Source of the DNA: a virus
Reading direction: 5' to 3' (one strand)
UHGV virus genome: UHGV-1597594
DNA: 61,373 nucleotides
Shown here: positions 1-61,373 of the stretch, piece by piece
Layout of the letters: every line of letters begins with the position of its first letter
Position numbering within the stretch: position 1 is the first letter of the stretch
Notes under the pieces: model-generated
Databases searched by the model: none
What the model saw: only the letters and a program-made list of their open reading frames with translations
What the model was told of the DNA's origin: nothing
Program-made: the position numbers and the translations under genes

Positions 1-132
1 TGATGCAAAGTACGATGTACACAACATGCATTGCATATTTGCAATGATGCAAAGTACGATGTACACAACATGCATTGCATATTTGCAATGATGCAAAGTA
101 CGATGTACACAACATGCATTGCATATTTGCAA
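1..132. repeat. 44-bp tandem direct repeat, 3 identical copies (array may continue upstream of the window)
   Basis: Unit tgatgcaaagtacgatgtacacaacatgcattgcatatttgcaa occurs at 1-44, 45-88 and 89-132; it contains the promoter-like tgtacacaaca box seen elsewhere in the window. Confidence 0.9.
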
Positions 133-166
133 TCATAAAAAGCTCAGCCAATTACGGCTGAGCTTT
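133..166 (-). terminator. intrinsic terminator hairpin downstream of CDS 214-1503
   Basis: Perfect 9-bp stem agctcagcc / ggctgagct (141-149, 156-164) with 6-nt loop; the A-run at 136-140 gives a T-run after the hairpin on the minus-strand transcript. Confidence 0.6.
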
Positions 167-213
167 CATTGAGATGCAACTTTTACGTTGACAGCAAACC
201 TAACTATGTTCGG

Positions 214-1503
214 TTATTCTTTTGGCAGAAGTTCAGCAATGCGTGACTGCAATTGCTCTTTCTGCTTCAAATAGCTGTCAAGAATTTGCTGATGAGCTGC
301 ATAGCCCTTTGATGTCGGGTCCATGCTCTGCATTGTTACTTGAACTGCAGCAATGTCTGATTCAACATTGTTGAGCACTGTCTGATATGCATCAACTTGT
401 GCAGATGCACGAATTGCTGCTTTCATTGCAGTGTCATAATGTTCGCGCCACATTGACTTGATGCATTCGATTTCTGGTGTGCTTACAGAAATTGACTGCA
501 ATGCTGCAATGAGTGCAACAATGCCGCCATATACTGTAATGATACCAGACTGAGTGTCAAGCATGTTGAAGTGATTGCCATCAACTGCGTATACAATGAT
601 AGGCGCAGATTGCAGCTTGACTGAATTGTCGAGAACTGCAAGCTTTGTGAACTGCTGCGTTACTGTAATGACTGCATTGCAAATTGCCTCTGCAGTCTCA
701 AATTCGCCTGCAACTTGCATGCTAACTTGATTGAGTTGCATATAAGTCTTGACTTTCTCAGCGAATTCAAGTGCAGTCATAACTTGCGAATCAAGCTCAA
801 CTGCATCTTGGCCAACAATGCGAACATGGCCGACAATTGTGTCAGCAAAGAATGCTTCAGTCTTTGGACAATACTGAACAAGAGACATCGCATCCATCAA
901 TGCAACAGATTCTGCAGATGGCTCAGATGCTGTAGCATACAGCAAATTGCCATCAGATACAGTGAACCACTTGCCAACTACAGGCAGACCCATGATGTCG
1001 CCTTCAATAATTGCAAGCACATGTGGACAATCACCTGTAGCAATGATGTGTTCAGGATTTGCTGCGTAATAGATGTCTTTTGCCTGCTTGATGAGCGACT
1101 TTACCTCAGGGTACATGTCATAATTGTCAAGCACGCCGTCAACTGCAATTGCTCGAATGATTGGCTCATCAGTTGATGCAACATCTACTGCATCTTCGAT
1201 TGCTGATGCAGCCTTTTGCATATTTGCAGAGCCATCACTCATCAAATCCTCCATGACAAGTGATGCTTTGAAGCCAAAGCCATCTGCGCCTATTGCAGCT
1301 TTTTGTGATTTTGCGAATGCACGTACAGCAGCATCTTTGCTATTTGCAGCGCTTTCCAAAATCATTGCAGCTTTTCGAAGAGTCAGACCAGACTTTTTGA
1401 TTTGTGCAAGTGACTCATTGACAAAGTTTGCACCGCCAAAAGTCAATGCTTTGATGCTTTTGATACCTTGAACAAATGCATCAATGTTTACAGTATGTTT
1501 CAT
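214..1503 (-). CDS. hypothetical protein
   Basis: Long minus-strand ORF; the ORF-track start at 1542 is a TTG, the first ATG (MKHTVNID...) is at 1503, which also removes the overlap with the upstream gene. No motif recognised. Confidence 0.6.
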   Translation of the reverse strand: MKHTVNIDAFVQGIKSIKALTFGGANFVNESLAQIKKSGLTLRKAAMILESAANSKDAAVRAFAKSQKAAIGADGFGFKASLVMEDLMSDGSANMQKAASAIEDAVDVASTDEPIIRAIAVDGVLDNYDMYPEVKSLIKQAKDIYYAANPEHIIATGDCPHVLAIIEGDIMGLPVVGKWFTVSDGNLLYATASEPSAESVALMDAMSLVQYCPKTEAFFADTIVGHVRIVGQDAVELDSQVMTALEFAEKVKTYMQLNQVSMQVAGEFETAEAICNAVITVTQQFTKLAVLDNSVKLQSAPIIVYAVDGNHFNMLDTQSGIITVYGGIVALIAALQSISVSTPEIECIKSMWREHYDTAMKAAIRASAQVDAYQTVLNNVESDIAAVQVTMQSMDPTSKGYAAHQQILDSYLKQKEQLQSRIAELLPKE

Positions 1504-1510
1504 AGTATAC

Positions 1511-3001
1511 TTATGCCTTTTTAGATTTGCGCTTTGCAGCAACTACGACTTCTGCTACGATAGCTTCTACAGTAGCTTCAGTTACAACAGACTTGTCTGC
1601 AACTTTTACAAGAGCTGCATGCAACTTGTAGTTGCCGACTTTGCTGAAAGTGCACATGAATTCTGTTGTTGCGTTGTATTCTGCAGGCACTGCAAAACCG
1701 CTGTCAGGACCCCATACACCAGTGTCTTCAAATGTCCAAGACTGTCCTTGTGAATCTGTTGCAGTAAATGTCGCATGACCATCTTCAGGCGCTTCTACGA
1801 TTTCATACTGCAGCTGAACGCCATCAACGCCAGCCTTGCCAACTACTTCAGTTGCAAGCGTTGCATTGATTGCTACTTCTGTTGCAGGCTGAATGCTTGC
1901 AGGGACATCTACAGAAATCTTGTATTCTGATACTTCAGGCTGAACTGGCTCAGCAACAACTACTGTAGACTCTGCTTCAACAACTACGCTGTCATCAGCA
2001 ACCTTGGCAAGAACTGCATGCAATTTGTACGTGCCAGCCTTGCTAAAGATTACAGTGAACTTTGTAGTTGCATTGTATTCTGCAGGAATGTCAAAGCCTG
2101 TTGCCGGCCCCCAAGTGCCATTGTCGACAAATGTATATTCCTTGCCAGCAGCGTCAGTAGCCTTGAATGTCACATGACCATCTTCAGGTGCTACGTCCAC
2201 GCCATAACGGAACTGAACCTTGTCAACGCCGACGTCGCCAACAGTCTTTGTTTTGAATGTCGCGTCAAGTTCAACTTCAGTGTTTTCGATGATTGTTTCA
2301 GGTGCAGACATTTCGAACTCATACTCAGACACTGTTTGTGCAGCTTGTTCAAGTTTGATGTTCTTTGTCTTGTTTGAAATCATAGTTTCACGACCAGCCT
2401 GGCTAACGTAGCCCTCTTTAGACACTTCCCAAACAATTTCTTCGCCTGACAAAACAGTCAACGAATTGCGAACTTCACCATTCATCTTGACAACTGCATC
2501 TGCAGGTTCTACATTGATTGTCAGTGTAGCTTTGCTGAGCTCAACAAGCTCCACTACTTGAATGACATCATGGTTTGTGAGCGTGATTGTGCCCTCCTGA
2601 GATTCATAACCCTCTTTCGACACTTCCCACTTAATTGGAATGCCTGCAGGCACGTTCTCAAGCATCTTTGTAGCCTCACCATTGATTTCTACGTAAGCAT
2701 CTTCAGGCACAGGCTGAATTGTGATGCTGAACTTATCTTTACCAGGTTCAGGGTCTGGTCCTGGTCCTGGGTCATCACCAGTAATTGCAGGGATAATTGT
2801 CTTTTCGATGACTTTCTGAGCTTCTGCAGTTGTGCCATAGAATTTGAGAGTTTTCTTGGCTTCTTCTACAGACATTTTCTCAAGATTGTCTGCAAGATAT
2901 GTCAGACCAGTGACTGCAGCAATTTTCTGCCGCATTTCTGGGCTAATGACTACACCAGTAGATTTGACCACTGGAGCAGCTTGTTTTTGCTTCTTTGCCA
3001 T
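1511..3001 (-). CDS. repeat-domain protein (Ig-like/PEGA-like repeats), possible virion surface or decoration protein
   Basis: ATG at 3001 (MAKKQKQ). Contains a Pro/Gly/Asp linker (GDDPGPGPDPEPG), two short repeats each containing WEVSKEGY, and two ~105-aa internally duplicated domains (..VAPEDGHVTFKATD..PAEYNATTKF.. / ..EAPEDGHATFTATD..PAEYNATTEF..). Function inferred from architecture only. Confidence 0.6.
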   Translation of the reverse strand: MAKKQKQAAPVVKSTGVVISPEMRQKIAAVTGLTYLADNLEKMSVEEAKKTLKFYGTTAEAQKVIEKTIIPAITGDDPGPGPDPEPGKDKFSITIQPVPEDAYVEINGEATKMLENVPAGIPIKWEVSKEGYESQEGTITLTNHDVIQVVELVELSKATLTINVEPADAVVKMNGEVRNSLTVLSGEEIVWEVSKEGYVSQAGRETMISNKTKNIKLEQAAQTVSEYEFEMSAPETIIENTEVELDATFKTKTVGDVGVDKVQFRYGVDVAPEDGHVTFKATDAAGKEYTFVDNGTWGPATGFDIPAEYNATTKFTVIFSKAGTYKLHAVLAKVADDSVVVEAESTVVVAEPVQPEVSEYKISVDVPASIQPATEVAINATLATEVVGKAGVDGVQLQYEIVEAPEDGHATFTATDSQGQSWTFEDTGVWGPDSGFAVPAEYNATTEFMCTFSKVGNYKLHAALVKVADKSVVTEATVEAIVAEVVVAAKRKSKKA

Positions 3002-3144
3002 AAGATATTGTGAATTTGGTTGTTATTCTTAACAAGATATGTACATACAGATGCAACAGATGATATGTCAGATGCACAAAACTGCATAAAATGACCAGAC
3101 TTGCAAATAAATTTAAGCAAGTCTGGTCATCAGTTTTGATTGCA

Positions 3145-4437
3145 CTACAACAATGACGGCACTCGTTGAGTTTCAAGTGGGTCACTGACATTGATGCCTG
3201 TGTATGCAACAAGTCGTTGTATTGGGCCAAGTACGAGTTTTTCGAACATGAGTCGTTTGTTCATTGGCGGCACATCTGGCATGTACTTCGGTGTCGGCAT
3301 TTCGCCTGGTGCAAAGCCAAATGCATCGCAATATTGACGAGAGCCAATTGGGATATTTGACAAATCTGACTTTGCTCTGTCAACAAAGTAGTAGAATACT
3401 CTACCGCCTTCAATCAATGGATATCGTGTTTCCAATCCATGAGCTTTTACAAGTGCATTATGGTATGCACAAGCCCTGTACTGAGGCAGTACACCTTTTG
3501 CTAACTGCCATTCACCGTCATAGCTTAGCACATAGTCATGATACTTGTTTGCATTGACATATGCGCAAAGTTTTTCCAAGTCTTGCTCAGCTTCAAAGCG
3601 TTTCCATAATTTCTGTATAAGCTTTGGATATGTCGCAGAAGTCAATTCGCCTCTGAACATTTTCTTAAATGCATAGTCAAGCATTTGTCTAACAAGCATT
3701 GATGAGCCTGTTTGAATAAGTTCGATGCCTTTGCCTTGAATGTGCTCAGTAGGGTCTTCGAATACTCGACCATCTACATATATTTGAGCCTTTAAGTACT
3801 TTTTCTTTTGGGCAAATAATGCAGTGTCAGAAATCGTTTCGAGGTCAAATAGCAAAATTGAATTGCCATGACGTTTTGCGAGGTATGCTGCATATGCCCC
3901 ATTGAATAATTCTTCCATACGATATTTGAATATCGCAAGAATCAAGTCATACCAATTTTTGCCTATGTAGCCAATTGATTTGACAGTTGGCTCAAAGTGA
4001 ATGTACAAAGAGTCTGTGTCAATATACAACACCTTGTCTTCATAGGGTTCGTGCTTTGGCGATACAGACAAATCAAAATTGTCCTTCAATTTGGGGTCAT
4101 TGCGCAGTTTTTCATGCAATTCATAATCACACCACCACTTGTTGTTAAGATAGTCATTTGCTACTCGTTCGCCAAAGTGAATGAAGTTACGCCCTTCAGC
4201 AGTAATTGATTCTGCAACTGCCATGTTAAAGAAGTGATAGAATCGATTACTTGTTGCACCATAGATTGAGTTTCGACAACATTTTGCTGAGACTTGCAGT
4301 CCTGCATGTTTTAGTGATTCTTGCATTGCAAAATCTCTCAATTCAAATAGACGTTCAGTAGACAACTGACTCAAATCACCAGTCAAATCTACCCCATCTA
4401 TTTCAATTTTTGACATATCTATCTGAGCTTCTGCCAT
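3145..4437 (-). CDS. family B DNA polymerase, C-terminal fragment (motifs B and C, KKKY motif)
   Basis: ATG at 4437. Translation contains KCCRNSIYG (motif B, KxxxNSxYG), YIDTDSLYI (motif C, YxDTDS) and QKKKYLK (KKRY-type motif). It lacks the exonuclease motifs and motif A, which are in CDS 7798-9303. Confidence 0.85.
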   Translation of the reverse strand: MAEAQIDMSKIEIDGVDLTGDLSQLSTERLFELRDFAMQESLKHAGLQVSAKCCRNSIYGATSNRFYHFFNMAVAESITAEGRNFIHFGERVANDYLNNKWWCDYELHEKLRNDPKLKDNFDLSVSPKHEPYEDKVLYIDTDSLYIHFEPTVKSIGYIGKNWYDLILAIFKYRMEELFNGAYAAYLAKRHGNSILLFDLETISDTALFAQKKKYLKAQIYVDGRVFEDPTEHIQGKGIELIQTGSSMLVRQMLDYAFKKMFRGELTSATYPKLIQKLWKRFEAEQDLEKLCAYVNANKYHDYVLSYDGEWQLAKGVLPQYRACAYHNALVKAHGLETRYPLIEGGRVFYYFVDRAKSDLSNIPIGSRQYCDAFGFAPGEMPTPKYMPDVPPMNKRLMFEKLVLGPIQRLVAYTGINVSDPLETQRVPSLL

Positions 4438-4459
4438 AAGTAGTTTATTTGTTTTGATT

Positions 4460-4617
4460 AAATTGTACTACATACATTGCAATTTTGCAATATGGGTTGT
4501 TAAAATGCACACATTGTACTACATGCAAAATGCTTTTGCATCATTTTGATACAACATGCAAAAACGAATTTGTACCGTTTTGATACAATGAATGCCAAGT
4601 TAAACTTTTGCATGACC
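4460..4617 (-). promoter_or_regulatory. cluster of 3-4 tandem promoter-like motifs upstream of the polymerase C-fragment gene
   Basis: aaattgtactacatacattgcaattttgcaa, acattgtactacatgcaaaatgcttttgcatc, ttttgatacaacatgca and ttttgatacaatgaatgcc...ttttgcat all resemble the recurrent tattgtacaaca-N12-ttgcac motif. Confidence 0.4.
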
Positions 4618-5562
4618 ACAGTCAAATACAGGATAAAATTGCCGTTGTATCATAGTATCTGCGTCAAAATTCTCATCAATGAGATGTTTATGCGTACGCC
4701 AATTATGCCAGTGTTTTTGAATTGTCTGCAAGTTATTTGATTTTTGCGGATTCAATGCAAAGTCTGTTGATAATACAGGTTCATTGTTCAAATGCGCTTG
4801 TATTGCTGCAATAACTGCTTCAACAGACATCCACTCAAATGCAGTCACACAAATAAAACCTGCACGCAATGCATCTTGAGTTTTGTAAAAGTGATATGTT
4901 GGATGAGTTGCTGCGCATTTTGATGCATTTTTGACAAGTGCATCAAAGCTTTTTGCGCTGTTATGCGACACTGTTGGATTGATTTCTACTACGACATTGT
5001 CATATCGCAAATCATACAACTTTAAGTCTATTCTGTAGTCATATTCAAAATTTATGCCAAGACGTTCAAATAGCAATGCATGCCAACGTTCATTAAGTTT
5101 TGACTGTATTTGACCAGATGCTGCTCTGCATTTTGCATGCATGCAAAAATACGGCACATCATATCGCTCTTCACATGTTTGACGCAACTTAGCAATGTTT
5201 GCAGGACCAAGCTTGCCAAAATGCTTAAGCTTAGTTGCATTTGCTTTGTCAGTATTGCTTGGACCTGCTTTGCCAAAATGTTCAAGCTTTGTCGCATTCG
5301 CTTTGTCAGTATTGCCTGGTCCAAGCTTGCCAAAATGTTTAAGCTTAGTCTGCTTGCATTGCTCTGTTACATGTGATAATTGCATATTGTGTTCTACACC
5401 ATATTTTCGTAACATTGCAATTCGCCTAATGTATTTTCTACGAATTTTGCTATGTGATGTCTTTCTTGACGCATATCTCACATATGGCGTACTTGCAATC
5501 AATGCATCTCGCTCGTTTTCAAGTTTAGCAATACGAGCATCAATCTCTTCTTTTGTCATCAT
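4600..5562 (-). CDS. homing-endonuclease-like protein (N-terminal coiled coil, 19-aa tandem repeats, PD-(D/E)xK/Vsr-like C-terminal region); paralog of 53489-54610
   Basis: ATG at 5562. Three repeats of TKL(K/E)HFGK(L/A)GPxNTDKANA; the C-terminal region YDLRYDNVVVEINPTVSHNS resembles the D..hhhE(I)xxxxxH core of Vsr/DUF559-type nucleases. Sits inside the split polymerase gene. Nuclease call is inference. Confidence 0.55.
   Translation of the reverse strand: MMTKEEIDARIAKLENERDALIASTPYVRYASRKTSHSKIRRKYIRRIAMLRKYGVEHNMQLSHVTEQCKQTKLKHFGKLGPGNTDKANATKLEHFGKAGPSNTDKANATKLKHFGKLGPANIAKLRQTCEERYDVPYFCMHAKCRAASGQIQSKLNERWHALLFERLGINFEYDYRIDLKLYDLRYDNVVVEINPTVSHNSAKSFDALVKNASKCAATHPTYHFYKTQDALRAGFICVTAFEWMSVEAVIAAIQAHLNNEPVLSTDFALNPQKSNNLQTIQKHWHNWRTHKHLIDENFDADTMIQRQFYPVFDCGHAKV
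5200..5360. repeat. ~57-bp tandem repeat (about 2.6 copies) inside CDS 4600-5562
   Basis: ccaagcttgccaaaatg(c/t)ttaagcttagt...tttgtcagtattgc(t/c)tgg recurs with a ~57-bp period; it encodes the 19-aa protein repeats. Confidence 0.8.
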
Positions 5563-5645
5563 AGCAATTCAAAAAATGCAGCAGCAGAACATCTGCTGCT
5601 GCATCGGCAGGTATCTTCACTTTTGTTTGAGTTGATTGCGATGTT

Positions 5646-6473
5646 TTAGAATGGCAGTTCACCATCGTCACCTGCGGCGTCAAATTCAGCTGCAATGTCA
5701 TATACCAGCGTCATTGCGATTCGCAAATCACGCTTCTTAGACTTCAGGCGCATGATATCATGACCAGAATTGTTTGTGATGACTGAACATTCAAACTCTT
5801 CATTGCCATCAATAAATGACAGCATTGATTTGTGAATTGTGATTGGCGACAAATCAGATGGGTAATTTGCGTCAATCACATATTCAAAGTTGTTGTTCTT
5901 GGCAATTAGTCCTCGTTCAGTCGTGCGAATCTCAATGCCAGGCAGCTCCTTGTCACCAGTGTTCAATGAGCCATACGATGACATGATGCCAAAGTGATTT
6001 GACGTCAAATCGAGCTTTCTCAGATTTGTTGTGCTATCAAACAACATTGACATATCATTATCAGACAGCTCAAAGTAGCCAAGTGATGGCATTGAACAAA
6101 CCTGATTGATTTTGAGCTGATTGTTTGAGATTACAATGAGCTCTGCAATTGTATCTGTGCCAATTTGTTTAACATAGATTTCAATCATTGCAGATGAGCC
6201 AAATGCAGCAAGTACTCGATTGTTGAATTGCGTGCCATTGTAAATAAACGCCTTGACTGTGACATCTTTGAGTGTAGACTCATAATGTTCACAAATGTCA
6301 AGCACATTAAGTGTCTGCGACTTTACAAAGCTACTATTGCCAGCATCAGTTCTGATTCGCTGGTCATTGAGTGAAAAGCTAAGCTTGCCATCGCATTTTA
6401 ATGATGATGCAAACAATGCTCGCAGCATATCAATGTTTGCATTGCGTAACGTAATTTTGTTCAGATTTTCCAT
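5646..6473 (-). CDS. hypothetical protein with acidic C-terminal tip DDGELPF (possible SSB-like or SSB-tip mimic)
   Basis: 275-aa ORF ending ..AAEFDAAGDDGELPF; the tip resembles the conserved bacterial SSB C-terminal D-D-D-I-P-F tip. No OB-fold could be verified by eye. Confidence 0.55.
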   Translation of the reverse strand: MENLNKITLRNANIDMLRALFASSLKCDGKLSFSLNDQRIRTDAGNSSFVKSQTLNVLDICEHYESTLKDVTVKAFIYNGTQFNNRVLAAFGSSAMIEIYVKQIGTDTIAELIVISNNQLKINQVCSMPSLGYFELSDNDMSMLFDSTTNLRKLDLTSNHFGIMSSYGSLNTGDKELPGIEIRTTERGLIAKNNNFEYVIDANYPSDLSPITIHKSMLSFIDGNEEFECSVITNNSGHDIMRLKSKKRDLRIAMTLVYDIAAEFDAAGDDGELPF

Positions 6474-6541
6474 CTTGTATCTATGTTGTTGATTTTCAAT
6501 TTAATATATTGAACAACATTTGTTGACATTTTGCAACATTG

Positions 6542-6916
6542 TCATCGATTGTCGCCTGACCCATGCAATACACCTCGCAATTTTCGAGACTGCAGTTTCT
6601 GAATGTTAAGCTGACAAATGTCAGTTAAGCTGTAGCCCAAATCATGTGCAAGAGTTGCAGCATACCACATGACATCGCTGAGCTCTTTTGCGATTTCATT
6701 GCGAATGTCTTCATTATCAAAATCACCATTCTTGTCTCGAATGACTTTTTTGACTTTGTCTGCAACTTCGCCTGCTTCACCCATTAAGCCAAGTGTTGGA
6801 TAGATAATTGCAGCTGATTTAGGATATACTGCGCTATCAAGCGCAGCAGTCTGATATTCATCAATAGTTGAAATCTGTGTGTGGTCGATTACGCCATGTG
6901 CATCTCGTTTAAGCAT
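6542..6916 (-). CDS. mazG: MazG-like nucleoside triphosphate pyrophosphohydrolase
   Basis: ATG at 6916. 124 aa with LMGEAGEVADKVKK and ELSDVMWY, the two glutamate-rich helices typical of the all-alpha MazG/NTP-PPase family. Confidence 0.75.
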   Translation of the reverse strand: MLKRDAHGVIDHTQISTIDEYQTAALDSAVYPKSAAIIYPTLGLMGEAGEVADKVKKVIRDKNGDFDNEDIRNEIAKELSDVMWYAATLAHDLGYSLTDICQLNIQKLQSRKLRGVLHGSGDNR

Positions 6917-6917
6917 A

Positions 6918-7409
6918 TCATTTACGTTTTTGTTTGACTCTCAATCGTTTTTGCATAAATGCTCTTGTAGCTTCACCAAAAGCCATCTCGTCTCGTTCGC
7001 CACCACAAAGCTTTGCAAGCTTATTGAATGTGTCTTGGTCAATCATTGTGTATGTTGAGTTGTTGACTACATGCAATGCGAACTGAATTAGCGGTGCGCC
7101 AGGCTGCAAGCAAAATGGCTCTTTGCCTGCATTGTACACTGCAAGATGAATCTCGCCATGATAGTCTGAATCTATAAACTCGCTTGTTTTGATAATGAGA
7201 TGATTTCGTGAAATGCCAGACTTATTGTAGGCAATCAATGCATGACCGGCAGGCACAAGTGCTTTAATGCCAGATGGAATTGCAATGCCCTCGCCAGGTT
7301 GCAGCATTGTTTGCACAAAATCATTGGGTATGCAAAAGTCCCATGCACCAGATTCTGCTGTTGACTTAAATGGACTTTCTACATTTCTGCATTTTGCAAA
7401 GAATAACAT
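6918..7409 (-). CDS. dut: dUTPase-family protein (dUTP/dCTP pyrophosphatase-like)
   Basis: ATG at 7409. EFIDSDYHGEI matches dUTPase motif III (IDxDYRGE); weaker matches to motif I (SGAWDF) and II (NKSGISR); motif V is degenerate. Confidence 0.7.
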   Translation of the reverse strand: MLFFAKCRNVESPFKSTAESGAWDFCIPNDFVQTMLQPGEGIAIPSGIKALVPAGHALIAYNKSGISRNHLIIKTSEFIDSDYHGEIHLAVYNAGKEPFCLQPGAPLIQFALHVVNNSTYTMIDQDTFNKLAKLCGGERDEMAFGEATRAFMQKRLRVKQKRK

Positions 7410-7432
7410 ATTAAGTATGTGTTTGTATGTTG

Positions 7433-7783
7433 TTAGTACATTTCTCGTTTAACAAGAGCTTTGCGTTTTGAGCGTAGCCCTGCCCTATTACGTAATTCTA
7501 CTGACCAATCACGAATCATTTGCCATGCAATCCCACCACGTTGAATACCACCGTGCTTGAACATTTCATTGCAAATACCTTGAATAAACACTGCATCAGA
7601 CTTTGTCAATGCATCAACAATTTGACCATGCGTATCTTCTGATTTGACATCATTGCAAAGCTTAAGCTCATCTACTGAAAGTTCGCCAAGCAGCTCATAG
7701 TAGTATATGAGAGCTTTGCGTGCGGCAATTGCTTTTCTTGAATTGCCAGAATAAGACAAAGTTACATGTTTGCTCATATTCAA
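7433..7783 (-). CDS. hypothetical protein
   Basis: 116-aa ORF tiling between dUTPase and polymerase N-fragment genes; no motif recognised. Confidence 0.5.
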   Translation of the reverse strand: MNMSKHVTLSYSGNSRKAIAARKALIYYYELLGELSVDELKLCNDVKSEDTHGQIVDALTKSDAVFIQGICNEMFKHGGIQRGGIAWQMIRDWSVELRNRAGLRSKRKALVKREMY

Positions 7784-7797
7784 TTATTGTTATGGTG

Positions 7798-9303
7798 TTA
7801 CAATTTGATTGCGCCTCTACGAGCAAGCTCTTCTTCAATCAATCGAACATGATTGTTAGCATACCAAAATTGCAATTTTTTGTGATAATTGCGAACGTTG
7901 CCAAGCTGTTCTTGAGTTTCTTTATACATTGAAGGCTCTCTGTTGTCATACAGACAATTGTTGACTGACACAAAGTAATTTGGGTCTGCTTTGTAATGCT
8001 CGATTTCATCAGGATTTGTTAAACGTCTAATAAAGTTGTCTGGTGAAATATTCGCCGAGCGCATACTTGACGGATACAACGAGTTTGCATCAACACAGAC
8101 AACCATACGAGCCCAATGGTTAAATGGTTGCTTAACAAAGCCGCCCTCAAATGAATGTACAACGTTCTCCGGCCCACCTTGAGCACATACAACTTTACCG
8201 CCATATTTGTTGTACAAATATGTCATCATGACGCCCTCAGATTGCTTAACTGGTCCTTGACAGTGATTCATGTCAATATTTGTCATATTTGACAATGACA
8301 TCACATTTGATATCAAGTCAGTTTTTGCAGCAATCATCGCATTGACCATCGTATCGACAGCATTATATGCAATGAATGTGCATGGATGATACAAATACAG
8401 CTCTTTAAGTGTGCAATCATAGGGTAGCTTACCTACACCAAACATGCGATGTGCAATATAGTCAAGTCGCAATGACTCTTTTTGCCACACTGAATAGTCG
8501 TATGTGTCCATGAGCTGCATGTAGTCATCAATGTACTTGTGGTATGGCATACCATTGCCCCAGACAGTTCTGCCAACTGGAGATGCCAATGCCAAATCAA
8601 TATTGTGCATTGCGCATCGATTTTTGACATAGATGTTATCGAAGCCATTGATGTTCCAGCCTGTCAATGCAGGAATGTTTTTGAAGAGCTTAGTCACCCA
8701 AAAATGCAACAATTCATGCTCATTTGCATGTTGAAAGATTTTGACAGTTGGATGTTCTTTCAAATACGCAGCAAAGCAATGTTGACCCATGTACTCTTGA
8801 ATGATGCCATTGACAAACTCAAATGCATCATCCAATGTTGGGTTTTGTTTGCCGCAGCTTTTGCGCAAATCATCATCATTCAACAAGTCAACAGTAGTCT
8901 GAATGACACAATTGCATTGTTCATCGCATGTACTTATTGCGTTGATAGGCATTTCAGCTTTGTCAGGCTTTGGAAAGCCATTGCCAATTTCAGTCTCAAT
9001 ATCGTAAAAGTACAACTTTGGTCTACGATAAGCAAACAATTCAGCTTTGTCAGCTTCAGGCAATTCAAATAAGAATTGCAGCAAGTCAAATTGATTGAAT
9101 CGTTTTGCTGTGACTCGAGTCACTGGCAATTTACGCCAATCTTGAATATCTGCATATTGAGGCTCTACGTGGTCTGATATTTGCCATACTGGAAATTGAT
9201 AAGGCTGTTCACAGACTGGGTATGTTTTGATGTCAATGCCACCTTGCTCATTAACATATGAGACTTCAATGCCATGTGACAAATATGCTACGTCAACAAT
9301 CAT
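7798..9303 (-). CDS. family B DNA polymerase, N-terminal fragment (3'-5' exonuclease domain + polymerase motif A)
   Basis: ATG at 9303. FYDIETE (Exo I), WNINGFD (Exo II), YNAVDTM (Exo III), VCVDANSLYPSS (motif A, DxxSLYPS). The ORF ends about 95 aa after motif A, without motifs B or C. Confidence 0.85.
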   Translation of the reverse strand: MIVDVAYLSHGIEVSYVNEQGGIDIKTYPVCEQPYQFPVWQISDHVEPQYADIQDWRKLPVTRVTAKRFNQFDLLQFLFELPEADKAELFAYRRPKLYFYDIETEIGNGFPKPDKAEMPINAISTCDEQCNCVIQTTVDLLNDDDLRKSCGKQNPTLDDAFEFVNGIIQEYMGQHCFAAYLKEHPTVKIFQHANEHELLHFWVTKLFKNIPALTGWNINGFDNIYVKNRCAMHNIDLALASPVGRTVWGNGMPYHKYIDDYMQLMDTYDYSVWQKESLRLDYIAHRMFGVGKLPYDCTLKELYLYHPCTFIAYNAVDTMVNAMIAAKTDLISNVMSLSNMTNIDMNHCQGPVKQSEGVMMTYLYNKYGGKVVCAQGGPENVVHSFEGGFVKQPFNHWARMVVCVDANSLYPSSMRSANISPDNFIRRLTNPDEIEHYKADPNYFVSVNNCLYDNREPSMYKETQEQLGNVRNYHKKLQFWYANNHVRLIEEELARRGAIKL

Positions 9304-9320
9304 ATATCATTATCTTTTTT

Positions 9321-9731
9321 TTAGAATAGAGATATTGTACAACAATTTGATTCAGGTTGCCATTCTACAATATGCGCATCAAAGTGTTTATTAAGCCAAT
9401 GTGCAAGTATGTGTCTATGACAAAATGCAGATGGCCTGCACCAGCATAACAATACAATATCTCTTTCGCCAGCAAGAATCTTTATGCGATGCAACATCAA
9501 ACTTATCTGTGACAATGCAGCGTCAAGTTTTGCAGTGTATTGTTCTGCATATTGTGCATTATCAAGCAAGCCTACTTTATGCAAACGAACAAGTGACATG
9601 TAATCAGGCATGACGTCAATCCATATAAAATCTGCTACGAAACCCTTGGGTTTTGTTGCAGACACTTGAACAAGAAATGCATTGTCAGGCAACTGTCTGC
9701 ATGCATAATATGAAGTCAAGATTCTTGTCAT
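9321..9731 (-). CDS. hypothetical protein
   Basis: ATG at 9731; 136 aa. Its last codons (NCCTIS) overlap the promoter-like box for the polymerase gene. Confidence 0.5.
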   Translation of the reverse strand: MTRILTSYYACRQLPDNAFLVQVSATKPKGFVADFIWIDVMPDYMSLVRLHKVGLLDNAQYAEQYTAKLDAALSQISLMLHRIKILAGERDIVLLCWCRPSAFCHRHILAHWLNKHFDAHIVEWQPESNCCTISLF

Positions 9732-10279
9732 TCTACAATAATTGTTGCAAGTTTGTTAATTGGCTGTATGAACACTTCAAAGCTTTTAACAGTCCCAAAC
9801 GCAGTTCGTTTTACTGCGTACAAAACTGTAGTATTCACATCATGCTTTGCATAACGAGTTTCAATGACTTGACTGATGTAGCCTTTGGAGTCTCGAATGT
9901 ATTCTACGCTTGTAGCAATTTTGTTTGCTTTGATAGAATTTACTGTTATCAATGCATCATTCTGACCATACGCATATTGCATTGTTGCTGTAGATGGCTT
10001 TGCAGCATTTACACTTAACTGCTGAATGACTTGCATTTTGCGACCATGCGAATCATAGTAATATGTGAATGTGCATGGAAACTTGCCAACCAAACTGTTC
10101 AAATGACGCAACTGCTCATAATGATAACTGAACTGCACTACACTACTATTAGATTCACAAATGCTGCTTGGTCTGTAGTAGCCATTGAAGTACTCATACT
10201 GAATTGTGTATGTTTCAAAATGACCTCTACGATACAAACTAAGCAAGCTAAGCATATTCGTGACTCCGTCGACATGCAA
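9728..10279 (-). CDS. hypothetical protein
   Basis: 183-aa ORF; the track start at 10279 is TTG, the first in-frame ATG is at 10255. Confidence 0.45.
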   Translation of the reverse strand: MHVDGVTNMLSLLSLYRRGHFETYTIQYEYFNGYYRPSSICESNSSVVQFSYHYEQLRHLNSLVGKFPCTFTYYYDSHGRKMQVIQQLSVNAAKPSTATMQYAYGQNDALITVNSIKANKIATSVEYIRDSKGYISQVIETRYAKHDVNTTVLYAVKRTAFGTVKSFEVFIQPINKLATIIVE

Positions 10280-10345
10280 GAACTTGATGTCTGCGCATGC
10301 ATTGCTCTTGGCATAATCAGCTGCATTCCACTTATCAACGACTTT

Positions 10346-10651
10346 TCAAGAGTAGCATTTGATGCTTTGATTGCGCTCATTGACAAAGTGTATGCCATTT
10401 GACTGCACCTTGACAATGTCATAGCAATTCAAATGCCCATTGCTGTCAATAAATTTCTGCAGCCAGTTTAAGGCCATGATATTTGTTGCAAATGTCTGTG
10501 CAAATGCAATTTGACCATCTGCAAATGCTGCTGTGTATGTCTTGTTCTTATCGTAGATTGGCAGTGTTGCATCTGCATATGATGATGCTACAAATGCATA
10601 CCCAATTACGTTATTCTCAGAACTTAAATTAGAGTGTCTCAACTGTTCCAT
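10346..10651 (-). CDS. hypothetical protein
   Basis: 101-aa ORF in the tiling path; no motif. Confidence 0.4.
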   Translation of the reverse strand: MEQLRHSNLSSENNVIGYAFVASSYADATLPIYDKNKTYTAAFADGQIAFAQTFATNIMALNWLQKFIDSNGHLNCYDIVKVQSNGIHFVNERNQSIKCYS

Positions 10652-10813
10652 GTGCCATTACGCTTACGACGTTCAATTTCTGCCTCAACATCATCAATGT
10701 CATGATTTATTTGAGCAAGACGAATGTCATTGTCATACTCTTTAAGTAGCTGTTCAAACAAATCTTCTTTGAACTGCTTCAAACGTTCATTTGAAAATGC
10801 TCTTACGTTCATA

Positions 10814-11383
10814 TCAAAGTCTACATTCTTTTTCAAGTTTCTTGTCATTGATGACAACATTCAACAAATAGTTGACATGTTTGCATGAATGACGATACAT
10901 AAAGCCTGGGCAATCACAATACGCTTGCATTGATTCAGGATATAACACAAGTACATGCGAGTTACCTCGTGAACCAAAGACTTTGTACTTGACTGGCATT
11001 GTTGGCAAGCCAAGCAAATTGTTAATGTCTTGTGAATGCCTGATGTTATGCAGTTGTTTAAGTGAAACCCAATGTTCTGCAGCTTCAGTAACAGACATCA
11101 AATCAATGCCAAATGCTTGCTTGTATTGCTGTTTGCAAAACAATTGCCATTTGTGCGCATATGAAGAGTTCTTTTGCAGCATCTCTTTATGCAACAAATA
11201 CTCTTCAATGTATCTTGGCTGCCAACGAGTAGACCATGACGCAAATTCAGGCACAAACTGAATGTCTTCAAGAGTTGTGCCTACTGGTACAGAATGCCAA
11301 GCATCACCTGTACATGCATAAGTGCCTGTTGTTGTTACAATTATTGCCGGGTTACATTTGCCAATGATTTGAATCTTGTCCAT
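10814..11383 (-). CDS. SWIM-type zinc-finger protein
   Basis: C-terminal YCDCPGFMYRHSCKHVNYL fits the SWIM CxCxnCxH zinc-finger pattern. Confidence 0.6.
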   Translation of the reverse strand: MDKIQIIGKCNPAIIVTTTGTYACTGDAWHSVPVGTTLEDIQFVPEFASWSTRWQPRYIEEYLLHKEMLQKNSSYAHKWQLFCKQQYKQAFGIDLMSVTEAAEHWVSLKQLHNIRHSQDINNLLGLPTMPVKYKVFGSRGNSHVLVLYPESMQAYCDCPGFMYRHSCKHVNYLLNVVINDKKLEKECRL

Positions 11384-11589
11384 CTTATTTATGATTTGAT
11401 GTCTTGTATTTATATTATATGTTGATATTGTACAACGCTAAGTGTCATTTTGCACTGTCGCCACCAATTTTTATTGATGGTGTTGCAAACAATGCAAGCA
11501 AACACCAGCCACTTTTAGTGACTGCACAAGCAACTGCTATTGCAGCAAAGAAGCTTGCATAAATGATTGCTGCAGCAAGCCAACTTGTT

Positions 11590-11886
11590 TTATCGCTGCA
11601 TTTGTTGTTCGATAAGTTCTCCATTGATAATGTCTTGTCTAATGTATACGCCCTTTAATGTTGGATGCTGCTTTATGAGTGTCATATGACCGATGACATG
11701 CACTTTGTGATTTTTAGACAACACAATGCCATGTTCAAATACAGCATGAGTATCTGTAAATCGCAGCAATTTTACTGCAGGCGCAATGCAATTGACAAAG
11801 TACAATTTACCAATTTGCGCATCTGCTGCTTTAATTTTGTCTTTCATTGTTATGCAATTTGAGTGCTGGCGTATTTTATGAGCCAA
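11590..11886 (-). CDS. hypothetical protein
   Basis: 98-aa ORF; no motif. Confidence 0.4.
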   Translation of the reverse strand: MAHKIRQHSNCITMKDKIKAADAQIGKLYFVNCIAPAVKLLRFTDTHAVFEHGIVLSKNHKVHVIGHMTLIKQHPTLKGVYIRQDIINGELIEQQMQR

Positions 11887-12134
11887 GCATACACGTCATA
11901 GTGAAAAATCTTCACATAATGCGGCATACTAAAGCATTCACCACAACTGCAATGAGCATCAATGTTGCCTGTAATGACATTATACGTTAGCCGAACAATT
12001 TCATATGACTCAGAGCCCATTTGACAATGCTGCTTAATGTCAATTGTTCTGCCAAATCGCTTACGAAACCATATCACAAGTTGTACATACAAATCATCAA
12101 TGTTTGATGTCATTGAGCAGTCTTTCATATGCAT
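11850..12134 (-). CDS. hypothetical protein (Cys-rich)
   Basis: 94-aa ORF with CSCGEC; no further assignment. Confidence 0.4.
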   Translation of the reverse strand: MHMKDCSMTSNIDDLYVQLVIWFRKRFGRTIDIKQHCQMGSESYEIVRLTYNVITGNIDAHCSCGECFSMPHYVKIFHYDVYAWLIKYASTQIA

Positions 12135-12600
12135 ACGGATAATCAGGATTTGTTAGCAAACGCTTAATAAACTGTTTGAGTGCAAATTTGCTATCAAATG
12201 ATTGAACTGCAGGCCTACCAACAAATTTGAGATATTTGATTGCTTCTTTAGCAAATTTGCCTGCAGCATTGTCATCGAGCATTATGTATGATGTCAAAGT
12301 GTCAATCATAAAAATGCTTCGCCAGCTTGGTGCGCCACAAACAACTTCTACTGCATTTCTGTTAGGAATGCGTCGTACACGCACATTAAGAATAGTCATC
12401 AAGTCATTCCAAGATGCATCTCTGCATGTACATGGCTGCAAATTCCACTGACGTGTCATATGACACCAATATAGAATCGTGTTTACAGGCAATTCTGCTC
12501 GTTCAGTCTTGCTAAGTCTATGACCATCTGCTGCATAGACAGCTTGTCTGCTAATTTGAACAGAGCTAAGCTTGCCTCGTTTGTGCGTAACTGCTACCAT
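12097..12600 (-). CDS. hypothetical protein
   Basis: 167-aa ORF; no motif. Confidence 0.5.
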   Translation of the reverse strand: MVAVTHKRGKLSSVQISRQAVYAADGHRLSKTERAELPVNTILYWCHMTRQWNLQPCTCRDASWNDLMTILNVRVRRIPNRNAVEVVCGAPSWRSIFMIDTLTSYIMLDDNAAGKFAKEAIKYLKFVGRPAVQSFDSKFALKQFIKRLLTNPDYPYAYERLLNDIKH

Positions 12601-12992
12601 GTCTTTGCGTAGTTAATGAGCTGCTTAATATCAAAGAATGCAGGATTGTCGTACGCAGACTTGTTGTAATCGAAGATGACACAAATGTTGTTGCCAAGCA
12701 ATCTGCAGTTGCCATAGATTTTTGCAATCTTTGTGTTACGTTTCTTGTCAACGCAAATATTGATTGCTCGTACTTTCATGACATCAAGCCACTGACCAGT
12801 GTATTCATTCTGAACTGCAGATGGTTCACAAGTTGGCAATGCAAGCACATATGTCTTACCACTGTCAAGTCGTTCAATAACTTCGCCATGATATCGAGGT
12901 TCAAGAATGTTGATGCCATTAACATCAGGATTTGCTGTTCGTAATGCAACTTTCAATTCTTCTGTAGTTGCGTTGTAGTTTATTCTTTGCAT
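12594..12992 (-). CDS. hypothetical protein
   Basis: 132-aa ORF; no motif. Confidence 0.5.
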   Translation of the reverse strand: MQRINYNATTEELKVALRTANPDVNGINILEPRYHGEVIERLDSGKTYVLALPTCEPSAVQNEYTGQWLDVMKVRAINICVDKKRNTKIAKIYGNCRLLGNNICVIFDYNKSAYDNPAFFDIKQLINYAKTW

Positions 12993-13007
12993 GTCGATTG
13001 ATATTTG

Positions 13008-13382
13008 CTATTCGAAATCTGCATCATCTACATTTTCATTAGGGTCATAGATAAGCCATACAAATGCTGCACAGCCAAGTATGAATAAGCCTCCGCCAAT
13101 GATTGTCGTAAAAACCGAACCAATCCAATGCTTCATAATATCACCGAGCGGATTCAATGTTTCATAGCCAATCATAAATGCGACAAATACAACTATTATT
13201 GCTGCTATTGCTTTGTTTGTGGTGTTTCGTTTTATTGTTGCCATTGTAGTAGAGGTTTGTTGTGTTCTGTATATTATGTTCGAATATATGAGGACATATA
13301 TTATATATAGATATATTATACAACAACAACACAATTTTTGCACACTTTTATAAACCAAAATTTCACAAAAATGCAAACACAA
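13008..13382 (-). CDS. small membrane protein (true start probably an internal Met near 13247)
   Basis: Hydrophobic stretches AIAAIIVVFVAFMIGY and IGGGLFILGCAAFVWLIY; the N-terminal 45 aa of the track ORF are low-complexity and overlap the plus-strand gene. Confidence 0.45.
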   Translation of the reverse strand: MCLHFCEILVYKSVQKLCCCCIIYLYIIYVLIYSNIIYRTQQTSTTMATIKRNTTNKAIAAIIVVFVAFMIGYETLNPLGDIMKHWIGSVFTTIIGGGLFILGCAAFVWLIYDPNENVDDADFE

Positions 13383-13679
13383 GAAGTTTTAACGGATGTC
13401 ATTGACATGTCACAATCAGCTCGCAATTATGCGCTTGGCACTGTATGTGACGCAGAAGAGCATGAAGATGCTGTTGAAGCAGTTATCGAAGATTACATGC
13501 AAGGCGCAAGAGAAATGTACGTCAAGCTGACTACATTTGTCAATGTCAATGATGCAGTGCCTGCAAATAACTACCCAGTCATTGCAAAGCTTGCAAATGA
13601 TTCATATGCAATTGCAACATTTGAAAATGACATGTGGTCAGTTGACCATATTGTTGCGTGGCGCAAGTTGCACATTTAA
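13338..13679 (+). CDS. hypothetical protein (plus-strand island)
   Basis: 113-aa plus-strand ORF ending 13 bp before a bidirectional terminator. Confidence 0.5.
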   Translation: MHTFINQNFTKMQTQEVLTDVIDMSQSARNYALGTVCDAEEHEDAVEAVIEDYMQGAREMYVKLTTFVNVNDAVPANNYPVIAKLANDSYAIATFENDMWSVDHIVAWRKLHI

Positions 13680-13691
13680 GATTACAGCACA

Positions 13692-13728
13692 ACAAAAAAA
13701 GTCCGAGCAATGCTCGGACTTTTTTTGT
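13692..13728. terminator. bidirectional intrinsic terminator between convergent genes
   Basis: aaaaaaagtccgagcaatgctcggacttttttt: 9-bp perfect stem agtccgagc/gctcggact, 3-nt loop, A-run on one side and T-run on the other. Confidence 0.75.
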
Positions 13729-13742
13729 TGTGCACTGATTGT

Positions 13743-16700
13743 CTATCGAACAATCGATGTAATTGATGCTACTGGTATCGTACCAATGATTGATGTAGTT
13801 GAGCGGAAGTCTGCATAGACTTTAATGTCAAATGTGAACTCCTTGCCACCAATGTAGCATATGAAATTCATTGTTTTTGTGTATGACAACTTGTTTTGCT
13901 GAGCATTGCTGTCAATATCAGATGAACCAACTGCATCAGTCATACGAGCCTGGAACAACAATGGTATCAACAATGCATTGTTTTCACCAGGCTTAACTAC
14001 ATAAGCTGCAGAATCAGTACTATTCGAAACTTGCATTTGATTGACTGCTGTCGGATTCAACAGTAAGAATGCGCCACGACTATTTGCGCCGACTGCATAG
14101 ACGTCGTTGTCTGTGAATGCACATTTAGGTGCGTTTTCTGCAGTAAGTTCGAGTGGCAGAATCTGCTGATACTTTGACTTGATAACAGAATTGAACTTAG
14201 CAAGCTCTGCAAATGCTGCAGTCAATGCTGATTTTGTTTGCTCATTCTTGTTTGCTGAGTATGCAATCCATGCTGGATGCTGAACAGATATCAGATTATA
14301 TGCGTCTGATGACACTGTAGACTTCAATGCAATTGCTTCATAATCATCGCCATTCTTATGAACGAACTTGCGATTTGCTGCTTGTGCAGAAGTGTCAATA
14401 TTTTGTGTTTCTACAGTAGACGATGATGGTGTTTCTGCAGCAACATACAGCTTTTCTGTGCCTGCTACGTTTTTCAAACCAGCATACAATGCTTGGCCCA
14501 TGTATTGACGAGTGCCATATGGTGCCAAGATGTCATTGCTGTCATATGCATCGCTGTTAAGCACTACAGGCACATCATAGACATCTGCAAAATCTTGTAG
14601 CTTGTCTGTAATATGCTGTGACAAGTCACCATGATATCGTGGGTACAATGAAATGTTTTCTGCACCAATGTTGTAGAACTTCAGCCAATATTGTCGAGTA
14701 AGCACTTTGCCATAGTTGTCTGCTGAAGTAATGTCAAACTTATCTGCATAAGTGCCAGCAAACAAAACATTGCTTGAGCCATTCAGAATTTCTGTTTGAT
14801 TGCCCTCATCATCTACAATTGCAACTCTAAGCATTGAGCCCTGATTCAGAATGATATCTTTGAGCTGTGCTACTTCATTGCTAAGTGAAAGCAGTTTTTC
14901 GTATGTCGTCACTTTTGCAAGCTCTGATGTAAAGAAGCCTGATGCAATGTTTTGAGCATTATGAGCATAGTAGATATTGTTTTCTGAGAATGCATCTGCA
15001 ATATGCTTGATAAGACCTTTGTTCTCAAGCATATTTTCAAGAGCTACATTTTGCTTGTCAATTGCAAGTTCATCTTTAAGTGTGACAAACATTGCAGAAG
15101 CTGCAAGACTTTCTGGGAATTGAATGCTAACAATATTCGACCACTCAGATTCATTGAGTACATTTGGATAGCCTGCTTCGCCAATCGCTTTAACACGGAA
15201 CTGAACAATCTCATTAGCAGAAATTGGAATTTCAAGCTGATTGCATGAGATTGCATCAATGGATTCTGAATTGATTGGTTCCCATTGAATGCTACCATCG
15301 ACAATGATTTTGCGACGAAGTGGCGTAAACACTTCATTCCATGTGCTAAATGCTGCTGTCGTAATTGTGCCTGCTGCGTTTTCGATGTCAAATGTGTCTG
15401 CCTTTGCTACTGTGCCATTCAATGATGCATATCTGTACTGCACCTTGAATTGCACAATGTTTTGTGCTGCAGTAAACCTACTGATTGCAGGGTCTTGTAC
15501 CGGTAAGAAGCCTCGAACTCTGAACTTTGGATTGTACAATGCGTCATATGCAGCACCATTGATATTCAGCATCTCATCAATGATATTTGTGAGTGTTTGC
15601 AGTCGTTCTGCTCTTTGCTGAGTCAATGTAACATATTGTGTAGATGCTTTTTGACGTTCAACGTCATTCTTGAAGTTATTTGTATTGAGCTTTGACATCA
15701 CAGATGCGATATCAGAGTCAAGCACAGACATTTCTTGCTGAACTGCTCGTTTTTGATTGTACAATGACAAAATTCGAGATTTGTCAGTGTTGTCAATTAA
15801 ATGCGTGTTAAGCTGAATGACTTTGAATGCTTCTGCAGACAATTGCAAACGATTTGGCTTAATTGCATATTGCGATGGCGCAAGCATATCAGTAGTCAAT
15901 GCGGCAATATAAGCGCCAATTGATACGTCGCCATGTGACAACATATACGAGTTTGCATTGACAAGCTCATTTGTTGCAGTACGAATTGTAAGTGTTGCAG
16001 TGTCAATCAAAACTGCTGGGCTGTACTGAGCTACTGTGTTGTACGCATCATGCACAGGTGACAAGAACAACACGAATTTTTCAGAATGTCGAAGTGGTAC
16101 TTCAACGACTTTTCGAACAATGGGCTCTACAAAGACGAGGTCAGTGACTTCTACATTCAATGCGTTCAAGCCTGCAGTACGTTGTAGTATGCATGTTTGC
16201 GACAGTTTGTCAATTGAGACAATTTGCAGTAATACTGAACCAGTCGGGTCTGATAACGTGTCACCGACTTTCAATGTCAGTGAACCAGCAACTTTTGCGT
16301 CAATTGCATCATATACAATGCTGTCAAGTTTGACAGCGATTGTGCCATTGTTCGCATTTTGCTTCTTGAGAATTTTGAAGCTGCCGCTTGATGTTGCTCG
16401 TCGTGGTCGCAAATTAACTGTGAAGTCTTCAAGAGTATAGTCATCATCAGTATGCCAGCCATGCGCATCAATTTCAGCAAGCAATGCAGCATGGCTCATT
16501 TCAATGCCTGTTTGTGCCACAATTTGCTGCAATGCAGCAAACATGGCATCTGAGCATATGTACTTTGTAACTTGACATTGTTTAAGATATGATGATGCTT
16601 GACCAGTCACATCAATTTGCACATGCATACCAAGCGCTGTTGTGCGTTCAAGCATATCATTGCCAAGTGCGACAACATTGTTATCTTCTGCTATCGTGCC

Positions 16701-17048
16701 CTGCAAAGTCTTCAATGTCTCAGGCTGATTCAGTAAGCTCATATGCACCATTGTACGCATATTGTTGTTTGCATCTACAAGTTGTGCATACAACTGCTCA
16801 CCATTATTTAAGCCTGTCAAGACTTTCATATTTTGCTCAATGACAGCCATGCGACGTTGAATTGACGCAAAGCTTGGCACAGTAATGCTTGTTGTGCTGC
16901 CATTGTCATTTGTCAATGTTATTGTGACTGTATCTTCTGATGATGATACTGCTGCTTGCAACACATCAAGATACTGCAGACTGTTATTGTACAGCTGCTT
17001 GATTTCTGTCAGCAATTGCTGCATTGCATTTGTTGAAACTTCTGACAT
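13743..17048 (-). CDS. large (about 1100 aa) hypothetical protein, probably virion structural
   Basis: Track start 17084 is TTG; the first ATG (MSEVSTN) is at 17048 and is preceded about 20 nt upstream by the promoter-like box (tgtttgtacatattc on the coding strand). Structural role is inferred from size and neighbourhood only. Confidence 0.7.
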   Translation of the reverse strand: MSEVSTNAMQQLLTEIKQLYNNSLQYLDVLQAAVSSSEDTVTITLTNDNGSTTSITVPSFASIQRRMAVIEQNMKVLTGLNNGEQLYAQLVDANNNMRTMVHMSLLNQPETLKTLQGTIAEDNNVVALGNDMLERTTALGMHVQIDVTGQASSYLKQCQVTKYICSDAMFAALQQIVAQTGIEMSHAALLAEIDAHGWHTDDDYTLEDFTVNLRPRRATSSGSFKILKKQNANNGTIAVKLDSIVYDAIDAKVAGSLTLKVGDTLSDPTGSVLLQIVSIDKLSQTCILQRTAGLNALNVEVTDLVFVEPIVRKVVEVPLRHSEKFVLFLSPVHDAYNTVAQYSPAVLIDTATLTIRTATNELVNANSYMLSHGDVSIGAYIAALTTDMLAPSQYAIKPNRLQLSAEAFKVIQLNTHLIDNTDKSRILSLYNQKRAVQQEMSVLDSDIASVMSKLNTNNFKNDVERQKASTQYVTLTQQRAERLQTLTNIIDEMLNINGAAYDALYNPKFRVRGFLPVQDPAISRFTAAQNIVQFKVQYRYASLNGTVAKADTFDIENAAGTITTAAFSTWNEVFTPLRRKIIVDGSIQWEPINSESIDAISCNQLEIPISANEIVQFRVKAIGEAGYPNVLNESEWSNIVSIQFPESLAASAMFVTLKDELAIDKQNVALENMLENKGLIKHIADAFSENNIYYAHNAQNIASGFFTSELAKVTTYEKLLSLSNEVAQLKDIILNQGSMLRVAIVDDEGNQTEILNGSSNVLFAGTYADKFDITSADNYGKVLTRQYWLKFYNIGAENISLYPRYHGDLSQHITDKLQDFADVYDVPVVLNSDAYDSNDILAPYGTRQYMGQALYAGLKNVAGTEKLYVAAETPSSSTVETQNIDTSAQAANRKFVHKNGDDYEAIALKSTVSSDAYNLISVQHPAWIAYSANKNEQTKSALTAAFAELAKFNSVIKSKYQQILPLELTAENAPKCAFTDNDVYAVGANSRGAFLLLNPTAVNQMQVSNSTDSAAYVVKPGENNALLIPLLFQARMTDAVGSSDIDSNAQQNKLSYTKTMNFICYIGGKEFTFDIKVYADFRSTTSIIGTIPVASITSIVR

Positions 17049-17081
17049 ATGCTTAAAATGTGATGTTTGAATATGTACAAA

Positions 17082-17116
17082 CAAAAAGACTGCTACAATA
17101 ATTTGCAGCAGTCTTT
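17082..17116 (-). terminator. intrinsic terminator downstream of CDS 17135-18028
   Basis: 8-bp stem agactgct/agcagtct with A-run 17082-17086, giving a T-run after the hairpin on the minus transcript. Confidence 0.5.
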
Positions 17117-17134
17117 GATAATTGTTTGTTTATG

Positions 17135-18028
17135 CTATGTCAATGCAATGAAGACGTCACCAGACTGTTCAGCTTCAAGCTCTTTTTCGACTTGTTGTTG
17201 CATTGTTTGACCTTTTGATGCAAGCCGGTCAAAGTTAATGCGAACATTGCCGGGCAACTTGAAGTCATATGTGCCAATGATATCTGCAAGCTCTTGCATG
17301 CATTGACCTGTGCAGTATCTCAAGAAACGTCTGTCTTCATACAATGATTGCAGCGGCACTCTTACCCAACACATCAACACCAAATCAGACCCTTCATTAT
17401 CACCAAGAACGTTCAGCTTATGACTAAATCTGTTGAAGTTATACGTGATTGTTCGTTGCAAAATGCTTTCATACGTGCCAATTTCATACATTGTCACCCA
17501 CAAGTCATCTGCAATTGATGCATTTTGAGAACCTGCAGGTCCAGCGTAGTTAAATGACACGCCATTCGCTTCACTATAAAAGTTAATTGAGTTGCTGAGC
17601 AGTCGTTCAAGATAAAAGTTTGCGCGCCGCATTGACAACTTATGTTGCGATTCAAGTAGTTGAACGTCTGATACAGCCCAAATTTGTGGCGGCAATTTGA
17701 CAATTTTGTTTGCGCCATCAGTCATGTCAATATTGCGAACAACAAACCAACGCTCTTCAAGAGCAGACTCAGAATGTTCAAAAAACCATTCTGCGCAAGT
17801 CTCAATGATTTGTGGCATACGAGTCTTCGGAATTGCAAATGGCAATGCGCAGCCTCGTGTGACTTCTTGTACAAGTCGCTCAATGAATCGCAAATCTACA
17901 CTGTAGTCATATCGAGAATTGATATTTTCGACTTCAGGCTTATTGCAATCATTTGTTGTTGCGCCTTCAACTTTCCAAGAAGTTGCGCCATCATTGAATT
18001 CTGCTTGTGGTTTGCGATTGACTTTCAT
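17135..18028 (-). CDS. hypothetical protein
   Basis: ATG at 18028; 297 aa; no motif. Confidence 0.6.
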   Translation of the reverse strand: MKVNRKPQAEFNDGATSWKVEGATTNDCNKPEVENINSRYDYSVDLRFIERLVQEVTRGCALPFAIPKTRMPQIIETCAEWFFEHSESALEERWFVVRNIDMTDGANKIVKLPPQIWAVSDVQLLESQHKLSMRRANFYLERLLSNSINFYSEANGVSFNYAGPAGSQNASIADDLWVTMYEIGTYESILQRTITYNFNRFSHKLNVLGDNEGSDLVLMCWVRVPLQSLYEDRRFLRYCTGQCMQELADIIGTYDFKLPGNVRINFDRLASKGQTMQQQVEKELEAEQSGDVFIALT

Positions 18029-18033
18029 AGAGT

Positions 18034-18513
18034 TTATCTTACAACAAGTTGAATGATCGGATTATTGTACACGTCCATTTTGAATAAGTCTTCGCCAGCT
18101 GTCATTAGCAATGCATCAAGAACCGCATTGCCAATGGGTGAATTCATAAACATTGACGTGCTATTAAGTGCCAATTCAGCCAAATACGTTGAAATGTCTA
18201 CATTGTCACCAGGTCGCATTTCCTGACGTATATAATAAGGATCGTTTGGATTATCCAAGTAATCATTCCAGCCAAAACCATCGGGCTGCTTAGTATAAGC
18301 AATATCAGTAAAACCAAGCTGTGCTCTATTATCATTGTCAAGTAACTTGTACCAAACTTGGCCATCAGCAGATACCATGTAGTTTGATGGCACAGTTAAG
18401 TTGTACTTTGATTTTGCTTGTGCAGCAGTTAATACGCCGCTTTCAAATGTGAAGCCAGCTGTTGCATGCATAGCATTTTGTGCTCTGTAATGTTCTTGAG
18501 TTACATGTGACAT
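18034..18513 (-). CDS. tail-fibre-like protein, paralog A (shared N-terminus MSxVTQ(E/D)HYRxQNA)
   Basis: ATG at 18513 gives MSHVTQEHYRAQNA..., matching the N-terminus of CDS 18582-19091; the C-terminal parts diverge. The tail-fibre role is inferred from the conserved-N/variable-C pattern and the neighbourhood. Confidence 0.6.
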   Translation of the reverse strand: MSHVTQEHYRAQNAMHATAGFTFESGVLTAAQAKSKYNLTVPSNYMVSADGQVWYKLLDNDNRAQLGFTDIAYTKQPDGFGWNDYLDNPNDPYYIRQEMRPGDNVDISTYLAELALNSTSMFMNSPIGNAVLDALLMTAGEDLFKMDVYNNPIIQLVVR

Positions 18514-18514
18514 A

Positions 18515-18570
18515 TATCTGAGTTTTTGAATGATTTGCAATAATTGACTTGCAAATCATTCAAAAACTCA
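18515..18570. promoter_or_regulatory. 56-bp perfect hairpin (24-bp arms, 8-nt loop) abutting the start codon of CDS 18034-18513
   Basis: tctgagtttttgaatgatttgcaa-taattgac-ttgcaaatcattcaaaaactcaga; the arms are exact reverse complements. Confidence 0.7.
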
Positions 18571-18581
18571 GATTTGCAAGC

Positions 18582-19091
18582 TTAATATGCGCATTGTATG
18601 CGATTAACTATTTCTGTATCGCCATCGCCAAAATACACATTGTGTTTAATGTTGTTTGTTATGTCTGTCAATACAGCTGTGCCATACCAGGTAATTTCTA
18701 CGTAGCGATTTAACGCTTCGTTAAGCAATGCATCGCTAAATTCCCAATTGTAAGCATTGCTAAATCTAAATGTGCAATCTTGAGAATAGCCTGGCACCAA
18801 TGTAATGGGCGCATTTGCAACGCATTTTAATGTGTTGCCTGCGGCAGATGTAAAAACAACTTCAAGTTGTACTTGAATGTTTTGCTTTGACTTATTTGTT
18901 AAACTTTGCACATCAATGTACAAAGATGATGCATTAACTGAAATGTTGTCATCAACTTTGTTATATGTGCAATTGCCAAAGTACATATCGCCATTTATCC
19001 AGCCTTCAGTCGTAATGGCATCTTCAGGCTTTATTACAGAACCCCCCCCCGCGTTTTGCGAACGATAGTGGTCTTGAGTTACACGTGACAT
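18582..19091 (-). CDS. tail-fibre-like protein, paralog B, with in-frame G9 tract near the N-terminus
   Basis: ATG at 19091 (MSRVTQDHYRSQNAGGGSV...); the GGG codons are a run of 9 G on the coding strand. Confidence 0.65.
   Translation of the reverse strand: MSRVTQDHYRSQNAGGGSVIKPEDAITTEGWINGDMYFGNCTYNKVDDNISVNASSLYIDVQSLTNKSKQNIQVQLEVVFTSAAGNTLKCVANAPITLVPGYSQDCTFRFSNAYNWEFSDALLNEALNRYVEITWYGTAVLTDITNNIKHNVYFGDGDTEIVNRIQCAY
19042..19050 (-). repeat. homopolymeric tract, C9 on plus strand = G9 on coding strand
   Basis: accccccccc at 19041-19050, inside codons 15-17 of CDS 18582-19091. Confidence 0.9.
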
Positions 19092-19117
19092 ATGAGTCTC
19101 ATTTTTATTGTATTTGT

Positions 19118-19162
19118 TTATCTATCAACTTGTGATTATCTCTATCTATCAACTTATGATTG
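19118..19162. repeat. two 19-bp direct repeats (tatctatcaactt(g/a)tgatt) in the upstream region of the tail-fibre-like gene
   Basis: Copies at 19118-19136 and 19144-19162, in non-coding sequence between 19091 and 19194. Confidence 0.7.
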
Positions 19163-19193
19163 TCTGTCTCTTATCAAAAGCTGCGCCATTGAC

Positions 19194-19805
19194 TTACGGT
19201 GCCACAATTGGTCCACCGCCAGGCAGACTTGAGCATGTTTGCATGTACAAGTACAACAAGTCGCCAATGTTCTGCATAATGTTTGCAAACATAAGTGCAA
19301 TGCCTCGCAAATCTGCTTCGCCTTCAAATGTGTTGATAAATGCTTGCTGAGCGCATGCAAACATTACTGGCACAGTCGATGCACTTGTCATTGCTATCAC
19401 AGGTCCGCCAGGCGACAAGGGCAACACCGGTGGCGATGCTGGCACAGTTAAGTTTGTCGGAATCCATGCTGCAACTGCTGCAGCATAAGGCTTAAAGCCG
19501 TTGCCAAACTTTATTGCAATGTTCTTTGGGTCTACTTCACCTTGAAATGTTTCTATAAGTGCTTGCCTGCCTGCTTCAAATAGAGAGCGCTCAAGTGTAG
19601 CAGTTGGACCTGCAATTATTGGACCACCGACAGGCAAACCTGCGCAAGTTGCAATGTAGCTTGCTACACCTGTAGCAAACAATTGACTGAATTTGTTGGC
19701 AAACTTTGTCGCAATTTGCGGTCTATCAAGCTCACCTTGAAAAGTTGCAGTGTATGCTTGATACGCAATGGGCTGCACAGCAGCTTGCAATGTAGCACCT
19801 GGCAT
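19194..19805 (-). CDS. hypothetical protein with three ~60-aa internal repeats
   Basis: Repeats containing TFQGE(L/V)D...IA(T/I)KF(A/G)N and LP(V/G)GGPI(I/V)A; start taken at an internal Met (MPGATLQ) to avoid overlap; start uncertain. Confidence 0.5.
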   Translation of the reverse strand: MPGATLQAAVQPIAYQAYTATFQGELDRPQIATKFANKFSQLFATGVASYIATCAGLPVGGPIIAGPTATLERSLFEAGRQALIETFQGEVDPKNIAIKFGNGFKPYAAAVAAWIPTNLTVPASPPVLPLSPGGPVIAMTSASTVPVMFACAQQAFINTFEGEADLRGIALMFANIMQNIGDLLYLYMQTCSSLPGGGPIVAP

Positions 19806-19806
19806 A

Positions 19807-20091
19807 TCAATCCAACAATTGAGCAGCAGCAATTGCGCCAAATGCTGCAGATATGAATGATTGTGCAATGTATGATAAACTCCAGCAGCGTTCTATTGCA
19901 TAGAGTTTTGACAAGCCACATGCAATAATGTCAAGTGTTACTGAAAGTAACGTAACTGCAAGCAAATGTGTTCGCAATGGCACTTCAATTGTGTCGTATG
20001 TCATTAGTGTTGTTGCAAATGCAATGAATGCGATTATTACGCAGTGCAGCAGTGCAAACATCAAGCGTTCAATGAAATGTTGATTGTTCAT
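19807..20091 (-). CDS. small membrane protein
   Basis: 94 aa, largely hydrophobic (IIAFIAFATTLMTY.., LLAVTLLSVTLDIIACGL). Confidence 0.45.
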   Translation of the reverse strand: MNNQHFIERLMFALLHCVIIAFIAFATTLMTYDTIEVPLRTHLLAVTLLSVTLDIIACGLSKLYAIERCWSLSYIAQSFISAAFGAIAAAQLLD

Positions 20092-20093
20092 AT

Positions 20094-20972
20094 TTAGTCT
20101 TGGCCTTTATCAATTGTGGCAATTTTTGACAGAGTCTCAGGCAAAAAGTCTGAGTCTTTTTTGTGTGTATTATTTGATGGTTGCTGCACTTTTGCAGGAT
20201 ACGTGCCAAATACAGGTGCAAGTGGGCTTGTGTATGGGTTGCCTTGTGCTGTTGTCTGGAGCTGCTTCATGACTTCTGCAAGATTATCTACAACTTCTTT
20301 CACATAGTCAAGAACATTTTGATGCGCAGTTTTGTTGTCATCTCCAACTACACAAGGCTGTTCTGATTTATCTGTGCTGCCAAAGCTCAAATGACCATCA
20401 GCAGTCATATGAATGACGCCATTTTTGTCAGCGTCAGTAGTCATATGAATTGACTTGTCCTTGCGCAAATTGATGTCTGTGCCATTGTAGTGAATATGCC
20501 AGCCTTGTTCAGGTGTCCACCATATGCCAAACTTGCCCTCAGTACCATATCGTTCAGCGTCATCGTAGACAACAATCTTTGCTTTGGCGTTTTCATCACC
20601 AATGATGTCTTTTGTGATATCTGAGCGAGAATCAAGATGCATCCAAGTCATATTGTAGACACCTCTACTCAAATCAAGCATGACCCAGTCGCCCACAATT
20701 GGCGCATCATACATGTTCATCATGCTGCTATCTGCATAGCACCATGGCAGCTTGTTTGTAGCAATTTCATTGTCAGCAAATCGAGTAAAGCCGTCAATTT
20801 GACAACGAATGCGACATTGCAACATGTCATCATCAACATCAACAACTTCACCAATGAGCTTAACTGGCATGCCCTCTGTCAAAGACCCAATTGATGACGC
20901 AGTTATTGATGCATTGTATGCTGATATCTTTTCAAACAGCTCTTCTTGAGTAACAAGCAACATATCAGACAT
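20094..20972 (-). CDS. hypothetical protein (structural block)
   Basis: ATG at 20972; 292 aa; no motif. Confidence 0.6.
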   Translation of the reverse strand: MSDMLLVTQEELFEKISAYNASITASSIGSLTEGMPVKLIGEVVDVDDDMLQCRIRCQIDGFTRFADNEIATNKLPWCYADSSMMNMYDAPIVGDWVMLDLSRGVYNMTWMHLDSRSDITKDIIGDENAKAKIVVYDDAERYGTEGKFGIWWTPEQGWHIHYNGTDINLRKDKSIHMTTDADKNGVIHMTADGHLSFGSTDKSEQPCVVGDDNKTAHQNVLDYVKEVVDNLAEVMKQLQTTAQGNPYTSPLAPVFGTYPAKVQQPSNNTHKKDSDFLPETLSKIATIDKGQD

Positions 20973-22402
20973 TACATTGAATCTTCATATACGTTGATAC
21001 GACCAAGCTTTGGCAGCTTGTTTTTGTCCGGTTCATACACAGGATTTGCAAACGCTTTCTGTGATAAGTTGTCATCATACTTTGCTACTGCAGACCCTTT
21101 GAGCAATTGCTTTGCTCTTGAATATGCGAATTGCGGATTTGTTAATGCAGCAATTTCAACAGCATTCAAGCCATAGACATTGCCAACAGTCTTGCCAACA
21201 AGTATTCGACTTGCTTGCATGTTAAGTTCAGTCAAAGCATTTGCTGCAGTAGACAATGCAAACTCTTTTGCGTACTCAAGTGCTTCTTTAGCAGCTTTGT
21301 TGACTGCATCTTTGAGCAGCTGTTTGACTGACTTGTCTTTCATAGTTGACACGACTTGTTGTGTAATCTTGCCGTACTTGCTGTCTTTTGCAAGCTTGAC
21401 AAATTGCTGACCATAAGTCTCTTTCTTTTTCTCAACTGTTTCTGATGTGTCAGTGTCGCTAAGTATTGTTTGAGACTGCACTACAAGCCCATTGTGACTG
21501 TCTTTCATTGCTGCAAATGCAGATGAAATTGACAATGTGCCATATGACACTTTGATGTTGTTTGTTGCCATTGTAGGCTCAGCAGTGTTGTCTATATCTT
21601 GCACAAAGTTTGCACCAGAATCAGGCATAAATGCGCATTGTCCAAAATTGAAGAGCACATACTGGCCGGCATTAATTACAACTGCAATGTCATCAGGTCT
21701 TGCCATTTGAGTTGATGATGACACACCTTCTATGCGTGCTTGCTGAATTGCTTTGATGTCTTCACCATAATTTGCAACTTCTGTTCTTGTGTCGCCAAAG
21801 CTGTGCTCTGACATGCCAAGCATTTGTTCGACTTCATTGTCAAGTTTTAACGACTTATCATCTGCAAGTTCTTCTTGGAATATGCGAACTTCTGTTACAT
21901 ACACAAACATGTTGAAGCGTTGCAAGTTCAGTGGTAGCACATAGACCATGCGGTCGTAGTCATATAACACTTGCTTGAGCAGCGTGTTAATTGTTGCAAA
22001 TCGCCAGTCAATGCTTTCTGTCACAGTAAGCCCAATGGTTTTGTCATTCAAAATGACTTCTTTCATTGTTCGCTTATATGCGTCAGCAAGTCCTTGAATG
22101 CCTGTAAAACAATGAAATGCAGAGTCCTGAATTGCTTGCAGCATCTTTATGACAATTTCAAGCTGTGCATATCGTGTTTCATCGCCAATTCGCTTCAAAT
22201 ACGCCAATGCGCTGTTCTTAAACTTAGCATCTGCAAGTAAACCCATTTCAGAGTCAAAGTTAAAGAACACTCTGAATGTCAAATACGTTGGGTCTTGATA
22301 TGCATTGCACAACACACCATTTATGACCTCTGGGTCAAGCGACATGAACTGGTATACACCATTGAACATGTCTATGCGTGAAGTTGCGTGATTTGATGGC
22401 AT
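20972..22402 (-). CDS. hypothetical protein (structural block)
   Basis: ATG at 22402; 476 aa; no motif. Confidence 0.65.
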   Translation of the reverse strand: MPSNHATSRIDMFNGVYQFMSLDPEVINGVLCNAYQDPTYLTFRVFFNFDSEMGLLADAKFKNSALAYLKRIGDETRYAQLEIVIKMLQAIQDSAFHCFTGIQGLADAYKRTMKEVILNDKTIGLTVTESIDWRFATINTLLKQVLYDYDRMVYVLPLNLQRFNMFVYVTEVRIFQEELADDKSLKLDNEVEQMLGMSEHSFGDTRTEVANYGEDIKAIQQARIEGVSSSTQMARPDDIAVVINAGQYVLFNFGQCAFMPDSGANFVQDIDNTAEPTMATNNIKVSYGTLSISSAFAAMKDSHNGLVVQSQTILSDTDTSETVEKKKETYGQQFVKLAKDSKYGKITQQVVSTMKDKSVKQLLKDAVNKAAKEALEYAKEFALSTAANALTELNMQASRILVGKTVGNVYGLNAVEIAALTNPQFAYSRAKQLLKGSAVAKYDDNLSQKAFANPVYEPDKNKLPKLGRINVYEDSM

Positions 22403-22508
22403 ATTGTGTGTAGTTTGCTTTCTTAATTTTTGGATATATACACATACTCAAACAGCACAAAAAACTTCGCATCAAGTTATTGATGCGAAGTGCACTCAAT
22501 GCAATATG

Positions 22509-24170
22509 CTAACGACCGTAGCTGTATGCATTCGCCTTATCAGCATTTGCTTTGCGTGCATTGTTTCGTTGAGTTTGACTACGAATTGCTTTCTTATTGC
22601 CAGACGCTTCAAGTGCAGCATTGTACTGCTTAACTGCTGCATTGAGCTCATTTACAAATTGCTGTGTATTGCATTGTTCAAGCAACAGCATGTCAGATGT
22701 CAATTGTGCTGACTCAGTATTATCATTGAGCTGCTCCAAATCACGACAATTGTAATATGTGGTGACGTCATCATCTGTAATGCTGACACAAGTTGATGCA
22801 AATGCCACTGTAGGCTTAGCAATGTTGCATTCATATTCATAGTATTTGACGTCTTGATAGTCATATCCACCACTCAAGCGCTTAACTTTGACATTATTGC
22901 GAACTTTTTCTACTTTCTGAATGTTTGCTATCTGTGCAAGCTGTGCATACTTAGACGCATCAATGGTTGCAACTCCAAGCGATTCAGATGTTTTAATGTC
23001 TTCAAGCAGTTCATAAATTGTTGCTGCAATATTTGACTTGATGCCTACATAATTTGCTGTTAGCTGCTGAGGCGTACGAGCTTGTTCAACAATCTTTACA
23101 TTTTGACGAAGCTTAGCAAAGTTGTCAGTGCTTGTTAGCAATGCATTGTAGAGCAAAGTGTCATTTGCAGGCTCACCACCGTATTTGGCGCATAATGCAT
23201 CATTGGGCTTGCCAAACACGTCTTCAATACGCTTTGCATAGATACCAGTTGGAATTCGTGCAGCACTTCTGTTTGTCACATAGATTTCATCACCAGATTC
23301 ATCGCAAATTGCCAAGTAACTGTTGTCTTCTGTGTACACTCTGCGAGTTTTGCCTTTGATGTTTTTGAGCTTATATTTGCGATTGTTGCTATCAAACCAC
23401 ACACTATCGCTTTTGATGACATTGCCATCGGTGTCATAGTTTGCAAACCACTGAAAAGACTTAGAATTAAAGCACTTAGACTGTACTGCATCATTCGGCA
23501 CCCATGTCGCGTTAGGCAGCTGCTGAGCATGTGTAGTCAGTTCATAGCGCCCATTGTCAGCATTCCATGCTTTGGTAATAATATGCGCTTTTGTTTTGTC
23601 AGTCCATACAGTACAAGTGCCATCAGATGTTCGCTCAGAATACATTTCACCAATAGGACTGATTTCCCAAAAGATGCTACCTGTTTTACCAGCAGTCTGC
23701 ATAAACTTGCGATTGTCTTCACCAGTAATTCTATCGATGCGGCCAACAAGTTCATATTTGCTTACAGTGTATTCATAGCCATTGTTGTCATATGCAATAG
23801 TATGTTTAAGTCTGCACTGATATTTGCCATTGTCGGTGTACAACTCCTGATAAACTTCACGACCTTTACTGTCATATGACCGCTTACATAATAGCTGGCC
23901 AAGTGAATTGTATTCAAGCCATGTGCCAGACTGCTTGCCATCATTGTCCCAAGTTCGAATCATCGCAAGTTGAGCGTTATCGAACCACTGTTCGTCTTTA
24001 ATGACGACACCTGCAGCATTCGTAGTAGTTCTACTACGCAAGCATTTGTCTACAAGACTTCCGTCTTTAAGTGTTTGCCAATGCGTCGTCGTGACTTTTT
24101 GTGCGTCTGCGTTTACATGCATAAGCACACTTACCGCTAATACAAGCAGCAACATTTTTAGTGTTTTCAT
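22509..24170 (-). CDS. secreted protein with cleavable signal peptide
   Basis: ATG at 24170; N-terminus MKTLKMLLLVLAVSVLMHVNADA is a typical signal peptide; the body has WxxxGxxxG/YD-like repeats. Confidence 0.7.
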   Translation of the reverse strand: MKTLKMLLLVLAVSVLMHVNADAQKVTTTHWQTLKDGSLVDKCLRSRTTTNAAGVVIKDEQWFDNAQLAMIRTWDNDGKQSGTWLEYNSLGQLLCKRSYDSKGREVYQELYTDNGKYQCRLKHTIAYDNNGYEYTVSKYELVGRIDRITGEDNRKFMQTAGKTGSIFWEISPIGEMYSERTSDGTCTVWTDKTKAHIITKAWNADNGRYELTTHAQQLPNATWVPNDAVQSKCFNSKSFQWFANYDTDGNVIKSDSVWFDSNNRKYKLKNIKGKTRRVYTEDNSYLAICDESGDEIYVTNRSAARIPTGIYAKRIEDVFGKPNDALCAKYGGEPANDTLLYNALLTSTDNFAKLRQNVKIVEQARTPQQLTANYVGIKSNIAATIYELLEDIKTSESLGVATIDASKYAQLAQIANIQKVEKVRNNVKVKRLSGGYDYQDVKYYEYECNIAKPTVAFASTCVSITDDDVTTYYNCRDLEQLNDNTESAQLTSDMLLLEQCNTQQFVNELNAAVKQYNAALEASGNKKAIRSQTQRNNARKANADKANAYSYGR

Positions 24171-24481
24171 TGTTTGTTGTTATTTGAGATGGTTTTGGAC
24201 AATTAGCAAAGAATGGATTGCATTTGTAGTTGTTCAGTCGCAAATCATCATACTGTGACTTGTCAATGTATTGCACTGTGACTTTGTTAAACGCTAGTTT
24301 AACGCCAAATCGAGCAGCGCATTGCGCATACAGCATATAACGACAATTAACATTCTTACGAGATATGCTGTTGTCCTTATTAAAGGATATTTTTCGTGTG
24401 CTTATGTATGCAAATGTAACATCGCCATCAAGACATGTAAACTTGCGTGCATACACATATACTCAAACAGTTTTCATAGCA

Positions 24482-25747
24482 TTACCGATATTTGATGTGC
24501 CATGGCCGCATAAATACGCATACATTGATGTAGTTTGCATACACATATCGAAGCATTGCAACTGCATTGCTGACATCACTTACTGCAGCAGGCTCATAAT
24601 TTGCATGGCCGCCAATCTTAGCATTCAAAGCATCACGAGTAATTGGTGCAAGACTCCCATTTCTGAGTTCAGGCCATAACTGCGCTGCAAGTGATGCATT
24701 GTTTACAATGGCTTGCTTATGAAAGATTGCATTTTCTCGTGCGTTCTTTTTGCAATTTGACTGCCACATGCCATACACAAAGTATGGCTGATGCATAACC
24801 ACACAATTGCCTGACAGCTGCAAAATTGCATGCACAAAGTCAATTGCGGTGTCTGCGTCAAGACCCTTTGTTTTGCAATCATTGTAATCGATATTGTACA
24901 GCTTCAGCCACTCTGCATCGAACAACTCATATGGGTCATTGATGTAAATGTGCTTGAACCATAGCAATTCTGCATCAGAAGACATCACTGCAATATCTAC
25001 TTGTGCAATACGCTGCCAATCATTGTCAAATATGCTGCTTGGGATGTTGTCATGCTTTGCGCCACTGTAGCATGTCATTGCTGCTGTGCAATGCAACATT
25101 GGCCAAACTTGAAGCCGCTTGCAACATTCAGCAAATACATCTGCGCATGCATTGACATCAGCAAGAGCATCATGAGCGGATTCAAAGTCATGACCGAACA
25201 AACCTCGATAAGCATCGACAAGTCTTGCAGACCCATTGCTCAAATGCTTTGCAAAGCCTTTGTACAGAAACTTTGTGTCAATGACAGAGTATTGAGTCAT
25301 GAAGTTTGCAGTTTTGCAACGCTGACATTCATAATCGAGAATCGTCAAGTCATATGGTGCATTGTGTGCAATAAGATGCGTTACACCAAAACGTTCCAAG
25401 TCAAGTCTGAACTGGTCAAGCACTTTTTGCATAGGCTCTCCATGTTCATACAACTGCTCCATAGTATGGCCATGCACTGCAAGAGCTTCTGCTGGCATAT
25501 CATCAAAACTGTTGTTGAATCTGCCAAGCGGCATTACAAGCATATTGTTTCGATGCAGTTCTATAATGTTGCCCGCATAATCAAGTCTGAAGATTTTGTA
25601 TGCAAGCTGAACTACAAATGACATCTCTCGCAAATCAATGACATCTTGCTTATGATAGTAGTCAACTGCTAAGCCTGTCGATTCAACGTCTATACATGCG
25701 CATACCAGCTCTGTGATATGCTCTTTGCTTTTATTGATATGCTCCAT
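24482..25747 (-). CDS. DnaQ-like DEDDh 3'-5' exonuclease domain protein
   Basis: ATG at 25747. CACIDVESTGL (Exo I), HNAPYDLTILD (Exo II), SAHDALADV (Exo III, HxxxxD). Confidence 0.7.
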   Translation of the reverse strand: MEHINKSKEHITELVCACIDVESTGLAVDYYHKQDVIDLREMSFVVQLAYKIFRLDYAGNIIELHRNNMLVMPLGRFNNSFDDMPAEALAVHGHTMEQLYEHGEPMQKVLDQFRLDLERFGVTHLIAHNAPYDLTILDYECQRCKTANFMTQYSVIDTKFLYKGFAKHLSNGSARLVDAYRGLFGHDFESAHDALADVNACADVFAECCKRLQVWPMLHCTAAMTCYSGAKHDNIPSSIFDNDWQRIAQVDIAVMSSDAELLWFKHIYINDPYELFDAEWLKLYNIDYNDCKTKGLDADTAIDFVHAILQLSGNCVVMHQPYFVYGMWQSNCKKNARENAIFHKQAIVNNASLAAQLWPELRNGSLAPITRDALNAKIGGHANYEPAAVSDVSNAVAMLRYVYANYINVCVFMRPWHIKYR

Positions 25748-25749
25748 GC

Positions 25750-26475
25750 TTATGAGAATTTTTCTGCAATAAAACCAGGTGTAAAGTCCGGATGGAACTG
25801 CAGAGGCCCATTATCAATGACATTGATTTCGAGGTGATTGCCATCGATGTCTATGACAGATGCTTTGTCAAAGCCTACAGGGCTATTGTAGATGTATGCA
25901 GTGCCTGATTTGTCAATGACAATGTCACCATGAACAAAGTACTCACGTTCAGTTACTGCAAAGCCTCCGCAAGTTGCAGCATTGTTTGAATCTTGTTTGA
26001 CATCGTAGTCAGCTTTCAATGCTTGTGCAAGCGTAATGACATCTTTGCTGTACTTTCTGCGGCCAATAGGTGTGTCAATCATATTGATGAGCGACACAAT
26101 CTTATCTTGCGGCGACATGTTCATAGCATCGTATTGCAATGCAGACACATAATACAACAATGTTTCAGTGCCATCATTGTCAATGCGAATTTGACAAATA
26201 TCGCCAATTGCGATGTCATCAATATTGATGCAGACAACATGTTTAACATTGAATGTTTCATTACGATGCATTGACTTGACTACAATTTTCGTAATTACAT
26301 TGTCATAATCTCTTTCGATATGTGCTACTGTACAAATGTGCATATCGTCATGCTCTGTAAAGTGATATTGTTTACTCATATGTGTAAGTGTGAAGTTGTT
26401 CAAAAAGGTCTTCAATCGAGTTTGTTTCAAATGCAAACTCATCTTTTGATATGCAAGTGACCATATAAATGTCAT
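25750..26475 (-). CDS. hypothetical protein
   Basis: 241-aa ORF; start uncertain; no motif. Confidence 0.5.
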   Translation of the reverse strand: MTFIWSLAYQKMSLHLKQTRLKTFLNNFTLTHMSKQYHFTEHDDMHICTVAHIERDYDNVITKIVVKSMHRNETFNVKHVVCINIDDIAIGDICQIRIDNDGTETLLYYVSALQYDAMNMSPQDKIVSLINMIDTPIGRRKYSKDVITLAQALKADYDVKQDSNNAATCGGFAVTEREYFVHGDIVIDKSGTAYIYNSPVGFDKASVIDIDGNHLEINVIDNGPLQFHPDFTPGFIAEKFS

Positions 26476-26597
26476 TAATGTTTACAATGCGGCAATCATG
26501 GCCATCTGGGCTGAACTTCTTGTCTTTGCACAAAATTTCAGCCATGATGAGTCGTTGGTTAAGCGTAAGTGGATTGCTATAGAATCGTTTCATATCA

Positions 26598-26819
26598 TTA
26601 AGCTTCTTTGAAATTCAAGCAATTGTCTGACCAGCATTCTTCTGCAATCGTAAGCTCCAGTTCAGAGCAGTTATTCTTGATGAAGTCAGTCGGGTCATAA
26701 TTGAAATACACATATTCACCTGAATAGTGAAAAGGCTGTTCCATAGCAATCAATGCGAACATTAAACGGTCGATGTCCTTTTTATTGCCGTATGCTACGT
26801 AAACTTTAATCTGTTTCAT
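26598..26819 (-). CDS. small hypothetical protein
   Basis: 73-aa ORF; promoter-like box and a 15-bp inverted repeat (caacagttgtgcaaa/tttgcacaactgttg) lie just upstream at 26848-26888. Confidence 0.4.
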   Translation of the reverse strand: MKQIKVYVAYGNKKDIDRLMFALIAMEQPFHYSGEYVYFNYDPTDFIKNNCSELELTIAEECWSDNCLNFKEA

Positions 26820-26909
26820 TGTTGTAGAGGTTTTATATTATATATGATTATATAATACAACAGTTGTGCAAATTTTGCACAACTGTTGTCAATAAAATGC
26901 AATTTTTGT

Positions 26910-27968
26910 TTATTGCTTCAAGCCTGTGAACAGTTCATACTTGAATGCCGGCGCTGCTGCGTAATCCTCAAAGTAGAAGTCACCAATGTTGATGCTAGCA
27001 ATAGCGTCATCGACTGCTTTCTTGTAGCCTACGCGTTCAATTGTCTGCTTATCGCATTTACGCCAATATGTGCTGTGCATCATAAGTGTGGGTGATGCAG
27101 CATAGTCTACTGCAAGCTGTTGTTTTGCAGTGTCAATGTGATGTTCATAGATGTGCACATCATTGCCAGTCCAAATGAACTCTCTTGCCACACAGTTAGT
27201 CAATGTTGCAACAATATGTGTAAGCAATGCATATGATGCGATATTGATGGGCACACCAAGACACATGTCACAGCTACGTTGAGTAAGCGCACAGTCAAGC
27301 CACATGCTTGGTACTTGAGCAGAATCAAGGCATTCTGCAGAGCCATCATGCACAAGCATGCTATCATTAGCAATCTGAATTCGTTCTTCAAGAGTCATTG
27401 GCTGACAATTGAACTGAAACAGCATATGACATGGCGGCAATGCCATCTGAGACATTTGCGCAGGATTCCATGCAGACACGACTTTGTAGCGGCCAGTTGG
27501 ATTGATGACAATGTCTTTAATGCAAGTTGCAAGTTGGTCAAATCCACTGTCATTGAAGTTGCGCCACTGATACCCATAGATAGGTCCGCAATCACCATAC
27601 TCAGGCTTGCTGAATTTTGTGTTATGCAGTTCTGTGCACCAAGTTTCAAAGTCGACATCTTCACCTGGATGCAGTTTACGCCAATGACGATATGCATCCT
27701 GATGCCAGAACTTTGTAATGCCAAGCGTGTCAAGCGTTTTTACATTTGTATCACCTGACATAAACCACAGAAGTTCTCCAATGACACCCTTGACAAACAT
27801 TCTCTTAGATGTTAACAGTGGAAAGCCTTTACGCAAATCAAATCGCATTGATTCTACGAACAGTGACTTTGTGCGAGGCATGTTTTCACGAGCAGGCTCC
27901 TTAAATCTGCCATGCTCAATAACATTGTTAAGTACTCTCAAGTACTCAGTGTCGTGTTTGATATTCAT
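26910..27968 (-). CDS. thyA: thymidylate synthase (ThyA family, uracil-type active site)
   Basis: ATG at 27968. ALPPCHMLFQF (catalytic Cys motif) and QRSCDMCLGVPINIASYALLTHIVA, retaining the Asn of PxNIAS that specifies dUMP in ThyA. 352 aa, with a ~40-aa insertion relative to bacterial ThyA. Confidence 0.8.
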   Translation of the reverse strand: MNIKHDTEYLRVLNNVIEHGRFKEPARENMPRTKSLFVESMRFDLRKGFPLLTSKRMFVKGVIGELLWFMSGDTNVKTLDTLGITKFWHQDAYRHWRKLHPGEDVDFETWCTELHNTKFSKPEYGDCGPIYGYQWRNFNDSGFDQLATCIKDIVINPTGRYKVVSAWNPAQMSQMALPPCHMLFQFNCQPMTLEERIQIANDSMLVHDGSAECLDSAQVPSMWLDCALTQRSCDMCLGVPINIASYALLTHIVATLTNCVAREFIWTGNDVHIYEHHIDTAKQQLAVDYAASPTLMMHSTYWRKCDKQTIERVGYKKAVDDAIASINIGDFYFEDYAAAPAFKYELFTGLKQ

Positions 27969-28629
27969 GAATGGGATGTTTATGAGTGTCTAATGATATG
28001 TCTGAGAATTCATATGCATACTTTGATATTGCAACACCATTTGCATCTTCAAATGCTTCTGTAAAGTTGCTATCAATCCATCGTTTGACAGACTTAACTC
28101 CGCCTAAATGACATGCTGCAAGCAATGATGCTTCGGTTATTATAAATGCGCTATCATTGTATGTCGCTTTACGCCCAATTGCGTCATAGCAATCGTAGTG
28201 CTGCAGCAATTCTTGTTGACGTTCAAGCAGCATATGCTGCACCGCAATCTGTTTTGTAGAATCTTTGGCAATTTCTTGCAGTGACCAAGTCAAGCCTTTG
28301 TATCGTACCAAGTCATCATGAGCAATCTTTGTTAGCTGCCATCGACCTGTTGCGCCAAATCGATTTGTGATATGCCAACGATTGCGAGATTCAAGATAGC
28401 CCAGCTTGTCTAAGTATTCTGCAAAGCTGCAAGTTTCTGGTTCAGTGACGTCTAACAAGACGTGTACATTTGACAAATTTGCTACTGGCGCATATGTGAC
28501 ATGTTTTGTTGCAGTGCAATCACATAATGTCGGCCATGCAATGATAAAAGCAACACCAATTTTGATGAGCGATTCACATAATCTTATCATTTGTTTGAAA
28601 TTAGTGAAGAGCACTTGCAGGCAGCTCAA
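27946..28629 (-). CDS. hypothetical protein
   Basis: 227-aa ORF; no motif. Confidence 0.5.
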   Translation of the reverse strand: MSCLQVLFTNFKQMIRLCESLIKIGVAFIIAWPTLCDCTATKHVTYAPVANLSNVHVLLDVTEPETCSFAEYLDKLGYLESRNRWHITNRFGATGRWQLTKIAHDDLVRYKGLTWSLQEIAKDSTKQIAVQHMLLERQQELLQHYDCYDAIGRKATYNDSAFIITEASLLAACHLGGVKSVKRWIDSNFTEAFEDANGVAISKYAYEFSDISLDTHKHPIHEYQTRH

Positions 28630-28655
28630 TCTCCTGACAGCACACTGTCATGCAA

Positions 28656-30533
28656 TCAAAAGCCTGCAAAGAAATCTGCATCAGCAGCATCTTGCTGCGG
28701 TGTTGACTCTTGTTCAATCACAAATCGACTGTGCAACTTTTGATTATGTTTTATGTATGGCATAATGCGCCGGATTGATTCGTCAATGACAAAAGTTTCA
28801 CACCAGTCATTTGCATGTCGAATGCCTCGACCAACTGACTGCACAAAGCTTTGATAACACTTATTGCGATACCAGCTTTCGTGATTTGCAGCCTTTGTTT
28901 TGACTACGATATCACCAAGTGACTGCCAAGGTAATTTTGCAACAATTTGACATCTACAACGATTGTCTGGTAAGTCAACGCCTTCAGTAATGCTAAAGCC
29001 TACAAGTACGTAGTTAGTGCCATCAGTAAGCATTGCAAGCTTATTTTGTTTGTCTTCAGCATTGACATATGTCAGCATTCTGCGTTTGTGCTTGCTGTTA
29101 TTGATGATATAGTTTGCAATGTCTCGTGTTGATGTATGTATGATGCAATTGCAGTCATGCGTGTCAAGAATGCTGTCAATTTTCTCGACAAGTCGAGGCA
29201 TATTTGCTGCTTTGTTTTTGTAACTCAATGACAATGCAGGTCTGCATAGTACAATGGGTGATTTGCTAAAATCCCAATCAGGCTCCATATAGAATGCCAC
29301 GTAGTTTTTGATGCCATTGAGTGTAGCAAATGTGTCAATATCACCAATTGTCGCTGACATCCACAATTGCGCATGCGTAGCATCACTATGATGCACCAGT
29401 GTATTTGCAAGAAGTTCGTCATTGACACATTTGAATTGCAAGCTGTTTGTTGCAGCATCAAGTACTACAAGCATGTCACCAGGTGATTGTTCAGTTGCAT
29501 CAAGCATTGTAATGATTGAATATGACAACGTATCACAGCTGGCAACAAAGCGAATGAACGCTTTCTCAAATTGACCAAGTTGTTTACCAGAATCCTGAAG
29601 TTCACTTAGCTTTTCATATGCAGTATGCAAAAAGTCTACAAGTTCTGACAACTGCTGTGCAAGCACTCTTGCTTCTGCTCGCATTGTTGCAATGTCATAT
29701 TGTGTTGTTGCAAGCTTAATGACTGCTTTGACTTGTGCAAACACATTGTTGCGAAGTTCTACATATTTGTTCTGATTTTCAAGAGTCATGATACCTGCAA
29801 TCAGTGACTCGGCCTTTGTGCAATTCTGAATGAATCGAGGACCAATTGACGTGTCAAGAAAGCCTGACAAAATGTCATCAATTTTATGACACTCATCGAA
29901 TATCGTCAATTCACGAGGCCCAAATAAGTTTTTGACGCAATTAACTTGTATCAGCCAGTATGCATAGTTAAGCACAGTGCAATTTGCTGCAGCAGCCTTT
30001 TGACGAGTCTGCAAATATGCGCATTTAGGTCCGCATGGCAATGCAAGAGCTTTCTTTGATGACAGACCATCTTGCTGACATTTACCCATGCTGAATGGCA
30101 GCCCATTGACATGACAAATGTAATTGTCTCGACCTTTGAGCATTACACAACTTCTGAATGCTGAAGTAGTTGTGTCTGCTTTAGCATTGTTGTCGTACAA
30201 ATATTGCTGAATGAACTTGTCATACTGGTCTTGCAGCAGTTTATCAGAAGTCAGCACGTATGACTTAAAGAACGTCGCGCAAAACATCGCAACCACAGAT
30301 TTTCCCGTTCCAGTCGCTCCCTGCAATATGACATTTTGCCCATTTGCAATTGCTCGAATAATGTCGATGATTAGATGACGCTGAGTTGCATCAAAACGCG
30401 CTTGGTCCCACTTGCATGTCTTTGATTGCGCAAGATATGCTGAGAATTTATCAATATGTGCTACAATAAGCTCATCAAGTTCTTGCTGAGATTGCTCTTC
30501 TGTCTTGTGTTCTACTGACGTTAGTCTACCCAT
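28656..30533 (-). CDS. DinG/Rad3-like superfamily-2 DNA helicase
   Basis: ATG at 30533. Walker A GATGTGKS, DECH box (LTIFDECHKID), four-Cys cluster between them (C..C..C..C) as in the Fe-S domain of DinG/XPD helicases. Confidence 0.8.
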   Translation of the reverse strand: MGRLTSVEHKTEEQSQQELDELIVAHIDKFSAYLAQSKTCKWDQARFDATQRHLIIDIIRAIANGQNVILQGATGTGKSVVAMFCATFFKSYVLTSDKLLQDQYDKFIQQYLYDNNAKADTTTSAFRSCVMLKGRDNYICHVNGLPFSMGKCQQDGLSSKKALALPCGPKCAYLQTRQKAAAANCTVLNYAYWLIQVNCVKNLFGPRELTIFDECHKIDDILSGFLDTSIGPRFIQNCTKAESLIAGIMTLENQNKYVELRNNVFAQVKAVIKLATTQYDIATMRAEARVLAQQLSELVDFLHTAYEKLSELQDSGKQLGQFEKAFIRFVASCDTLSYSIITMLDATEQSPGDMLVVLDAATNSLQFKCVNDELLANTLVHHSDATHAQLWMSATIGDIDTFATLNGIKNYVAFYMEPDWDFSKSPIVLCRPALSLSYKNKAANMPRLVEKIDSILDTHDCNCIIHTSTRDIANYIINNSKHKRRMLTYVNAEDKQNKLAMLTDGTNYVLVGFSITEGVDLPDNRCRCQIVAKLPWQSLGDIVVKTKAANHESWYRNKCYQSFVQSVGRGIRHANDWCETFVIDESIRRIMPYIKHNQKLHSRFVIEQESTPQQDAADADFFAGF

Positions 30534-30553
30534 TCTAAATGAGATTTAGATTA
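30534..30553 (-). promoter_or_regulatory. palindromic leader element abutting the helicase start codon (second copy at 37459-37477)
   Basis: tctaaatgagatttaga (7-bp arms, 3-nt loop) begins 1-3 nt from the ATG; the same 20-22 nt occur before the SbcCD-like gene. Confidence 0.5.
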
Positions 30554-30648
30554 TTTGTAAAGATATAATACTACAAACAGCACACATTTGCACTTTGACA
30601 TAACTGATTGAGTATCAATCAATTATGAGTTTATAAAAGTTTTTCAAA

Positions 30649-30735
30649 AGTAGGGTGTTGTTGTTTGAGTAGAGTGTTGTTGATGCTGTCAGCTGTCTTG
30701 TTTGCATTATCGATTGCTTGCAAACTGTCAGCTGT
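30649..30735. repeat. iteron-like direct repeats in the intergenic region upstream of the helicase gene
   Basis: agtagggtgttgttg / agtagagtgttgttg in tandem (30649-30685), and ctgtcagctgtc twice (30685-30696, 30724-30735). Confidence 0.5.
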
Positions 30736-30750
30736 CATAGAACATCACAA

Positions 30751-30784
30751 AAGCAAGCAGACTGCAATTGCAATCTGCTTGCTT
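30751..30784 (-). terminator. terminator hairpin downstream of CDS 30807-31163; near-identical copy at 47033-47060
   Basis: aagcaagcagactgca-at-tgcaatctgcttgctt (16-bp arms, one mismatch); T-rich run follows on the minus transcript. Confidence 0.5.
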
Positions 30785-30806
30785 TGACACATTTGTAGCA
30801 TACAGT

Positions 30807-31163
30807 CTATTTGCGCATAAATAATGCAGCAAGCCAATTAACTGGCTTGTCAATAAGCTGCTTCCATACATTCCAATTGTACATGCCATGCGCAAACATT
30901 GTAAGAGCAAACAGCAGCATACACATTGATACAAGCCAATCAGCAAATGGCATATTGCCCCATCGAATGTACTCGAAAATGCCAACTTTAACAAGCTGAG
31001 CAAACAAAATGAGCACTACAGCCATTGCAAGTCGCATCCAGACTACATAGTGCTGAGTCTTATCTACAAACTTTGCAATCAATGCTGGCACAATGTACAT
31101 AATGTATGCAAACAGCAACAAGCAAAAGCCTGCATACAGCAGATTAGAAATAAAAGCTCCCAT
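30807..31163 (-). CDS. small membrane protein
   Basis: ATG at 31163; 118 aa with three hydrophobic segments. Confidence 0.5.
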   Translation of the reverse strand: MGAFISNLLYAGFCLLLFAYIMYIVPALIAKFVDKTQHYVVWMRLAMAVVLILFAQLVKVGIFEYIRWGNMPFADWLVSMCMLLFALTMFAHGMYNWNVWKQLIDKPVNWLAALFMRK

Positions 31164-31166
31164 ATT

Positions 31167-32048
31167 CTATCGTTTGAATTTGATGAAGTGTTCAGCATCA
31201 AGGCCCTCGAATACATACGGGTCAAGAGTTTCCCAGAAGTTTGAGTATGTCGTTGTCTTTGCAATGCTTGTTTGCTTTGACAAGTTCATATTTGGGTAGC
31301 CAAGCATTGCATAGTGTCGCTCATATATGTGCATTGACGTCGCATTATGCACATATGCGCCAAGCTTAAGACCAAGTTCATTTGCGACAAGTTCTTGCAA
31401 CAAAGTGAATGCAAACTGGTCGTTACAGAAGCCCCAAATGACATCATTGCTTCGCATGTATGTTGTCAAGTACAGCTTATCACCACGAACATTAAAGACA
31501 AGATTCAATGTGCATGGCATGTCTTTGCCAGTGTAGTTTGCATATTGTGGCTCATAAATGCTAATAACTGCTCGTCTTGTGCATTCATGATTTCGCAAAC
31601 GTTCAATGACATCTGCAATCTGCTTATGCCAAATTGCACCATACTGCGAATTGACATTGACATCATCATCACTGAACTGCTTCCAGCGAGGCAAATAACG
31701 TTCAATGCATTCAACTGCAGGATTGGCTGTCATGTACCATGCAAATTCTGCTGCAGCATTGAGCTTTTTCCATGGTCGTACATCAATCTTGATTTGTCGC
31801 TGTGAAGGGTCCTGAATAACTACAGACACATTCAGCAATTCTTTTGTTCGAGTCACTGTTTGTGCATTGTTGCCCTTTGATTCTACAAACTCACCTCTAC
31901 AATGAAGTTCATACAAAATTGAGCGAAATGCTTCTGTTGCAGTGTTTTCAATGATTGTCGTCTGTTGATAACATAAATTTGACGACAATGATTCAGCATC
32001 ATTGTACTTTATGCTGTCATTGTTATAAGGTGAATTTTTTGTGTGCAT
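31167..32048 (-). CDS. ThyA-family pyrimidine hydroxymethylase-like enzyme (candidate dCMP hydroxymethylase)
   Basis: ATG at 32048. MPCTLNLVF (catalytic Cys region) and YMRSNDVIWGFCNDQFAFTLL align gap-free with ThyA RSCDVFLGLPFNIASYALL; Asp replaces the specificity Asn. Confidence 0.7.
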   Translation of the reverse strand: MHTKNSPYNNDSIKYNDAESLSSNLCYQQTTIIENTATEAFRSILYELHCRGEFVESKGNNAQTVTRTKELLNVSVVIQDPSQRQIKIDVRPWKKLNAAAEFAWYMTANPAVECIERYLPRWKQFSDDDVNVNSQYGAIWHKQIADVIERLRNHECTRRAVISIYEPQYANYTGKDMPCTLNLVFNVRGDKLYLTTYMRSNDVIWGFCNDQFAFTLLQELVANELGLKLGAYVHNATSMHIYERHYAMLGYPNMNLSKQTSIAKTTTYSNFWETLDPYVFEGLDAEHFIKFKR

Positions 32049-32069
32049 ATTTTGGGATGTTTGTTTTTG

Positions 32070-33167
32070 TTATCGTACAACGACAGTATCTCGTTTGCAA
32101 TCTGTTCTGTCAAATATCGAGCAACAATATGATGCAGATTGCTCTTTGATTGCAAGAGCTTCGTCATTGTCAAGTGATGAAATGCCATCTATGTATGCTT
32201 TTGCATTACCAGCAATATCATCATTTGTTAACAACGCTGCACGACGTTCAGCACCAAAGAAGCCAAAGCACAATTGACGCTGCAATGCTTCACGAGAAGT
32301 CTTGTCATCAAACTCGGATTTCATGTGTTGCATAAATTCGACAATGTCATCAATGTCACATTGAGTAAAGTCAATGTACAATTTATGCATATACTTGAAT
32401 CGTTTGTAGTCTGTTGCAAGAATTTCTGGATGTGCAATGAACAGCGTCTTTTTGCTATCTATTGGATTTGCAATGACTGACGCTTGAACATAATCAACAA
32501 GCATGCCAGATTTATGAAGCTGTTCAACTGTTTTGCCAAATACATGACCAAGTGTGTCATCAAACCACTTCAAGTACATTTCGCTGTCTTCATCTTTTGA
32601 TGCGCCAACAATGTAAATCTCATTGACTCCAAGTGCTTTGAGACGAATATCAGACAACATAGTGTTCAACTGATGCTGCACATATAGCATTGGGCTACTA
32701 TGCAAAACTGTCTTGACAATCTCACAAGCAATGTCCATATATGCATAGTCAAGCTTTGCAGATTTTGATACATATGCTGCACGTTGTTGCAATGGCTCAA
32801 TTGCAGAACATGTGGTCACAAAGTTGCCCACACATTCTGCTACTGCAATGTCATGCAAGTCATCTGCAATGTACACAATACTTGACAAATCATCAAATGT
32901 CTGTACAAGCTGCTGAAGCTTCGTTTTGTAATTGCAGAGCATCAATGACTTGATGTTGCAATTGCCAAGCATTGTCTTGATGAGTCGTTGACCTGCTTCA
33001 GTGCTATCACCAGAAATGACATGTACGTCGCAGTCAAACCAGTTCAGCATGTCAATTGCATGTCGAACACCATATTGCATTTGCTTTGCAAACTTACCAG
33101 ATTCATTGAACAGCATTTCACCTGACATAATGCCGTCAAAGTCACATACGATTTGAAGTCTGTCCAT
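32070..33167 (-). CDS. HAD-superfamily phosphatase (KdsC-like N-terminal domain) with an uncharacterised C-terminal domain
   Basis: ATG at 33167. VCDFDGI (HAD motif I), ISGDS, YIADDLHD (motif IV-like) in the first ~170 aa; about 190 further aa without a recognised motif. Confidence 0.6.
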   Translation of the reverse strand: MDRLQIVCDFDGIMSGEMLFNESGKFAKQMQYGVRHAIDMLNWFDCDVHVISGDSTEAGQRLIKTMLGNCNIKSLMLCNYKTKLQQLVQTFDDLSSIVYIADDLHDIAVAECVGNFVTTCSAIEPLQQRAAYVSKSAKLDYAYMDIACEIVKTVLHSSPMLYVQHQLNTMLSDIRLKALGVNEIYIVGASKDEDSEMYLKWFDDTLGHVFGKTVEQLHKSGMLVDYVQASVIANPIDSKKTLFIAHPEILATDYKRFKYMHKLYIDFTQCDIDDIVEFMQHMKSEFDDKTSREALQRQLCFGFFGAERRAALLTNDDIAGNAKAYIDGISSLDNDEALAIKEQSASYCCSIFDRTDCKRDTVVVR

Positions 33168-33171
33168 GCTG

Positions 33172-33504
33172 CTACAATTTTGAAGTTAAGTCAATTCGAA
33201 TTTTGTCTGCGTTACTTTGGTCAACAAATCTGTCATCAAAGAAGCATTCAACTACGACAAGCTTCTTTGAATTCACAAATTCGATTAGCGATTTTTGCAT
33301 TGCATCAAGTTGCTTCATGCATTTACAAAAGCTGCTGTATGACATGATTTGCTTTGGTGACATATCAAATGCGTCTGCGATTCGCTGATGCGCAATCTTT
33401 TTTGATGTTGCAATAATGACATCTGCTTTGTTGTCATTTGCATGATTGCCAAATATCGCAATATGGTAAACTTTCATTGTATGAGTGATTTTGCTGTTAT
33501 ACAT
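33172..33504 (-). CDS. hypothetical protein
   Basis: 110-aa ORF; no motif. Confidence 0.45.
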   Translation of the reverse strand: MYNSKITHTMKVYHIAIFGNHANDNKADVIIATSKKIAHQRIADAFDMSPKQIMSYSSFCKCMKQLDAMQKSLIEFVNSKKLVVVECFFDDRFVDQSNADKIRIDLTSKL

Positions 33505-33531
33505 TTATGTTATATATGCACATTGTGCCAG

Positions 33532-36500
33532 TTAACAAATTGATGACGTGCCATCAGTATTTGCTACAACTGTCAATGCACTATCAAACTCATCTTGTTG
33601 CAATACATGGTCAACTATGAGTGTTTTGCGAATTGCAGAAAGTTTGGTAAGCAATTGCATCAGCACTTGCTGATAATTGATATTGTTGACATCATGCTCA
33701 GCGCCAACAATCTGCCCATTGCTAAGCTTGCCACTGATTTCATCAATGAGCAAGATGTTGCCAACTTTGTTTAAGCGTTGAGTCAAAATGAGATGCACGA
33801 TTGCAAGACCTGCGAAAGTCCCTTCCATGCCAGACATTTGACTTACGCTTCTAATTGACTTCGAACCCATCAAGTCAATCATCTTCAGCACATTGTTGTC
33901 ATTGATGTCAAAGAACACTCGGTAGTTCAATGAATCCAGCAAATCATTGAGCTGTACATTCAATGATGTTGCAATTGCTGCAAAGACATATGAAACTAAG
34001 CCTCGTTTGCTTGTGCACTGCTTATATGCATTGTACACCAAGTTTGCAATGTTCCACTTTTTAGAAGCTTGCAAATCTTTCTTGAGAGCTTCAATTCGCA
34101 CATTGTTTGCTGACAAGTCTGCTTGCATTGTTGCAATTTCTGCATTGATGCTTAGCAGTTTTGAGTTTGCTTCAGTTTCATGCTGCTTAGCATCATCAAT
34201 GTCGACTTGCAATGCAGCATTTGCTGCAATATGCTGCTGAGTTTGCTGCGCATGTTCAAGTGCAAATGCTGCAGCAGTCTTATCAATCTCAAGTTGTTTA
34301 AGCGCAGACTCATATGTCGCTTTCTTGTCATACTCTATTTGAGCAATTTCAAGTTCAGCATTTATTGCAGCCAGTTCTGATTCTACTGCAGATTTTGATT
34401 GCAATACATCTTGCTTTGCTTGTTCAGCTTTACGTTTGATGTCTGCAAGTTGATTTGTGATATCTGCAATTTGTGTTTTGACTGCTTCGACTTCAAGCAA
34501 TGTTGCTGCAGTAGCTATTGGTTGTGCAATGAATGCGTCTAAGTCTCTTTGCGCATTGACTACAGTTCTCTGCAAATCATTGAGCTTTTCTGCATGCATA
34601 TCATATGCAGCTTTATGTGCTGGATTCAGCGCAGCAATAATTGCATTTGAATCTGTGACATCAATGACTGTTGCTTGCAATTGCTCAATTTCATACTTCA
34701 AATTGCCAATTTTGACAACATTCTCATTGAATTGCTCTGTTTTTTGTGCACATTCTTGACGCAACTTAGCAAGCTCAGTTGACAGCCACAGCTTGTATGC
34801 TTGTCCTGTGCCAGATGTCAAGTCATTTGTACATACAGGGCATTTGTCGTTTTCAAGTTGCTTTTGCTTGTCTATAACATTGTCGATGTTTGTTTTTGCA
34901 GCAGATACTTCTGTTCTAAGCGCATTTTGAACAGTGTTGATGTCTTCAATTTGCTTTTGCAAAGCATCTATTTTTGCCCGAGTGTTTGCATTGTACGACT
35001 TGCCAAGATTTATCAGCACAGAATCAATGTGCTGCTTTGCTGCATCATATGCAAGCTTTGATTCATCAAGCTTTGTTCTGTACAATAACTCTGCATGCGC
35101 AACTTCTTTCTGCACTTTTGCAGATAGCTCATTCTGTTTTGTAAGCAGCTCAGCATATGTATTGTGCAGCTGTGAGCCAGATGCTATGACATTTGTGTAT
35201 GCTGCATTAGCTTCATTGTCAATATTAGTGAGTTGTTGCTCAATCTGCGCTTTTACTGTTTGCAATTTAGACATGTCTTGCAATGCAAGTGCAGCAATGT
35301 CAAGCTCAACTTTGCGAATCTTTGCAACGATGCTATCGATATTTGCTGTTGCATCTTCTACAGTTAAAATATCTGCAGAAATTTGATGCAGTCTTTTTGA
35401 GAGCTCTTCTACTTTTGCACGTGCTTTTGTAAGTTTTGCAGACCACTCTTTTTGATTATCTTGTCGTAACTGCAAAGAGTCATTGAGTTCATTGCAAGTT
35501 GTATTGAGAGACTCAAGTTCTGCTTTTATTGCGACATCAGTCAACGCAGGTTTGCTAAGACCATCAAACAATGCAGCTTTTGCAGCATCATTAGAATTGC
35601 CGAGCTGCACAAATGTATTGATGCCAAGAGTATCAAGCAACCAGTCATTCAATGAATTTGAGTCCATTGCAATGATTTGGTCAAGCAATGTCTGATTGAT
35701 GCATACATATCGCGACAATTCCCATATAGAGCCAAAGATTGCATATAGTGTGTCTTTGATTTCATGCTGCGGCACTGCATAGTCATCTGACAATCGCACA
35801 AGTTGCACAGTCTCATTAACTGTTGACACATTGTCTCGCCATGAGCCATCTGCATTTATTCGAGAACCTCGTTTGAATTTGCGCTCAAGTGTTCGAGTCA
35901 ATTTGTAATGCACATTTTGACCCGCAACTACATGCACAAACACACAAGAAGCTTCAAGCTTGTCATATGACTCATTGTCAATCAACTTGTCATTGAAGTA
36001 CGTCAAAGCATTCTGCTTTGTTGCTGCAGAAGACTGTCCAGCGTCAATGAAGCCAGTCAATAGCCATTTAATAAGCCTAAAGATTGTTGTCTTGCCATTG
36101 CCATTGTTGCCTCTAACTTGTGTAAGTTGCGCAAGATTGTCAAAGCTAACATCAACATCTTTCAATGCCATGAACTGATTTGCTTTAACATTTTGAATGA
36201 CATATTTTGCAACTTCAGTGTCAAAAGACAATTTATCAATTTGTTCATCAATCAATGACTTGAACATGTCAACAAACTGCTGAGCGTCTTCAGTAGCAAC
36301 TATAGCATTGCGTTCAATGTACGCATTGACCCAGTCAAGTGCAGCATCTTTAAGCCATTCAGCAGTTTGAACTTTTTGCAGCAAATTGTCGCCATTTGCA
36401 TCTACAGCATTGATTGAATCAATGACAGCAGAATCATACAGAATGTCAATTGCGGCAACAACGTATGAACTTACAAGATTCTGTGCAATGCGCTCAACAA

Positions 36501-37458
36501 TACCAGACAGTTCGGGCTTTGTGACCTTTGACTTGATTTTGATTTTGTTGATGCGACCAGGATTGATGAGTGCAATCTTATCTGTTTTGATGTCATTGTC
36601 AATTGTGATTGTATGATAATGCACAAGCTGCTCAAGTGGATGCCACTCTGCACCAATTCGCTTGTTGTCAATATCGATGTCAAGCAAGTTGTAGCCATGT
36701 TCTGCAGTGCCCTGTTGCATTGCAGTGTCATTCAACAAATAGTCGCCTTCACCAAAATCTCTGACAATTGGCGAGCCGCAGTATGTTAATGTCTTGGTGC
36801 CAGAAGTCCATATTGCATGTTTGTGAATATCACCCATTGCAACAAAGTTGCTGTGAAACTGTGTTGCATCTATACGACTGTCATTGTCACCACGAACAAT
36901 ACAATCATCAAAGTTGACACAATTCTTTACTGGGTCATGGAACAGCTCAATGACACACATTGATGACAATGCTGCAATCTGCGATTCATCAAGTGATGCC
37001 CAAGGCGAATATGTGCCACCAGACCACTTCTCATTTTGAGCCCACACAGCAGCAGCAAAACCAGGTGCAAGCAATTCAACTCTTGAGCTATTGATGTATT
37101 TGATTCGCTTATCATCAATTGCAGTCACAAGCTTATCAATACTGTCTGTCCACTGCATTTGTGAGCCATCACCAGCATCAAATGTGTTATCACGTTGCTT
37201 CAAATCATGATTGCCTGCAGTGATAACGATTTGAAGCTTGTCATTGACTTCAAGCATGCCTTTGAGCAACTTAACAAACAGCGACTCTTCAAGTGAATTG
37301 CTGTTCCAATGCTCAAACACATCACCAACAATAAACACTAGCTCAACTGACTTTGCTTTGTCAATCAGTTGTTTGTTGATATACTCGTATTCTACAAAAC
37401 GTCGTAAATGCCCTTGTCGAACATTATATTGAATGTCTGCTATGTGAAGTGCTTTCAT
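33532..37458 (-). CDS. fused SbcD/Mre11-like phosphoesterase and SbcC/Rad50-like ATPase (single 1308-aa polypeptide)
   Basis: ATG at 37458. N-terminal HIADIQYN, VGDVFEHW, ITAGNHD (calcineurin-like phosphoesterase motifs); then Walker A GNNGNGKTT, a long coiled-coil region and C-terminal ILLIDEISGKL (Walker B/D-loop). Confidence 0.8.
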   Translation of the reverse strand: MKALHIADIQYNVRQGHLRRFVEYEYINKQLIDKAKSVELVFIVGDVFEHWNSNSLEESLFVKLLKGMLEVNDKLQIVITAGNHDLKQRDNTFDAGDGSQMQWTDSIDKLVTAIDDKRIKYINSSRVELLAPGFAAAVWAQNEKWSGGTYSPWASLDESQIAALSSMCVIELFHDPVKNCVNFDDCIVRGDNDSRIDATQFHSNFVAMGDIHKHAIWTSGTKTLTYCGSPIVRDFGEGDYLLNDTAMQQGTAEHGYNLLDIDIDNKRIGAEWHPLEQLVHYHTITIDNDIKTDKIALINPGRINKIKIKSKVTKPELSGIVERIAQNLVSSYVVAAIDILYDSAVIDSINAVDANGDNLLQKVQTAEWLKDAALDWVNAYIERNAIVATEDAQQFVDMFKSLIDEQIDKLSFDTEVAKYVIQNVKANQFMALKDVDVSFDNLAQLTQVRGNNGNGKTTIFRLIKWLLTGFIDAGQSSAATKQNALTYFNDKLIDNESYDKLEASCVFVHVVAGQNVHYKLTRTLERKFKRGSRINADGSWRDNVSTVNETVQLVRLSDDYAVPQHEIKDTLYAIFGSIWELSRYVCINQTLLDQIIAMDSNSLNDWLLDTLGINTFVQLGNSNDAAKAALFDGLSKPALTDVAIKAELESLNTTCNELNDSLQLRQDNQKEWSAKLTKARAKVEELSKRLHQISADILTVEDATANIDSIVAKIRKVELDIAALALQDMSKLQTVKAQIEQQLTNIDNEANAAYTNVIASGSQLHNTYAELLTKQNELSAKVQKEVAHAELLYRTKLDESKLAYDAAKQHIDSVLINLGKSYNANTRAKIDALQKQIEDINTVQNALRTEVSAAKTNIDNVIDKQKQLENDKCPVCTNDLTSGTGQAYKLWLSTELAKLRQECAQKTEQFNENVVKIGNLKYEIEQLQATVIDVTDSNAIIAALNPAHKAAYDMHAEKLNDLQRTVVNAQRDLDAFIAQPIATAATLLEVEAVKTQIADITNQLADIKRKAEQAKQDVLQSKSAVESELAAINAELEIAQIEYDKKATYESALKQLEIDKTAAAFALEHAQQTQQHIAANAALQVDIDDAKQHETEANSKLLSINAEIATMQADLSANNVRIEALKKDLQASKKWNIANLVYNAYKQCTSKRGLVSYVFAAIATSLNVQLNDLLDSLNYRVFFDINDNNVLKMIDLMGSKSIRSVSQMSGMEGTFAGLAIVHLILTQRLNKVGNILLIDEISGKLSNGQIVGAEHDVNNINYQQVLMQLLTKLSAIRKTLIVDHVLQQDEFDSALTVVANTDGTSSIC

Positions 37459-37480
37459 ATTCTAAATGAGATTTAGATTA

Positions 37481-37550
37481 TATGTTGATATTGTACAACA
37501 TGCAAAATGCACTTGCATTTTGATGCAAAGTACAGTGTACACAACATGCA
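37481..37550 (-). promoter_or_regulatory. two tandem promoter-like motifs upstream of the SbcCD-like gene; the second is a diverged copy of the 44-bp repeat unit at 1-132
   Basis: tatatgttgatattgtacaacatgcaaaatgcac and tgatgcaaagtacagtgtacacaacatgca (28/30 identical to positions 1-30 of the repeat unit). Confidence 0.45.
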
Positions 37551-37555
37551 AAATG

Positions 37556-37903
37556 TCATTTTGCAAGCATTTTGCTGATTGCATCTATCACAGTTTCACT
37601 GAGCAAGTAGTAGACAACGCTTATCAGCAATGATATCAGTACTGCAGCTGTGATAAATTGCAACGCATTCATAATTGCACGCACAAATGTTATTTGCGTG
37701 TTGTATGCAAGCACTATGCAGCATAACATAATGATGATACACCACACTACAATTGCATATGCAGGCAGCAATGAATTTGTCCATATGCAGTACAATGCAG
37801 TAGTTAGCATCAAAAATGCTATTGCTCTGATGACTGACACAATGATGTCTATGTAGGGCTTCATTGCACGTAAATGAACTCTTGGCTTATGCGGTTTCAT
37901 CAT
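37556..37903 (-). CDS. small membrane protein
   Basis: 115-aa ORF, mostly hydrophobic. Confidence 0.5.
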   Translation of the reverse strand: MMKPHKPRVHLRAMKPYIDIIVSVIRAIAFLMLTTALYCIWTNSLLPAYAIVVWCIIIMLCCIVLAYNTQITFVRAIMNALQFITAAVLISLLISVVYYLLSETVIDAISKMLAK

Positions 37904-39132
37904 GACTTTATGTACAATTCTGCAAGTTGTCTGGTGTACAGTCGTGGATTATGATATGCTTTCCAATATGCAGTAGACTTTATTGCAGCAAGAATCTCAT
38001 CATAATGTTTGACTGCTTCTGCTACAACTTCATCAAGCACGCTCAAATCTTCTACACTGACAAGCAACCATTTTTCTACAATATCAATGAACTCCTGATT
38101 GCAATTGAAGCCATACTTGTAGTTGCAAGTGTCAAGTACAAGTGGAATGCAATCATTTGTCAATGCTTCAAAAAATCTACGAAGACTGAAACAATTCTCA
38201 TCATATGATGGAATGCTTAATGTAAACTTGGCAGTCTTGATGAGTTGCAAATACTCTTCATATGGAATCAGAGGACCATTGTGCTTCCACTGATTGTTAT
38301 GTCGTCTTGTTGTGTACTTGAACAAAAACTTTGAACTGTCAAGCTCACAAAGATGGTCCATGCGTAAAATGTAGTTATAGCGGTCTCTTCTATCAGGCCA
38401 ACTGTCAGTCATTGCAAACACAAAGTCTCTTTGCTTGTCACATTTTGCTGACATGCCTCTATGCTGACACATGCAATACCAATATTGCTGTGATGGACTG
38501 AACTCGAATTTTGAGTGATGTTCGCTTCCATCTTTGCATTGTTGAACGTAAATATTGTCAGGCACAAAGTGAAAATAGAAGTGTCGAATTTGCAAGCCGT
38601 CAATGTAGTCAAGCTTATGCTGCAATGGGTCTTCACAGAAATTGTAACATTGAATGTGCTTTACTGCTGCATACTCAGCAACTATGAATGTGCACATCCA
38701 TTGCAATGCAATATCTTCACTTTTCAAAAAGTCTACAAGCGGTTCGTTTGGATGCGCTTTGCATTCATTGAACATTTTGTACCACTTGCACTGCTCCATA
38801 TCGTACTTTGAGACTGTATTGCCATTAAAGAATGACACAGTGTCAATTTTGAATGCATCAAGCTGTTTATGCACAATGTCAAGTGCTTGTGCATATGTGA
38901 TTGTCTCATCAGACATTATCTGCGCAAACTTGATTGGATATGCATGCAAATTTGCGATAGTGTCTGCTGACATTTTACGCTGTGTATGATAATCGACATA
39001 CAAAAACTGACATTTATCTGTAAGCAATTCAAGCATTGCTACAGATTTCCATCGAATTGCTTGAAAGAAATTGAAGTGCGCAGTTTGAAAAATGAGATGC
39101 GTAGGCTTGTCAGAATGAGTCAAAGTTTGCAT
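37900..39132 (-). CDS. GT-B-fold glycosyltransferase-like protein (paralog X1)
   Basis: ATG at 39132 (track start 39138 is TTG). C-terminal PSYDENCFSLRRFFEALTNDCIPLV fits the GT-B/GT4 signature PSxxExxxxxxxxEAxxxGxPxV; EDPLQHKLDYIDG and SPSQQYWY are shared with CDS 42133-43689. Confidence 0.6.
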   Translation of the reverse strand: MQTLTHSDKPTHLIFQTAHFNFFQAIRWKSVAMLELLTDKCQFLYVDYHTQRKMSADTIANLHAYPIKFAQIMSDETITYAQALDIVHKQLDAFKIDTVSFFNGNTVSKYDMEQCKWYKMFNECKAHPNEPLVDFLKSEDIALQWMCTFIVAEYAAVKHIQCYNFCEDPLQHKLDYIDGLQIRHFYFHFVPDNIYVQQCKDGSEHHSKFEFSPSQQYWYCMCQHRGMSAKCDKQRDFVFAMTDSWPDRRDRYNYILRMDHLCELDSSKFLFKYTTRRHNNQWKHNGPLIPYEEYLQLIKTAKFTLSIPSYDENCFSLRRFFEALTNDCIPLVLDTCNYKYGFNCNQEFIDIVEKWLLVSVEDLSVLDEVVAEAVKHYDEILAAIKSTAYWKAYHNPRLYTRQLAELYIKS

Positions 39133-40295
39133 GGACAAATGTCGCAGTTATGTTGATGTTTGTGTTTATTTATGAAGTCATATGTCACTGCAAAAAAGTG
39201 CTTTGCAATGTCATATCGAGTTTTCAAATATGACGCTTGGCGTTCACAAAACGCTGCATAAATGTCTGGGTGTTGTTTGAATGCAGCAATGCGTTGCTGT
39301 ACTTGTTCTGCAGAATGTACATATGACACTTTGCTCAAATATGCATCATCTGCAAATAATCGTCTGTCTTTGTCAACTGCGCAATCAACAAAAGTTGCAA
39401 TTCGTGCAACAATGGCTTCACCAACACGATTTGGCATCAACCCATATTGCTCATATTGTTGGTCACCAATAGCAATGTGTGCTGCTGCATATGACATTGC
39501 ATATGGCACACTATAAAATGGCACGCTAAAATCAAATGAGCAATTTGACTGTAGTAGTTGCGCTTGTGCATCAGACAATCTACTTGTCAAGTTGCCTGTA
39601 TGTTTGTGCTCACCAAGAAAACTTGAGCGACAACCTGAATCTACATAGTATCGAATGACTTTGTTTATGCGACTGTCAGATAGCATATGCCAATCTCTTG
39701 TAGCATATATCAAGTCTACTGTTTTTGCACCAATATGACGAGGCTCTATCGCAACATTGCTGTACGTTGGTAGCATGAACAATGGCAGCCATTTGACATT
39801 GTTGAACACTGAATGCTCATTTGACAAATTCATGCACTGGCTAAGTTCAAGTACTGGCTCATCATACACGCCATGTAGCTCAACTCTGCCTGCATGCACA
39901 AAGTTGACACGCTTAAATGGGAATCGCATGTCAGTACAAATTGTCATTCTTGCTGCAGTAGACATTCGCCACATAGCATGCAGCTTAACAACTGCTTCTG
40001 CTTGAGGTCGAGGCAACATATTTAGCAAATCAATCCAGCCACCCCACAAAATCCAAACATCATTTGAACAGATGTTGAATTGCAAACTCAATATGTCTTC
40101 TACTGTTGCAGCAATGATGTCATGCCCATTGATGCTTGCAAGGTGCTTTCGTTGATTTGCAATAAGAATGACTTGGCTGAATGGAGACTCTGGAAATGAC
40201 ACAAGCGCTTTTGCAAACAACACGGGTTCTTGCGACACCAAGTTGTTTGAGTATGGGTCGATTATGCAATCAAGCTTGTGTATGAAGAGTCTCAT
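39120..40295 (-). CDS. hypothetical protein (paralog Y1 of 43686-44855)
   Basis: 391 aa; shares AHIAIGDQQYEQYGLMPNRVGEAIV with LVVGDSLYVQAGLLPNRWVEGVL of CDS 43686-44855. Confidence 0.55.
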   Translation of the reverse strand: MRLFIHKLDCIIDPYSNNLVSQEPVLFAKALVSFPESPFSQVILIANQRKHLASINGHDIIAATVEDILSLQFNICSNDVWILWGGWIDLLNMLPRPQAEAVVKLHAMWRMSTAARMTICTDMRFPFKRVNFVHAGRVELHGVYDEPVLELSQCMNLSNEHSVFNNVKWLPLFMLPTYSNVAIEPRHIGAKTVDLIYATRDWHMLSDSRINKVIRYYVDSGCRSSFLGEHKHTGNLTSRLSDAQAQLLQSNCSFDFSVPFYSVPYAMSYAAAHIAIGDQQYEQYGLMPNRVGEAIVARIATFVDCAVDKDRRLFADDAYLSKVSYVHSAEQVQQRIAAFKQHPDIYAAFCERQASYLKTRYDIAKHFFAVTYDFINKHKHQHNCDICPCKL

Positions 40296-41026
40296 TTTGC
40301 AGATGATTCAAAAAATTTGTAGACATCGCAGTTAGCAATGTGGTCATTCCAAGCATCTTCAGAGTCTGCAACAAAGCCACAATGACAGCGTTTTGGTTGC
40401 CAAACTGGTTCAACTACTGCAGGCATTGCTTCTTCAATAGTGTTTGCAGGTTCATTATCTGCTGGCAATACTTCAACGTCTTCAACTTGTGCTGCATCTT
40501 GTTGTGTACGCTGCTCAATGACATTGCCCTCAAAGTCAAACTGAATGCCAGCTTGTTCTGCTTTTGTACGATTGTTACGAGCTACGAACAAATACGCAAA
40601 GATGAATTCGACAAGCGCTATAGCAAGTGACTTCAATGCATTGACAAGAAGCATGATGCCAGTTGATAAGTGACCATCAAAGCTCAAAAATACGAACACA
40701 CATGTAAAGCATGACATAAACACTGCAATCAGTGGAATGTTCTTGTATTTTGGCAACAAATCAGAGTTGACTGACGTAAGCAACACAACGAATTGATAGC
40801 CTATCGCAAGCCAATGGTCGCCAAACACTGCATAGATATGCGTAGTGATGCCAATAAGAAATGTGATAGTCACAATCATAATGAGCAACACACTTGTCAG
40901 AAAGTCTGCAATAGAATTGCTGAGCTTGTCATACCAGTGTTTGTTGACAATTGATGTGTTGGCTACGCGCACTTTACTAAGTGCATCTATGCCGCTTTTG
41001 ATATTTGATTGTGCTTTCATACACAT
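40292..41026 (-). CDS. polytopic membrane protein
   Basis: 244 aa with at least four hydrophobic segments and a Cys/His-containing C-terminal tail. Confidence 0.55.
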   Translation of the reverse strand: MCMKAQSNIKSGIDALSKVRVANTSIVNKHWYDKLSNSIADFLTSVLLIMIVTITFLIGITTHIYAVFGDHWLAIGYQFVVLLTSVNSDLLPKYKNIPLIAVFMSCFTCVFVFLSFDGHLSTGIMLLVNALKSLAIALVEFIFAYLFVARNNRTKAEQAGIQFDFEGNVIEQRTQQDAAQVEDVEVLPADNEPANTIEEAMPAVVEPVWQPKRCHCGFVADSEDAWNDHIANCDVYKFFESSAK

Positions 41027-41514
41027 ATAACGTTATATCATATCTACACACAAAGCAAATGCTACTGCAAGTGCAGCCATAATTGCATATATGACTATTG
41101 ATGCAGTATAATCTGATTCAGGATTCCACTTATCAGGTGTGTTAAGCTTGTGATACTTGTCTCGTCTCATCTTGAGTCAAAAAATGATGGCTGCTGCTAC
41201 ATTTTGTGAAATCATGTGCAGCAGCCATCTGGCAGGTTTCTTGCTTTGTAAAGCTTGGATAGAGGATGGATTTTATATGTTGATATTGTACAACATATAT
41301 TGTCATTTTGCACAGTCTGATGCAATCAAATCTTTGTCAAAACATTCATCTATAATGTCTTCAATAAGATACGCTTCGACATTGTTAAGCTTCAAGATAT
41401 CTACGAGTTTTGCTTTGATATCGCAAGCTAATGCAGATTCAACTGTATGCAATATGACTGATGATGCGACATGCTTGTCTGTCATCATTTGTAATTGCTG
41501 TGGTGTTACTCTAC

Positions 41515-42087
41515 TCATGCACCAAGTTCAGCTAAGCATTTCAACACATTGTCTTGCAGACTTACATTATTGTCGATTTCGACAATATGCAATGGTGAGT
41601 TCTTTCGCCACTCATCATATGCAGCAATCATTTCATTGCGTTTGCTGACATCAATGTTGACATTACCACAAAAGTTATCGACAAAATCTGGTGCGACATC
41701 ACGCTTGCATAAGAACACTACATGCGGCAATGTTGCAAGCTTCTTTTCATATGCTTCAAAGAATGCTTGATGCTTATCAGTGTGCAACTCTTTGTAAAGC
41801 GTTGTGTTGAAGATTTGATGTGTGATGAACGAACGGTCACACAAAAATGTTGCTTTGTCAAAGCCTTGAGAGTCATTTCCAATGAACTCTAAGAAGAAGC
41901 GCCAATCATAAAAGAACGCTTCATTGAGGTCCCAAGGTTCGGGCATTGGGTCATCACCTGACTCATGCTGTTGCCACCAAGAACGAGATGTTCGTTTGCA
42001 ATTGATAAACCATGGGCGCCACTTCATCAATTCATTGATGAGTGTTGTTTTGCCTGAAGCTTCTACACCTTCAAATATTGCTATCAT
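41515..42087 (-). CDS. thymidylate-kinase-like P-loop dNMP kinase
   Basis: ATG at 42087. N-terminus MIAIFEGVEASGKTT matches the Tmk P-loop (IxxEGxxGxGKTT). Confidence 0.7.
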   Translation of the reverse strand: MIAIFEGVEASGKTTLINELMKWRPWFINCKRTSRSWWQQHESGDDPMPEPWDLNEAFFYDWRFFLEFIGNDSQGFDKATFLCDRSFITHQIFNTTLYKELHTDKHQAFFEAYEKKLATLPHVVFLCKRDVAPDFVDNFCGNVNIDVSKRNEMIAAYDEWRKNSPLHIVEIDNNVSLQDNVLKCLAELGA

Positions 42088-42132
42088 TGTGTATTATGTT
42101 TGATTTTTGATTACAGTACAACGTAGTTATGC

Positions 42133-43689
42133 TCATTGCACTTCTACGAATGGCTCTTTCAACACAAAGCTGTCACCATTGCAACATGCGGCTGAGCAAT
42201 CGTCTGCATCAAGTGCACATGACATATCAGACTTACAGAACTTGCAATATGAACATGACCATGCATGACTCATAAAGTCGTTTGCTTCACAAATTACACA
42301 GCGCTCATGTGAAAGTGTATTGTCGCAATTGTCACAAGACTTTTTGATTGGCACATCTTTATTGATATATGCAAGATGCAATGCAATATCATACACAAAG
42401 TCGCCCGTATATTGCTGAATGAAATCAGTGTGCCACAGTTCTTTCAATAATTGCGCATGTCTGTATGGCTGAACAATGTCTTCAAGATGCTGCAAGTCAT
42501 CATCGCTAACCATGAGCTTCTTAATGACAAACTGTTTGAACTGTGGCCATCTGTCAAACATATAGAGTTTGCATGAGTTGTGCACAAGTGGAACACAGCC
42601 AAGCACAATGCTTTCACAGAATCTACGCAAACTAAAACAGTTTGCATCATATGACGGCACAATCAATGTGAATCTGCTATGCTTGATGAGTTCAAGGTAT
42701 GTGTCATATGGCAGTAGCTTATCTGACAATTGCTGTTGTTGTTTGTCTCTGCTGAAAAATCTGAACACAATGCCTTTGTCAATTGCATCTTGATTGTGTA
42801 GATGCATGAGTTTGCTGATGAGTTCTGTGCGTTCAGTTTTGTCTCGCCAAGTATTCGTCAATGCAAATGCAAAATTTAGTCGCTTGTCATCAAATGTCGC
42901 TTCAATGTCATTCCAAGTTTTGCCATGCAAATACCAGTATTGCTGTGATGGACACCATCCATAGTATGCGACAGCATCTTGTTCTGCTGTAACGTCGTAC
43001 ACATATGCAGAATTGTATTCAAGACCAAGCTTTTTGACATTGTTGCAGTCATGAAAATACCAATGCTGCACTTTGAATATCTTTGATGCACTGAATGCGC
43101 TTTCATATGGCCCTGAATAGCGATAGTCAATGTAATTGAGCTTGTGCTGCAATGGGTCTTCGACAAAGTTGTTTATGACTGTGCCTTGTTGTTTGTCCTT
43201 AGTCTTGCGAGCATTCAATGCAACATTGTATTGCATGATGACTGACAGCATCTCATACACTACATACATGAGTGCTTTGTAGACTGAGCCTGCTGCGTCA
43301 ATTAGTGGCAAATCACGTTTGACTGATGTAGCACCAAATGTCTTGCAATATGCAGAAAATGTGTCAAGTTCTGCTTGCTGAAATGAATTGCATGCACCAT
43401 TGAATATGTTGAATGTTGCAATGTAGCTCATATTGCAAGACGTCATTGACATATCAAGACGCTTCATAATGTCGACAATGCGACATTGAGCAAAATCTGA
43501 CACATCAACATATTTGACATGATGGCATGATGTAGTCAAGCCATCTGCGACATCTTTCATCTGTGGCACAAAGCCTATAACAATGAACAAGTCATCTTTG
43601 TTTGCTCGTTCAAACATTGCTGCACTTTTCCAAGTCAATGAATTGAAAAAGTCTATGTAGCCAGTTTGAGTGATGATATGTGTTCTCAT
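42133..43689 (-). CDS. GT-B-fold glycosyltransferase-like protein (paralog X2) with Cys-rich C-terminal extension
   Basis: ATG at 43689. PSYDANCFSLRRFCESIVLGCVPLV signature; about 80 extra C-terminal residues with 14 Cys. Confidence 0.6.
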   Translation of the reverse strand: MRTHIITQTGYIDFFNSLTWKSAAMFERANKDDLFIVIGFVPQMKDVADGLTTSCHHVKYVDVSDFAQCRIVDIMKRLDMSMTSCNMSYIATFNIFNGACNSFQQAELDTFSAYCKTFGATSVKRDLPLIDAAGSVYKALMYVVYEMLSVIMQYNVALNARKTKDKQQGTVINNFVEDPLQHKLNYIDYRYSGPYESAFSASKIFKVQHWYFHDCNNVKKLGLEYNSAYVYDVTAEQDAVAYYGWCPSQQYWYLHGKTWNDIEATFDDKRLNFAFALTNTWRDKTERTELISKLMHLHNQDAIDKGIVFRFFSRDKQQQQLSDKLLPYDTYLELIKHSRFTLIVPSYDANCFSLRRFCESIVLGCVPLVHNSCKLYMFDRWPQFKQFVIKKLMVSDDDLQHLEDIVQPYRHAQLLKELWHTDFIQQYTGDFVYDIALHLAYINKDVPIKKSCDNCDNTLSHERCVICEANDFMSHAWSCSYCKFCKSDMSCALDADDCSAACCNGDSFVLKEPFVEVQ

Positions 43690-44855
43690 GATTTGAATGT
43701 TTGTTCAAGAATAGTGTAACACTGCACAATCATTGCTGCAAGAGCTTTTTGCTGTGCTTGTTTGCAATCATCAAAATTTGTGGGCGCGGTGCGTACGCGT
43801 GTTTTGCTATTAAGTGTTGCAAATGTCGCGTAGTCATTGAAGTCTACGATATCAGCAAATATGGCGCTTGGCTCATAATCTACAAGTATATTGCAGCAAT
43901 TTGCAAGTACGCCTTCAACCCATCGATTTGGCAGCAAGCCTGCTTGCACATACAATGAATCACCAACTACAAGATTGTACGCGGACCTCGACATTACATG
44001 AGGCATTGCATCATATGCGACTTTGTATTTAAGTGTAAAGTTTGGCGCTGCTGATTTAACCGCAGACAAAATTGTGTCATCAAGATATGATGTTATGAGA
44101 CATGTGTCGCACATATGTATGACAAATTGTTCAATCACACTTCTACGATACTCGTCAAGATATGTGAAACCTGCACAACTTGCACAGCATGCATATTGCT
44201 GCTTTATGTCAGCAAAGCTAAGCACATGAGCTTCAATTGCATTTTGCATCGTTGCTTGTCGTTTGAGCAATCTTGGCTCTTTAATGCATTGAAGCTTCAA
44301 TGCATTGACTGCTGCAATGATTTGCAATGGCACAAACACGCATTGAGACTCATCAAGCCAAGCATACTTGAGATTTTTATGTTGACACAGATGCGTAATG
44401 TAGTCTTTTTGCGATTCTAAGTACTCTTTGTAATTGTGCAATCGCTTTGTCAATGTGCACTCTTTACCAAAATCAAATCGCAAATCAGTTGTTAGCGTAA
44501 ATTTGCGAACATTTGACAAACACCATGCTTTGAACGCATTCCACAGAACATCTTGCTGAAATTCTGAGCAATGCTCAAGAGCAGCCTTTGAGCCCTGCCA
44601 GAATATTGCGCAATCATCTGATTTTGCACACTTCAGCATATCTTGCCATGCATGTATGTTATTGATAATATGCACGTTATCATAATACACAAGCTCTTCA
44701 AGTATTGCATGCTTGTTCTCAGGGTCGCCAAACACGTACACTGCATCAAACATTGTTTGAACAAACCCTGCAAATGCAATGGGTTCTGTATGTTTAAGAT
44801 GCTGTATGTCTGAACGCACACATGTGTCAAATTTCAAAATGAAGAGTTTGCTCAT
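43686..44855 (-). CDS. hypothetical protein (paralog Y2)
   Basis: ATG at 44855, preceded by the promoter-like box at 44875-44895; homologous to CDS 39120-40295. Confidence 0.55.
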   Translation of the reverse strand: MSKLFILKFDTCVRSDIQHLKHTEPIAFAGFVQTMFDAVYVFGDPENKHAILEELVYYDNVHIINNIHAWQDMLKCAKSDDCAIFWQGSKAALEHCSEFQQDVLWNAFKAWCLSNVRKFTLTTDLRFDFGKECTLTKRLHNYKEYLESQKDYITHLCQHKNLKYAWLDESQCVFVPLQIIAAVNALKLQCIKEPRLLKRQATMQNAIEAHVLSFADIKQQYACCASCAGFTYLDEYRRSVIEQFVIHMCDTCLITSYLDDTILSAVKSAAPNFTLKYKVAYDAMPHVMSRSAYNLVVGDSLYVQAGLLPNRWVEGVLANCCNILVDYEPSAIFADIVDFNDYATFATLNSKTRVRTAPTNFDDCKQAQQKALAAMIVQCYTILEQTFKS

Positions 44856-45552
44856 ATGCTTTGCAATTATCTATTACATGTTGATATTGTACTTCATCTA
44901 TGATGTGATTTGCAATGACACCATATGAAGTGTCATACATTGGCATCTTCTCATATGACAATGCTGCATCAAGATTGCATATCACATAATTGCAATGCAC
45001 AATGTCATCTACATTGTCACTAACTGCTACGATATTGACACACTTTGCAAGAAATGCATCATCAAAGTCTACTTGATTGCATGCAACCTCATAATCTGCA
45101 GCGCTTCTTGGGTACCAATATAACTCAATGCCTGCACTGCTAAGTAGTCGCAAGCCATCTATGTGATGATACAAGTCAATAAAATGCACTTGCTTAACAC
45201 CTGCTTGCAAAATAAGCTTTGCGCAATCAATGCATGGACTATATGTTACATACAACACAGCATCGTTTGCAGTCGCATTGCCATATTTGCACAGCTTCAT
45301 CAATGCATTTGATTCTGCATGCAAAACTTCTTTGTTGGTTTTGATGCCAGCTGAAGTATCATGTTCGCAACAATTTGACATACCAGTTGGCATGCCATTG
45401 TAGCCATCTGAAATTATGCGGCTGTCTTTTACAAGCAATGCGCCAACTTTTGCTCTCTGAGCATGTGAATTCAATGACCAAAGCTCAGCCATTTTAAGAT
45501 ATATGAGATTTCGTTGAAACCACTTCGTTTCAGACCAAGTCAGCCATTTCAT
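44827..45552 (-). CDS. dCMP deaminase (cytidine/deoxycytidylate deaminase zinc-binding family)
   Basis: ATG at 45552. HAESNAL (H-A-E) and YSPCIDCAKLI (PCxxC) zinc-ligand motifs. Confidence 0.8.
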   Translation of the reverse strand: MKWLTWSETKWFQRNLIYLKMAELWSLNSHAQRAKVGALLVKDSRIISDGYNGMPTGMSNCCEHDTSAGIKTNKEVLHAESNALMKLCKYGNATANDAVLYVTYSPCIDCAKLILQAGVKQVHFIDLYHHIDGLRLLSSAGIELYWYPRSAADYEVACNQVDFDDAFLAKCVNIVAVSDNVDDIVHCNYVICNLDAALSYEKMPMYDTSYGVIANHIIDEVQYQHVIDNCKAYEQTLHFEI

Positions 45553-45556
45553 GTGT

Positions 45557-46945
45557 TTACAGTGAATTTATGATTTTAATGAAGTCAGCTATAATGTTTG
45601 AATGCAGCTCAATGAGATAGTTGTCTTGTAATGTCATAAGCTCATCAAGTTCATCTACACTTAATGACTTGAAGACTTCTGCACAATGCTTGGCATTTTT
45701 GATGTGTGCGACTTTATGATACTTGATAAAGTCAGGACACACACAATTATTCACGTACATACAAGGCAAGCCTGCAAGCATTGATTCAGTTGCTCTGAAT
45801 GTAATTGCGTTGCATTGTTTCATATTCTCTTCACACACAATGTATGCAAAGTCGAACTGCGACAAGTATGTTAACATGTCAAAATACTTGATTGTGCCAT
45901 CATAGACATGTGGCATATCAATGTCGATATTGCCGACAACATGAGTTTCGATGTCTGCGCAGCCAAGCAAATCAATGACTTCTTGTTTGCGTTCAGCACA
46001 CATGTCATTCCAAGCAACCATCGGCATTGCAGTAGTCAACTTGCCTGATTGCAATTTTGCTAAACGTTTTTCGTTATGTGATGCATACAATGGAATGCCT
46101 TCAAGTCTTGCATGCTGAATTGTGTTGACATTGATTTCTGTCAGCATTGACAACGCATTATGCATGTTCTGTGCTTGTGTGACAACTGTCATCTTTTTGC
46201 AGCGCAATCTAAAGTTTGCAATGTGTGGCACGAGTCGTAAATCATACCATAGCCATACAATGTCGCCCTTCCATGATTCAATGAGTTGCTTGTGCTGTTT
46301 GTAGATGACTGACTGACTCATCGAGTCATTCATTGCTGAGCATACAATGTACAACACACCATATTTGTCAATTGAGTGCTGCACATAGTCAACTGAGCAG
46401 CATAGCACATCTTTGTCGAAAAGTTTTGGGTCATGCACTTCTGCATCATCTACAATAAGATGCGCCTTGTATTGATGCTGCTTTGTTGCGTCAATGATGC
46501 GAGCAATTGCAAAGCATTCTCTACTTTGAATGTCTGTCTTATCTTGTCGCAGCTGGTCTTGTGTTCGTACAGGATATGCAGGCTTAAGTATTACAGGCAC
46601 AAAATGCGTTTTTGCAGAATATGGCACATCTACTGCAGCAAACTCCGCGTTGCATCGTTGTGAATGCAGATGTCGTGCATATGATTGCAACAATGCATGA
46701 ATCATTGTAATGTACTCTTCCAATTCAAACACCTCGTGTTCAGTTGTGTTTGTTATGTCGACCACGGCATTTTGTCGCACAATTGGATATACACAAATAG
46801 CGTAGTCATTATATGGCAGCGGAATGCCTATAAATGTTGAGTATCTGTTTCGAAGCCATGCAATGCAATCAACATCAAACACAATGTCATATTGCTGCTG
46901 CAAAGCATTTAATTGCGCTATAATCAAATCATTGTGCATATTCAT
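45557..46945 (-). CDS. glycosyltransferase-like protein (GT-B C-terminal signature)
   Basis: ATG at 46945. YIVCEENMKQCNAITFRATESMLAGLPCMYV resembles the GT-B Ex7E...E(A/S)MxxGxPxx signature. Weaker than the X1/X2 match. Confidence 0.5.
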   Translation of the reverse strand: MNMHNDLIIAQLNALQQQYDIVFDVDCIAWLRNRYSTFIGIPLPYNDYAICVYPIVRQNAVVDITNTTEHEVFELEEYITMIHALLQSYARHLHSQRCNAEFAAVDVPYSAKTHFVPVILKPAYPVRTQDQLRQDKTDIQSRECFAIARIIDATKQHQYKAHLIVDDAEVHDPKLFDKDVLCCSVDYVQHSIDKYGVLYIVCSAMNDSMSQSVIYKQHKQLIESWKGDIVWLWYDLRLVPHIANFRLRCKKMTVVTQAQNMHNALSMLTEINVNTIQHARLEGIPLYASHNEKRLAKLQSGKLTTAMPMVAWNDMCAERKQEVIDLLGCADIETHVVGNIDIDMPHVYDGTIKYFDMLTYLSQFDFAYIVCEENMKQCNAITFRATESMLAGLPCMYVNNCVCPDFIKYHKVAHIKNAKHCAEVFKSLSVDELDELMTLQDNYLIELHSNIIADFIKIINSL

Positions 46946-47032
46946 ATTGTTTTATCATATATGAATATATTGTACAACATAAAGCGCATACTTGCACTTT
47001 GTGTTGCTAAAAATATCGTCATTGTACACAAA

Positions 47033-47060
47033 ACAAGCAGGCTGCAATTGCAGTCTGCTT
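47033..47060 (-). terminator. terminator hairpin downstream of CDS 47107-47652 (copy of the 30751-30784 element)
   Basis: caagcaggctgca-at-tgcagtctgcttg; followed on the minus strand by the promoter-like box and the start of the gene at 46945. Confidence 0.5.
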
Positions 47061-47106
47061 GCACTTTACTAACCCTTAAAATCAATGACACTATGTCAAT
47101 GTCATT

Positions 47107-47652
47107 TTACTTTGCCGCTGTTTCCTGTGATTCAACTTCAGCAGTGTTTTCTGCAAGTTCGGCTTGCTTACGCTTGTCAATTTCCTGCAAACATGCGTCA
47201 AGTGCAGTAGCATTTTCACGATACTGCTCATCGAACTTCTGTACTTCTGCTGCAGGTGCCTCAAGCAGATTGTTAAGTGAATCAAGTGCTGCAGCAACCT
47301 GAGCTCCCTTGAACTTCGTTGTAGATACTGCACGAACAATGTACTTGAACTCGAAGATGCCCATGGTGCTTCGTCCTTTTGCAGCGTCCGTAGCCCATGC
47401 AGCAAATGCGACAACATCACGCATAAGTCGCATATCAAACTCAAGCTGCGGCAAAACAAGTTCGCACACATTACGTGCAACAGACTTGAGCAATTCGCCA
47501 TCAGTCGTGACAATCATCTGCATTGACTGCGATTTGTCTTCGAGTTCTTTTCGAGCTTCACTGAGCGACTTTTTGAGTGCTTCCAGCTGCTCCATTGTCA
47601 TGTCTTTGAGTTCAGTTGCAGGCTTTGCTGCAACAGCATTTTTCTTTGCCAT
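47107..47652 (-). CDS. hypothetical protein (helical, Ala/Glu/Lys-rich)
   Basis: 181-aa ORF; no motif. Confidence 0.55.
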   Translation of the reverse strand: MAKKNAVAAKPATELKDMTMEQLEALKKSLSEARKELEDKSQSMQMIVTTDGELLKSVARNVCELVLPQLEFDMRLMRDVVAFAAWATDAAKGRSTMGIFEFKYIVRAVSTTKFKGAQVAAALDSLNNLLEAPAAEVQKFDEQYRENATALDACLQEIDKRKQAELAENTAEVESQETAAK

Positions 47653-47665
47653 ATGAATAAATGTG

Positions 47666-48226
47666 TTATGAGATGATTTTGATGATTGTTAATGCTAATG
47701 CTGCTAAGCACAATGCACTTAACAGAATCTTCCATATTGTAGCAGAACATCTTAACAATCGTAAGGGCTGCTCTTCTGCATATGCAAGATATTCGAGTTC
47801 AGCAACATTTGACATCACTGTTCTAATGATGCCATTGCCAGTGTAGTTATGTCGAAGCGTTACGATATCAAGCAGATTGTTTTGCACAAGTTGATTGAAG
47901 ACAGGTTCCATGCGTTCATGCATGATGTGCTCAACAATTGCAACTGAGTCAAGTGCTTCAAATTCTGTACCTTGTATTGTTGCAATGACTTCAGCAGGGA
48001 GCTGCGTATGCACAATGAGACATCGTTGTTCATTGAACAATGCAAATCCACTGTTCTTCAAAAATGTCAAAAAGTACTCATGCTCAGGGTCATTAAGATA
48101 GTCAAGCAAATATTGATGCCACTTATTAGCTTCTGCATCAAGCTTGTTTAGACATCGAATGACGCCAAATGGCCATAAAGCCAATTTGATATTGTGGAGG
48201 ATGGTTTTATATTTCATACACATCAA
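47666..48226 (-). CDS. hypothetical protein
   Basis: 186-aa ORF; no motif. Confidence 0.5.
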   Translation of the reverse strand: MMCMKYKTILHNIKLALWPFGVIRCLNKLDAEANKWHQYLLDYLNDPEHEYFLTFLKNSGFALFNEQRCLIVHTQLPAEVIATIQGTEFEALDSVAIVEHIMHERMEPVFNQLVQNNLLDIVTLRHNYTGNGIIRTVMSNVAELEYLAYAEEQPLRLLRCSATIWKILLSALCLAALALTIIKIIS

Positions 48227-49221
48227 TGTTCAAGATGACATGCGCCATTTTGACAGTCAACATTGCTATCTGACATGCTTGCAAGATTTGCATTGCTGCC
48301 ACTACCAGCAGCTTTGCCAGCATTACCAGATGAACCGACAATGCTTATGAGTCTACTGTCAGACATTGCAGAGCCCGCATTAGCCGAACCTGATTTGCTT
48401 GGCAATGATATTCTGGCTTCATCATAGTTGCCACCAAAGGTGATGTTCAAGTCAAGTGTAGAATCATCACCATCAATATCAATGTTGTGCTCGTAGTCTG
48501 TGATGATGTCATCGCCAGCCCATATGTTATCACCAGAATTGATTGCAGGATATTGCAAGTGCAGTGTCAATGGAAGCTTGATGACTGCATCAATATCTTC
48601 TTTGCCATGCACAATTGCATGCTGAGCATCCATAGAAGACACATCGAATTCATATGATGCGCCATGCATAGTGCCTGCCCAGACAAAACCATACATATTC
48701 AACTGATACAGCTTGCTAAGCAAATACTCGTAAGTCTCAAGCGCAGTTAGCCAATCTGTTGAAAACACTTGAACATTGATTGCAAAATCTACTGGTATTC
48801 GTCTCATTGTGCTATACAATGCAACAGGCACGCTGTCAATTGTGGCAATCAAACGAATCTGCGTATCTTGCATGCCAAGTGCTTGCTTATTGATTCGAGG
48901 CGACTCTACTTCAACAACACATCGTGGCACAGTTTGAACAAAGTTCTTCGCGTCAACAAATGTATTTTCAAGTGAATTTGTTGGTGTATTGCCAACTGGA
49001 CTTGAGCCTTTGCCAACAAGTTCGCCCGACCAATATCGTTGGTCGCCAGTGCTCAGCATGTATGTCGGCATATTCAGACGAGCATACAAATCAGACAGCA
49101 GACCAATAAATGCATTACGAAAGAAGTGCTGAAATGTCACGTCTTTTGCATTGACTTGCTGTTTGATTGTAGCTTGAGCTGATTTCAGCTCAGCTGAGCC
49201 TCTGTTCAGTGAATCTTTCAT
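48223..49221 (-). CDS. hypothetical protein
   Basis: 332-aa ORF with a Gly/Ser/Ala-rich C-terminal region. Confidence 0.55.
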   Translation of the reverse strand: MKDSLNRGSAELKSAQATIKQQVNAKDVTFQHFFRNAFIGLLSDLYARLNMPTYMLSTGDQRYWSGELVGKGSSPVGNTPTNSLENTFVDAKNFVQTVPRCVVEVESPRINKQALGMQDTQIRLIATIDSVPVALYSTMRRIPVDFAINVQVFSTDWLTALETYEYLLSKLYQLNMYGFVWAGTMHGASYEFDVSSMDAQHAIVHGKEDIDAVIKLPLTLHLQYPAINSGDNIWAGDDIITDYEHNIDIDGDDSTLDLNITFGGNYDEARISLPSKSGSANAGSAMSDSRLISIVGSSGNAGKAAGSGSNANLASMSDSNVDCQNGACHLEH

Positions 49222-49652
49222 TGGTCAAGCATATCATTAGCAGCTTTTTGCTGCATAACGAGTTTTAGCAAAGCGTCATTGCCCTGTGATTCAAGCATGT
49301 CTTTAGCTATGATGAGCTTGTTTGTGTATGACAACTGGTCCCAACAAAGCTTTGTGTCAAGCTCATAATATGTGTTGATTGCATCAAACACATCAATAAG
49401 CTGCAAAGCACTTTTTGTTAACGCAGCGCATTTTGCGATGCACTCATTGTACTTTGTTGGCTCAATGAACTTGTATTTGCGAAGTCTTATTCTAATGTAC
49501 CTGTGATACGAAGACTTTTGCAAAAACTGTTCTATTGTAGATGTTGCTGATGCTACTACAGTGTCGTCATTGATTGAAAGCTTGTCGTATTTGATTTCAA
49601 ACCGCTCAAGTTCCATAGATAGCCATTCATTGTCAAATATCGACTTGCCCAT
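49218..49652 (-). CDS. hypothetical protein
   Basis: 144-aa ORF; no motif. Confidence 0.5.
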   Translation of the reverse strand: MGKSIFDNEWLSMELERFEIKYDKLSINDDTVVASATSTIEQFLQKSSYHRYIRIRLRKYKFIEPTKYNECIAKCAALTKSALQLIDVFDAINTYYELDTKLCWDQLSYTNKLIIAKDMLESQGNDALLKLVMQQKAANDMLDQ

Positions 49653-49676
49653 AGCATATGAACTGCTTGTAGTGTG

Positions 49677-49994
49677 TTATTGCATATTGTCGACAATCAG
49701 CTGTTCAAGTGCAATAGCTGACAATGCACCAGTAGCACGACCAACTTCAATGCAATCATGAAAGACAATTGTCGTTGGTACTGAACGAACATTATGAGTG
49801 CTATCAAGCTCATCGCACTCTTCAACATTCACTTCAGCAAATGTCACCTTGCCATTAAATTTCTTTTCAGTTGACTCGAAAATTGGCGCATAGCCTTGAC
49901 AAGGCACGCACCATGGCGCACTGAACTTCACTACAACGAGCGGATTGTTTGCAAGTGCTCGAGCCATTTCAGCTTTATGTTTGAGTTGCAACAT
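49677..49994 (-). CDS. trx: thioredoxin
   Basis: ATG at 49994. 105 aa with active-site WCVPC (canonical WCGPC) at the expected position. Confidence 0.75.
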   Translation of the reverse strand: MLQLKHKAEMARALANNPLVVVKFSAPWCVPCQGYAPIFESTEKKFNGKVTFAEVNVEECDELDSTHNVRSVPTTIVFHDCIEVGRATGALSAIALEQLIVDNMQ

Positions 49995-50036
49995 ATCTTT
50001 TTATGTTTGTTTGTTGACAATATATGTATATTTGCA

Positions 50037-50477
50037 TTACGCATCGTCTTCTACAGCAAGAACAGCTTCAAGCAATCTTGCGGTGTCTTTGCTGATGTTC
50101 TTGTCTTTGACGTTGGTGAGCTTTTTAAGGTCATACTGCATGATGCGCTCAAGCTTCTTTGCAGACTTGACTATGTCAGCATCTTTAGCACGCATTGCTT
50201 TTGCAATTTGTGCAGCAAAGATGCGCTTGTAGATATCAAGTTCTACGAAATCTACTGCTTTGATACCCTGTTCTTTGTACAGCTCAGTCAATGCTAAGCC
50301 AAACTGATTTGACGCTCTGTCAAAATCAACTTTTGTTGCAGGCTGTTGTGTTGCATTTGCTACAGCTTGAATTCGCTTTGTGACAAGCAAATAAGTGTCA
50401 AACACGCCTTTGAGGTCTTGCTGCTCAACTATAGGCTGCAGCATTGCTTTGATTTCAGTAGAAGTGTATGGTTGCAT
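50037..50477 (-). CDS. hypothetical protein
   Basis: 146-aa ORF; no motif. Confidence 0.5.
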   Translation of the reverse strand: MQPYTSTEIKAMLQPIVEQQDLKGVFDTYLLVTKRIQAVANATQQPATKVDFDRASNQFGLALTELYKEQGIKAVDFVELDIYKRIFAAQIAKAMRAKDADIVKSAKKLERIMQYDLKKLTNVKDKNISKDTARLLEAVLAVEDDA

Positions 50478-50529
50478 ATTGTTTTGTTATATGATTAATG
50501 TACTACGTAGCATCAACTTTTGCACAATG

Positions 50530-52125
50530 TCAAAGCTTGAATTTTTGCACATTTGTATCTACTGGCATCTTTTCAGCGTCATATATTCGTTTTCGAGCAG
50601 CAAAATGCTGCATGTCATAATTGCAGTAGCAGTAGCCTTTGCGAAGCTTGACAAGCATATCACTGTGAATTGTAAGCTTATGCGCAATATCAATAATGAT
50701 TGCTTTCTGCTTAAGTGGATGCTTACGCAACAGTCGCCCAATTGACTGCAATGTTACGTTGTCAGATTTGCCAATCATCAAGAATGCAGCGTAAAACCAA
50801 GCATGCACAGATACACCTGTAGACAAGGTGCCAGTAGTTGCAATCATGATGTGTCTGTCAGGCTCTGCTTCCATCATTGCTAGCATATCTTTGCGTTCAT
50901 GCAAGGGTACATCACCTCTAATGATGTGAACAACCTTGTCAACACCAGACTGCTGTATGAATGTTTGGCAAGCGTCATAGATGTTCTGCACATGGTCTCG
51001 TCGTTTGCAAAGCACAAGAGCATTTTTGTCAAGCGAACAAATGATTTTTGCAATGAGCTTGTTAGCATCGACGTAGTTCATGCAATGATGTTGTTCTGCT
51101 GGAAGCAGTCTTGCAGTGTTATCAAACACTTCAGGATGCTCTTCAAGATACTGCACAAATGGCGCATCATATTCTGCTGAATGCTCAATGACTACTCGTT
51201 TGATTTCAAAGTCAGACACGATGTTCTTTTCGAGTGCTTGAGCTACACCAAATGTACCCAATATTGGTCCAATGTATGATTCAATTGTCAAACGAGCTGC
51301 AGTATGCTCAAGTGGCAATGAACCAGATACGCCAAGACGATAATGTGCTTTTGTACAATGACTGAAGATTTCACGAATTGACGCTGCAGGCGCACCATGA
51401 GCTTCATCAGTTACAATGAAGTCGAACTGTTCGAAAAAGTCTGCTGGCATGTTGACAAGACTTTGATATGTGCCAACAACCATATCTGCATCTTGCATTT
51501 TGTATTCATTGCGAACACCTGAATGGATTTTGTAGAGTTTGTAATTCTTGTTTGCTAAATCTGACTCATTTTGTTGATAGCTGACAACAATATCGTCAAA
51601 CGCTTGTGACACGAGATGCACCGAGGGCACAATCATAAGTGTCTTGCCATTGATTCTCTTGCTGTCTTTTAAGAAGCGACTAATTACATAAACAAGAGCT
51701 GTTTTGCCATAAGAAGTCGCAAGGCGCAAACAACATTTCTTGAATTTGCAAGCAGTCAAAATAAACTTGAGCTGGTCGTCACGCATATCAAATGGCATAT
51801 CAAGGCATTCTGACCATTGCTCAAGCTCTTCAAGCGACACAATGCGATCAAAGTTGTCAATGAGGCCTTCAATCTTGACTTCGTATGGAATTGGCTTACG
51901 CAATTGCAAGTCCCAGATACGCTTCCATAAGCCAAATGGCAAATACACACCATTGAACACATAGCAAATTTGCCCATTCCAATCTGTTTTGCGCCCTTTG
52001 CGCTTATTGACTGCTGCTGCAACAAAGTTCGGTACTTCTGCAGTAGCTTCAGCGTATAATTGCTTGACTTCCAAATCATTTGCTTCGACAATTTGAAGCA
52101 AATCACCTATGACTTTGAGTCTCAT
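50530..52125 (-). CDS. superfamily-2 DEAH-box helicase
   Basis: Track start 52161 is TTG inside the terminator hairpin; the first ATG (MRLKVIGD) is at 52125. Walker A LATSYGKTA, DEAH box FIVTDEAHGAP, motif VI-like ATTGTLSTGVSV. Confidence 0.75.
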   Translation of the reverse strand: MRLKVIGDLLQIVEANDLEVKQLYAEATAEVPNFVAAAVNKRKGRKTDWNGQICYVFNGVYLPFGLWKRIWDLQLRKPIPYEVKIEGLIDNFDRIVSLEELEQWSECLDMPFDMRDDQLKFILTACKFKKCCLRLATSYGKTALVYVISRFLKDSKRINGKTLMIVPSVHLVSQAFDDIVVSYQQNESDLANKNYKLYKIHSGVRNEYKMQDADMVVGTYQSLVNMPADFFEQFDFIVTDEAHGAPAASIREIFSHCTKAHYRLGVSGSLPLEHTAARLTIESYIGPILGTFGVAQALEKNIVSDFEIKRVVIEHSAEYDAPFVQYLEEHPEVFDNTARLLPAEQHHCMNYVDANKLIAKIICSLDKNALVLCKRRDHVQNIYDACQTFIQQSGVDKVVHIIRGDVPLHERKDMLAMMEAEPDRHIMIATTGTLSTGVSVHAWFYAAFLMIGKSDNVTLQSIGRLLRKHPLKQKAIIIDIAHKLTIHSDMLVKLRKGYCYCNYDMQHFAARKRIYDAEKMPVDTNVQKFKL

Positions 52126-52142
52126 GACATGACTTGTTAAAT

Positions 52143-52181
52143 GAAAAAGAGGCTCAGACAAACAATGTCTGTCTGAGCCTC
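52143..52181 (-). terminator. intrinsic terminator downstream of CDS 52207-53337
   Basis: Perfect 12-bp stem gaggctcagaca/tgtctgagcctc with 9-nt loop; A-run 52143-52148 gives a T-run on the minus transcript. Confidence 0.65.
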
Positions 52182-52206
52182 GAGCATCTTTGATGTGCTT
52201 GTACTA

Positions 52207-53337
52207 CTACTTGAGCCCGTTGATGAATGCTTCAGTTTCAGCATCCATCGTTGCTGCTGCAGGTGCTGCTGCCGGAGCTGCTGCAGGTGCAGGCTCTGCT
52301 GCAGGCGCTGAAGCTGCTGCAAACGGGTCAATGGCTGTCTGAGCTGCTGGTGCAGTAGCAGGCGCAGCTGCCTGAGCTGTTGCAGGTGCAGGCTGAGTAG
52401 TCTGTGCCTGCTGAGCTGCTGACGGATTGATGACAATGTCAGGCCAGATATCCGACGCATCCTTGTAGTTAGCAAGGCGCATCTTAACCTGACGCTTAAT
52501 GTCATCAGAAGCTTCATGGTAACCCCACTCCTTTTCGACATTCGGGTACTCCTTGAGCATGTCGACAATCTGCTGCATGATTTGCTGCTTGTATGCAGGG
52601 TCAGTGTCATACTTCGCCTGATCAACAAGGGTGCCATCTGCAAGCAGCATCGACGATACGTTGGGCGAAATCGTCGAAGTCTCGTAGTCACGCATTTCAA
52701 CGCCATTGACGTCTTTCAGCGTAATCTTCAAGAGAATGTCGTGGCCCTTAACGGGATGGAACATGTCCATAGGCTGAGCGCCCATCTGGATGTCTTCGTC
52801 GGTTGGCTTCATTGCAGACATGCAACGCTTGTAGATGGCTGCAGGGAGTCGATATGGAAGTACTTTCCCAACGTTCTCAGTGTGCACTGAATCAGCTTTG
52901 ATTTGAACGAGGCAAGTGTACTGACTCTGCATACTGAACTCTCGCTTTGCAAGCGCTTCCTGCTGAGCATCCTTGGTATTGATGAGTTCCCAGTAGAATG
53001 CTGAAATGGGACACCATCCATAGGGTTTCATCAAATTTTCCGGATTTTCAGGATGCGGATTCGGTGAGCTCGGCGAATTGTAGCGGAAGCCCTGATTAGC
53101 GCCAGTCCCAAACCAGTAGTAACGGACGATTGAAATCGGCACCGCGGGGTCATTCAAGTTCGGCAGAATTCGAATGACTGCTCGATAGATTCGGTCCTTA
53201 CTTTCGGAAGGCTTAGGATTAAAAAACTCAGGTCCTGCAGAACGTTCCGGCTTAGCAAAGCTTGCTACATTGTCCGGCTGGACATCAAAGATTGACAGCG
53301 GCTGATTACCGGTCTGTCCATTTTCAATTTGTGACAT
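52207..53337 (-). CDS. hypothetical protein with Ala/Pro-rich low-complexity C-terminal region
   Basis: ATG at 53337. C-terminal ~70 aa are (A/P/T/Q)-rich (..PAPATAQAAAPATAPAAQ..APAAAPAAAPAAA..). Confidence 0.6.
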   Translation of the reverse strand: MSQIENGQTGNQPLSIFDVQPDNVASFAKPERSAGPEFFNPKPSESKDRIYRAVIRILPNLNDPAVPISIVRYYWFGTGANQGFRYNSPSSPNPHPENPENLMKPYGWCPISAFYWELINTKDAQQEALAKREFSMQSQYTCLVQIKADSVHTENVGKVLPYRLPAAIYKRCMSAMKPTDEDIQMGAQPMDMFHPVKGHDILLKITLKDVNGVEMRDYETSTISPNVSSMLLADGTLVDQAKYDTDPAYKQQIMQQIVDMLKEYPNVEKEWGYHEASDDIKRQVKMRLANYKDASDIWPDIVINPSAAQQAQTTQPAPATAQAAAPATAPAAQTAIDPFAAASAPAAEPAPAAAPAAAPAAATMDAETEAFINGLK

Positions 53338-53488
53338 CGCAATAAAATTTTAGAAAGTTTAACAAAAAGTTTGAAATGAACTCTTCAGAAAATCTTCAGA
53401 AGTTTATTTGTTATTTGTATATGTATTGTGCAACATGCATATTCATATTGTATATGAATATGATACAACATGCTAATATCATTTGCAC

Positions 53489-54610
53489 TTATCTTGCATG
53501 ACCGCAATCGTACACTGCAACATAACCAGCATCAATCATCTCTTGCTCATCTTGTCCGCAGTCTTCAATATGCTCTTTTGTCTTCAAATGACACCAGTGT
53601 TTGCGAATTGTTGACATGTCATCTGACAACTGTGGATTGAGTGCGAAGTCTGTTGAGTTTATTGATAGCTTTGCTAAATGCATGCCAACAATTGACACAA
53701 CGTCGTTTAAGTTATACCAGTCAAAAATTGTTATGCATATGTAGCCATGTTTGAGAGCAAGTTGAGTCTTATCAAAATGATAATGCATATGCATTGGCAC
53801 ATTATTATGTGTTCTATTATTTAGATATGCAAAACTGTACGTGCTATTGTGCGATATTGTTGGGCTAATTTCTATAACTATGTCATTATATCGCAAATCA
53901 TACAATCTGCCACCTATTAAATGCGAATATTCAAAGTTAATGCCAAGAGCATGTAATATCTTATCATGCACAAATAACTCAAGCTTTGAACATGGCTTTG
54001 ACTTTGAGCGCACGCTAAAATGGCATACAGCGCCATACAAGTCTGCTAAACGTTCACGAATCAAAGTCAAATTGCCAAACGCGTTGCCCCATCGTGCACG
54101 TTTAGTTTTACACATTTTAGCAACATTGCCATTTGCATAACCATAACGTTCTAAATTTGTTGCACAGATTTTTGAGCGGTCACCCCATGCATTGCCATAT
54201 TTACGTTTTTTGGTATCAATTGCCTTTGCTTTGTTGCCATAGCCATTGCCAAATCGCTGTACTTTAGTTGCAGTAATTTTTTCTACATTGCCATTTGCGT
54301 GGCCATAACGTTTTAAGTTTGTTGCTTGCATTTTTGCAATCATTGCATCAACGTCATTATTTGCACGTCTGGTATTGATTGCTTGATTTTTTAGCGCAGT
54401 GCATTTCATCGCATTTTCAAACCCATACTTTCTTAAGCACCCAATTTTGTAGTTGTACTTTCGTGCAATTTCACTATGAGCTGTCTTATGTTTGCCTAAT
54501 CTAACATTCTCTGTTGCCCTTAACAATTCATCTCTTTCAGCTTCAAGTTCTGCAATTCTTTTCTCAATAGCTGCGCCAGTTAATGGCGTATCTTGCTTGT
54601 AGCGACTCAT
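53489..54610 (-). CDS. homing-endonuclease-like protein, paralog of 4600-5562
   Basis: ATG at 54610. N-terminal coiled coil (IEKRIAELEAERDELL), five ~18-aa repeats (ATNLKRYGHANGNVEKI and variants), C-terminal YDLRYNDIVIEISPTISHNS...FALNPQ...KHW...YDCGHA shared with CDS 4600-5562. Confidence 0.6.
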   Translation of the reverse strand: MSRYKQDTPLTGAAIEKRIAELEAERDELLRATENVRLGKHKTAHSEIARKYNYKIGCLRKYGFENAMKCTALKNQAINTRRANNDVDAMIAKMQATNLKRYGHANGNVEKITATKVQRFGNGYGNKAKAIDTKKRKYGNAWGDRSKICATNLERYGYANGNVAKMCKTKRARWGNAFGNLTLIRERLADLYGAVCHFSVRSKSKPCSKLELFVHDKILHALGINFEYSHLIGGRLYDLRYNDIVIEISPTISHNSTYSFAYLNNRTHNNVPMHMHYHFDKTQLALKHGYICITIFDWYNLNDVVSIVGMHLAKLSINSTDFALNPQLSDDMSTIRKHWCHLKTKEHIEDCGQDEQEMIDAGYVAVYDCGHAR

Positions 54611-54629
54611 GCATATAAACTTACAACTG

Positions 54630-55385
54630 TCATTTCACTTCAGGTTTTGCTTGCTTGGCCAACTCAGCTTCGGCATTGAACTCTTTGCCCTCAGCTTTCA
54701 TTGTTTCAGCATAAGTCTTTTCGTCAGTGTAACGTTCTACGTCATTACCAAGCAGTTTTGCGACTTCGTCATCTGCTTCAAACAATGGCTGTGGATTGTC
54801 ATCATTATCATCTTTGAGTTGCTCAAATGCGCCGTTGTGTTTTTCTGCAATTTTGATAAGGTCTACGATTGAACGAGTTACGAGTTCACCATTGATGCCT
54901 GACTGCTGTTCAGATTGACCAGAGCCTTGTTGCAATTCTGCTTGAGTTGCTCGAACATTATTATTGAGTGACGCAACTATATTGGGAAGAGTTCGACAAT
55001 ACGCTATATATTGCTGAACCAACGACATTGCGTCATTCTGCAGTTTGATGAGAAATGCAAACTCACCCATGCCACCGCCTTGTGCATCAATGCGCTCGAA
55101 CACTGAATCAAGTGCATGCATTGCATAAAACACTTGTTTGCAAAGCAAATTGATGTTTGTCTTCTCCATCTCAATTGATGCATCGATAAATGGCGACTTA
55201 ACATCTGCTGCTATGCACAATTTGCGAACTTCATCAACGTATTTTGAACACTTGTCAAGTGTCTTGTCAAGTTTGCTTCGGTCAAACTGCTTGTAAACTT
55301 CTAACGCATCGCTTACTTCTGCAGCATCCAATATTGCATTTGCTGCAGCCAATTCTGATTCTCTGCTCATCTCAAAATGGTCCAA
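54630..55385 (-). CDS. hypothetical acidic protein
   Basis: 251-aa ORF; no motif. Confidence 0.55.
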   Translation of the reverse strand: MDHFEMSRESELAAANAILDAAEVSDALEVYKQFDRSKLDKTLDKCSKYVDEVRKLCIAADVKSPFIDASIEMEKTNINLLCKQVFYAMHALDSVFERIDAQGGGMGEFAFLIKLQNDAMSLVQQYIAYCRTLPNIVASLNNNVRATQAELQQGSGQSEQQSGINGELVTRSIVDLIKIAEKHNGAFEQLKDDNDDNPQPLFEADDEVAKLLGNDVERYTDEKTYAETMKAEGKEFNAEAELAKQAKPEVK

Positions 55386-55981
55386 GCTTCAATGATTGCT
55401 GAAAAATCTTCAAAGGGCATTGTAGTGTAGCCGGAATCACCCCAAGATATGCCCCAGCTATTCTTGATGATGAATGAGTCTTTTGTATAGCCGACAATTG
55501 ACACTGCATGGCCACCAAAATTGCCATCGCCTTTCCAAAAATGCTCAGCTTCAATGTCTTTTACGAGCATGCCAACAAATACAGGCCCATTTGCCACAAC
55601 AGCAGATTTGACTTCATCAATTGTGTAACAACGTCTGTATGCAGTTATTGGCAATTGTTCTGTGCCCTTTGACATCTTAATTGGCTGTGCTTTGAGCAGC
55701 TTAAAGACGTCACGTGGAATCATGCCCTCTTGAGGCGCATTTGAACGACGCTCATACAATGCTTTGATGTCAAGTTTGCCTTGCATAGACAACACAGAAG
55801 ACCACCAGTCAATCATTGTTGCAGCTGTGTAAGCTGCACACATTGATGTGCTGCCTTGGTCTTCTACTTGAAGTTGAGCCAACTTGTACACAAGTGGCAA
55901 ATCAGTTTTTGCATCAAAACGCAAGTCTCTGTCATCTTTAGGTGACTGGATGTAGCCCAGTCCATATGTTGTATGTTTCAT
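55367..55981 (-). CDS. papain-like (C1-family-like) cysteine peptidase, candidate endolysin/peptidase
   Basis: ATG at 55981. QGSTSMCAAYTAA (Cys nucleophile region), GGHAVSIVGY (His region) and KNSWGISWGDSGY (Asn/Trp region) are in the order typical of papain-family peptidases. Confidence 0.65.
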   Translation of the reverse strand: MKHTTYGLGYIQSPKDDRDLRFDAKTDLPLVYKLAQLQVEDQGSTSMCAAYTAATMIDWWSSVLSMQGKLDIKALYERRSNAPQEGMIPRDVFKLLKAQPIKMSKGTEQLPITAYRRCYTIDEVKSAVVANGPVFVGMLVKDIEAEHFWKGDGNFGGHAVSIVGYTKDSFIIKNSWGISWGDSGYTTMPFEDFSAIIEAWTILR

Positions 55982-55996
55982 ATCAGATAATGTATC

Positions 55997-56269
55997 TCAT
56001 TGCTCATGCCAGTGCCTTGTCAAGTCAAACATTGCTTCACGTTGCACCTTTGTGCATTTCGTAGTGCCTGCCACAGCTGTAATATTGAATGTAGCATAAT
56101 TGCTCAAGTTTTGCAACTGGGTCATACGCAAGACTAATTGGCATATTGTATGCGTCAACAACTCTGGTTTGAGCTTTTGCAACAATATGTCAGCAGTTTT
56201 GCTATGTTCAGCAAAGTCACAGTAGGTGACTTGGCCTGATGGACTTAACCAGCAAGATTGCATTGTCAT
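55997..56269 (-). CDS. small hypothetical protein
   Basis: 90-aa ORF; no motif. Confidence 0.4.
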   Translation of the reverse strand: MTMQSCWLSPSGQVTYCDFAEHSKTADILLQKLKPELLTHTICQLVLRMTQLQNLSNYATFNITAVAGTTKCTKVQREAMFDLTRHWHEQ

Positions 56270-56628
56270 TCATTTGGTTGAGGCTCAATTCGCATAACTA
56301 CACGCACAGAATCTCTGTAAGGATACACTGATGCGACAATCAAATACCAACGTTTGTTGTCAACTTTGCCATTTGACTTAATGTATGGCGCTGAAGTAGT
56401 AATGTATCGAGCATGTTTGAATGTCGTATCTACTCTTGCAACAAGACAAGTAGAATCAGTCGCTTGAGCATGCCACACATCAATTTCAGGCAAATGCGTA
56501 TTATGTGCATTGCATACACTATCAACAAATTCTCGTGGTTGCAAAGTGACAGTTGACACATATGTTGGCTTAACTGCGGCACATGCAATGCATGCAATTG
56601 CAATGAACAACAATGTAAATCGTTTCAT
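56266..56628 (-). CDS. putative lipoprotein (signal peptide with Cys lipobox-like site)
   Basis: N-terminus MKRFTLLFIAIACIACAAV; 120 aa. Confidence 0.55.
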   Translation of the reverse strand: MKRFTLLFIAIACIACAAVKPTYVSTVTLQPREFVDSVCNAHNTHLPEIDVWHAQATDSTCLVARVDTTFKHARYITTSAPYIKSNGKVDNKRWYLIVASVYPYRDSVRVVMRIEPQPNE

Positions 56629-56632
56629 ATTC

Positions 56633-56902
56633 TTAGACGTTTTGTAGTTCTACAATATCATATCGCTTATGCAATTCAGACCAGTCACGAACATAGCCAG
56701 TCATAAAGACATGCAACATGTATGGCTTGCTGTCAGCATACTTGACTGCACATGTAGCATCTTTGATTTGCTTGGCAGTTAGCCAAACTTCTGCGTTGTT
56801 ACTTGTGTATACGCAATGATACACAGGCTCTGACAATTCAGTCACTGTGATTTTATTGCCATTGCGCAATATGCATCGTACTTGTTTGTCCATTGCTTGC
56901 AA
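56633..56902 (-). CDS. small hypothetical protein (paralog of 57217-57513)
   Basis: Shares ITEL..PV..C...........L(T)..........Y(M/A)LHV...GYVR.W(S/T)EL with CDS 57217-57513. Confidence 0.45.
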   Translation of the reverse strand: MQAMDKQVRCILRNGNKITVTELSEPVYHCVYTSNNAEVWLTAKQIKDATCAVKYADSKPYMLHVFMTGYVRDWSELHKRYDIVELQNV

Positions 56903-56923
56903 TTTATGATATTGTTAAGATAT

Positions 56924-57226
56924 CTACAAAAAGCAATGCACCATAAAACCCAAGAACATAATTATTGCAGGCTGCATGATGCAATACATAAAGAACTGCG
57001 CAGCAATCGGCAATTCACTGAACTTGTTGACTGTGTCATAATTCTTGAACAATGCCAGTACAAATGATATCCCAATTGCATGCTTAAGCGATAACGCAGT
57101 CAACGCGGGCCACACAGGCATCACAAACCACTCCCAGAAGTTCATAATAATGTAGCCATTCAGAATGTAGCCTAACAGCATGAACATAATGCATGCAACA
57201 GTTGTCAGAAAGTTTTTCATATACAC
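56924..57226 (-). CDS. small membrane protein (holin-like by size and hydrophobicity)
   Basis: 100 aa with three hydrophobic segments. Confidence 0.45.
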   Translation of the reverse strand: MYMKNFLTTVACIMFMLLGYILNGYIIMNFWEWFVMPVWPALTALSLKHAIGISFVLALFKNYDTVNKFSELPIAAQFFMYCIMQPAIIMFLGFMVHCFL

Positions 57227-57513
57227 TCAAGTTTTATGATGTCAGTTCTTAATGATTTGTATGCGGCAAATAATTCAGTCCAGCCTCGTACATAACCAAC
57301 ACCACTGACATGTAATGCATGTGCATCTGGTATTGCATGACAATGTCTTGCATGAGGCTGCTGTTCAAGTTCTGCTTGTGTAAGATAGGCCTTTGATGTG
57401 TCATCATACACAAAGCATGGAAATACTGGCTGTGCAAGTTCTGTTATATCAATGTCTTGACCATTAGATAGCTTTGCAAGATATACTGTATTGGATTGCA
57501 TATTAGCTTGCAT
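57217..57513 (-). CDS. small hypothetical protein (paralog of 56633-56902)
   Basis: See 56633-56902. Confidence 0.45.
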   Translation of the reverse strand: MQANMQSNTVYLAKLSNGQDIDITELAQPVFPCFVYDDTSKAYLTQAELEQQPHARHCHAIPDAHALHVSGVGYVRGWTELFAAYKSLRTDIIKLECI

Positions 57514-57514
57514 A

Positions 57515-58471
57515 TTACATTGAGATGTTAAGAATTCGCTTGACTACAGAATCGATATCATTGTTTGCTGCATTGCCCAATTCCATACGAACATTAGAAT
57601 CAATGAACAAGTCATGAAACGTTGACGCAGCTTGAACAAGATGACACCAGATTGCTCGTCTACACATTGCAAGTTCTCTGTCAGCTTTGCTGCATTGCAT
57701 GAGATACGAGTTTGCTCTATCACTGTAATATGACTGAGCATACTTGCATCGACGTTCAGCGTCATTTACAATGTATGTGTATGGAGTCTTGACGTCAAAG
57801 TAAATTTTGCAATACAATGACTCGTCATCAATTGCAAAGTCATCAATATTGACAGTCAAATCTGTCATTGCATACGTCAAACCTCTGTCATGCAAATATG
57901 CAAACATTGCAGTATAGCATTGATGCAATGTAGCAATCAATGCACATTTGTCAGTTGACTGAACAACTTTGTATGCTGCTTTGATTGCCTTTGCATATAT
58001 GAGCTGCAAACATAGTTCTTTACGACGTAATGCTTTGCGTTCAAATTGTCGCTCATATTTAATGTGCTTACATCTGCGTTTGCGTTCTGTAAGCAACTTC
58101 AACAAGTCAATACGAATGTATTTTGATACATTTGTAACAGCGGTGCCAATACTGCGCCACTGTTCAATGTTGTCAATGTCAAGTTCATGCGCAAGTGAAT
58201 GTGACAATCTGCCGTACATGTATAAGACTTTGCAGTTGTCATCGCATAATGCATACATACAGCATGATGACAGTTCAATGTCATGCTCAAATGTAGCAAC
58301 ATCAACTTCTACTGCAATGTCTGCATTTGCGCGCATACACATTTGAATATCGATATCACTCAAGTACCACTTGAAAAATGAATCAACTTCTGCAGAATGT
58401 TGACTTATGATGCGCTTGAACAGTTTGTTCGATTTCATGCTCGTACGAGTTTGATGACACAATGCCGACAA
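57515..58471 (-). CDS. hypothetical protein
   Basis: 318-aa ORF; no motif. Confidence 0.55.
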   Translation of the reverse strand: MSALCHQTRTSMKSNKLFKRIISQHSAEVDSFFKWYLSDIDIQMCMRANADIAVEVDVATFEHDIELSSCCMYALCDDNCKVLYMYGRLSHSLAHELDIDNIEQWRSIGTAVTNVSKYIRIDLLKLLTERKRRCKHIKYERQFERKALRRKELCLQLIYAKAIKAAYKVVQSTDKCALIATLHQCYTAMFAYLHDRGLTYAMTDLTVNIDDFAIDDESLYCKIYFDVKTPYTYIVNDAERRCKYAQSYYSDRANSYLMQCSKADRELAMCRRAIWCHLVQAASTFHDLFIDSNVRMELGNAANNDIDSVVKRILNISM

Positions 58472-58737
58472 GCTGCAAAAGTACTCAATATTGTTTCTAC
58501 TTTGACACTGTACTGCACGTCAATAATGCGATATGCACCGCATAATGCCGACATTTCTTGACGACGTTCTGCAGGAACATTAACGCTATCTGTCAAATTG
58601 ATGATTGCGCCAATCTGCATAGATGACATGACTGCAAATTGTTCTGGACCTACTTCTGCTTTGCGATATGCGACTTGTTTGTTGTTTTCGCAAATACTGA
58701 ATGCTACTGTATAATCTGGTGTCATGATAGTCGCGTT

Positions 58738-59217
58738 TTATTCATTATCGTCATCATATCCCATGCAATCTTCAAGACTTGCAAAGTCATCATCAAAGTC
58801 ATCGAATTCAGGCTCTTTATTGCACCATTTGTAAGGTGGATTGTTGAGCAATTCAAGCTCTATTGCATTTGACTGTGCAGAAATCGGAACATATTCGAAT
58901 GCTTCGACTGACATGTCAAATTTGATGCAATGCAGCCACGGAAACATATCAGTGTCTTCATGCACAATTGGCTGACGAACATAGTCTTTCATTGCAATGA
59001 ACTTGCTGCCGTTGTCCCAGTCTTTTACAGGAATTTCAAATTGCGATATGACAGTATGACAGCTTTCAAAGAAATTGCAGGATACACCTACAATAACATG
59101 AGAGTCTGTACGTTGGCGTTCTATTGCAAGAAAGTCATGTTTCTTGGAAAGACGAACTTCTCCATGTTTCTCTAAGAAGATTTTAAGAAGTTCTTTGTTA
59201 ATGTCGTTGATGTTCAT
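58738..59217 (-). CDS. hypothetical protein
   Basis: 159-aa ORF, preceded upstream by the promoter-like box at 59250-59288. Confidence 0.5.
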   Translation of the reverse strand: MNINDINKELLKIFLEKHGEVRLSKKHDFLAIERQRTDSHVIVGVSCNFFESCHTVISQFEIPVKDWDNGSKFIAMKDYVRQPIVHEDTDMFPWLHCIKFDMSVEAFEYVPISAQSNAIELELLNNPPYKWCNKEPEFDDFDDDFASLEDCMGYDDDNE

Positions 59218-59382
59218 TGTTGTAGAGATTTTTGTGTACTATATTGATATATGATAATTGTACTACAAAAATCACAAATTTGCACTGATTTGATATATAA
59301 TATGTCAATAAATTTCACATACAAAAGTCTTTTCGCTTATGAAAACTACTCAACTCTGGTTTGAACGCCAGCAGTCAATCGC

Positions 59383-59389
59383 GGGGGGG
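59383..59389 (+). repeat. G7 homopolymeric tract between an upstream ATG (59339) and the downstream ORF
   Basis: gcgggggggc at 59381-59390. Confidence 0.9.
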
Positions 59390-59463
59390 CTCTTCGTGAC
59401 ACTATTATTAGCGGTACTATCAACAAAGCAGATGGTTCACTACTTGAAGCTGCATATGCAACT

Positions 59464-60117
59464 ATGCAAGAAGTCGAATGCTATGATGCTGACACTGGTG
59501 AATTCTTAGCAGGCTCACCTATCACAGTGCAGCCAAATGGCATGCCAACATATAAGTTGACAATTCCTGCAAACAGGCTTGGTGCAGGTGCATTGTCAAT
59601 TTGTTCAGTGTATCTTGATAATGTCAGTGTAAATGACTGTCTACGTTATGGCACTGGCTCCACTTTATATTGCTATGCAGGTCAAGGTGAGACGCTTGAT
59701 AATGTCAATTTGACATGTGGTGATACACTTGCATGCTTACCCTGGATTCACGAAATTCATAGAGGCGATTCAGAGACAAATGAACAACGCATAGCAATTG
59801 TGCTTGATGGCATTGAACATTTTTGCACTGATGAAGACATTCAGCTACTTGCATCGACATTGTCACACCCATTAGAATCATTTGGAGATGACAAAGTGTT
59901 TGCAGGCAAGCCTACGTACTATGACAATTGCTTTGCTGAATGGCTAATGCTCAATGATTTTCAAGCAGGCAACATGGTCGATACGTCTGTCACTGACTGC
60001 ATTTTGCTTATTGCAAATGACCCAGTAGTTGGCAATGACATCTTGATTACTCTTGAGCACATCACATCAGCGTTCAACTTCAATATGTATGACATGACAA
60101 ACTGGAATATGCTGTAA
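59464..60117 (+). CDS. hypothetical protein; full-length form probably starts at ATG 59339 in the +1 frame across the G7 tract
   Basis: ORF-track ORF starts at an internal Met; reading from ATG 59339 with one extra G in the tract gives a stop-free, in-frame extension (MKTTQLWFERQQSIAGGALRDTIISGTINKADGSLLEAAYAT-MQEVE...). Confidence 0.6.
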   Translation: MQEVECYDADTGEFLAGSPITVQPNGMPTYKLTIPANRLGAGALSICSVYLDNVSVNDCLRYGTGSTLYCYAGQGETLDNVNLTCGDTLACLPWIHEIHRGDSETNEQRIAIVLDGIEHFCTDEDIQLLASTLSHPLESFGDDKVFAGKPTYYDNCFAEWLMLNDFQAGNMVDTSVTDCILLIANDPVVGNDILITLEHITSAFNFNMYDMTNWNML

Positions 60118-60130
60118 TGAACTGCAAATG

Positions 60131-60166
60131 CACAAAAAGACTCAGCAATATTGCTGAGTCTTTTTG
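60131..60166. terminator. bidirectional intrinsic terminator
   Basis: aaaaagactcagcaatattgctgagtcttttt: 11-bp perfect stem, 2-nt loop, flanking A5 and T5. Confidence 0.75.
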
Positions 60167-60237
60167 TGTGCACTGTGACGCGCTTAATTGATACAGTCTA
60201 AGTGTAACATAGTCTGAAATGTTTACAAATTTACTTA

Positions 60238-60702
60238 TCAAATACCAATGTATATTGCGTATTCTGATGTTTTGATATCATCAGCGTCAAATTCAATTTC
60301 ACCATAGTTTTCATCACCTTGTGTTGCTATGATATGTGTAGCAAGCTTAACTTCATCATAGTACAAATCATAGAACACTTGCGTGCCTTTGTAAATTGTG
60401 ATAGCTGTGTTATTATCATACAACACTGGCGTCACTGTTTTAACAGGACCAACTTCTTGTGGCAAGGCCCTATCAAGAAATGTCAGTCTAATTGGTGTAG
60501 TGTACCGAGTATAAATATGCACGGTGAACTGCTTTAACAGCTTTCTTTGTTGGAGGGCTTGTTGTGCCCCCCCCCCAGTTACGAGGGATTTGCATATGAA
60601 TTGAGTTTTTGAAGTGAGTTGAGTTTTGATGCAAGATGCAAAACAACTAAGATGTTGTTTTGATATGTACATATGGGCAGTCAAAATATATAAAACAAAC
60701 AA
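60238..60702 (-). CDS. hypothetical protein with G10 tract near the 5' end; N-terminal boundary unreliable
   Basis: GGG codons (VTGGGAQQ) are the 10-nt homopolymer at 60567-60576; the 42 aa upstream look non-protein-like; an ATG (atgcaaatccctcgtaactgg) just upstream of the tract is out of frame by one. Confidence 0.4.
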   Translation of the reverse strand: MFVLYILTAHMYISKQHLSCFASCIKTQLTSKTQFICKSLVTGGGAQQALQQRKLLKQFTVHIYTRYTTPIRLTFLDRALPQEVGPVKTVTPVLYDNNTAITIYKGTQVFYDLYYDEVKLATHIIATQGDENYGEIEFDADDIKTSEYAIYIGI

Positions 60703-60760
60703 TTTAATAATTTGAAAAACTCATAAGCTTTATGACATTCAAATTGAACTGGGGGGGGGG
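60567..60760. repeat. 14-bp inverted repeat with homopolymers (C10-agtt ... aact-G10) flanking a ~170-bp AT-rich segment
   Basis: ccccccccccagtt at 60567-60580 and aactgggggggggg at 60747-60760 are exact reverse complements. Confidence 0.85.
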
Positions 60761-60869
60761 TCACATATCTGGCTCAATCTCTTGTTGTAACGTAGGTGAC
60801 ATTGCATTCGATGAAAAGTTTGCAGTGTTGCTTTCATGTCACATTGCATAACTTAAAACATCGAAACAT

Positions 60870-61277
60870 ATGGCAGTTCAAACACGTTCGGTACTCAAGA
60901 CATATTTTGAAACCGGAGATAAACCCACCTCAGCACAATTTGGCGACCTCATTGATAGTGCGTTGATGGCGAAAGCAACGCTTGAATCTGCGTCATTTAA
61001 TGCAGTCGCAAACACAGTGCATAATATAACGACATCGTCAGCAATAACATGCACATTGTCAAACTTAACATATGGCGAATCATGTGTTATTAATCGAGTA
61101 GGCAATGCGACAGTTTGCAATGCGACAACAACATTTGCATTCAATAATGGGCCATTGTACTATGCAGCGGGCTACTCAGATGTATCAGCAGATGCTACGG
61201 GTGCAATGTCATATGCAATTCTTATTGCAGGTAACACAACTCGTTGGGTGTTAATCAATCGCGCTTTCTACAAATAG
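60870..61277 (+). CDS. hypothetical protein (N-terminus MAVQTR shared with the next gene)
   Basis: ATG at 60870; 135 aa. Confidence 0.55.
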   Translation: MAVQTRSVLKTYFETGDKPTSAQFGDLIDSALMAKATLESASFNAVANTVHNITTSSAITCTLSNLTYGESCVINRVGNATVCNATTTFAFNNGPLYYAAGYSDVSADATGAMSYAILIAGNTTRWVLINRAFYK

Positions 61278-61354
61278 CAGACATACTTGAATGAAATTGT
61301 TCGAGCTTGTCTGCAATACAAATAACAGACAAACTTCAAACAATTTCTCATACT

Positions 61355-61373
61355 ATGGCTGTACAAACAAGAA
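61355..61373 (+). CDS. partial CDS, 5' end only; begins MAVQTR like CDS 60870-61277
   Basis: atggctgtacaaacaaga at 61355 encodes MAVQTR; truncated by the window end. Confidence 0.35.

Follow-up and report, generated by a model that had tools for sequence, protein, structure and literature searches.

A strain-variable tandem array of promoter-like 44-bp units upstream of a probable late sigma factor gene in a distantly T4-like gut phage

The viral DNA examined here (UHGV virus genome UHGV-1597594; 61,373 nucleotides, hereafter the window) begins inside a tandem repeat, and the question that this locus raises is whether the repeated units are stacked promoters or operators, as an earlier note made from the letters alone had proposed, or the product of some other process acting on the spacer in front of a gene. 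Positions 1-133 hold an array with a period of 44, 3.0 copies, 100% matches and 0 indels (TRF), such that the three exact 44-bp copies described earlier are borne out, with the count to be read as a lower bound. The 30-mer TGATGCAAAGTACGATGTACACAACATGCA was found by pattern search exactly at 1, 45 and 89 and with 2 mismatches at 37521-37550, while none of 100 dinucleotide-preserving shuffles contained a match to it. Since nearly all genes of the window lie on the minus strand (68 of 71 in a greedy ORF call), the array unit is to be read as its reverse complement, TTGCAAATATGCAATGCATGTTGTGTACATCGTACTTTGCATCA, and the individual units, which we call U, occupy 132-89, 88-45 and 44-1 on that strand; the array was delimited by TRF and pattern search as well as by repeat families D1, D6 and D12 and by decomposition with a position weight matrix (PWM). 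The array starts, on the minus strand, 4 nt after the intrinsic terminator of gene 214-1503 (AAAGCTCAGCC-GTAATT-GGCTGAGCTTT then TTATGA, at about 136-166), a hairpin with a 13-bp stem (RNA fold, hairpin finder) and a T-tail that is kept in relatives, and the earlier statement that the repeats follow this terminator is thus correct. Gene 214-1503 itself (minus strand, 5' of the array) encodes a 429-aa protein with no function assigned. There was no Rfam match at gathering thresholds and no tRNA (ARAGORN) anywhere in the window, and a structured RNA or tRNA-derived repeat was set aside on these grounds.

Extension of the sequence beyond position 1, which the earlier note had suggested, was possible with the ENA scaffold of the window's sample, and it revealed more U across a gap: the terminator is followed by 2.2 U units, 100 N, the end of 1 more U, two intact promoters that we call P (itself a partial unit) and C, and the ATG of a gene encoding a 162-aa protein. 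The array is intergenic, lies between the terminator and this gene, and shares its orientation on the minus strand. The 162-aa protein matched PHROG 234 ‘late sigma transcription factor’ (E = 1.2e-8) and, weakly, the sigma-70 family TIGR02937 (NCBIfam, E = 0.011), and its homologue in phage MA9V-2 carries the annotation ‘sigma-70 region 2’, while a PDB sequence search with it returned noise only. Given the PDB noise and the weak NCBIfam match, the label depends mainly on PHROG 234, and we call the protein gp55-like, a probable late sigma factor, with moderate confidence. The gene order PolB, 429-aa gene, gp55-like gene is syntenic with that of Chryseobacterium phage MA9V-1, where 29 bp separate the homologues of the latter two, and 3' of the gp55-like gene lies a DUF7487 endonuclease-like gene whose presence is strain-variable and uncorrelated with U. 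Gene callers sometimes stretch the gp55-like ORF through U, P and C (to 219 aa in strains L011, L014 and L028), a coding reading that we rejected because 44 cannot be divided by 3, the extension is missing from other alleles, and the MA9V homologues align inside the 162 aa, which start MPLQ and to which the alignments begin at query residue 9 (MA9V-1) or 26 (MA9V-2).

Judged from its proteins, the phage is a distant relative of T4: it encodes a T4-type portal (Pfam Portal_T4, E = 2e-59), a split family-B DNA polymerase, and proteins that resemble gp32 and gp2. Among cultured phages, the closest to it are Chryseobacterium phages MA9V-1 and MA9V-2, Sphingomonas phage PAU, Tenacibaculum phage PTm1 and the Lak phages, and two near-identical genomes of ~175 kb are present in IMG/VR (IMGVR_UViG_3300045988_149023 and _152288). 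A Shine-Dalgarno-like motif precedes only 3 of 71 genes, and this scarcity together with the cultured relatives suggests a host among the Bacteroidota. Metagenomes of the human gut are the likely source, to go by the record names (ZEEV15, COST17). Searches for the locus elsewhere gave little: megablast of window positions 1-4500 against GenBank phages found no match, scans of JGI metagenomes for a terminator 22-mer and a U core 30-mer likewise found none, and IMG/VR scans for U recovered one contig only, bearing a single unit.

To place U among other sequences of the window, we evaluated a dispersed sigma-70-like promoter family whose consensus is (G/A/T)TGCAA-N12-TGT(T/A)G-TA(C/T)(A/T)AT-N5-CATATA(A/T). 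The regular expression nTGCAA-N16-18-TAYnAW matched the window 23 times on the minus strand and 6 times on the plus strand, with the matches that combine a 17-nt spacer with TGTWG before the second hexamer falling exclusively on the minus strand. A PWM trained on 11 intergenic matches of the fixed-N17 expression, and over-fitted in its downstream part, gave 15 matches of at least 12 bits on the minus strand (13 of them intergenic) and 0 on the plus strand; the scores of the 11 seed sites are circular, and 4 of the 15 matches were not seeds. Independently of the PWM, a repeat finder aligned the array units with promoter sites in the same register (family D1), and the promoter sites were covered by dispersed repeat families D1, D3, D5 and D8. 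Family sites lie mostly 23-70 nt 5' of start codons and serve genes for gp32-like, two helicase, Mre11-Rad50-like, PolB polymerase-domain, gp55-like and other prereplicative proteins, with 0 PWM sites in the stretch of structural genes at ~13.7-26.8 kb (baseplate, adaptor-like proteins) and 0 in the 9-kb run of structural genes that lies past the gp55-like gene. Prereplicative (early or middle) promoters would be expected to be distributed in this way, which to that extent agrees with the earlier suggestion of an early promoter region.

The individual sites, all on the minus strand, vary chiefly in the second hexamer. Two intact promoters precede the PolB polymerase-domain ORF (4541-4513 and 4490-4462), with a P-type copy, TGTTGTATCAAAATGATGCAA, just upstream of them near 4560. 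GTGCAA-N17-TACAAT recurs at 11427-11455, at 41285-41313, at 46969-46997 (~45 nt 3' of a terminator-like hairpin) and in the strand-switch region at 59257-59285; GTGCAA-N17-TATAAT is found at 13315-13343; and GTGCAA-N17-TATTAT is found at 26852-26880 and, 5' of the helicase gene 28656-30533, at 30565-30593. GTGCAA-N17-TATCAT (53460-53488) stands 5' of the gp32-like gene 52207-53337, and an intact ATGCAA-N17-TACAAT (37490-37518) stands 31 nt 5' of the ATG of the Mre11-Rad50-like gene 33532-37458. Further members are GTGCAA-N17-TACATT at 50497-50525 and a weaker one, TTGCAA-N17-TTCAAT, at 6508-6536. The T4 late-promoter box TATAAATA had 2 matches against 1.8 expected, and a candidate late box, TGTACATAT, had 38 against 30 expected, which is not significant. 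The primary sigma factor of Bacteroidota uses motifs that differ from those of this family, and the Bacteroidota -7 motif TAnnTTTG was enriched neither in intergenic sequence nor on the gene strand. An E. coli-consensus promoter scan of positions 1-5000 gave fewer matches than shuffles and did not flag the U units as promoters; the same scan reported the small hairpins of U as ‘terminator-like’.

Measured against this family, U carries the upstream half of a promoter. On the minus strand each unit carries a -35-like TTGCAA (132-127, 88-83 and 44-39) and a 17-nt spacer ending TGTTG (ATATGCAATGCATGTTG), both of which agree with the family, and this upstream half (the first 29 nt: -35, spacer and TGTTG) scores 25.7 bits, level with the best intact members; in the window 9 positions reach at least this score, namely 7 intact promoters and 2 array units. 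The place of the -10 element is occupied by TGTACATCGTACTTTGCATCA, with a sub-score of -7.6 bits versus +9.4 for intact members (TACAAT). At the N17 spacing the hexamer is TGTACA, with neither A at position 2 nor T at position 6 and hence outside the family's TAYWAT, and at a 19-nt spacing it is TACATC, without the final T. The tgtacacaaca that the earlier note had taken for a box was read from the wrong strand, as it is the reverse complement of TGTTG plus the place of the -10 hexamer. Full PWM scores were 8.9 bits for U, 19.6 for P (TTGCAA-N17-TATCAA) and 34.4 for C (GTGCAA-N17-TACAAT, 28 nt before the ATG of the gp55-like gene), where P and C, being beyond position 1 and outside the window, were left out of the training set. 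U and P are identical over their first 24 nt and lie 44 bp apart, and relative to P-type copies, in which TGTTGT is followed by ATCAAAATG, U has 16 extra nt, GTACAyyGTACTTTGC. On these scores the U units are the least promoter-like part of the gp55-like spacer, and they most likely have no working -10 element, a judgement made against the family consensus and with the host holoenzyme's -10 recognition rules assumed. Weak promoter activity of U may nevertheless exist, as U contains TACTTT and TACTTT occupies the -10 position at the orthologous promoter of a relative (L020, below).

Comparison of strains whose 429-aa proteins are at least 97% identical revealed four forms of the spacer. Form A has the terminator and one TTGCAA-N17-TACAAT promoter (L003, L017-19); form B has the terminator and one U followed by P and C (L002, L011-14, L021-22 and L028, standing also for ~20 further similar places); form C is the expanded array, seen in the window's sample only among the matches listed; and form D has another terminator, a poly-T of 5, 10 or 12 T and GTGCAA-N17-TATAAA (L023-32). 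All four retain a terminator, at least one promoter and then the leader AGGAATTTTAATGCTCACTG(C/T)TATG, and in most sampled strains U is kept as a single copy. In L020, a relative at 61% identity, there is yet another terminator and the promoter is TTGCAT-N17-TACTTT, with TGTAG-TACTTT at the orthologous -10 position. Because close strains, with flanking proteins at least 97% identical, have no U or another cassette altogether, U is by this comparison dispensable, as is P; and because close relatives have either no unit or one, the array cannot be a strong promoter region that the phage needs, even if the family to which its upstream half belongs fits the early or middle class. Two further observations, namely an identical T-to-C change in U and also in P of L021 and L022 and a 6-nt slippage deletion in P of L012, point to ongoing exchange between the U and P repeats.

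The window holds U a second time. The diverged copy that had been noticed upstream of the SbcCD-like gene is indeed present, with 28 of 30 core positions identical at 37521-37550, and it extends to a whole U-type unit, TTGCAAAATGACATTTTGCATGTTGTGTACACTGTACTTTGCATCA (37521-37566, minus strand), whose spacer is 2 nt longer than that of the array units, whose -35-like TTGCAA overlaps the end of ORF 37556-37903, and which lies directly 5' of the intact promoter at 37490-37518. Three alleles were seen at this locus: a single promoter (genome 152288), P+C (149023), and U+C (the window and ERR1999775). As the U+C allele also occurs in ERR1999775, an independent sample, it is not an assembly chimera, and as the U core in genome 149023 is confined to the gp55-like locus, the second U of the window's strain looks like an ectopic transfer between cassettes.

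Taken together, we regard it as reasonably probable that the array is a strain-specific, variable-number amplification of a promoter-derived unit, that it arose by recombination or slippage, and that P and C, rather than the inactive or weak U, drive the gp55-like gene. The mechanism we infer is one in which unequal homologous recombination or replication slippage, which T4-type phages carry out efficiently, would add or remove whole units across the 24-nt identity of U and P; once two U exist, the available homology would increase to at least 44 nt and the array could extend through U-U identity. T4-type recombination is known to manage with short patches of homology (PMC2839356). Ectopic recombination between promoter cassettes would have placed the 37.5-kb U upstream of the Mre11-Rad50-like gene. 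The gp55-like gene would be transcribed from P and C. The U units themselves probably have little or no promoter activity and would at most serve as RNA-polymerase docking sites that modulate this gene. Against this reading, the retention of U as a single copy in most sampled strains and the presence of its core at a second locus could reflect function rather than recent copying.

We consider the original proposal of stacked promoters unlikely, also when it is corrected for strand and each U is taken to fire (from ATGCAA-N18-TACTTT or by means of a phage-modified holoenzyme), such that amplification would raise transcription of the gp55-like gene. Part of it stands: the -35, spacer and TGTTG of U are first-rate, promoters of this family are stacked (as P and C) in front of the gp55-like gene and at other loci, and TACTTT, which follows a second ATGCAA box by 18 nt, has the T, A and T that matter most in a -10 element and equals the -10 of L020. 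What does not stand is the -10 element of U itself, given TGTACA at the invariant 17-nt spacing, while the N18/TACTTT register scores below zero on the family PWM and has no TGTWG. Against firing from each unit also count the 37.5-kb U, which has no -35 at 17-18 nt from its TACTTT, and the strains that have no U at all.

An array of regulator sites, with a dimer binding TTGCA-N4-TGCAA or CATTGCA-N4-TGCAATG, or a factor binding TGTACAyyGTAC, and so repressing, activating or titrating control of the late-sigma and Mre11-Rad50-like genes, is in our estimation quite improbable. It would account for the 7-bp-arm inverted repeat over the -35 box of every U and for the conservation of TGTACAyyGTACTTTGCATCA at 2 loci before two functionally linked genes. 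The ttgca/tgcaa palindromes that had been read as operators are, however, not specific to regulatory regions by genome-wide counts, and we rejected that reading: TGCA is over-represented 5.2-fold across the window and exceeds a codon-preserving null in coding sequence (1055 versus 681 ± 17 in a synonymous-codon shuffle), 5 of the 6 TTGCA-N4-TGCAA sites outside the array lie within coding sequence, and a second TGCA near the -35 box occurs, by eye, in only about 3-4 of 13 intact promoters. The 21-nt element is likewise confined to two loci, and close relatives lack it. A related reading treats the half of U outside the promoter motif (TGTACAyyGTACTTTGCATCA) as a regulatory module in its own right, which would couple the late-sigma gene to the Mre11-Rad50-like gene and make copy number a dial; we rate it as a long shot of about the same order.

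Next to these biological readings stands the concern that an assembler, as the earlier note had already raised, or a strain mixture made the tandem copies, which we hold to be highly improbable. The exact 429-aa protein was found only in contigs of ERR1136811 / SAMEA3664609; the array sits at a contig end, and its copy number differs by assembly of this one run (3.0 in the window; 2.2 plus a gap plus 1 in the ENA scaffold; truncated in the Logan contig). The window edge is an assembly break, and because the window starts inside the array and the assembler sets the count, 3 copies are a minimum. Yet the three assemblies break at one place, and breaks are what genuine unresolved repeats yield. 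The Logan contig, a 31-mer assembly, terminates in GATTGCAAATATGCAATGCATGTTGTGTACA, the last 31-mer with a flank-specific base, and this is precisely where 2 or more U in a row would create an in-branch node, as the de Bruijn graph gains a second incoming edge there if tandem U are present (U-U junction sequence GTACTTTGCATCATTGCAAATATGCAATGCATGTTGTGTACA). Scaffolding joins both sides across the 100-N gap, and in other samples the single-U allele was assembled cleanly, with ENA scaffolds and Logan contigs passing through without a break. Since the same assembly sources traverse the single-U allele elsewhere, a real tandem repeat is much more likely than an artefact. Least credible of all is a replication origin, iteron-type or promoter-dependent (compare the T4 oriE iterons and the R-loop origins oriF/oriG), which direct repeats in a non-coding spacer with adjoining promoters in a T4-like phage would allow, but which has against it close relatives with no repeats or one copy, a cumulative GC skew without inflection across the locus, and the lack of an AT-rich unwinding stretch and of an adjacent initiator gene.

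The closest described concept for the amplified promoter cassette is that of the PeSL cassettes of T4-type phages, in which an early promoter is combined with a stem-loop and recombination produces indels between close relatives (Arbiol et al. 2010, PMC2839356; Comeau et al. 2014, PMC4122927). By analogy, the locus would work like a PeSL-type regulatory cassette, although we do not class it as a PeSL. The likeness lies in a sigma-70-like promoter family repeated in intergenic spacers (15 minus-strand sites in 61 kb), a terminator hairpin directly 5' of the promoter at the gp55-like locus, end points of indels or replacements inside cassettes (4 alleles at the gp55-like locus, 3 at 37.5 kb), and cassettes that appear to act as homology patches for recombination. 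The differences are that an adjacent stem-loop accompanies only about 2-3 of 14 promoter sites (strict hairpin finder plus inspection by eye), that there is no poly-G/poly-C stem, that a promoter fragment is amplified in tandem here rather than ORFans being gained or lost, and that this phage is only distantly T4-like. As for the strong-promoter criterion of PeSLs, P and C fit the family consensus and U, without a -10, does not, as far as can be read from sequence alone.

Among T4 promoter classes, the early promoters have conserved blocks beyond -35 and -10 (Hinton 2010, PMC2988021), and our family resembles them in its -35/-10 geometry with a 17-nt spacer, its extra blocks TGTWG and CATATAW and its prereplicative genes, while differing in its hexamers (nTGCAA and TAYWAT), in having array units without a -10, in that no obvious A/T-rich UP element was noticed, and in a probable host that is Bacteroidota-like and without Shine-Dalgarno use. 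The middle (MotA/AsiA) promoters offer a partial likeness, namely a TGC-containing box 5' of a sigma-70-type -10, at genes for replication and recombination. MotA boxes have their centre at -30, 11-13 nt away from the -10 (PMC2988021), whereas the box here is at -35 with a strict 17-nt spacer, and we rejected a MotA-type assignment of the family for this reason. T4 middle promoters also serve the run-up to late transcription in T4.

Exact head-to-tail copies whose number differs between near-identical genomes are characteristic of variable-number tandem repeats and contingency loci in promoter regions. The array resembles these in lying upstream of a regulatory gene with a strain-variable copy number, and differs in its long 44-bp period and in a repeat that appears to derive from two pre-existing promoter copies.

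To summarize its biology, the array is an ordinary phage promoter-cassette polymorphism and not a new kind of element. It adds to the instances in which promoter cassettes serve as recombination substrates and in which tandem repeats break metagenome assemblies, and it explains why the contigs of this phage end here. For an uncultured, distantly T4-like gut phage of ~175 kb, the analysis defines the prereplicative consensus nTGCAA-N17-TGTWG-TAYWAT-N5-CATATAW, which is unlike the usual Bacteroidota motif and so raises the question of which holoenzyme reads it. Should the non-promoter half of U be a regulatory module after all, it might bind a factor of the phage or the host, or act as promoter for an alternative holoenzyme, and U copy number would be a heritable ‘contingency locus’ dial for the timing or strength of the late switch. 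The spacer 5' of the gp55-like gene is in any case a hyper-variable site, useful in strain typing and in experiments that ask whether promoter fragments lying upstream adjust late-sigma expression.

Evaluating tetranucleotide content on both strands of the whole window, we found that GATC and CTAG were each represented only 8 times (vs ~444 expected), whereas TGCA occurred 2290 times against an expected 444, a 5.2-fold excess. Within coding sequence TGCA was counted 1055 times, compared with 681 ± 17 under a null in which synonymous codons were shuffled, and its density between genes was as high as in coding sequence, so that codon usage alone does not account for the excess. The window also carries a gene cluster resembling a pathway for DNA hypermodification (26910-27968, 31167-32048, 44827-45552, 6542-7409, 37900-40295 and 42133-43689). 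Among its members are a thymidylate synthase and another, more divergent protein of ThyA type, the latter possibly a pyrimidine hydroxymethylase, alongside a dCMP deaminase, a dUTPase, MazG and glycosyltransferases (one beta-glucosyltransferase-like protein and two GT47-like).

Comparison of related strains from other samples revealed two further forms of variation around the gp55-like gene, which probably encodes the late sigma factor. In loci carrying the promoter allele that we termed D (L023-L032), the poly-T tract between terminator and promoter comprises 5, 10 or 12 T depending on the sample, so that the spacer following the 429-aa gene (214-1503, minus strand) varies in length in a second way. 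Directly 3' of the gp55-like gene, the presence of a DUF7487 endonuclease-like gene (316-418 aa) varies among otherwise near-identical strains (L002, L006, L017 and L031 contrasted with L011, L021, L023 and L029) and is independent of the promoter allele.

Other repeats were identified within the window and toward its far end. Upstream of gene 18582-19091, the spacer contains 2.4 tandem copies of a 24-nt unit (19119-19177; minus-strand sequence …ATCA(T/C)AAGTTGATAGATA…), and because no copy of the dispersed, sigma-70-like family promoter is found in that spacer, we interpret it as what may be a separate regulatory repeat. At the far end, a block of small plus-strand genes has G homopolymers in its spacers (7 G at 59384-59390 and 10 G at 60751-60760). 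Two paralogous plus-strand genes with similar N-termini are also present, 60870-61277 and 61357-61373, of which the latter is truncated where the window stops. Given these G runs and paralogs, the contig may have been broken by repeats at this end as well.

Turning to replication and recombination proteins, we found that separate ORFs encode the exonuclease and polymerase domains of the family-B DNA polymerase; these ORFs together occupy 3145-4437 and 7798-9303 and are separated by ~3.4 kb holding 5 genes. One of these is a DUF7487 endonuclease-like gene (4600-5562) with an internal 57-nt tandem repeat (5204-5350; 2.6 copies of 19 codons, 83% identity). Three copies of the promoter family directly precede the polymerase-domain ORF. 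A single ORF at 33532-37458 encodes 1308 aa in which an Mre11/SbcD-type phosphoesterase at the N-terminus is joined to an AAA domain of Rad50/SbcC type, a fusion of what in T4 are the separate proteins gp47 and gp46.

This Mre11-Rad50-like gene (leader at 37459-37485) and the helicase gene (leader at 30534-30560) have in common the leader ATAATCTAAATCTCATTTAGA(AT)ATG, while a different leader, AAA(C/T)CTCTAC(A/T)ACA-ATG, stands before 3 small genes (leaders at 13245-13260, 26820-26835 and 59218-59233). That the promoters are accompanied by such shared leaders shows that complete promoter-plus-leader cassettes are reused.

Follow-up and report, generated by a model that had tools for sequence, protein, structure and literature searches.

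A family-B DNA polymerase split at the fingertip, with a predicted sliding clamp gene between its halves, in virus genome UHGV-1597594

Described split polymerases and the locus of the window

Split forms of the polymerase gp43 have been described in relatives of phage T4. Work by Petrov et al. (2006, 2010), summarized in PMC3061061 and PMC2988022, places a break at the fingertip in Aeromonas phages 25, 31, 44RR and 65 and in Acinetobacter phage 133, with a gap of 2 bp to ~3 kb between the two ORFs. In phage 133, eight ORFs lie in the 2.9 kb between the gp43 halves. The gp43A and gp43B proteins of Aeromonas phage 25 co-purify and are active (PMC2988022), and a fingertip-split Pfu polymerase assembles 1:1, keeps wild-type kinetics (PMC3061061) and has a broadened substrate range. 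In Methanothermobacter, PolB is broken in the palm and not in the fingers (Kelman et al. 1999, cited in PMC3061061). In the 'fractured genes' (Dassa et al. 2009, PMC2677866; MIJ3, PMC6892783), an essential replication gene lies in two ORFs with a Vsr-fold endonuclease between them.

We analyzed a polymerase locus of the window, by which we mean the whole 61,373-nucleotide stretch of DNA. The preliminary description of this DNA had mentioned split gp43 genes with inserted DNA in T4 relatives, in agreement with the literature (PMC3061061, PMC2988022; phage 133). Like the bicistronic gp43 genes, the window has its break in the fingertip loop (T4 residues ~505-510; 510 in the 44RR-like Asfd_1), two independently translated ORFs and no intein. 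Like phage 25, it has a free-standing homing endonuclease at the junction, which is seg-like in phage 25 (PMC2988022) and Vsr/EDxHD-like in the window. The window differs in that the interval between its halves contains the polymerase's own predicted clamp gene together with dUTPase and MazG genes, whereas T4-like gene 45 is upstream of gene 43, and in that its halves are apparently transcribed as separate units. The split Pfu is artificial and bicistronic with coupled translation, unlike the window. The 'fractured genes' share the two ORFs and the Vsr-fold endonuclease, but the window has no intein halves, hence no protein ligation, and four other genes lie between its endonuclease and the N-half.

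A fingertip split with intervening genes is therefore already published, and the window adds a lineage outside the T4-like Straboviridae. Its nearest relatives are Sphingomonas phage PAU (gp105/gp110), Tenacibaculum phages pT24 and PTm1 and Chryseobacterium phages MA9V-1 and MA9V-2, whose halves are homologous to those of the window (26-36% identity) and broken at the same point, and whose C-half directly follows the same clamp gene; the interval of PAU also includes a dUTPase. Selfish genes occupy the same slots in two of them (TnpB in MA9V-2, a DUF7487 gene in PTm1), and the other interval content varies. The C-half of PTm1 is further fractured by a split intein and a VSR endonuclease, unlike that of the window. 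Our literature search found no paper treating the PAU, pT24, PTm1 or MA9V loci as split polymerases. Two ORFs are named 'DNA polymerase' in the MA9V-1 paper with no further remark, and among the clamp genes of these phages only PAU gp109 is identified as a clamp in the literature (PMC4889955). The two 'DNA polymerase' ORFs of PAU-like phages should count as one enzyme.

The two halves and the enzyme they would form

An ORF check of the window recovered all seven minus-strand ORFs of the locus, the two halves and the five genes between them, where they had been placed before. The halves are as follows.

7798-9303, minus strand: N-terminal half of the family-B polymerase (PolN), 501 aa, with the N-terminal domain, the 3'-5' exonuclease (Exo I-III), palm motif A and the first finger helix
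3145-4437, minus strand: C-terminal half (PolC), 430 aa, with the second finger helix and motif B, palm motif C, KKKY and the thumb

The preliminary description had assigned the exonuclease motifs and motif A to the first ORF and motifs B, C and KKKY to the second, and had read them as one PolB split between motifs A and B. Both claims held. PolN contains FYDIETE (Exo I), NINGFD (Exo II), YNAVD (Exo III) and VDANSLYPS (motif A), and PolC contains KCCRNSIYG (motif B), YIDTDS (motif C) and QKKKY. In HMM searches, PolN matched Pfam DNA_pol_B_exo1 (E 1.9e-12), positions 111-489 of 856 in the full-length polymerase family phrog_262, and the N-half-only family phrog_2062 (E 1e-61). PolC matched DNA_pol_B positions 153-354 (E 3.4e-15), phrog_262 positions 504-842, and the C-half-only family phrog_1918 (E 3.3e-47). 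The Pfam and PHROG coordinates of the two halves are complementary, and both halves match the T4/RB69 gp43 structures. PolN ends in ...EEELARRGAIKL, at about residue 505 of T4 gp43; when the concatenated halves are aligned with T4-like gp43 by MAFFT, its last residue falls on residue 505, in the loop that joins the two finger helices, which confirms the split point at the fingertip. On the same T4-like numbering, the aligned N-halves end at 510 in Aeromonas 43A, 508 in PAU and 505 in MA9V and pT24.

PolN and PolC have their nearest relatives in common (MA9V, 36% and 34% identity; PAU, 28.5% and 26.4%). Compared with the close relative L010, dN/dS was 0.007 for PolN, 0.045 for PolC and 0.065 for the predicted clamp gene, and both halves were free of stops in the three relatives compared. 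PolN and PolC are one T4-gp43-like family-B polymerase, and both are under strong purifying selection.

Precedent and selection suggest that PolN and PolC probably work as a two-polypeptide enzyme. We propose a non-covalent 1:1 assembly, since the same was shown for gp43A/gp43B of phage 25 and for split Pfu. PolN provides the N-terminal and proofreading exonuclease domains together with motif A of the palm and the first of the finger helices; the second, with motif B, comes from PolC, as do motif C, KKKY, the thumb and the C-terminal tail. The antiparallel finger helices, one per chain, would pack together, and both chains would contribute strands to complete the palm sheet. The C-terminal tail of gp43 binds the clamp, and PolC ends in a hydrophobic C-terminal tail (...RVPSLL).

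Genes and expression signals between the halves

The five genes between the halves, already counted in the preliminary description and found again as ORFs and families, are listed in the direction of transcription.

7433-7777, minus strand: small conserved hypothetical protein, 114 aa from ATG 7777 or 116 aa from TTG 7783
6918-7409, minus strand: dUTPase-like protein, 163 aa (Pfam dUTPase 2.2e-11; phrog_135)
6542-6916, minus strand: MazG-like nucleotide pyrophosphohydrolase, 124 aa (Pfam MazG 9.5e-09; phrog_229 1.3e-35)
5646-6473, minus strand: predicted sliding clamp, gp45/PCNA-like, 275 aa, acidic C-terminal tail ending in ...DDGELPF
4600-5562, minus strand: free-standing homing-endonuclease-like gene, 320 aa, DUF7487, Vsr/I-Bth0305I-like

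The small hypothetical protein had no family match in the Pfam and PHROG searches; it is kept in the relatives L008, L010 and L011 with dN/dS of 0.02-0.12. A dUTPase gene is also located between the halves in PAU, L009, L016 and L017, and one relative has a ribonucleotide reductase gene there. The space between PolN and the clamp-PolC pair gathers nucleotide-pool genes and selfish genes.

The fourth gene had been called hypothetical, a label that we replace. Its product and PAU gp109, a gp45-like clamp by profile search (PMC4889955), are members of one family, and this 275-aa family is directly upstream of PolC in nine loci from across the split-PolB clade (PAU, pT24, PTm1, MA9V-1, MA9V-2 and the metagenomic contigs L009, L016, L017 and L019). 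On its homology to PAU gp109 and its position beside PolC, we identify it as the predicted sliding clamp of the polymerase, and the family should be named so in annotation. Profile-profile comparison with gp45 gave a weak match (E 1.2e-3, probability 19%), and the second domain of the structure model has low confidence (pLDDT <50). The tail is SSB-like (DDxELPF). No clamp loader (gp44/gp62-like) was recognized among the window ORFs scanned, whereas PAU and MA9V-1 encode one.

The 320-aa protein is homing-endonuclease-like, as described before, by its DUF7487 match and its fold. Three N-terminal helical repeats (KLKHFGKxGPxN) are followed by a C-terminal nuclease domain of Vsr/I-Bth0305I-like fold. 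The EDxHD residues are only partly recognizable, with invariant D184, H200, N201, H224 and K227 and E or D at 192; the last Asp is not conserved. The I-Bth0305I/EDxHD enzymes, including the phage Hef-type (PMC3239194), gave no sequence-level match, the Pfam assignment being DUF7487, and they are intron- or intein-borne whereas the window endonuclease is free-standing.

The expression signals of the locus are the following.

9334-9362, minus strand: promoter-like element of PolN, TGGCAA-N17-TACAAT, extended TGTTGTACAAT, ending 30 nt before ATG 9303
6508-6536, minus strand: promoter-like element of the predicted clamp gene, same class, TTGCAA-N17-TTCAAT
4462-4541, minus strand: two tandem promoter-like elements of PolC, ATGCAA-N17-TACAAT (4541-4513) and TTGCAA-N17-TACAAT (4490-4462), the proximal one ending 24 nt before ATG 4437
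5575-5605, minus strand: intrinsic-terminator-like hairpin and U-run after the predicted clamp gene (dG -23.9 kcal/mol, z -5.9)
3094-3128, minus strand: terminator-like hairpin with a 15-bp stem and U-rich tail, just after the PolC stop (dG -25.1 kcal/mol, z -8.0)

The reported cluster of promoter-like motifs is a real enrichment, with TGT(A/T)GTACAAT occurring 10 times against 2.2 expected. At the level of consensus, PolN, the predicted clamp gene and PolC are predicted to share one sigma-70-like promoter class. The genes from PolN to the clamp would form one transcription unit, inside which another predicted promoter of the class precedes the clamp gene. PolC would be a separate unit, co-regulated through the shared promoter type. 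The hairpin after the clamp gene is kept in L010 and L011.

Insertion of the endonuclease gene and age of the split

The endonuclease gene is part of a discrete insertion.

4502-5572, minus strand: 1.07-kb insertion containing the endonuclease ORF and an extra promoter-like copy at its 3' end

The 8-bp sequence TGCATTTT is found at both ends. L010 and L011, whose modules are ~95-97% identical in nucleotide sequence to that of the window, lack the insertion but retain the same split and the other four interval genes, and empty-site relatives have a single promoter-like copy before PolC. In L008, a paralog takes the place of the endonuclease gene and the split is retained. In L011, a further DUF7487 gene follows immediately on the PolN stop, and the window has a DUF7487 paralog at 53489-54610, beside a gp32-like SSB gene. 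The family thus behaves as mobile genes do, with presence or absence at a fixed site and multiple copies, and the endonuclease gene is the only mobile gene of the window's interval. It is a recent arrival, placed precisely between the predicted terminator of the clamp gene and the predicted promoter of PolC, and brings a spare promoter copy. Because the endonuclease is missing from L010 and L011 and replaced by a paralog in L008, all of which keep the split, the split predates it. Free-standing phage homing endonucleases typically exploit junctions next to essential conserved genes. The endonuclease of the window likewise exploits the junction beside such a gene and did not create the split.

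The locus as a whole is best explained, and with good confidence, by an old and clade-wide split within a T4-type replication module that later received the endonuclease, the age being judged from synteny and a crude neighbour-joining tree. The module would belong to a ~175 kb T4-type phage related to PAU and MA9V, with PolN and the clamp-PolC pair as its conserved core. The nine loci with the clamp family upstream of PolC all have the split layout. All 53 PolC homologs in the database are stand-alone proteins of 376-573 aa, and among the best 150 PolN representatives, 100 are 400-600 aa long and without the PolC region. The split has persisted through deep divergence, the halves still standing alone at ~27% identity, and the clamp gene is consistently wedged between them. 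Split and unsplit forms are interspersed in the tree, in which repeated splitting and re-fusion are not separable.

The preliminary description had instead proposed that a contiguous polB was broken when the homing endonuclease drove a 3.4-kb mobile cassette into it. Its mobile endonuclease stands, and such a gene does sit between the halves; DUF7487 genes, TnpB and a Vsr endonuclease are found at the same junctions in L008, L011, PTm1 and MA9V-2, and insertion elements at the gp43 fingertip are discussed by Petrov et al., as relayed in PMC2988022 and PMC3061061. The cassette as a unit does not stand. L010 and L011 keep the split without the endonuclease, the slot holds no endonuclease in the split loci of MA9V-1, PAU, pT24, L009, L016, L017 and L019, the clamp is conserved beside PolC even where the C-halves are only 26-52% identical, and the interval has neither a single set of boundaries nor a uniform composition. 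The 3.4-kb interval is a composite and not one mobile cassette, and we consider the cassette origin unlikely. The split long predates the endonuclease, and its cause is not readable from the window's locus; an older, unrelated insertion may have been the original cause.

Rejoining of the halves after expression, through a split intein, splicing in trans or in cis, or excision of DNA, would be conceivable from related phages in which split inteins with a Vsr-type endonuclease fracture polB (PTm1 gp239/gp240/gp241; MIJ3, PMC6892783). PTm1 gp239 matches Pfam Intein_splicing (E 9e-08), whereas PolN and PolC of the window do not. The PolN end and the PolC start both align to the gp43 fingertip with nothing extra, and the 931 aa of the halves (501 + 430) against 898 aa of T4-like gp43 leave no room for an intein. 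No HN+Cys/Ser/Thr splice junction was found between the halves and no group I/II intron in an Rfam E-value scan, in line with the earlier view that this is neither an intein nor a simple intron. The interval also has its own promoter-like elements, a terminator-like hairpin and the essential clamp gene, and no recombinase gene. Rejoining is very improbable. It is likewise hard to believe that one or both fragments are decaying remnants in a phage replicated by another polymerase. The window has another polymerase-related gene (phrog_192 'DNA polymerase exonuclease subunit', 24482-25747), and a minimal split Pol III alpha is reported in jumbo phages of the group (PMC7824862), but every catalytic motif of PolN and PolC is intact, their dN/dS is low, their frames are open in the relatives and both have promoter-like elements of the class used by other genes. 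An assembly artefact of the metagenomic contig is scarcely credible; the close matches to the window are all metagenome-derived, but the gene order is repeated in independent Logan, ENA, JGI and IMG/VR assemblies and in five sequenced cultured phages.

The old, clade-wide split could be an adaptive feature and not a tolerated scar, a reading that we regard as doubtful. A break at the fingertip could loosen nucleotide selection and let the enzyme take up the phage's own modified dNTPs. This is hinted at by genes in the window for two thymidylate-synthase-like enzymes, a dCMP deaminase and a glucosyltransferase-like protein, by the heavily modified DNA of PAU and by the substrate range of split Pfu. 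If true, the nested clamp gene could enforce co-expression and a distinct holoenzyme architecture, and the same split in unrelated phage lineages would reflect convergent selection, not a shared permissive site.

The locus is a clean comparative example of fingertip-split family-B polymerases, and the split junctions are landing pads for Vsr-like endonucleases, TnpB and split inteins. The near-identical empty, occupied and swapped sites provide a ready system for studying the turnover of free-standing homing endonucleases beside an essential gene. Divergence is mosaic beside the insertion sites, which is only suggestive of cleavage of the endonuclease-free allele.

Two halves of one family-B DNA polymerase

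The locus at 3145-9303 holds seven minus-strand ORFs in succession. ORF 7798-9303 (PolN, 501 aa) gave a Pfam match to DNA_pol_B_exo1 (E 1.9e-12) and PHROG matches to positions 111-489 of phrog_262, the full-length phage PolB family with 856 positions, and to phrog_2062 (E 1e-61), whose 502-position profile has the size of an N-half. ORF 3145-4437 (PolC, 430 aa) matches positions 153-354 of Pfam DNA_pol_B (E 3.4e-15), positions 504-842 of phrog_262, and phrog_1918 (E 3.3e-47), a profile of 382 positions and thus of C-half size. The PolN translation contains Exo I-III and motif A (VDANSLYPS), and the PolC translation contains motif B (KCCRNSIYG), motif C (YIDTDS) and QKKKY. Each half also matches the T4 and RB69 gp43 crystal structures. 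The preliminary description had read these two ORFs as one PolB and proposed HMM searches on each fragment; those searches, together with the motifs and the gp43 structures, support this far beyond chance.

The break had been expected between motifs A and B, and it lies there. We aligned the concatenated window halves with a T4-like gp43 (898 aa) and the halves of five other phages. In this alignment, T4 residue 505 is the end point of PolN and of the N-halves of MA9V-1, MA9V-2 and pT24; the N-half of PAU ends at residue 508, and that of Asfd_1, a 44RR-like Aeromonas phage annotated as having a "split DNA polymerase", at residue 510. With the fingers-domain boundaries that we take from established knowledge of RB69 gp43, the break is in a variable loop at the fingers-domain tip, between two finger helices. 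The split site is likewise assigned to the fingertip in PMC3061061. The T4-like phages 133, 44RR, 31, 25 and 65 are among the carriers of fingertip-split gp43 described there, with ORF spacings of 2 bp to ~3 kb. We checked phage 133 and found 43A (506 aa), eight small ORFs over 2.9 kb, and 43B (392 aa). The arrangement in the window is therefore already known in kind and is found here in a different phage lineage. It differs from the T4-like split gp43 in the clamp gene nested between the halves and in an endonuclease that is Vsr-like rather than seg-like.

A split intein and an intron were considered as other readings of the two ORFs and rejected. The two halves together have 931 aa, which leaves no room for ~135 aa of split intein. 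Neither half has an intein Pfam match, whereas the positive control, PTm1 gp239, gives one, and the halves align to gp43. The Rfam scan returned no group I or II intron at E <= 1. The length sum and both scans thus agree with the earlier view that this is not an intein or a simple intron.

Both genes are intact and under selection. In comparison with the close relative L010 (~95-98% identical), dN/dS is 0.007 for PolN (1 non-synonymous versus 31 synonymous changes), 0.045 for PolC, 0.065 for the 275-aa ORF 5646-6473 and 0.016 for the dUTPase, and no stop codons were found in these genes across three relatives. Judged from these substitutions, PolN and PolC appear to be functional genes. The window thus encodes two intact, selected and separate halves of one PolB, with a clamp gene between them and a polymorphic endonuclease gene. 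By published precedent, the halves would assemble non-covalently into an active polymerase. For Aeromonas phage 25, PMC2988022 describes co-purification of gp43A and gp43B with polymerase activity present, and a Pfu polymerase with a fingertip split assembled 1:1 and had wild-type kinetics (PMC3061061). The last residues of PolC form a short hydrophobic tail (…RVPSLL; …LPALI, …NTLF and …TSLF in relatives), placed where gp43 has its clamp-binding tail, and the PolC tail may bind the clamp.

Megablast comparison of the region with 50,697 phage records gave zero matches, so there is no close cultured relative. The nearest sequenced phages have the same layout already in GenBank. The literature searched contained no treatment of their loci as split polymerases, and the MA9V-1 paper gives the two polymerase ORFs without comment. 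PTm1 (L006, 3175-9502) differs in having PolB in three pieces, in the order N-half gp236, clamp gp237, DUF7487 gp238, middle piece gp239, VSR endonuclease gp240 and C-terminal piece gp241. The middle piece ends in an N-intein, and PTm1 PolB combines a fingertip split and a "fractured gene" split in one enzyme.

The split is widespread. In a 5.8-billion-protein database, all 53 PolC homologues stand alone as proteins of 376-573 aa, and two carry inteins. The 150 best PolN cluster representatives include 100 that have 400-600 aa and lack a PolC-like region and 40 that carry such a region in the same chain. In the huge phages LR756500 and Lak-B1, a C-half fragment is about 10 kb from the N-half. 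The halves in LR756504.1 (uncultured huge phage, 636 kb) are at 255869-257329 and 538025-539116, on opposite strands with about 280 kb between them. Linkage between split halves is not a requirement. A crude neighbour-joining tree places the window/MA9V clade next to the PAU/PTm1/pT24 clade, both uniformly split; elsewhere on it, split and unsplit forms are interspersed. Parsimony on this tree gives at least 22 split/unsplit changes, a figure too crude to count independent events.

A composite interval with a sliding clamp gene

Pfam, PHROGs and NCBIfam gave no match for the 275-aa ORF 5646-6473, and its family alignment (A1), used as the profile for a PDB search, gave none either. In the AlphaFold2 model of the protein, the N-terminal domain is confidently predicted, with a beta-alpha-beta-beta-beta x2 topology, and the C-terminal domain is poorly modelled; a profile-profile comparison with gp45 gave a weak match. 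Homologues in syntenic positions are PAU gp109, pT24 gp167, PTm1 gp237 and MA9V1_137. We call it a sliding clamp because of the structure prediction and the literature on the PAU homologue, which Kazlauskas et al. assigned as a gp45-like clamp (PMC4889955). In all relatives examined, the C-half has the clamp gene directly upstream of it, both in cultured phages (PAU, pT24, PTm1, MA9V-1 and MA9V-2) and in metagenomic contigs (L009, L016, L017, L018 and L019, with C-halves 28-52% identical to PolC). In L018 and L019, PolC starts one or two bases after the clamp gene ends.

The clamp has an acidic C-terminal tail, ...DDGELPF (window 5646-5670), with DDDDLPF and DDDELPF as counterparts in L009, L016 and L017 and ...DENPLF in pT24. 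A close counterpart is the DDDIPF tip of bacterial SSB, through which many partner proteins are recruited. Sliding clamps do not usually carry a tail of this kind. It could recruit host or phage proteins that bind SSB tails.

The dUTPase between the halves is also found in PAU, L009, L016 and L017, and the L019 interval has a ribonucleotide reductase in its place. Between the halves, MazG was found only among the window's own close relatives. What separates the halves is a composite rather than a cassette. The preliminary description was right about the split PolB, the homing-endonuclease-like gene and the precedent in T4 relatives, but its single mobile 3.4-kb cassette does not hold: the clamp-PolC order is conserved, and only the endonuclease is demonstrably mobile.

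Mobility of the endonuclease gene

The sole demonstrably mobile part of the interval, the 320-aa ORF 4600-5562, belongs to Pfam DUF7487. The C-terminal domain of its AlphaFold2 model superposes best on three structures. The protein shares with the EDxHD family (PMC3239194) the order of N-terminal repeats followed by the nuclease, and the EDxHD catalytic signature is only partly recognisable. The earlier reading of the gene as homing-endonuclease-like is supported.

In the IMG/VR contigs L010 and L011, a 1,071-bp segment (window ~5572-4502) is absent, and one promoter-like element and then the start of PolC come directly after the clamp terminator hairpin. The same slot in L008 holds another paralog of the DUF7487 family, with 382 aa, 37% identity and only the first ~57 codons in common. 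PTm1 has a DUF7487 gene there, and MA9V-2 (L002) has a TnpB-family RNA-guided endonuclease gene (8007-9173), which is absent from its sister MA9V-1. A 356-aa MA9V-1 gene between the halves was considered as a relative of the window endonuclease and is unrelated. The endonuclease-free relatives keep the split and the other four genes; therefore the endonuclease did not create the split. These comparisons mark it as a recent, polymorphic passenger.

The 1.07-kb insertion is bounded by identical 8-bp TGCATTTT repeats (window 4502-4509 and 5573-5580), of which the empty-site relatives have one copy. These may be recombination microhomology, or a coincidence, since the 8 bp form the terminator 3' arm and U-run. 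L011 has a further DUF7487 gene (399 aa, 11515-12714) immediately 3' of the PolN stop codon. Beside it, the final ~400 nt of PolN are 65-84% identical in nucleotides between the window and L011, compared with >96% upstream, and protein identity over the same stretch (window 7900-8200, motif A onward) is 87%. A mosaic of this kind is expected around homing sites but is only suggestive, and the stretch could be a co-conversion or target-immunity tract.

Another DUF7487 paralog (53489-54610, minus strand, 373 aa), 37% identical to the 4600-5562 gene, is followed immediately downstream by the genes for a gp32-like SSB (52207-53337) and a helicase (50530-52161). Here again, a selfish gene neighbours an essential replication gene.

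Predicted transcription and other features

The promoter-like motifs reported earlier in the interval stand as predicted elements of one enriched class. The sigma-70-like TTGCAA-N17-TACAAT, often TGTTGTACAAT, has 69 matches (<=2 mismatches) in the window versus 31 expected, and its extended -10 form has 10 versus 2.2. Copies lie 24-60 nt upstream of many start codons on the gene strand. The enrichment is limited to this class; a generic sigma-70 scan showed none over shuffles (27 found versus 22 expected).

Predicted transcription elements of the locus
9362-9334, minus strand: promoter-like element preceding PolN
6536-6508, minus strand: promoter-like element preceding the clamp gene
4541-4513 and 4490-4462, minus strand: two tandem promoter-like elements preceding PolC
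5575-5605, 3' of the clamp gene: strong hairpin with U-tail, dG -23.9, z -5.9
3094-3128, 3' of PolC: strong hairpin with U-tail, dG -25.1, z -8.0

The distal PolC copy (4541-4513) is within the inserted segment. These predictions likely define a PolN-to-clamp transcription unit, with an additional promoter of this type ahead of the clamp gene, that ends at a terminator; the endonuclease, likely with no obvious promoter of its own, would follow, and then a separate PolC unit. A 48-nt stretch (4513-4560) matches L008 7957-8004, which is roughly window 27-74 by collinearity. The 29-nt TTGCAATGATGCAAAGTACGATGTACACA occurs twice at the window start, at 39-67 and 83-111 (plus strand), 44 nt apart. 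Almost all window genes are on the minus strand, and throughout the window start codons have A/T-rich leaders without a Shine-Dalgarno-like sequence (e.g. 4438-4461, 6474-6490 and 9304-9333).

Elsewhere, the window has two thymidylate-synthase-family genes (26910-27968 and 31167-32048), a dCMP deaminase gene (44827-45552) and a beta-glucosyltransferase-like gene (39120-40295). Together with the dUTPase and MazG, these four genes suggest a pathway for hypermodified-base DNA. PAU DNA is reported to be heavily modified (PMC7824862). A 421-aa protein (24482-25747, minus strand) matches phrog_192, "DNA polymerase exonuclease subunit", and a DUF488-N3a/DUF4326-like protein is encoded immediately upstream of PolN (9321-9731, minus strand). 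Just downstream of PolC, the gene at 1511-3001 (minus strand) encodes 496 aa with two Head_fiber_dimeric domains; head fibres are known from PTm1-type phages. This gene contains an internal ~240-nt duplication (1596-1843 versus 1995-2230) with ~70% identity.

Follow-up and report, generated by a model that had tools for sequence, protein, structure and literature searches.

Introduction

To our knowledge, Hef-like homing endonucleases make up a very large family on which there is almost no biochemistry. Hef-type enzymes and I-Bth0305I belong to the Vsr-like 'EDxHD' family of homing endonucleases (Taylor et al. 2011, PMC3239194). Free-standing homing endonuclease genes (HEGs) of T4-related phages carry a common signature, as they occupy their sites sporadically, have conserved genes as neighbours, and occur in several copies (PMC2988022, PMC3296691). 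Modular shuffling of promoter/stem-loop (PeSL) cassettes has also been documented in T4-type phages (PMC2839356, PMC4122927).

The window analyzed here is a stretch of 61,373 nucleotides from the virus genome UHGV-1597594, and is 100% identical to scaffold_133 of the human-gut metagenome assembly ERZ28658723. The phage is a distant T4-like phage, and its nearest DNA polymerase and a weak similarity to Lak phages suggest a host among the Bacteroidota. Two genes of the window, called p1 and p2, are a clear, fairly ordinary case of known selfish phage DNA-cutting genes, in a stripped-down form.

Organization of the two genes

The open reading frames pointed out in the original prediction are real and lie both on the minus strand. 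Their products were assumed to be paralogous, and indeed are 37% identical across the whole length (BLASTP of p1 against p2, E 2e-70). A tblastn search of the window revealed no third copy. The genes and their parts are as follows.

4600..5562, minus strand: p1, Hef-like homing endonuclease gene at site A, 320 aa (ORF)
5401..5562, minus strand: p1 residues 1-54, N-terminal module made of a helix (4-24), a beta-hairpin and a helix (36-54); pLDDT 92-98
5158..5400, minus strand: p1 residues 55-135, basic single-helix repeat array, degenerate DUF7487 (Pfam, repeat analysis)
4777..5115, minus strand: p1 residues 150-262, Vsr-like nuclease domain (conserved residues)
4603..4776, minus strand: p1 residues 263-320, C-terminal beta module (FALNPQ...KHW...FDCGHA); pLDDT 92-94 over residues 281-310
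53489..54610, minus strand: p2, Hef-like homing endonuclease gene at site C, 373 aa (ORF, AlphaFold2, Foldseek)
54035..54424, minus strand: p2 residues 63-192, repeat array (repeat analysis, AlphaFold2 model)
53663..54001, minus strand: p2 residues 204-316, Vsr-like nuclease domain (alignment, AlphaFold2, Foldseek)

The p2 gene, identical in sequence to family member P0001, is found directly upstream of a gp32-like gene (Pfam PF08804). An ORF on the plus strand (5195-5635) overlaps the repeat region of p1, and was set aside as a by-product of the repeats.

The putative N-terminal coiled coil of the original prediction corresponds, in both proteins, to a long helix (residues 4-24 in p1, 12-32 in p2) modelled with pLDDT >90. 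In p1 and its closest relatives, hereafter the window clade, this helix is part of a helix/beta-hairpin/helix module (RIAELEQERDELL...), doubled in two paralogs, whose conservation is limited to the close clade; distant relatives feature Cys-rich zinc ribbons instead. The tandem repeats noticed at the outset are present in both proteins. The array of p1 is made of one 23-aa unit and three 19-aa units, the latter conforming to K-A-N-A-T-K-L-K/E-H-F-G-K-L/A-G-P-x-N-T/I-D, and is visible at the DNA level as a 57-bp unit in 2.6 copies (83% matches, 5204-5350), the result of a recent duplication. The array of p2 comprises about six units of 18 aa, marked by a [YFW]-G pair that recurs with the same period, and too diverged to be detected as repeats at the DNA level. 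From residue 109 of p2 each unit is modelled as a 12-residue helix followed by a 6-residue loop (pLDDT 70-77); confidence is low (pLDDT 52-64) for the repeat region of p1. The period of 18-19 aa distinguishes the repeats of the window clade from canonical DUF7487 repeats, which measure 23 aa. The repeat regions are basic, with a net charge of +10 over p1 residues 45-135 (91 residues) and of +20 over p2 residues 53-195 (143 residues), a feature that fits nucleic-acid binding rather than proving it.

The C-terminal motifs initially quoted, YDLRY, VEI(N/S)PTxSHNS, FALNPQ, KHW and (F/Y)DCGHA, are all present and conserved in p1 and p2. For p1, compared at site A in three strains, dN/dS is 0.14-0.16 and synonymous divergence is about that of the neighbouring gene; p1 is therefore a maintained, functional gene under purifying selection.

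Family assignment

Direct searches of Pfam, NCBIfam, PHROG and PDB sequences did not detect the nuclease domain of either protein. The Pfam Vsr, DUF559 and MTES_1575 models matched neither p1 nor p2, no match was found in NCBIfam and nothing significant in PHROGs with the two proteins as queries, and a PDB sequence search, run with a single sequence and with the family profile, retrieved no nuclease. In a phage database, a nucleotide search with the polymerase region gave no match, and a protein search with p1 gave weak matches to Lak phages only. Pfam DUF7487 (PF24308) was recognized in p1, whose 29.4 bits just exceed the gathering score of 27; p2, with only 17 bits, stays below threshold. 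Because direct searches find no nuclease, the assignment of p1 and p2 rests on structure predictions and on a chain of profiles.

A search with a p1+p2 profile retrieved 42 relatives. The distant ones often carry N-terminal zinc ribbons followed by a run of 23-aa repeats, (K)xKxTNLE(K/R)YGVENxxQSxEV, which correspond to DUF7487 (E 1e-35 to 1e-44). The repeats are followed by a domain matched by the Pfam Vsr, DUF559 and MTES_1575 models, and a Mom-like (GNAT-type) domain ending in ...IYDCGN makes up the C-terminus. One distant relative, P0022, matches 423 phage records, with annotations including 'Hef-like homing endonuclease', 'homing endonuclease', 'Hef34' and 'nuclease/acetyltransferase'. 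The family profile matched the nuclease domain of Hef34 from a Campylobacter phage with an hhalign probability of 97.9% (E 3.4e-13), and Hef34 is itself described in its record as resembling Hef of phage U5. An exhaustive profile search yielded 29,312 cluster representatives (50% identity) at E up to 0.001; the best-scoring 150 of these mostly measure 500-780 aa, and members of the window clade 320-430 aa. The superfamily is therefore very large, p1 and p2 being short members of it.

AlphaFold2 models were built on an alignment of 28 sequences (mean pLDDT 83.3 for p1, 81.5 for p2). In Foldseek searches the top match of both was 3r3p, the structure of I-Bth0305I (for p2, probability 1.00 and target TM-score 0.64). 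The next-best matches were organellar proteins of the FASTK type, which combine helical repeats with a Vsr-like RAP domain. Best matches in a viral structure library were phage and giant-virus proteins annotated as 'endonuclease-like', 'putative homing endonuclease' and 'DUF7487 domain-containing'. According to the models, both proteins are predicted to adopt the Vsr-like variant of the PD-(D/E)xK nuclease fold. The resemblance to Vsr/DUF559-type nucleases originally proposed from the C-terminal motifs is supported by the structural match to 3r3p, and the profile comparison then recommended as a check led, through the family profile, to the Hef34 nuclease domain. A relationship of the repeats to NUMOD3 was considered on the basis of a single weak Foldseek match (rank 29), and rejected, as no Pfam NUMOD match accompanied it. 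Taken together, the data support the view that p1 and p2 are free-standing Hef-like (Vsr-fold) homing endonuclease genes, and represent a reduced variant of a known family.

The split DNA polymerase locus

The p1 gene was said to sit between two fragments of a DNA polymerase gene, and this is correct. The fragments are

7798..9303, minus strand: PolB-N, exonuclease domain and motif A
3145..4437, minus strand: PolB-C, motifs B and C

PolB-N ends after motif A (DANSLYPS), and PolB-C starts before motif B (KCCRNSIYG) and motif C (YIDTDS). Five genes reside in the gap: p1, a 116-aa ORF, a dUTPase gene, a MazG gene and a 275-aa ORF. The position of p1, and the fact that genes of T4-related phages have been split by HEG insertions (PMC2988022), could suggest that insertion of the present endonuclease gene broke the polymerase gene. 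This is extremely improbable. In strain L005 the gap is free of family members, yet the polymerase gene is split in the same way, with the four other genes in between. Moreover, the closest PolB in the phage collection, that of Chryseobacterium phage MA9V-2, is split at the same point, and its fragments align end to end with those of the window (N fragment, 1-499 to 1-492, 36% identity; C fragment, 21-429 to 21-425, 34% identity), with different cargo in the gap. At 34-36% PolB identity, an equal break in MA9V-2 must therefore be ancient. An ancestral HEG, of this or of another family, could still have made the original split. The MA9V-2 gap houses a homolog of the 275-aa gene of the window (E 2e-11) and, immediately upstream of PolB-C, a gene for TnpB; the PolB break is a recurrent landing place for mobile nucleases.

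A location of the genes in introns or inteins was also considered. No Rfam family, group I and II introns included, scored above threshold in the window, which has no tRNAs either, and an intron context is therefore excluded; p1 and p2 each form a cistron of their own, complete with start and stop codon.

Insertion sites among related strains

The relatives of the window are ENA and Logan metagenome contigs, one of which measures 181 kb, and two 175-kb IMG/VR genomes (L005 and L006), whose nucleotide identity to the window is about 95%. Like the source of the window, the related contigs come largely from gut metagenomes. Five variable sites were identified, four of which fall within the window.

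4493..5572: site A, presence/absence segment made of the p1 ORF and short flanks (blastn against L005/L006, junctions)
7784..7797: site B, empty in the window, after the PolB-N stop codon (comparison with L006)
3127..3149: site E, empty in the window, just after the PolB-C stop codon (comparison with L025)
53855..54628: site C, allelic replacement segment (nucleotide alignment with L007/L008)

Sites A, B and E are occupied in some strains only. Site A, upstream of PolB-C, is filled in the window and in strains L021 and L025, and empty in L005 and L006. Site B, 8 nt past the PolB-N stop codon, hosts a 399-aa paralog in L006 only, and is empty in the window and in L005. Site E hosts a 367-aa paralog (P0015) in strain L025 only. 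The comparison of insertion sites with relatives lacking the genes, suggested along with the original prediction, thus uncovered filled and empty versions of the same sites.

At sites C and D, genes of the family replace one another. Site C, upstream of the gp32-like gene, carries a family member in every strain examined. In L007 and L008 the N-terminal two-thirds of this gene cannot be aligned to p2 at the nucleotide level, whereas the 3' third belongs to aligned blocks with an identity of about 94%. In other strains the site-C alleles measure 361 and 393 aa. The sign of mobility at site C is allele mosaicism only, which suggests that this gene may move as well. Site D, outside the window, adjoins the large terminase gene (TerL). 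It is occupied by a 424-aa paralog in the 181-kb contig, by a 431-aa paralog in one IMG/VR genome, and by a 479-aa allele in one further strain. The 424-aa and 431-aa proteins are 35% identical, with flanks about 94% identical. Paralogs residing at sites B, C and D are 90-94% identical in the last 60 residues, and 43-63% identical elsewhere, a disparity that points to recombination between paralogs.

All five variable sites carry members of one nuclease family, not assorted ORFs. Sporadic occupancy, allele replacement, conserved neighbours and multiple copies constitute the standard signature of free-standing HEGs. The proposal that p1 and p2 are selfish mobile endonucleases finds support in the sporadic occupancy and allele replacement observed at these intergenic sites.

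Borders of the site-A cassette

Regulatory-like motifs surround the site-A insert.

5575..5605, minus strand: terminator-like hairpin of the upstream 275-aa gene, 14 pairs and a T-run (hairpin and junction analysis)
4513..4560, minus strand: 3' tail of the cassette, with a second copy of the promoter-like motif (...TTTTGCATGTAGTACAAT; junctions, motif search)
4462..4490, minus strand: resident promoter-like element TTGCAA-17-TACAAT, which precedes the PolB-C start by 25 nt

The T-run contains the left border of the cassette, and the p1 start codon is located 13 nt past the hairpin stem. The p1 gene has no promoter-like element of its own, and would be expressed by read-through. The resident TTGCAA-17-TACAAT element is found in HEG-plus and HEG-minus genomes alike. 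For the promoter-like core GTWGTACAAT, 8 occurrences were counted in the window where 0.41 would be expected. Every copy belongs to the coding strand, and both PolB fragments are preceded by copies at a distance of about 25-30 nt.

This layout is relevant to the way the genes move. Cassettes might be shuffled by recombination at repeated regulatory motifs, in PeSL-like fashion, with no self-promoted homing; the nuclease would then serve to degrade or exclude competitor or host DNA, or be plain cargo. At the empty site A of L005 and L006, the terminator hairpin of the 275-aa gene runs directly into the promoter-like element of PolB-C, the site-A cassette and the site-B cassette of L006 each end with an extra GTWGTACAAT copy, and the 7-bp sequence GCATTTT flanks the site-A insert, all of which would suit such a process, as would the PeSL-mediated exchange known in T4-type phages (PMC2839356, PMC4122927). 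Substitutions of the immunity type are also missing from the flanks: none fixed between HEG-plus and HEG-minus genomes was found in coding flanks, an apparent excess of differences in the first alignment bins being an alignment-edge artefact. If the enzyme homes, the target site may span the junction itself, and be disrupted by the insertion. We consider shuffling without homing unlikely, as the presence of one nuclease family at all five sites is what is expected if the nuclease drives the spread, and the sites lie next to essential genes of high conservation, where free-standing HEGs typically occur (PMC2988022). Shuffling and homing are not mutually exclusive.

Putative active site

The distant member P0042 can be aligned directly to the 3R3P sequence (E 4e-4), the segment LAIEFNGLYWH...NYHLNKT being matched with LAIEVNGVYWA...NKDKRK. 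Residue roles were taken from PMC3239194 and transferred through this alignment, and the step from p1 to P0042 through the multiple alignment, so that the following correspondences are deduced ones.

I-Bth0305I D196, Vsr D51: p1 D184 (p2 D238)
I-Bth0305I N208, Vsr H64: p1 N195
I-Bth0305I H213, Vsr H69: p1 H200 (p2 H254)
I-Bth0305I D222, Vsr D97: p1 H224 (p2 H278)

Across the 28 family sequences, S154, D184, H224 and W244 (p1 numbering) are invariant, and P196 and H200 nearly so. The position of E193 is taken by Glu or Asp, that of N195 by Asn, Asp, Ser or His. The equivalent set in the p2 nuclease domain is S208, D238, E247, S249, P250, H254, H278 and W298. The Asn-to-His spacing of 5 residues equals that between N208 and H213 of I-Bth0305I. 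As judged from the alignments, the essential metal-binding Asp and the presumed general-base/catalytic His appear to be retained in p1 and p2, and Asp184, Glu193, Asn195, His200 and His224 are the candidate active site of p1.

The EDxHD motif is incomplete in the window clade. The alignment shows, in the helix preceding the core, the invariant Ser (S154) followed in most members by S-x-x-N; the region of the first Glu (E25 in Vsr, E170 in I-Bth0305I) reads N157-E158 in p1 and S-K-L-E in p2, and the first Glu, not clearly conserved, would usually be replaced by Asn. The 'x' position is Ser in p2. The final Asp is changed to an invariant His, set in the motif Y-H-x-x-K, throughout the DUF7487/Hef-like group, Hef34 included.

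Reduced architecture

Proteins of the close clade (P0001-P0015 and paralogs in related genomes) lack about 140 residues of the Mom/GNAT-like core. Alignment to full-length proteins reveals a gap of about 140 columns, in which the motifs HLQG, GGxxKLF and SYxD are missing. The last ~50 residues, KHW...H...MIxxG(Y/F)xxV(Y/F)DCG, are kept, and the C-terminal beta module of p1 is what remains of the Mom/GNAT-like domain that full-length relatives possess. Pfam Mom (PF25680) was recognized in P0037 and P0042, and in none of the window proteins even at E up to 1. A functional Mom-like DNA modification domain in p1 and p2 was rejected, given the lack of a Pfam Mom match and the deletion of the core.

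The incomplete EDxHD motif (an apparent Asn for the first Glu, His for the last Asp, and Ser at 'x' in p2), loss of the Mom-like core, the presence of the site-C gene in all strains seen and purifying selection on the site-A gene could indicate that p1 and p2 are domesticated or catalytically dead descendants of HEGs, which only bind DNA and, for example, regulate the neighbouring replication genes. We regard this as very unlikely. All paralogs, and distant relatives too, retain the residues equivalent to the essential Vsr Asp51 and His69, and the Asp-to-His change is common to the wider Hef-like family, Hef34 included. Presence or absence of the gene from strain to strain, as seen at sites A, B and E, is not expected of a regulator, nor is replacement by a 35%-identical protein, as seen at site D.

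Discussion

Probably, p1 and p2 are free-standing Hef-like homing endonuclease genes of reduced architecture that spread by homing. In the mechanism we propose, the basic single-helix repeat array and the N-terminal helical module would bind a long DNA target, and the Vsr-like nuclease domain would cut the HEG-less allele near the insertion point during phage co-infection. The cut genome would then be repaired by recombination with the HEG-carrying one, and acquire a copy of the cassette in the process.

A further idea, tentative and rather unlikely, is that the DUF7487 repeats, 18-23 aa in length, form a modular DNA-reading array, in which the number and sequence of the units set the target, and paralogs are retargeted by swapping or duplicating units. 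The mosaic N-terminal two-thirds of paralogs residing at different sites, set against their highly conserved last 60 residues, would fit this idea, as would the duplication of the 57-bp unit in p1 and the size of the family. If this were true, the Mom-less clade would provide a minimal, engineerable scaffold, one helix per repeat plus a Vsr-like cutter, and a DNA counterpart of the FASTK-type architecture of helical repeats and RAP domain.

Filled and empty sites in near-identical gut phage genomes are a clean natural experiment, from which the targets of Hef-like enzymes can be guessed. The Mom/GNAT-like domain of most family members is evidently dispensable for persistence and apparent mobility, and this narrows the search for the determinants of DNA recognition to the uncharacterized DUF7487 repeats. 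Finally, an ancient break in PolB hosts unrelated mobile nucleases, Hef-like here, and TnpB in the Chryseobacterium phage.

Comparison with known systems

The nuclease domain of the window clade is homologous to that of the Hef-like group, which includes Hef of phage U5, Hef34 of Campylobacter phage NCTC12673, and F-LimIII, VII, VIII and X of Dickeya phage LIMEstone1. The homology includes the pattern D...E-x-N/D-(G/P)-x3-H...Y-H-x-x-K. As in the window, genes of the Hef-like group are free-standing, occupy intergenic positions beside conserved genes, occur in several copies per genome, and are sporadically distributed, and many encode DUF7487-type repeats upstream of the nuclease. Typical members carry a Mom/GNAT-like core of ~140 aa after the nuclease, whereas the window clade is devoid of it.

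Three features of the window proteins recur in I-Bth0305I (PDB 3R3P): the catalytic Asp, the position of the Asn, and a His five residues further on. I-Bth0305I differs in that its gene resides in a group I intron of recA and that it carries NUMOD-type N-terminal motifs (PMC3239194), whereas the window genes are free-standing and encode DUF7487-type repeats. In addition, D222 is replaced by His in the window proteins, and the loop between the last two catalytic positions measures 24 residues here and 9 in I-Bth0305I. The Vsr mismatch endonuclease has a role in repair nicking, whereas we read the window genes as selfish elements.

The hairpin/promoter layout of site A is reminiscent of T4-type PeSL cassettes, and supports a rival or complementary route of movement. 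The split gp43 (43A/43B) of T4-related Aeromonas phages resembles the polymerase locus described here, PolB being encoded in both by two cistrons with a HEG in the gap; whether the HEG caused the split is likewise unclear in those phages (PMC2988022). The gap HEG is a GIY-YIG gene of the seg type in Aeromonas phages, and a Hef-like gene in the window. Unlike Aeromonas gp43, the PolB gap of the window holds four additional conserved genes, and three distinct insertion sites surround the polymerase fragments.

Split polymerase gene and its gap

The gene of DNA polymerase B (PolB) is interrupted at the identical breakpoint in the window and in Chryseobacterium phage MA9V-2, despite PolB identity of just 34–36%.

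3145-4437 and 7798-9303, window, minus strand: PolB fragments (PolB-C and PolB-N)
995-2482 and 5941-7218, MA9V-2: PolB fragments
5646-6473, window, minus strand: 275-aa ORF; counterpart in MA9V-2 at 3675-4619

A TnpB-family gene resides in the gap of MA9V-2, directly upstream of PolB-C. Because the two phages share the breakpoint, and TnpB lies within it in one of them, sequence comparison indicates that the break is ancient, and that unrelated mobile nucleases have colonised it repeatedly. The 275-aa ORF, which has no match in Pfam, is also conserved between the PolB fragments of MA9V-2 (19% identity, E 2e-11). Its dN/dS values (0.03–0.06) denote strong purifying selection, and its product may act in replication as an accessory protein linked to the split polymerase.

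Eight copies of the motif GTWGTACAAT are present in the window, where 0.41 would be expected.

4462, 4513, 9334, 11427, 37490, 41285, 46969, 59257, minus strand: GTWGTACAAT

All copies lie in the coding strand upstream of genes, both PolB fragments among them, and are often preceded by short palindromes with TTGCA. The motif probably serves as a promoter or an operator specific to the phage.

Endonuclease paralogs

Paralogs of the window endonucleases, found at different genomic sites, were compared.

6488-7687, related phage genome L006
6718-7884, related phage genome L007
8001-9275, 181-kb contig
53489-53670, window

The last 60 residues are 90–94% identical, the remainder only 43–63%. Some alleles (L007; P0010, a protein of the close clade) are closed by tandemly duplicated "...DCGHA..." tails. 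Conserved ends and duplicated tails resemble traces that recombination would leave at the genes' 3' ends. The N-terminal helical module is in turn tandemly duplicated in a 431-aa paralog (L011, 4641-5933) and in P0015 (L025, 4001-5104), so that the RIKELE..RD..L..TP motif block appears twice.

Other features of the window

1511-3001, minus strand: head-fibre-like gene (PF25641 per annotation of the source contig)
52207-53337, minus strand: gp32-like ssDNA-binding gene
59408-61369 (end of window): divergent from the 181-kb contig

The head-fibre-like gene carries an internal duplication (about 1596-1843 versus 1995-2242, ~70% nucleotide identity). The long, low-complexity, Ala/Pro/Gln-rich C-terminal tail of the gp32-like product accounts both for the GC content of its gene (50.9%, versus 40.2% in the window) and for a long spurious ORF (52137-52706, same strand, another frame). 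The window is 99.99% identical to the 181-kb contig at 45489-59408; the terminal segment, 74% identical or unalignable, is another strain-variable region.

Structural matches

In searches with the predicted structures of the window endonucleases (m7b3c2e5fae8f, m84923e8107ce), RAP-domain/FASTK-type mitoribosomal proteins rank next after Vsr-like nucleases, over 140–250 residues. Since a Vsr-like (RAP) domain is joined to helical repeats in these proteins too, their architecture parallels that of the window endonucleases.

What the first reader, a model, noticed from the sequence alone, without database searches (positions are those of the whole stretch)
18034..19091. Two gene pairs with conserved N-terminus and divergent body (candidate receptor-binding protein cassettes)
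MSxVTQ(E/D)HYRxQNA begins both 18034-18513 and 18582-19091, and MAVQTR begins both 60870-61277 and the partial gene at 61355. A conserved N-terminal anchor with a variable distal domain is the usual architecture of exchangeable tail fibres or spikes, and these are also the genes associated with the homopolymer tracts.
Basis: inference. Interest (0 to 1): 0.5.

Follow-up and report, generated by a model that had tools for sequence, protein, structure and literature searches.

The report
Poly-G-switched phage gene cassettes, shared leader
Two small neighbouring phage genes share only a 14-residue start followed by a run of G bases, and related phages show that this start-plus-G-run sits in front of interchangeable, unrelated proteins and probably works as an on/off switch, much like the variable surface genes of some bacteria.

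Summary
Both genes are on the minus strand. A is 18034-18513 and B is 18582-19091. They share 11 of their first 14 residues and nothing else. The window is part of a ~175 kb PAU-like jumbo myovirus.

In close relatives the flanking genes are 96-99% identical, yet this slot holds B+A, A alone, or the same leader on two further unrelated bodies. The leader peptide is conserved despite synonymous codon changes.

In B the leader runs straight into a G9 tract. The genome otherwise avoids GG, so about 0.0003 such runs are expected and three are present. Other tracts differ in length between near-identical genomes, and one difference switches a gene on or off (G10 here, G9 in L017).

A's body has 46-48% identical homologues in crAss-like phages. 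These sit in arrays of "MIKQFIxQN + G8-12 + body" genes, where orthologues with identical flanks differ only in G count (13 in frame, 15 out).

So these are leader-linked poly-G contingency cassettes. The closest known case is the Campylobacter Fletchervirus phase-variable receptor-binding genes. A receptor-binding role here is plausible but unproven: structure models failed, and the only fold clue is a lipoyl-like domain in A. The MAVQTR genes are full-length paralogues lying in a perfect inverted repeat.

The parts
18582..19091 (-). Gene B (169 aa): leader MSRVTQDHYRSQNA, then GGG encoded by the G9 tract, then body B. It is in frame (ON) in this window.
   Evidence: Homologues are 81-89% identical and come only from close metagenomic relatives. 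No family or structure hit. AF2 pLDDT 29.
19042..19050 (-). Poly-G tract (G9) at codons 14-17 of gene B. Candidate slipped-strand switch.
   Evidence: Expected number of G/C runs >=9 in the window is 3e-4. In relatives the tract reads G9, G6, G6TGG, G7TG, GGTGGTGGGGCG or GGGAGGGGGGCG, always in frame.
19050..19091 (-). Leader of gene B (codons 1-14).
18034..18513 (-). Gene A (159 aa): leader MSHVTQEHYRAQNA plus body A. No G tract here; the L001 homologue has a degenerate GGGTGGGGGCGG instead.
   Evidence: Remote homologues P0021, P0026 and P0032, and C-terminal domains of P0029 and P0030. Homologues 46-48% identical inside crAss-like poly-G arrays.
18472..18513 (-). Leader of gene A (codons 1-14).
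18079..18252 (-). Lipoyl/biotinyl-like hybrid-barrel domain of A (about residues 88-145). The lipoyl-lysine position is not lysine (AELALNSTS).
   Evidence: Profile A6 against PDB E2 lipoyl domains, E=7e-10. Pfam Biotin_lipoyl is above cut-off in P0029. Alignment.
18514..18581 (-). Intergenic region between B and A containing a perfect 25-bp-stem hairpin that ends just before the ATG of A.
   Evidence: RNA fold -41 kcal/mol, z=-8.9. The hairpin is also present in L009.
17135..18028 (-). T4 gp13-like neck (head-tail adaptor) gene, starting 5 nt after the stop of A. It marks the conserved downstream border of the variable slot.
   Evidence: phrog_211. PF26809 Phage_T4_gp13 precomputed on homologues. 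96-99% identical across relatives.
19194..19805 (-). Conserved 203-aa protein with three internal repeats (FQGExD...IAxKFANxF...GGPI). It marks the upstream border of the slot.
   Evidence: 91-95% identical across relatives. No family hit.
59339..60117 (+). Second leader family: ATG 59339 MKTTQLWFERQQSIAGG, then G7 (59383-59389), then a body whose frame is open through the tract. It is annotated as a 217-aa ORF from ATG 59464. Out of frame here; G8 would give a 259-aa protein.
   Evidence: Five of six substitutions between the tract and ATG 59464 are synonymous in the body frame. The same leader plus 'ALRDT' sits in front of other bodies in L018. G6 in L017 versus G7 elsewhere.
60238..60595 (-). 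Gene with mini-leader MQIPRNW (ATG 60595), then G10 (60567-60576), then a 110-aa body. It is out of frame at G10 in the window and in frame at G9 in L017.
60732..60851 (+). 39-codon upstream ORF MTFKLNW + G10 (60751-60760), ending 18 nt before the MAVQTR gene. The tract and its AACT/CACA flanks form an inverted copy of the 60567-60576 tract. G7 in L018, which keeps the same frame.
60870..61277 (+). MAVQTR paralogue 1 (135 aa).
61255..61373 (+). Left arm (truncated by the window end) of a perfect 189-bp inverted repeat. The arm holds the end of paralogue 1, the spacer and the first 89 nt of paralogue 2. Paralogue 2 starts at 61355.
   Evidence: L007 arms 10386-10574 / 11397-11585, 100% complementary. 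Coordinate offset.

Best explanation
A and B belong to a family of small accessory phage genes with three parts. First comes a short constant N-terminal leader peptide (MS[HR]VTQ[DE]HYR[SA]QN). Second comes a glycine stretch encoded by a poly-G tract. Third comes an exchangeable, fast-evolving body.

Shown:
- The leader is the only shared part, and it is kept by selection on the peptide.
- Bodies are swapped, lost or pseudogenised between otherwise near-identical genomes.
- One deletion (L015) joins B's upstream region and a B-type leader start directly to A's body. This fits recombination between the two leader copies.

Strongly supported by comparison, but not shown at read level:
- The poly-G tract is a hypermutable switch. 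Gain or loss of one G during replication moves the body out of or into frame with the leader ATG, so each phage lineage expresses a changing subset of cassettes, as in contingency loci used for bet-hedging.
- In this window B is ON (G9, in frame). A has lost its tract and is constitutive. Two other leader/poly-G genes (59339 and 60595) are OFF.

Inferred:
- The products act at the phage-host interface. Most likely they are displayed on the virion, and the leader is the constant piece that docks them to a common partner. The position directly upstream of the gp13-like neck gene is where T4 has fibritin and Fletchervirus has a 'tail fiber' gene.
- This would make them functional analogues of the phase-variable receptor-binding proteins of Campylobacter Fletchervirus phages.

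The confidence given applies to the cassette-plus-switch reading as a whole. The cassette architecture alone is about 0.9, the poly-G switch about 0.75, and the virion-display or receptor-binding role about 0.4.
For: Architecture and exchange.
- Only residues 1-14 are shared. Four body types (A, B, B'/B'', C) share only the leader.
- Slot content differs while the hub-like and gp13-like flanks stay 96-99% identical.
- B' (L001, read as a fusion) and B'' (L016, naturally in frame) are 36% identical over their full length, E=5e-38.
- L015 carries B's upstream region and a B-type leader start joined to the A body.

Peptide-level selection.
- Residues are invariant through synonymous codon turnover in both clades.

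The tracts are not neutral.
- P(G|G)=0.078. The only G/C runs of 5 or more are C5, G7, C9, C10 and G10. Expected runs >=9 number 3e-4, observed three. All four long tracts (G7 and longer) lie 20-45 nt after an ATG.

Length polymorphism with identical flanks.
- 59383: G7 versus G6. 60567: G10 versus G9, which changes OFF to ON. 60751: G10 versus G7.
- In crAss-like phages, orthologues with identical leader and 3' flank differ only in G count: G11 ON (L023, L040), G10 OFF (L031), G9 OFF (L026); G9 ON (L025) versus G10 OFF (L030). Overall 13 ON and 15 OFF among 28 tracts with bodies of 80 aa or more.

Homology linking the clades.
- The A body is 46-48% identical to genes inside those arrays.
- Remote homologues start MGKPFISQN... 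and MIKLFISQNNGGG....

Known analogue checked directly.
- Fletchervirus NCTC12673 gp113, gp115/114 and gp116 share a ~30-aa N-terminus followed by G9 or G11. One is ON and one is OFF in the reference.
- The function of such tracts is cited (Sorensen 2021).

Synteny with the neck gene. The leader occurs only at this slot in the ~175 kb genome 152288, the contig of L016.
Against: - For gene B itself, no out-of-frame tract variant was seen. All nine relatives examined are in frame, and several have the tract interrupted by substitutions.
- The one out-of-frame leader/body pair in this leader family (L001/L002) has the same G7 as its in-frame homologue in L016. It is more simply explained by a 1-nt deletion just 3' of the tract.
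- All length differences are between assembled consensus sequences. Homopolymer miscalls cannot be excluded without reads.
- Leader family 2 is out of frame in all five instances seen. That fits a permanent need for frameshifting as well as it fits an OFF state.
- Nothing shows that the products are in the virion. No RBP-like fold was found and AF2 failed.
- Related leaders occur both in a myovirus and in crAss-like podoviruses. This is awkward for a leader that docks to one specific virion protein.
- A and B are often disrupted in relatives: A in L004, L009 and L015, and B in L011. They are therefore dispensable.
Confidence: 0.6

Rival explanations
1. The cassettes are not virion adhesins. 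They are intracellular or injected effectors such as anti-defence or host-takeover proteins. The leader is a short targeting signal, like the ~10-residue capsid-targeting sequence shared by the hypervariable T4 internal proteins. Poly-G switching diversifies the effector repertoire.
For: - The overall architecture matches: a ~10-15-residue constant N-terminus on unrelated small bodies, in tandem, in a plastic region.
- A carries a lipoyl-domain look-alike lacking the modified lysine. That could act as a decoy for a host enzyme.
- The genes are dispensable and often pseudogenised.
- Phage contingency loci that evade host defence are documented in T2/T4.
- Leaders are shared by a myovirus and by podoviruses.
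Against: - The leader has no T4-type protease site ([LI]-x-E). Position 7 is D in B, and the crAss-like leaders contain no acidic residue.
- The slot lies between baseplate-hub-like and neck genes on the same strand. A ends 5 nt before the neck gene.
- The A-type domain forms the C-terminus of 427-461-aa beta-rich proteins, one with a weak Ig-like hit. That is more typical of surface proteins.
- Sequence composition suggests the bodies are beta-rich, but no confident structure is available.
Confidence: 0.2
2. The G tracts are sites of programmed recoding rather than heritable DNA switches. Ribosomal -1/+1 frameshifting or RNA-polymerase slippage would yield a fixed mixture of short and full-length products in every infected cell.
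For: - Leader family 2 is out of frame in every genome seen. In the G7 state the body lies in the -1 frame, downstream of a perfect G_GGG_GGG slippery heptamer.
- The region after the tract evolves as coding sequence in the shifted frame.
Against: - The required shift differs between copies and genomes: -1 at G7, +1 at G6 in L017, and +1 for the third L018 copy.
- In the crAss-like clade the same gene is found in frame or in either other frame, depending only on G count.
- No conserved downstream stimulatory structure was looked for or noticed.
- Tract length itself varies between near-identical genomes, which is the signature of DNA slippage.
Confidence: 0.12
3. Nothing functional links the genes. 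A and B are remnants of a local duplication whose 5' ends have not yet diverged or are homogenised by gene conversion. The homopolymers are neutral or are assembly artefacts.
For: - The shared stretch in the window is only 14 residues.
- All comparison sequences are metagenome assemblies.
- B's tract is always in frame.
Against: - Five of the 14 leader codons differ synonymously between A and B, so there has been no recent conversion, yet the residues are kept.
- The leader heads four unrelated bodies, and a related leader is found in another phage order.
- G/C runs are otherwise purged from the genome.
- The tracts always sit just after a start codon.
Confidence: 0.04

Closest known systems
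Phase-variable poly-G receptor-binding protein genes of Campylobacter Fletchervirus phages (Sorensen et al. 2021, Cell Rep 35:109214; genes gp113-gp116 of NCTC12673 examined here)
   Same: Both have tandem small genes with a conserved N-terminus followed by a G9-G11 tract that encodes GGG, then a variable body. In-frame and out-of-frame copies sit side by side in one genome. Phages using such tracts to vary RBPs is established (cited).
   Different: - The Fletchervirus constant part is ~30 aa and its bodies are homologous to each other at 36-42% identity. Here the leader is 9-14 aa and the bodies are unrelated.
- There is no sequence similarity between the two systems.
- The host phylum is probably Bacteroidota rather than Campylobacterota.
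- RBP function is untested here.
Bacterial contingency loci with the repeat inside the leader-coding region, for example Neisseria opa genes (own knowledge)
   Same: Both have many paralogous loci with a conserved N-terminal leader that contains a slippage-prone repeat, variable mature parts, most copies OFF at any time, and recombination between copies.
   Different: Opa uses a CTCTT pentamer inside a cleaved signal peptide of outer-membrane proteins. Here the repeat is a mononucleotide G run after a non-hydrophobic leader, in a virus.
Contingency loci in T-even and other coliphages (Gomez, Barrick & Waters 2025, bioRxiv 10.1101/2025.10.21.683753)
   Same: Homopolymer slippage gives reversible frameshifts and bet-hedging in phage genes.
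   Different: Those are short A/T-rich runs (>=6) scattered through ordinary genes. They are under-represented in tail fibres and have no dedicated leader or cassette organisation.
T4 internal proteins with the N-terminal capsid-targeting sequence (own knowledge)
   Same: A ~10-residue constant N-terminus on unrelated small proteins, encoded in a hyperplastic region.
   Different: There is no protease cleavage motif in the leader. There is no poly-G in the T4 genes. The location here is between baseplate-hub-like and neck genes.
Invertible tail-fibre segments (Mu G, P1 C) and shufflons (own knowledge; Mu cited)
   Same: The MAVQTR cluster lies in a perfect 189-bp inverted repeat that includes the 5' ends of two convergent paralogues. 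The segment between two inverted copies of leader 2 is found in both orientations in near-identical genomes.
   Different: No invertase gene was found near it. Each arm carries a complete 5' end, so inversion does not obviously change which protein is made.
Lipoyl/biotinyl attachment domain (Pfam PF00364, single hybrid motif)
   Same: Residues ~88-145 of A align with E2 lipoyl domains through the GDxV...AE(L/I)xTDxxS...P motif, E=7e-10.
   Different: The modified lysine is replaced by N, R, Y or G in all family members, so it cannot be a lipoyl carrier.

Membership tests
Phage poly-G contingency (phase-variable) genes, Fletchervirus type | A G run of 7 or more inside the 5' part of the ORF | tested here: met
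   B has G9 at codons 14-17. A has no tract in the window.
Phage poly-G contingency (phase-variable) genes, Fletchervirus type | Tract length differs between closely related genomes with identical flanks and changes the reading frame | tested here: inconclusive
   Met for the window tract at 60567-60576 (G10 OFF versus G9 ON in L017) and for crAss-like orthologues. For gene B, only in-frame variants were seen.
Phage poly-G contingency (phase-variable) genes, Fletchervirus type | Mixed tract lengths within one phage population (read level), reversible on passage | not testable with these tools
   Only assembled consensus sequences are available.
Phage poly-G contingency (phase-variable) genes, Fletchervirus type | The product is a receptor-binding protein | not testable with these tools
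   No isolate and no proteomics. No RBP-like family hit.
Tail fibre / tailspike with conserved N-terminal anchor and swapped distal domain | The N-terminus is conserved while the distal part is replaced among related phages | tested here: met
Tail fibre / tailspike with conserved N-terminal anchor and swapped distal domain | Recognisable fibre or spike fold or family (beta-helix, collagen-like, gp37/gp12-like and similar) | tested here: not met
   No Pfam, PHROG, PDB or phage tblastn hit. AF2 models had pLDDT 29 and 40.
Tail fibre / tailspike with conserved N-terminal anchor and swapped distal domain | Encoded in the tail, baseplate or neck module | tested here: met
   The slot lies between a baseplate-hub-like gene (phrog_37871) and a gp13-like neck gene (phrog_211 / PF26809) on the same strand. 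The same slot is variable in PAU and MA9V-1.
Tail fibre / tailspike with conserved N-terminal anchor and swapped distal domain | Present in purified virions | not testable with these tools
   No data.
T4-type internal proteins (capsid-targeting sequence) | The leader ends in a prohead-protease site ([LI]-x-E) | tested here: not met
   The leader is MS[HR]VTQ[DE]HYR[SA]QN, and the crAss-like leader MIKQFIxQN has no acidic residue.
Lipoyl/biotinyl attachment domain (PF00364) | Sequence match to the domain | tested here: met
   Profile A6 against PDB E2 lipoyl domains, E=7e-10. Pfam hit of 23.2 bits against a 22.1-bit cut-off in P0029. No Pfam hit for the window protein alone.
Lipoyl/biotinyl attachment domain (PF00364) | Conserved modifiable lysine in the (E/D)TDK hairpin | tested here: not met
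   The position is N in window A, and R, Y or G in remote homologues.
Invertase-driven tail-fibre switch (Mu G / P1 C) | Inverted repeats flanking alternative 3' gene parts | tested here: met
   A perfect 189-bp inverted repeat around the bodies of MAVQTR paralogues 2 and 3.
Invertase-driven tail-fibre switch (Mu G / P1 C) | Adjacent site-specific invertase gene | tested here: not met
   No recombinase domain in the eight window ORFs upstream. The L007 gene list shows none. The rest of the genome was not searched.

The most novel reading that the evidence does not exclude
Gut phages of two unrelated orders carry the same type of element: PAU-like ~175 kb myoviruses and large TGA-recoded crAss-like phages. 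The element is a short selected leader peptide ([FY][IR][SA]QN-type), a poly-G switch and a freely exchangeable body. It is present in up to nine copies per 11 kb, with about half of the copies OFF in any genome. In this phage it is combined with DNA inversion between leader-containing inverted repeats.

This would be a dedicated, horizontally spreading phase-variation system for host-interaction proteins. It would be a viral counterpart of the Neisseria opa or Campylobacter phasome, with the leader acting as a universal adaptor peptide.
Probability: 0.35. Interest if true: 0.85.

Novelty: new variant of a known kind. Interest (0 to 1): 0.68.

Why it matters
Phase variation by poly-G tracts in phage genes has been shown experimentally only for Campylobacter Fletchervirus phages. 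A 2025 review still calls that case exceptional.

Here the same logic appears in uncultured gut phages of a different host phylum. BACON-domain genes and Bacteroidota-phage relatives suggest the host is Bacteroidota. The form is also more modular: a very short leader under peptide-level selection, unrelated bodies, arrays of copies, and sharing between a jumbo myovirus lineage and crAss-like phages.

If confirmed, three things follow:
- Single consensus genomes of such phages misreport which host-interaction genes are expressed.
- Gene callers split or miss these genes, as seen with the 217-aa and 144-aa ORFs here and with several metagenome gene calls.
- The host range of abundant gut phages may be a population-level, switchable trait.

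The leader motif plus G run is also a simple search handle for finding such loci in metagenomes.

Tried and rejected
- Nucleotide and protein searches of A and B against 50,697 phage records found nothing.
- Pfam and PHROG scans of A, B, the MAVQTR protein, the 217-aa and 144-aa proteins and five crAss-like bodies found nothing.
- AlphaFold2 on shallow alignments of A and B gave pLDDT 40 and 29, so no fold search was attempted.
- The search for homologues of the L001 B' body found only itself. Its in-frame homologue came instead from IMG/VR synteny.
- The JGI metagenome scan with the leader pattern returned one relevant locus (L006) and one chance hit.
- The first exact leader pattern missed the IMG/VR copies because of synonymous changes. 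A degenerate pattern found them.
- A profile of gp13-like proteins retrieved only genomes already known.
- The genome-contig scan gave 29 hits. Only L066, a mis-binned phage contig, belongs to the family, so there was no host clue.
- I first read the L001 out-of-frame B' as a poly-G OFF state. Comparison with L016 shows equal G7 counts and a 1-nt difference just downstream, so I do not count it as tract variation.
- A T4-like capsid-targeting signal was considered and ranked lower because there is no cleavage motif.
- A uniform -1 programmed frameshift was considered and ranked lower because the required shift differs between copies.
- Hits of the A profile to Calx-beta, CUB and SLH giant proteins (P0027, P0033-P0035) were judged spurious repeat matches.
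Full report
**What is in the window**

The two genes of the finding are on the minus strand. A is 18034-18513 (159 aa) and B is 18582-19091 (169 aa). BLASTP aligns residues 1-14 with 11 identities (MSHVTQEHYRAQNA versus MSRVTQDHYRSQNA) and nothing else. At the DNA level the similarity runs from about -4 to +42 relative to the ATG. The motif occurs only twice in the six-frame translation of the window.

In B the leader is followed immediately by nine G (window 19042-19050), which encode GGG.

A perfect 25-bp-stem hairpin fills the 68-nt gap between B and A (-41 kcal/mol, z=-8.9). A ends 5 nt before the next gene.

**Genomic setting**

The window is part of a large myovirus. Its 1113-aa protein is 23-31% identical to proteins of Chryseobacterium phages MA9V-1 and MA9V-2, Sphingomonas phage PAU, Tenacibaculum jumbo phages and Lak phages. 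Two IMG/VR contigs of 175.6 and 174.6 kb are close relatives.

The genes around the finding are as follows.
- Downstream of A lies a T4 gp13-like neck (head-tail adaptor) gene, matching phrog_211 and PF26809.
- Upstream of B lie a conserved 203-aa protein with three internal repeats, a 94-aa membrane-like protein, and a baseplate-hub-like protein matching phrog_37871.
- In PAU and MA9V-1 the interval between the hub-like and gp13-like genes holds different genes. The slot is therefore variable across the whole phage group.

**The slot is a cassette site**

Homologues of A and B exist only in close metagenomic relatives. I fetched eleven related loci. In all of them the hub-like and gp13-like proteins are 96-99% identical to the window and the repeat protein is 91-95% identical. 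A ranges from 59% to 98% identity, and B is 83-92% identical, replaced, or absent.

| Loci | Content of the slot |
|---|---|
| window and seven other loci | B+A |
| L008 | A only |
| L001 / L002 | leader followed by an unrelated body B', plus an A that is 59% identical |
| L016 | leader + new body C and leader + B'', no A |
| L015 | B's upstream region and a B-type leader start joined directly to the A body |

The L015 arrangement is what recombination between the two leader copies would produce. That copy also has a nonsense codon at position 7.

A, B, B'/B'' and C share only the first 13-19 residues. B' read as a fusion and the naturally in-frame B'' are 36% identical over their whole length (E=5e-38), so the fusion is the real protein.

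Disrupted copies are frequent: A is frameshifted in L004 and L009, and B in L011. The flanking genes are always intact.

A degenerate back-translated leader pattern finds the leader nowhere else in the ~175 kb genome 152288, the contig of L016.

**The leader is selected as a peptide**

Across ten distinct leader DNA sequences, residues M1, S2, V4, T5, H8, R10, Q12 and N13 are invariant, yet their codons turn over. R10 is encoded by CGT, CGC, AGA and AGG. H8 uses CAC and CAT, and N13 uses AAC and AAT. This rules out recent gene conversion and a purely RNA-level element.

**The G tracts**

The window avoids GG and CC: P(G|G)=0.078 and P(C|C)=0.115. Apart from one C5, the only G/C runs of five or more are G7 (59383-59389), C9 (19042-19050), C10 (60567-60576) and G10 (60751-60760). 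A first-order model expects 3e-4 runs of nine or more. Each of these four tracts lies 20-45 nt after an ATG.

- **59339.** A second leader, MKTTQLWFERQQSIAGG, precedes G7. The frame of the annotated 217-aa ORF (59464-60117) is open back through the tract. Five of the six substitutions seen between the tract and ATG 59464 in three genomes are synonymous in that frame (about p=0.02). The protein therefore most likely starts at the leader and is out of frame here. G8 would give 259 aa. L018 carries three copies of this leader with three different bodies. In two of them the conserved sequence continues across the tract as ALRDT in the shifted frame.
- **60595 (minus strand).** A seven-codon leader, MQIPRNW, precedes G10. 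The body is out of frame in the window and in L007, and in frame at G9 in L017, with identical flanks.
- **60751.** This tract lies in a 39-codon upstream ORF that ends 18 nt before the first MAVQTR gene. It is G10 in three genomes and G7 in L018.
- **59383.** This tract is G7 in three genomes and G6 in L017.

So three of the four window tracts differ in length between near-identical genomes. The fourth, in B, shows G9, G6 and several substituted versions in relatives, all of them in frame.

The one out-of-frame member of the MSxVTQ family (L001/L002) has the same G7 as its in-frame homologue. It is better explained by a 1-nt loss just 3' of the tract. I do not count it as tract variation.

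**A wider family**

An HMM search with the A alignment found true remote homologues among 1.84 billion representative proteins.
- P0021 starts MGKPFISQNITLATGG.
- P0026 and P0032 are further stand-alone homologues.
- P0029 (427 aa) and P0030 (461 aa, starting MIKLFISQNNGGG) carry the A-type module at their C-terminus.

Their contigs have 31% GC and read TGA as Trp. L020 has nine G9-G11 tracts in 11.5 kb. Most follow a mini-leader M[IN]K[QL]F[IM]xQN and precede a 100-356-aa ORF in another frame.

A pattern scan of IMG/VR found 20 more loci in contigs of 24-178 kb. Their large lysin-domain protein is 42% identical to the 'morphogenesis protein' of crAss-like phage cr108_1.

In these loci, orthologous genes with identical leader and identical 3' flank differ only in G count and hence in frame.
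- One orthologue group: G11 ON in L023 and L040, G10 OFF in L031, G9 OFF in L026.
- Another group: G9 ON in L025, G10 OFF in L030.
- One leader variant is joined to two different bodies (L029 and L037 versus L035).
- Of 28 tracts with bodies of at least 80 aa, 13 are in frame and 15 are not.

The crAss-like leader is also conserved as a peptide through synonymous changes. The window's A body is 46-48% identical to genes inside these arrays, while no other window protein matches them. The bodies have no Pfam or PHROG hit.

**What the products are**

AlphaFold2 gave no usable model.

With remote homologues added, the profile of A matches E2 lipoyl domains in the PDB at E=7e-10, over residues ~88-145. 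The match runs through the motif GDxV...AE(L/I)xTDxxS...P, but the lipoylated lysine is replaced in every member. A therefore contains a lipoyl-like hybrid barrel that cannot carry lipoate. B and the other bodies remain unassigned.

**Comparison with the known case**

I read the genome of Fletchervirus NCTC12673 directly. It has two G tracts of seven or more. G11 lies in gp116 and is in frame. G9 splits gp115 from gp114 and is out of frame. Together with gp113, these tandem genes share a ~30-residue N-terminus that ends in GGG encoded by the tract, and their bodies are 36-42% identical to each other.

Sorensen et al. 2021 reported that such tracts make receptor-binding proteins phase variable (cited). 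From memory, that paper also noted poly-G tracts in many phage genera.

In that phage a 'tail fiber protein' gene also sits directly upstream of the gp13-like gene, as wac does in T4 (own knowledge). A occupies the same position here.

The present system has the same logic but differs in four ways: a much shorter leader, unrelated bodies, multi-copy arrays, and presence in two phage orders.

**The MAVQTR pair**

L007 extends the window and shows four paralogues: two on each strand, convergent. They align along their whole length, with a conserved N-terminus of 30 residues and a conserved C-terminal LVNRAxY.

A perfect 189-bp inverted repeat contains the end of gene 1, the spacer and the first 89 nt of gene 2, mirrored for genes 4 and 3. 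The window ends inside this repeat, which explains the contig break.

The N-terminal 30 residues match a 635-aa 'structural protein' at the end of the tail region of Flavobacterium phages, and a 179-aa protein next to a BACON-domain gene in crAss-like phage cr127_1.

**Verdict**

The cassette idea is right. The missing element was the poly-G switch directly behind the leader. The receptor-binding role is a reasonable inference from the analogue and from synteny, but it is unproven. Read-level data on tract lengths and virion proteomics are the decisive tests.

Noticed in passing
window 59291-59402 and L018 5827-5926 / 8854-9057; L007 8422-8533: The segment that starts with leader 2 and the 217-aa gene is joined to different left flanks in near-identical genomes. 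In L007, L017 and L018 the flank is BACON-type genes. In the window it is the 159-aa gene 58738-59217. In L018 the window-type flank lies beyond a second, inverted copy of leader 2. A segment of about 3 kb or more, bounded by leader-containing inverted repeats, therefore occurs in both orientations. L007 and the window are 100% identical over 2,083 bp on the shared side. No recombinase was found in the eight ORFs upstream.
   Followed up: partly
window 61255-61373 (L007 10386-10574 and 11397-11585): A perfect 189-bp inverted repeat spans the 5' ends of two convergent MAVQTR paralogues. The window, and probably the original contig, ends inside it. Other paralogue N-termini are only 76% identical at the DNA level, so the two arms are being homogenised, or the 822-bp segment between them inverts.
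   Followed up: partly
whole window: GG and CC dinucleotides are strongly depleted: P(G|G)=0.078 and P(C|C)=0.115 at 40% GC. There are no G/C runs of length 6 or 8 and only one of length 5. The cause is not examined; it could be restriction avoidance, DNA modification, or selection against slippage.
   Followed up: no
window 19194-19805 (-): A conserved 203-aa protein directly upstream of the cassettes has three ~65-residue internal repeats (FQGExD..IAxKFANxF...LPxGGPI) and no family hit. It is a candidate partner for the leader peptides, but this is pure speculation.
   Followed up: no
window 19092-19180 (- strand, upstream of gene B): Two direct copies of ATCA(T/C)AAGTTGATAGATA lie upstream of B's start codon. 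They may be promoter or operator elements. The same upstream region is retained in L015, where B's body is deleted.
   Followed up: no
L017 7000-7110 versus window 60600-60680: A 34-nt unit (CATCAAAACAACATCTTAGTTGTTTTGCATCTTG) upstream of the MQIPRNW leader is present once in the window and three times in tandem in L017. The long ORF called there (60238-60702 from TTG, or from ATG 60672) is therefore probably not the real N-terminus.
   Followed up: partly
L007 2676-8347: Three genes (1442, 199 and 204 aa) share another conserved N-terminus, MAKPxWLxxSPxSGxGNxxxxxxAxAHTGR, which is BACON-like with only a faint Pfam hit. This is a third example of a shared N-terminal module in this phage and a hint that the host is Bacteroidota.
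   Followed up: no
L019, L020, L023-L042: The crAss-like contigs that carry the poly-G arrays read TGA as Trp: in-frame TGA occurs at conserved W positions of P0030 and P0021. They also hold a second mini-leader family, MAIT(Y/L)..., followed by G8-G11 and ~104-aa bodies.
   Followed up: partly
window 55367-55981 (-): A 204-aa protein has a papain-family cysteine protease domain (PF00112, E=6e-10). Nearby are a gp32-like ssDNA-binding protein (52207-53337) and a DEAD/ResIII helicase (50530-52161).
   Followed up: no
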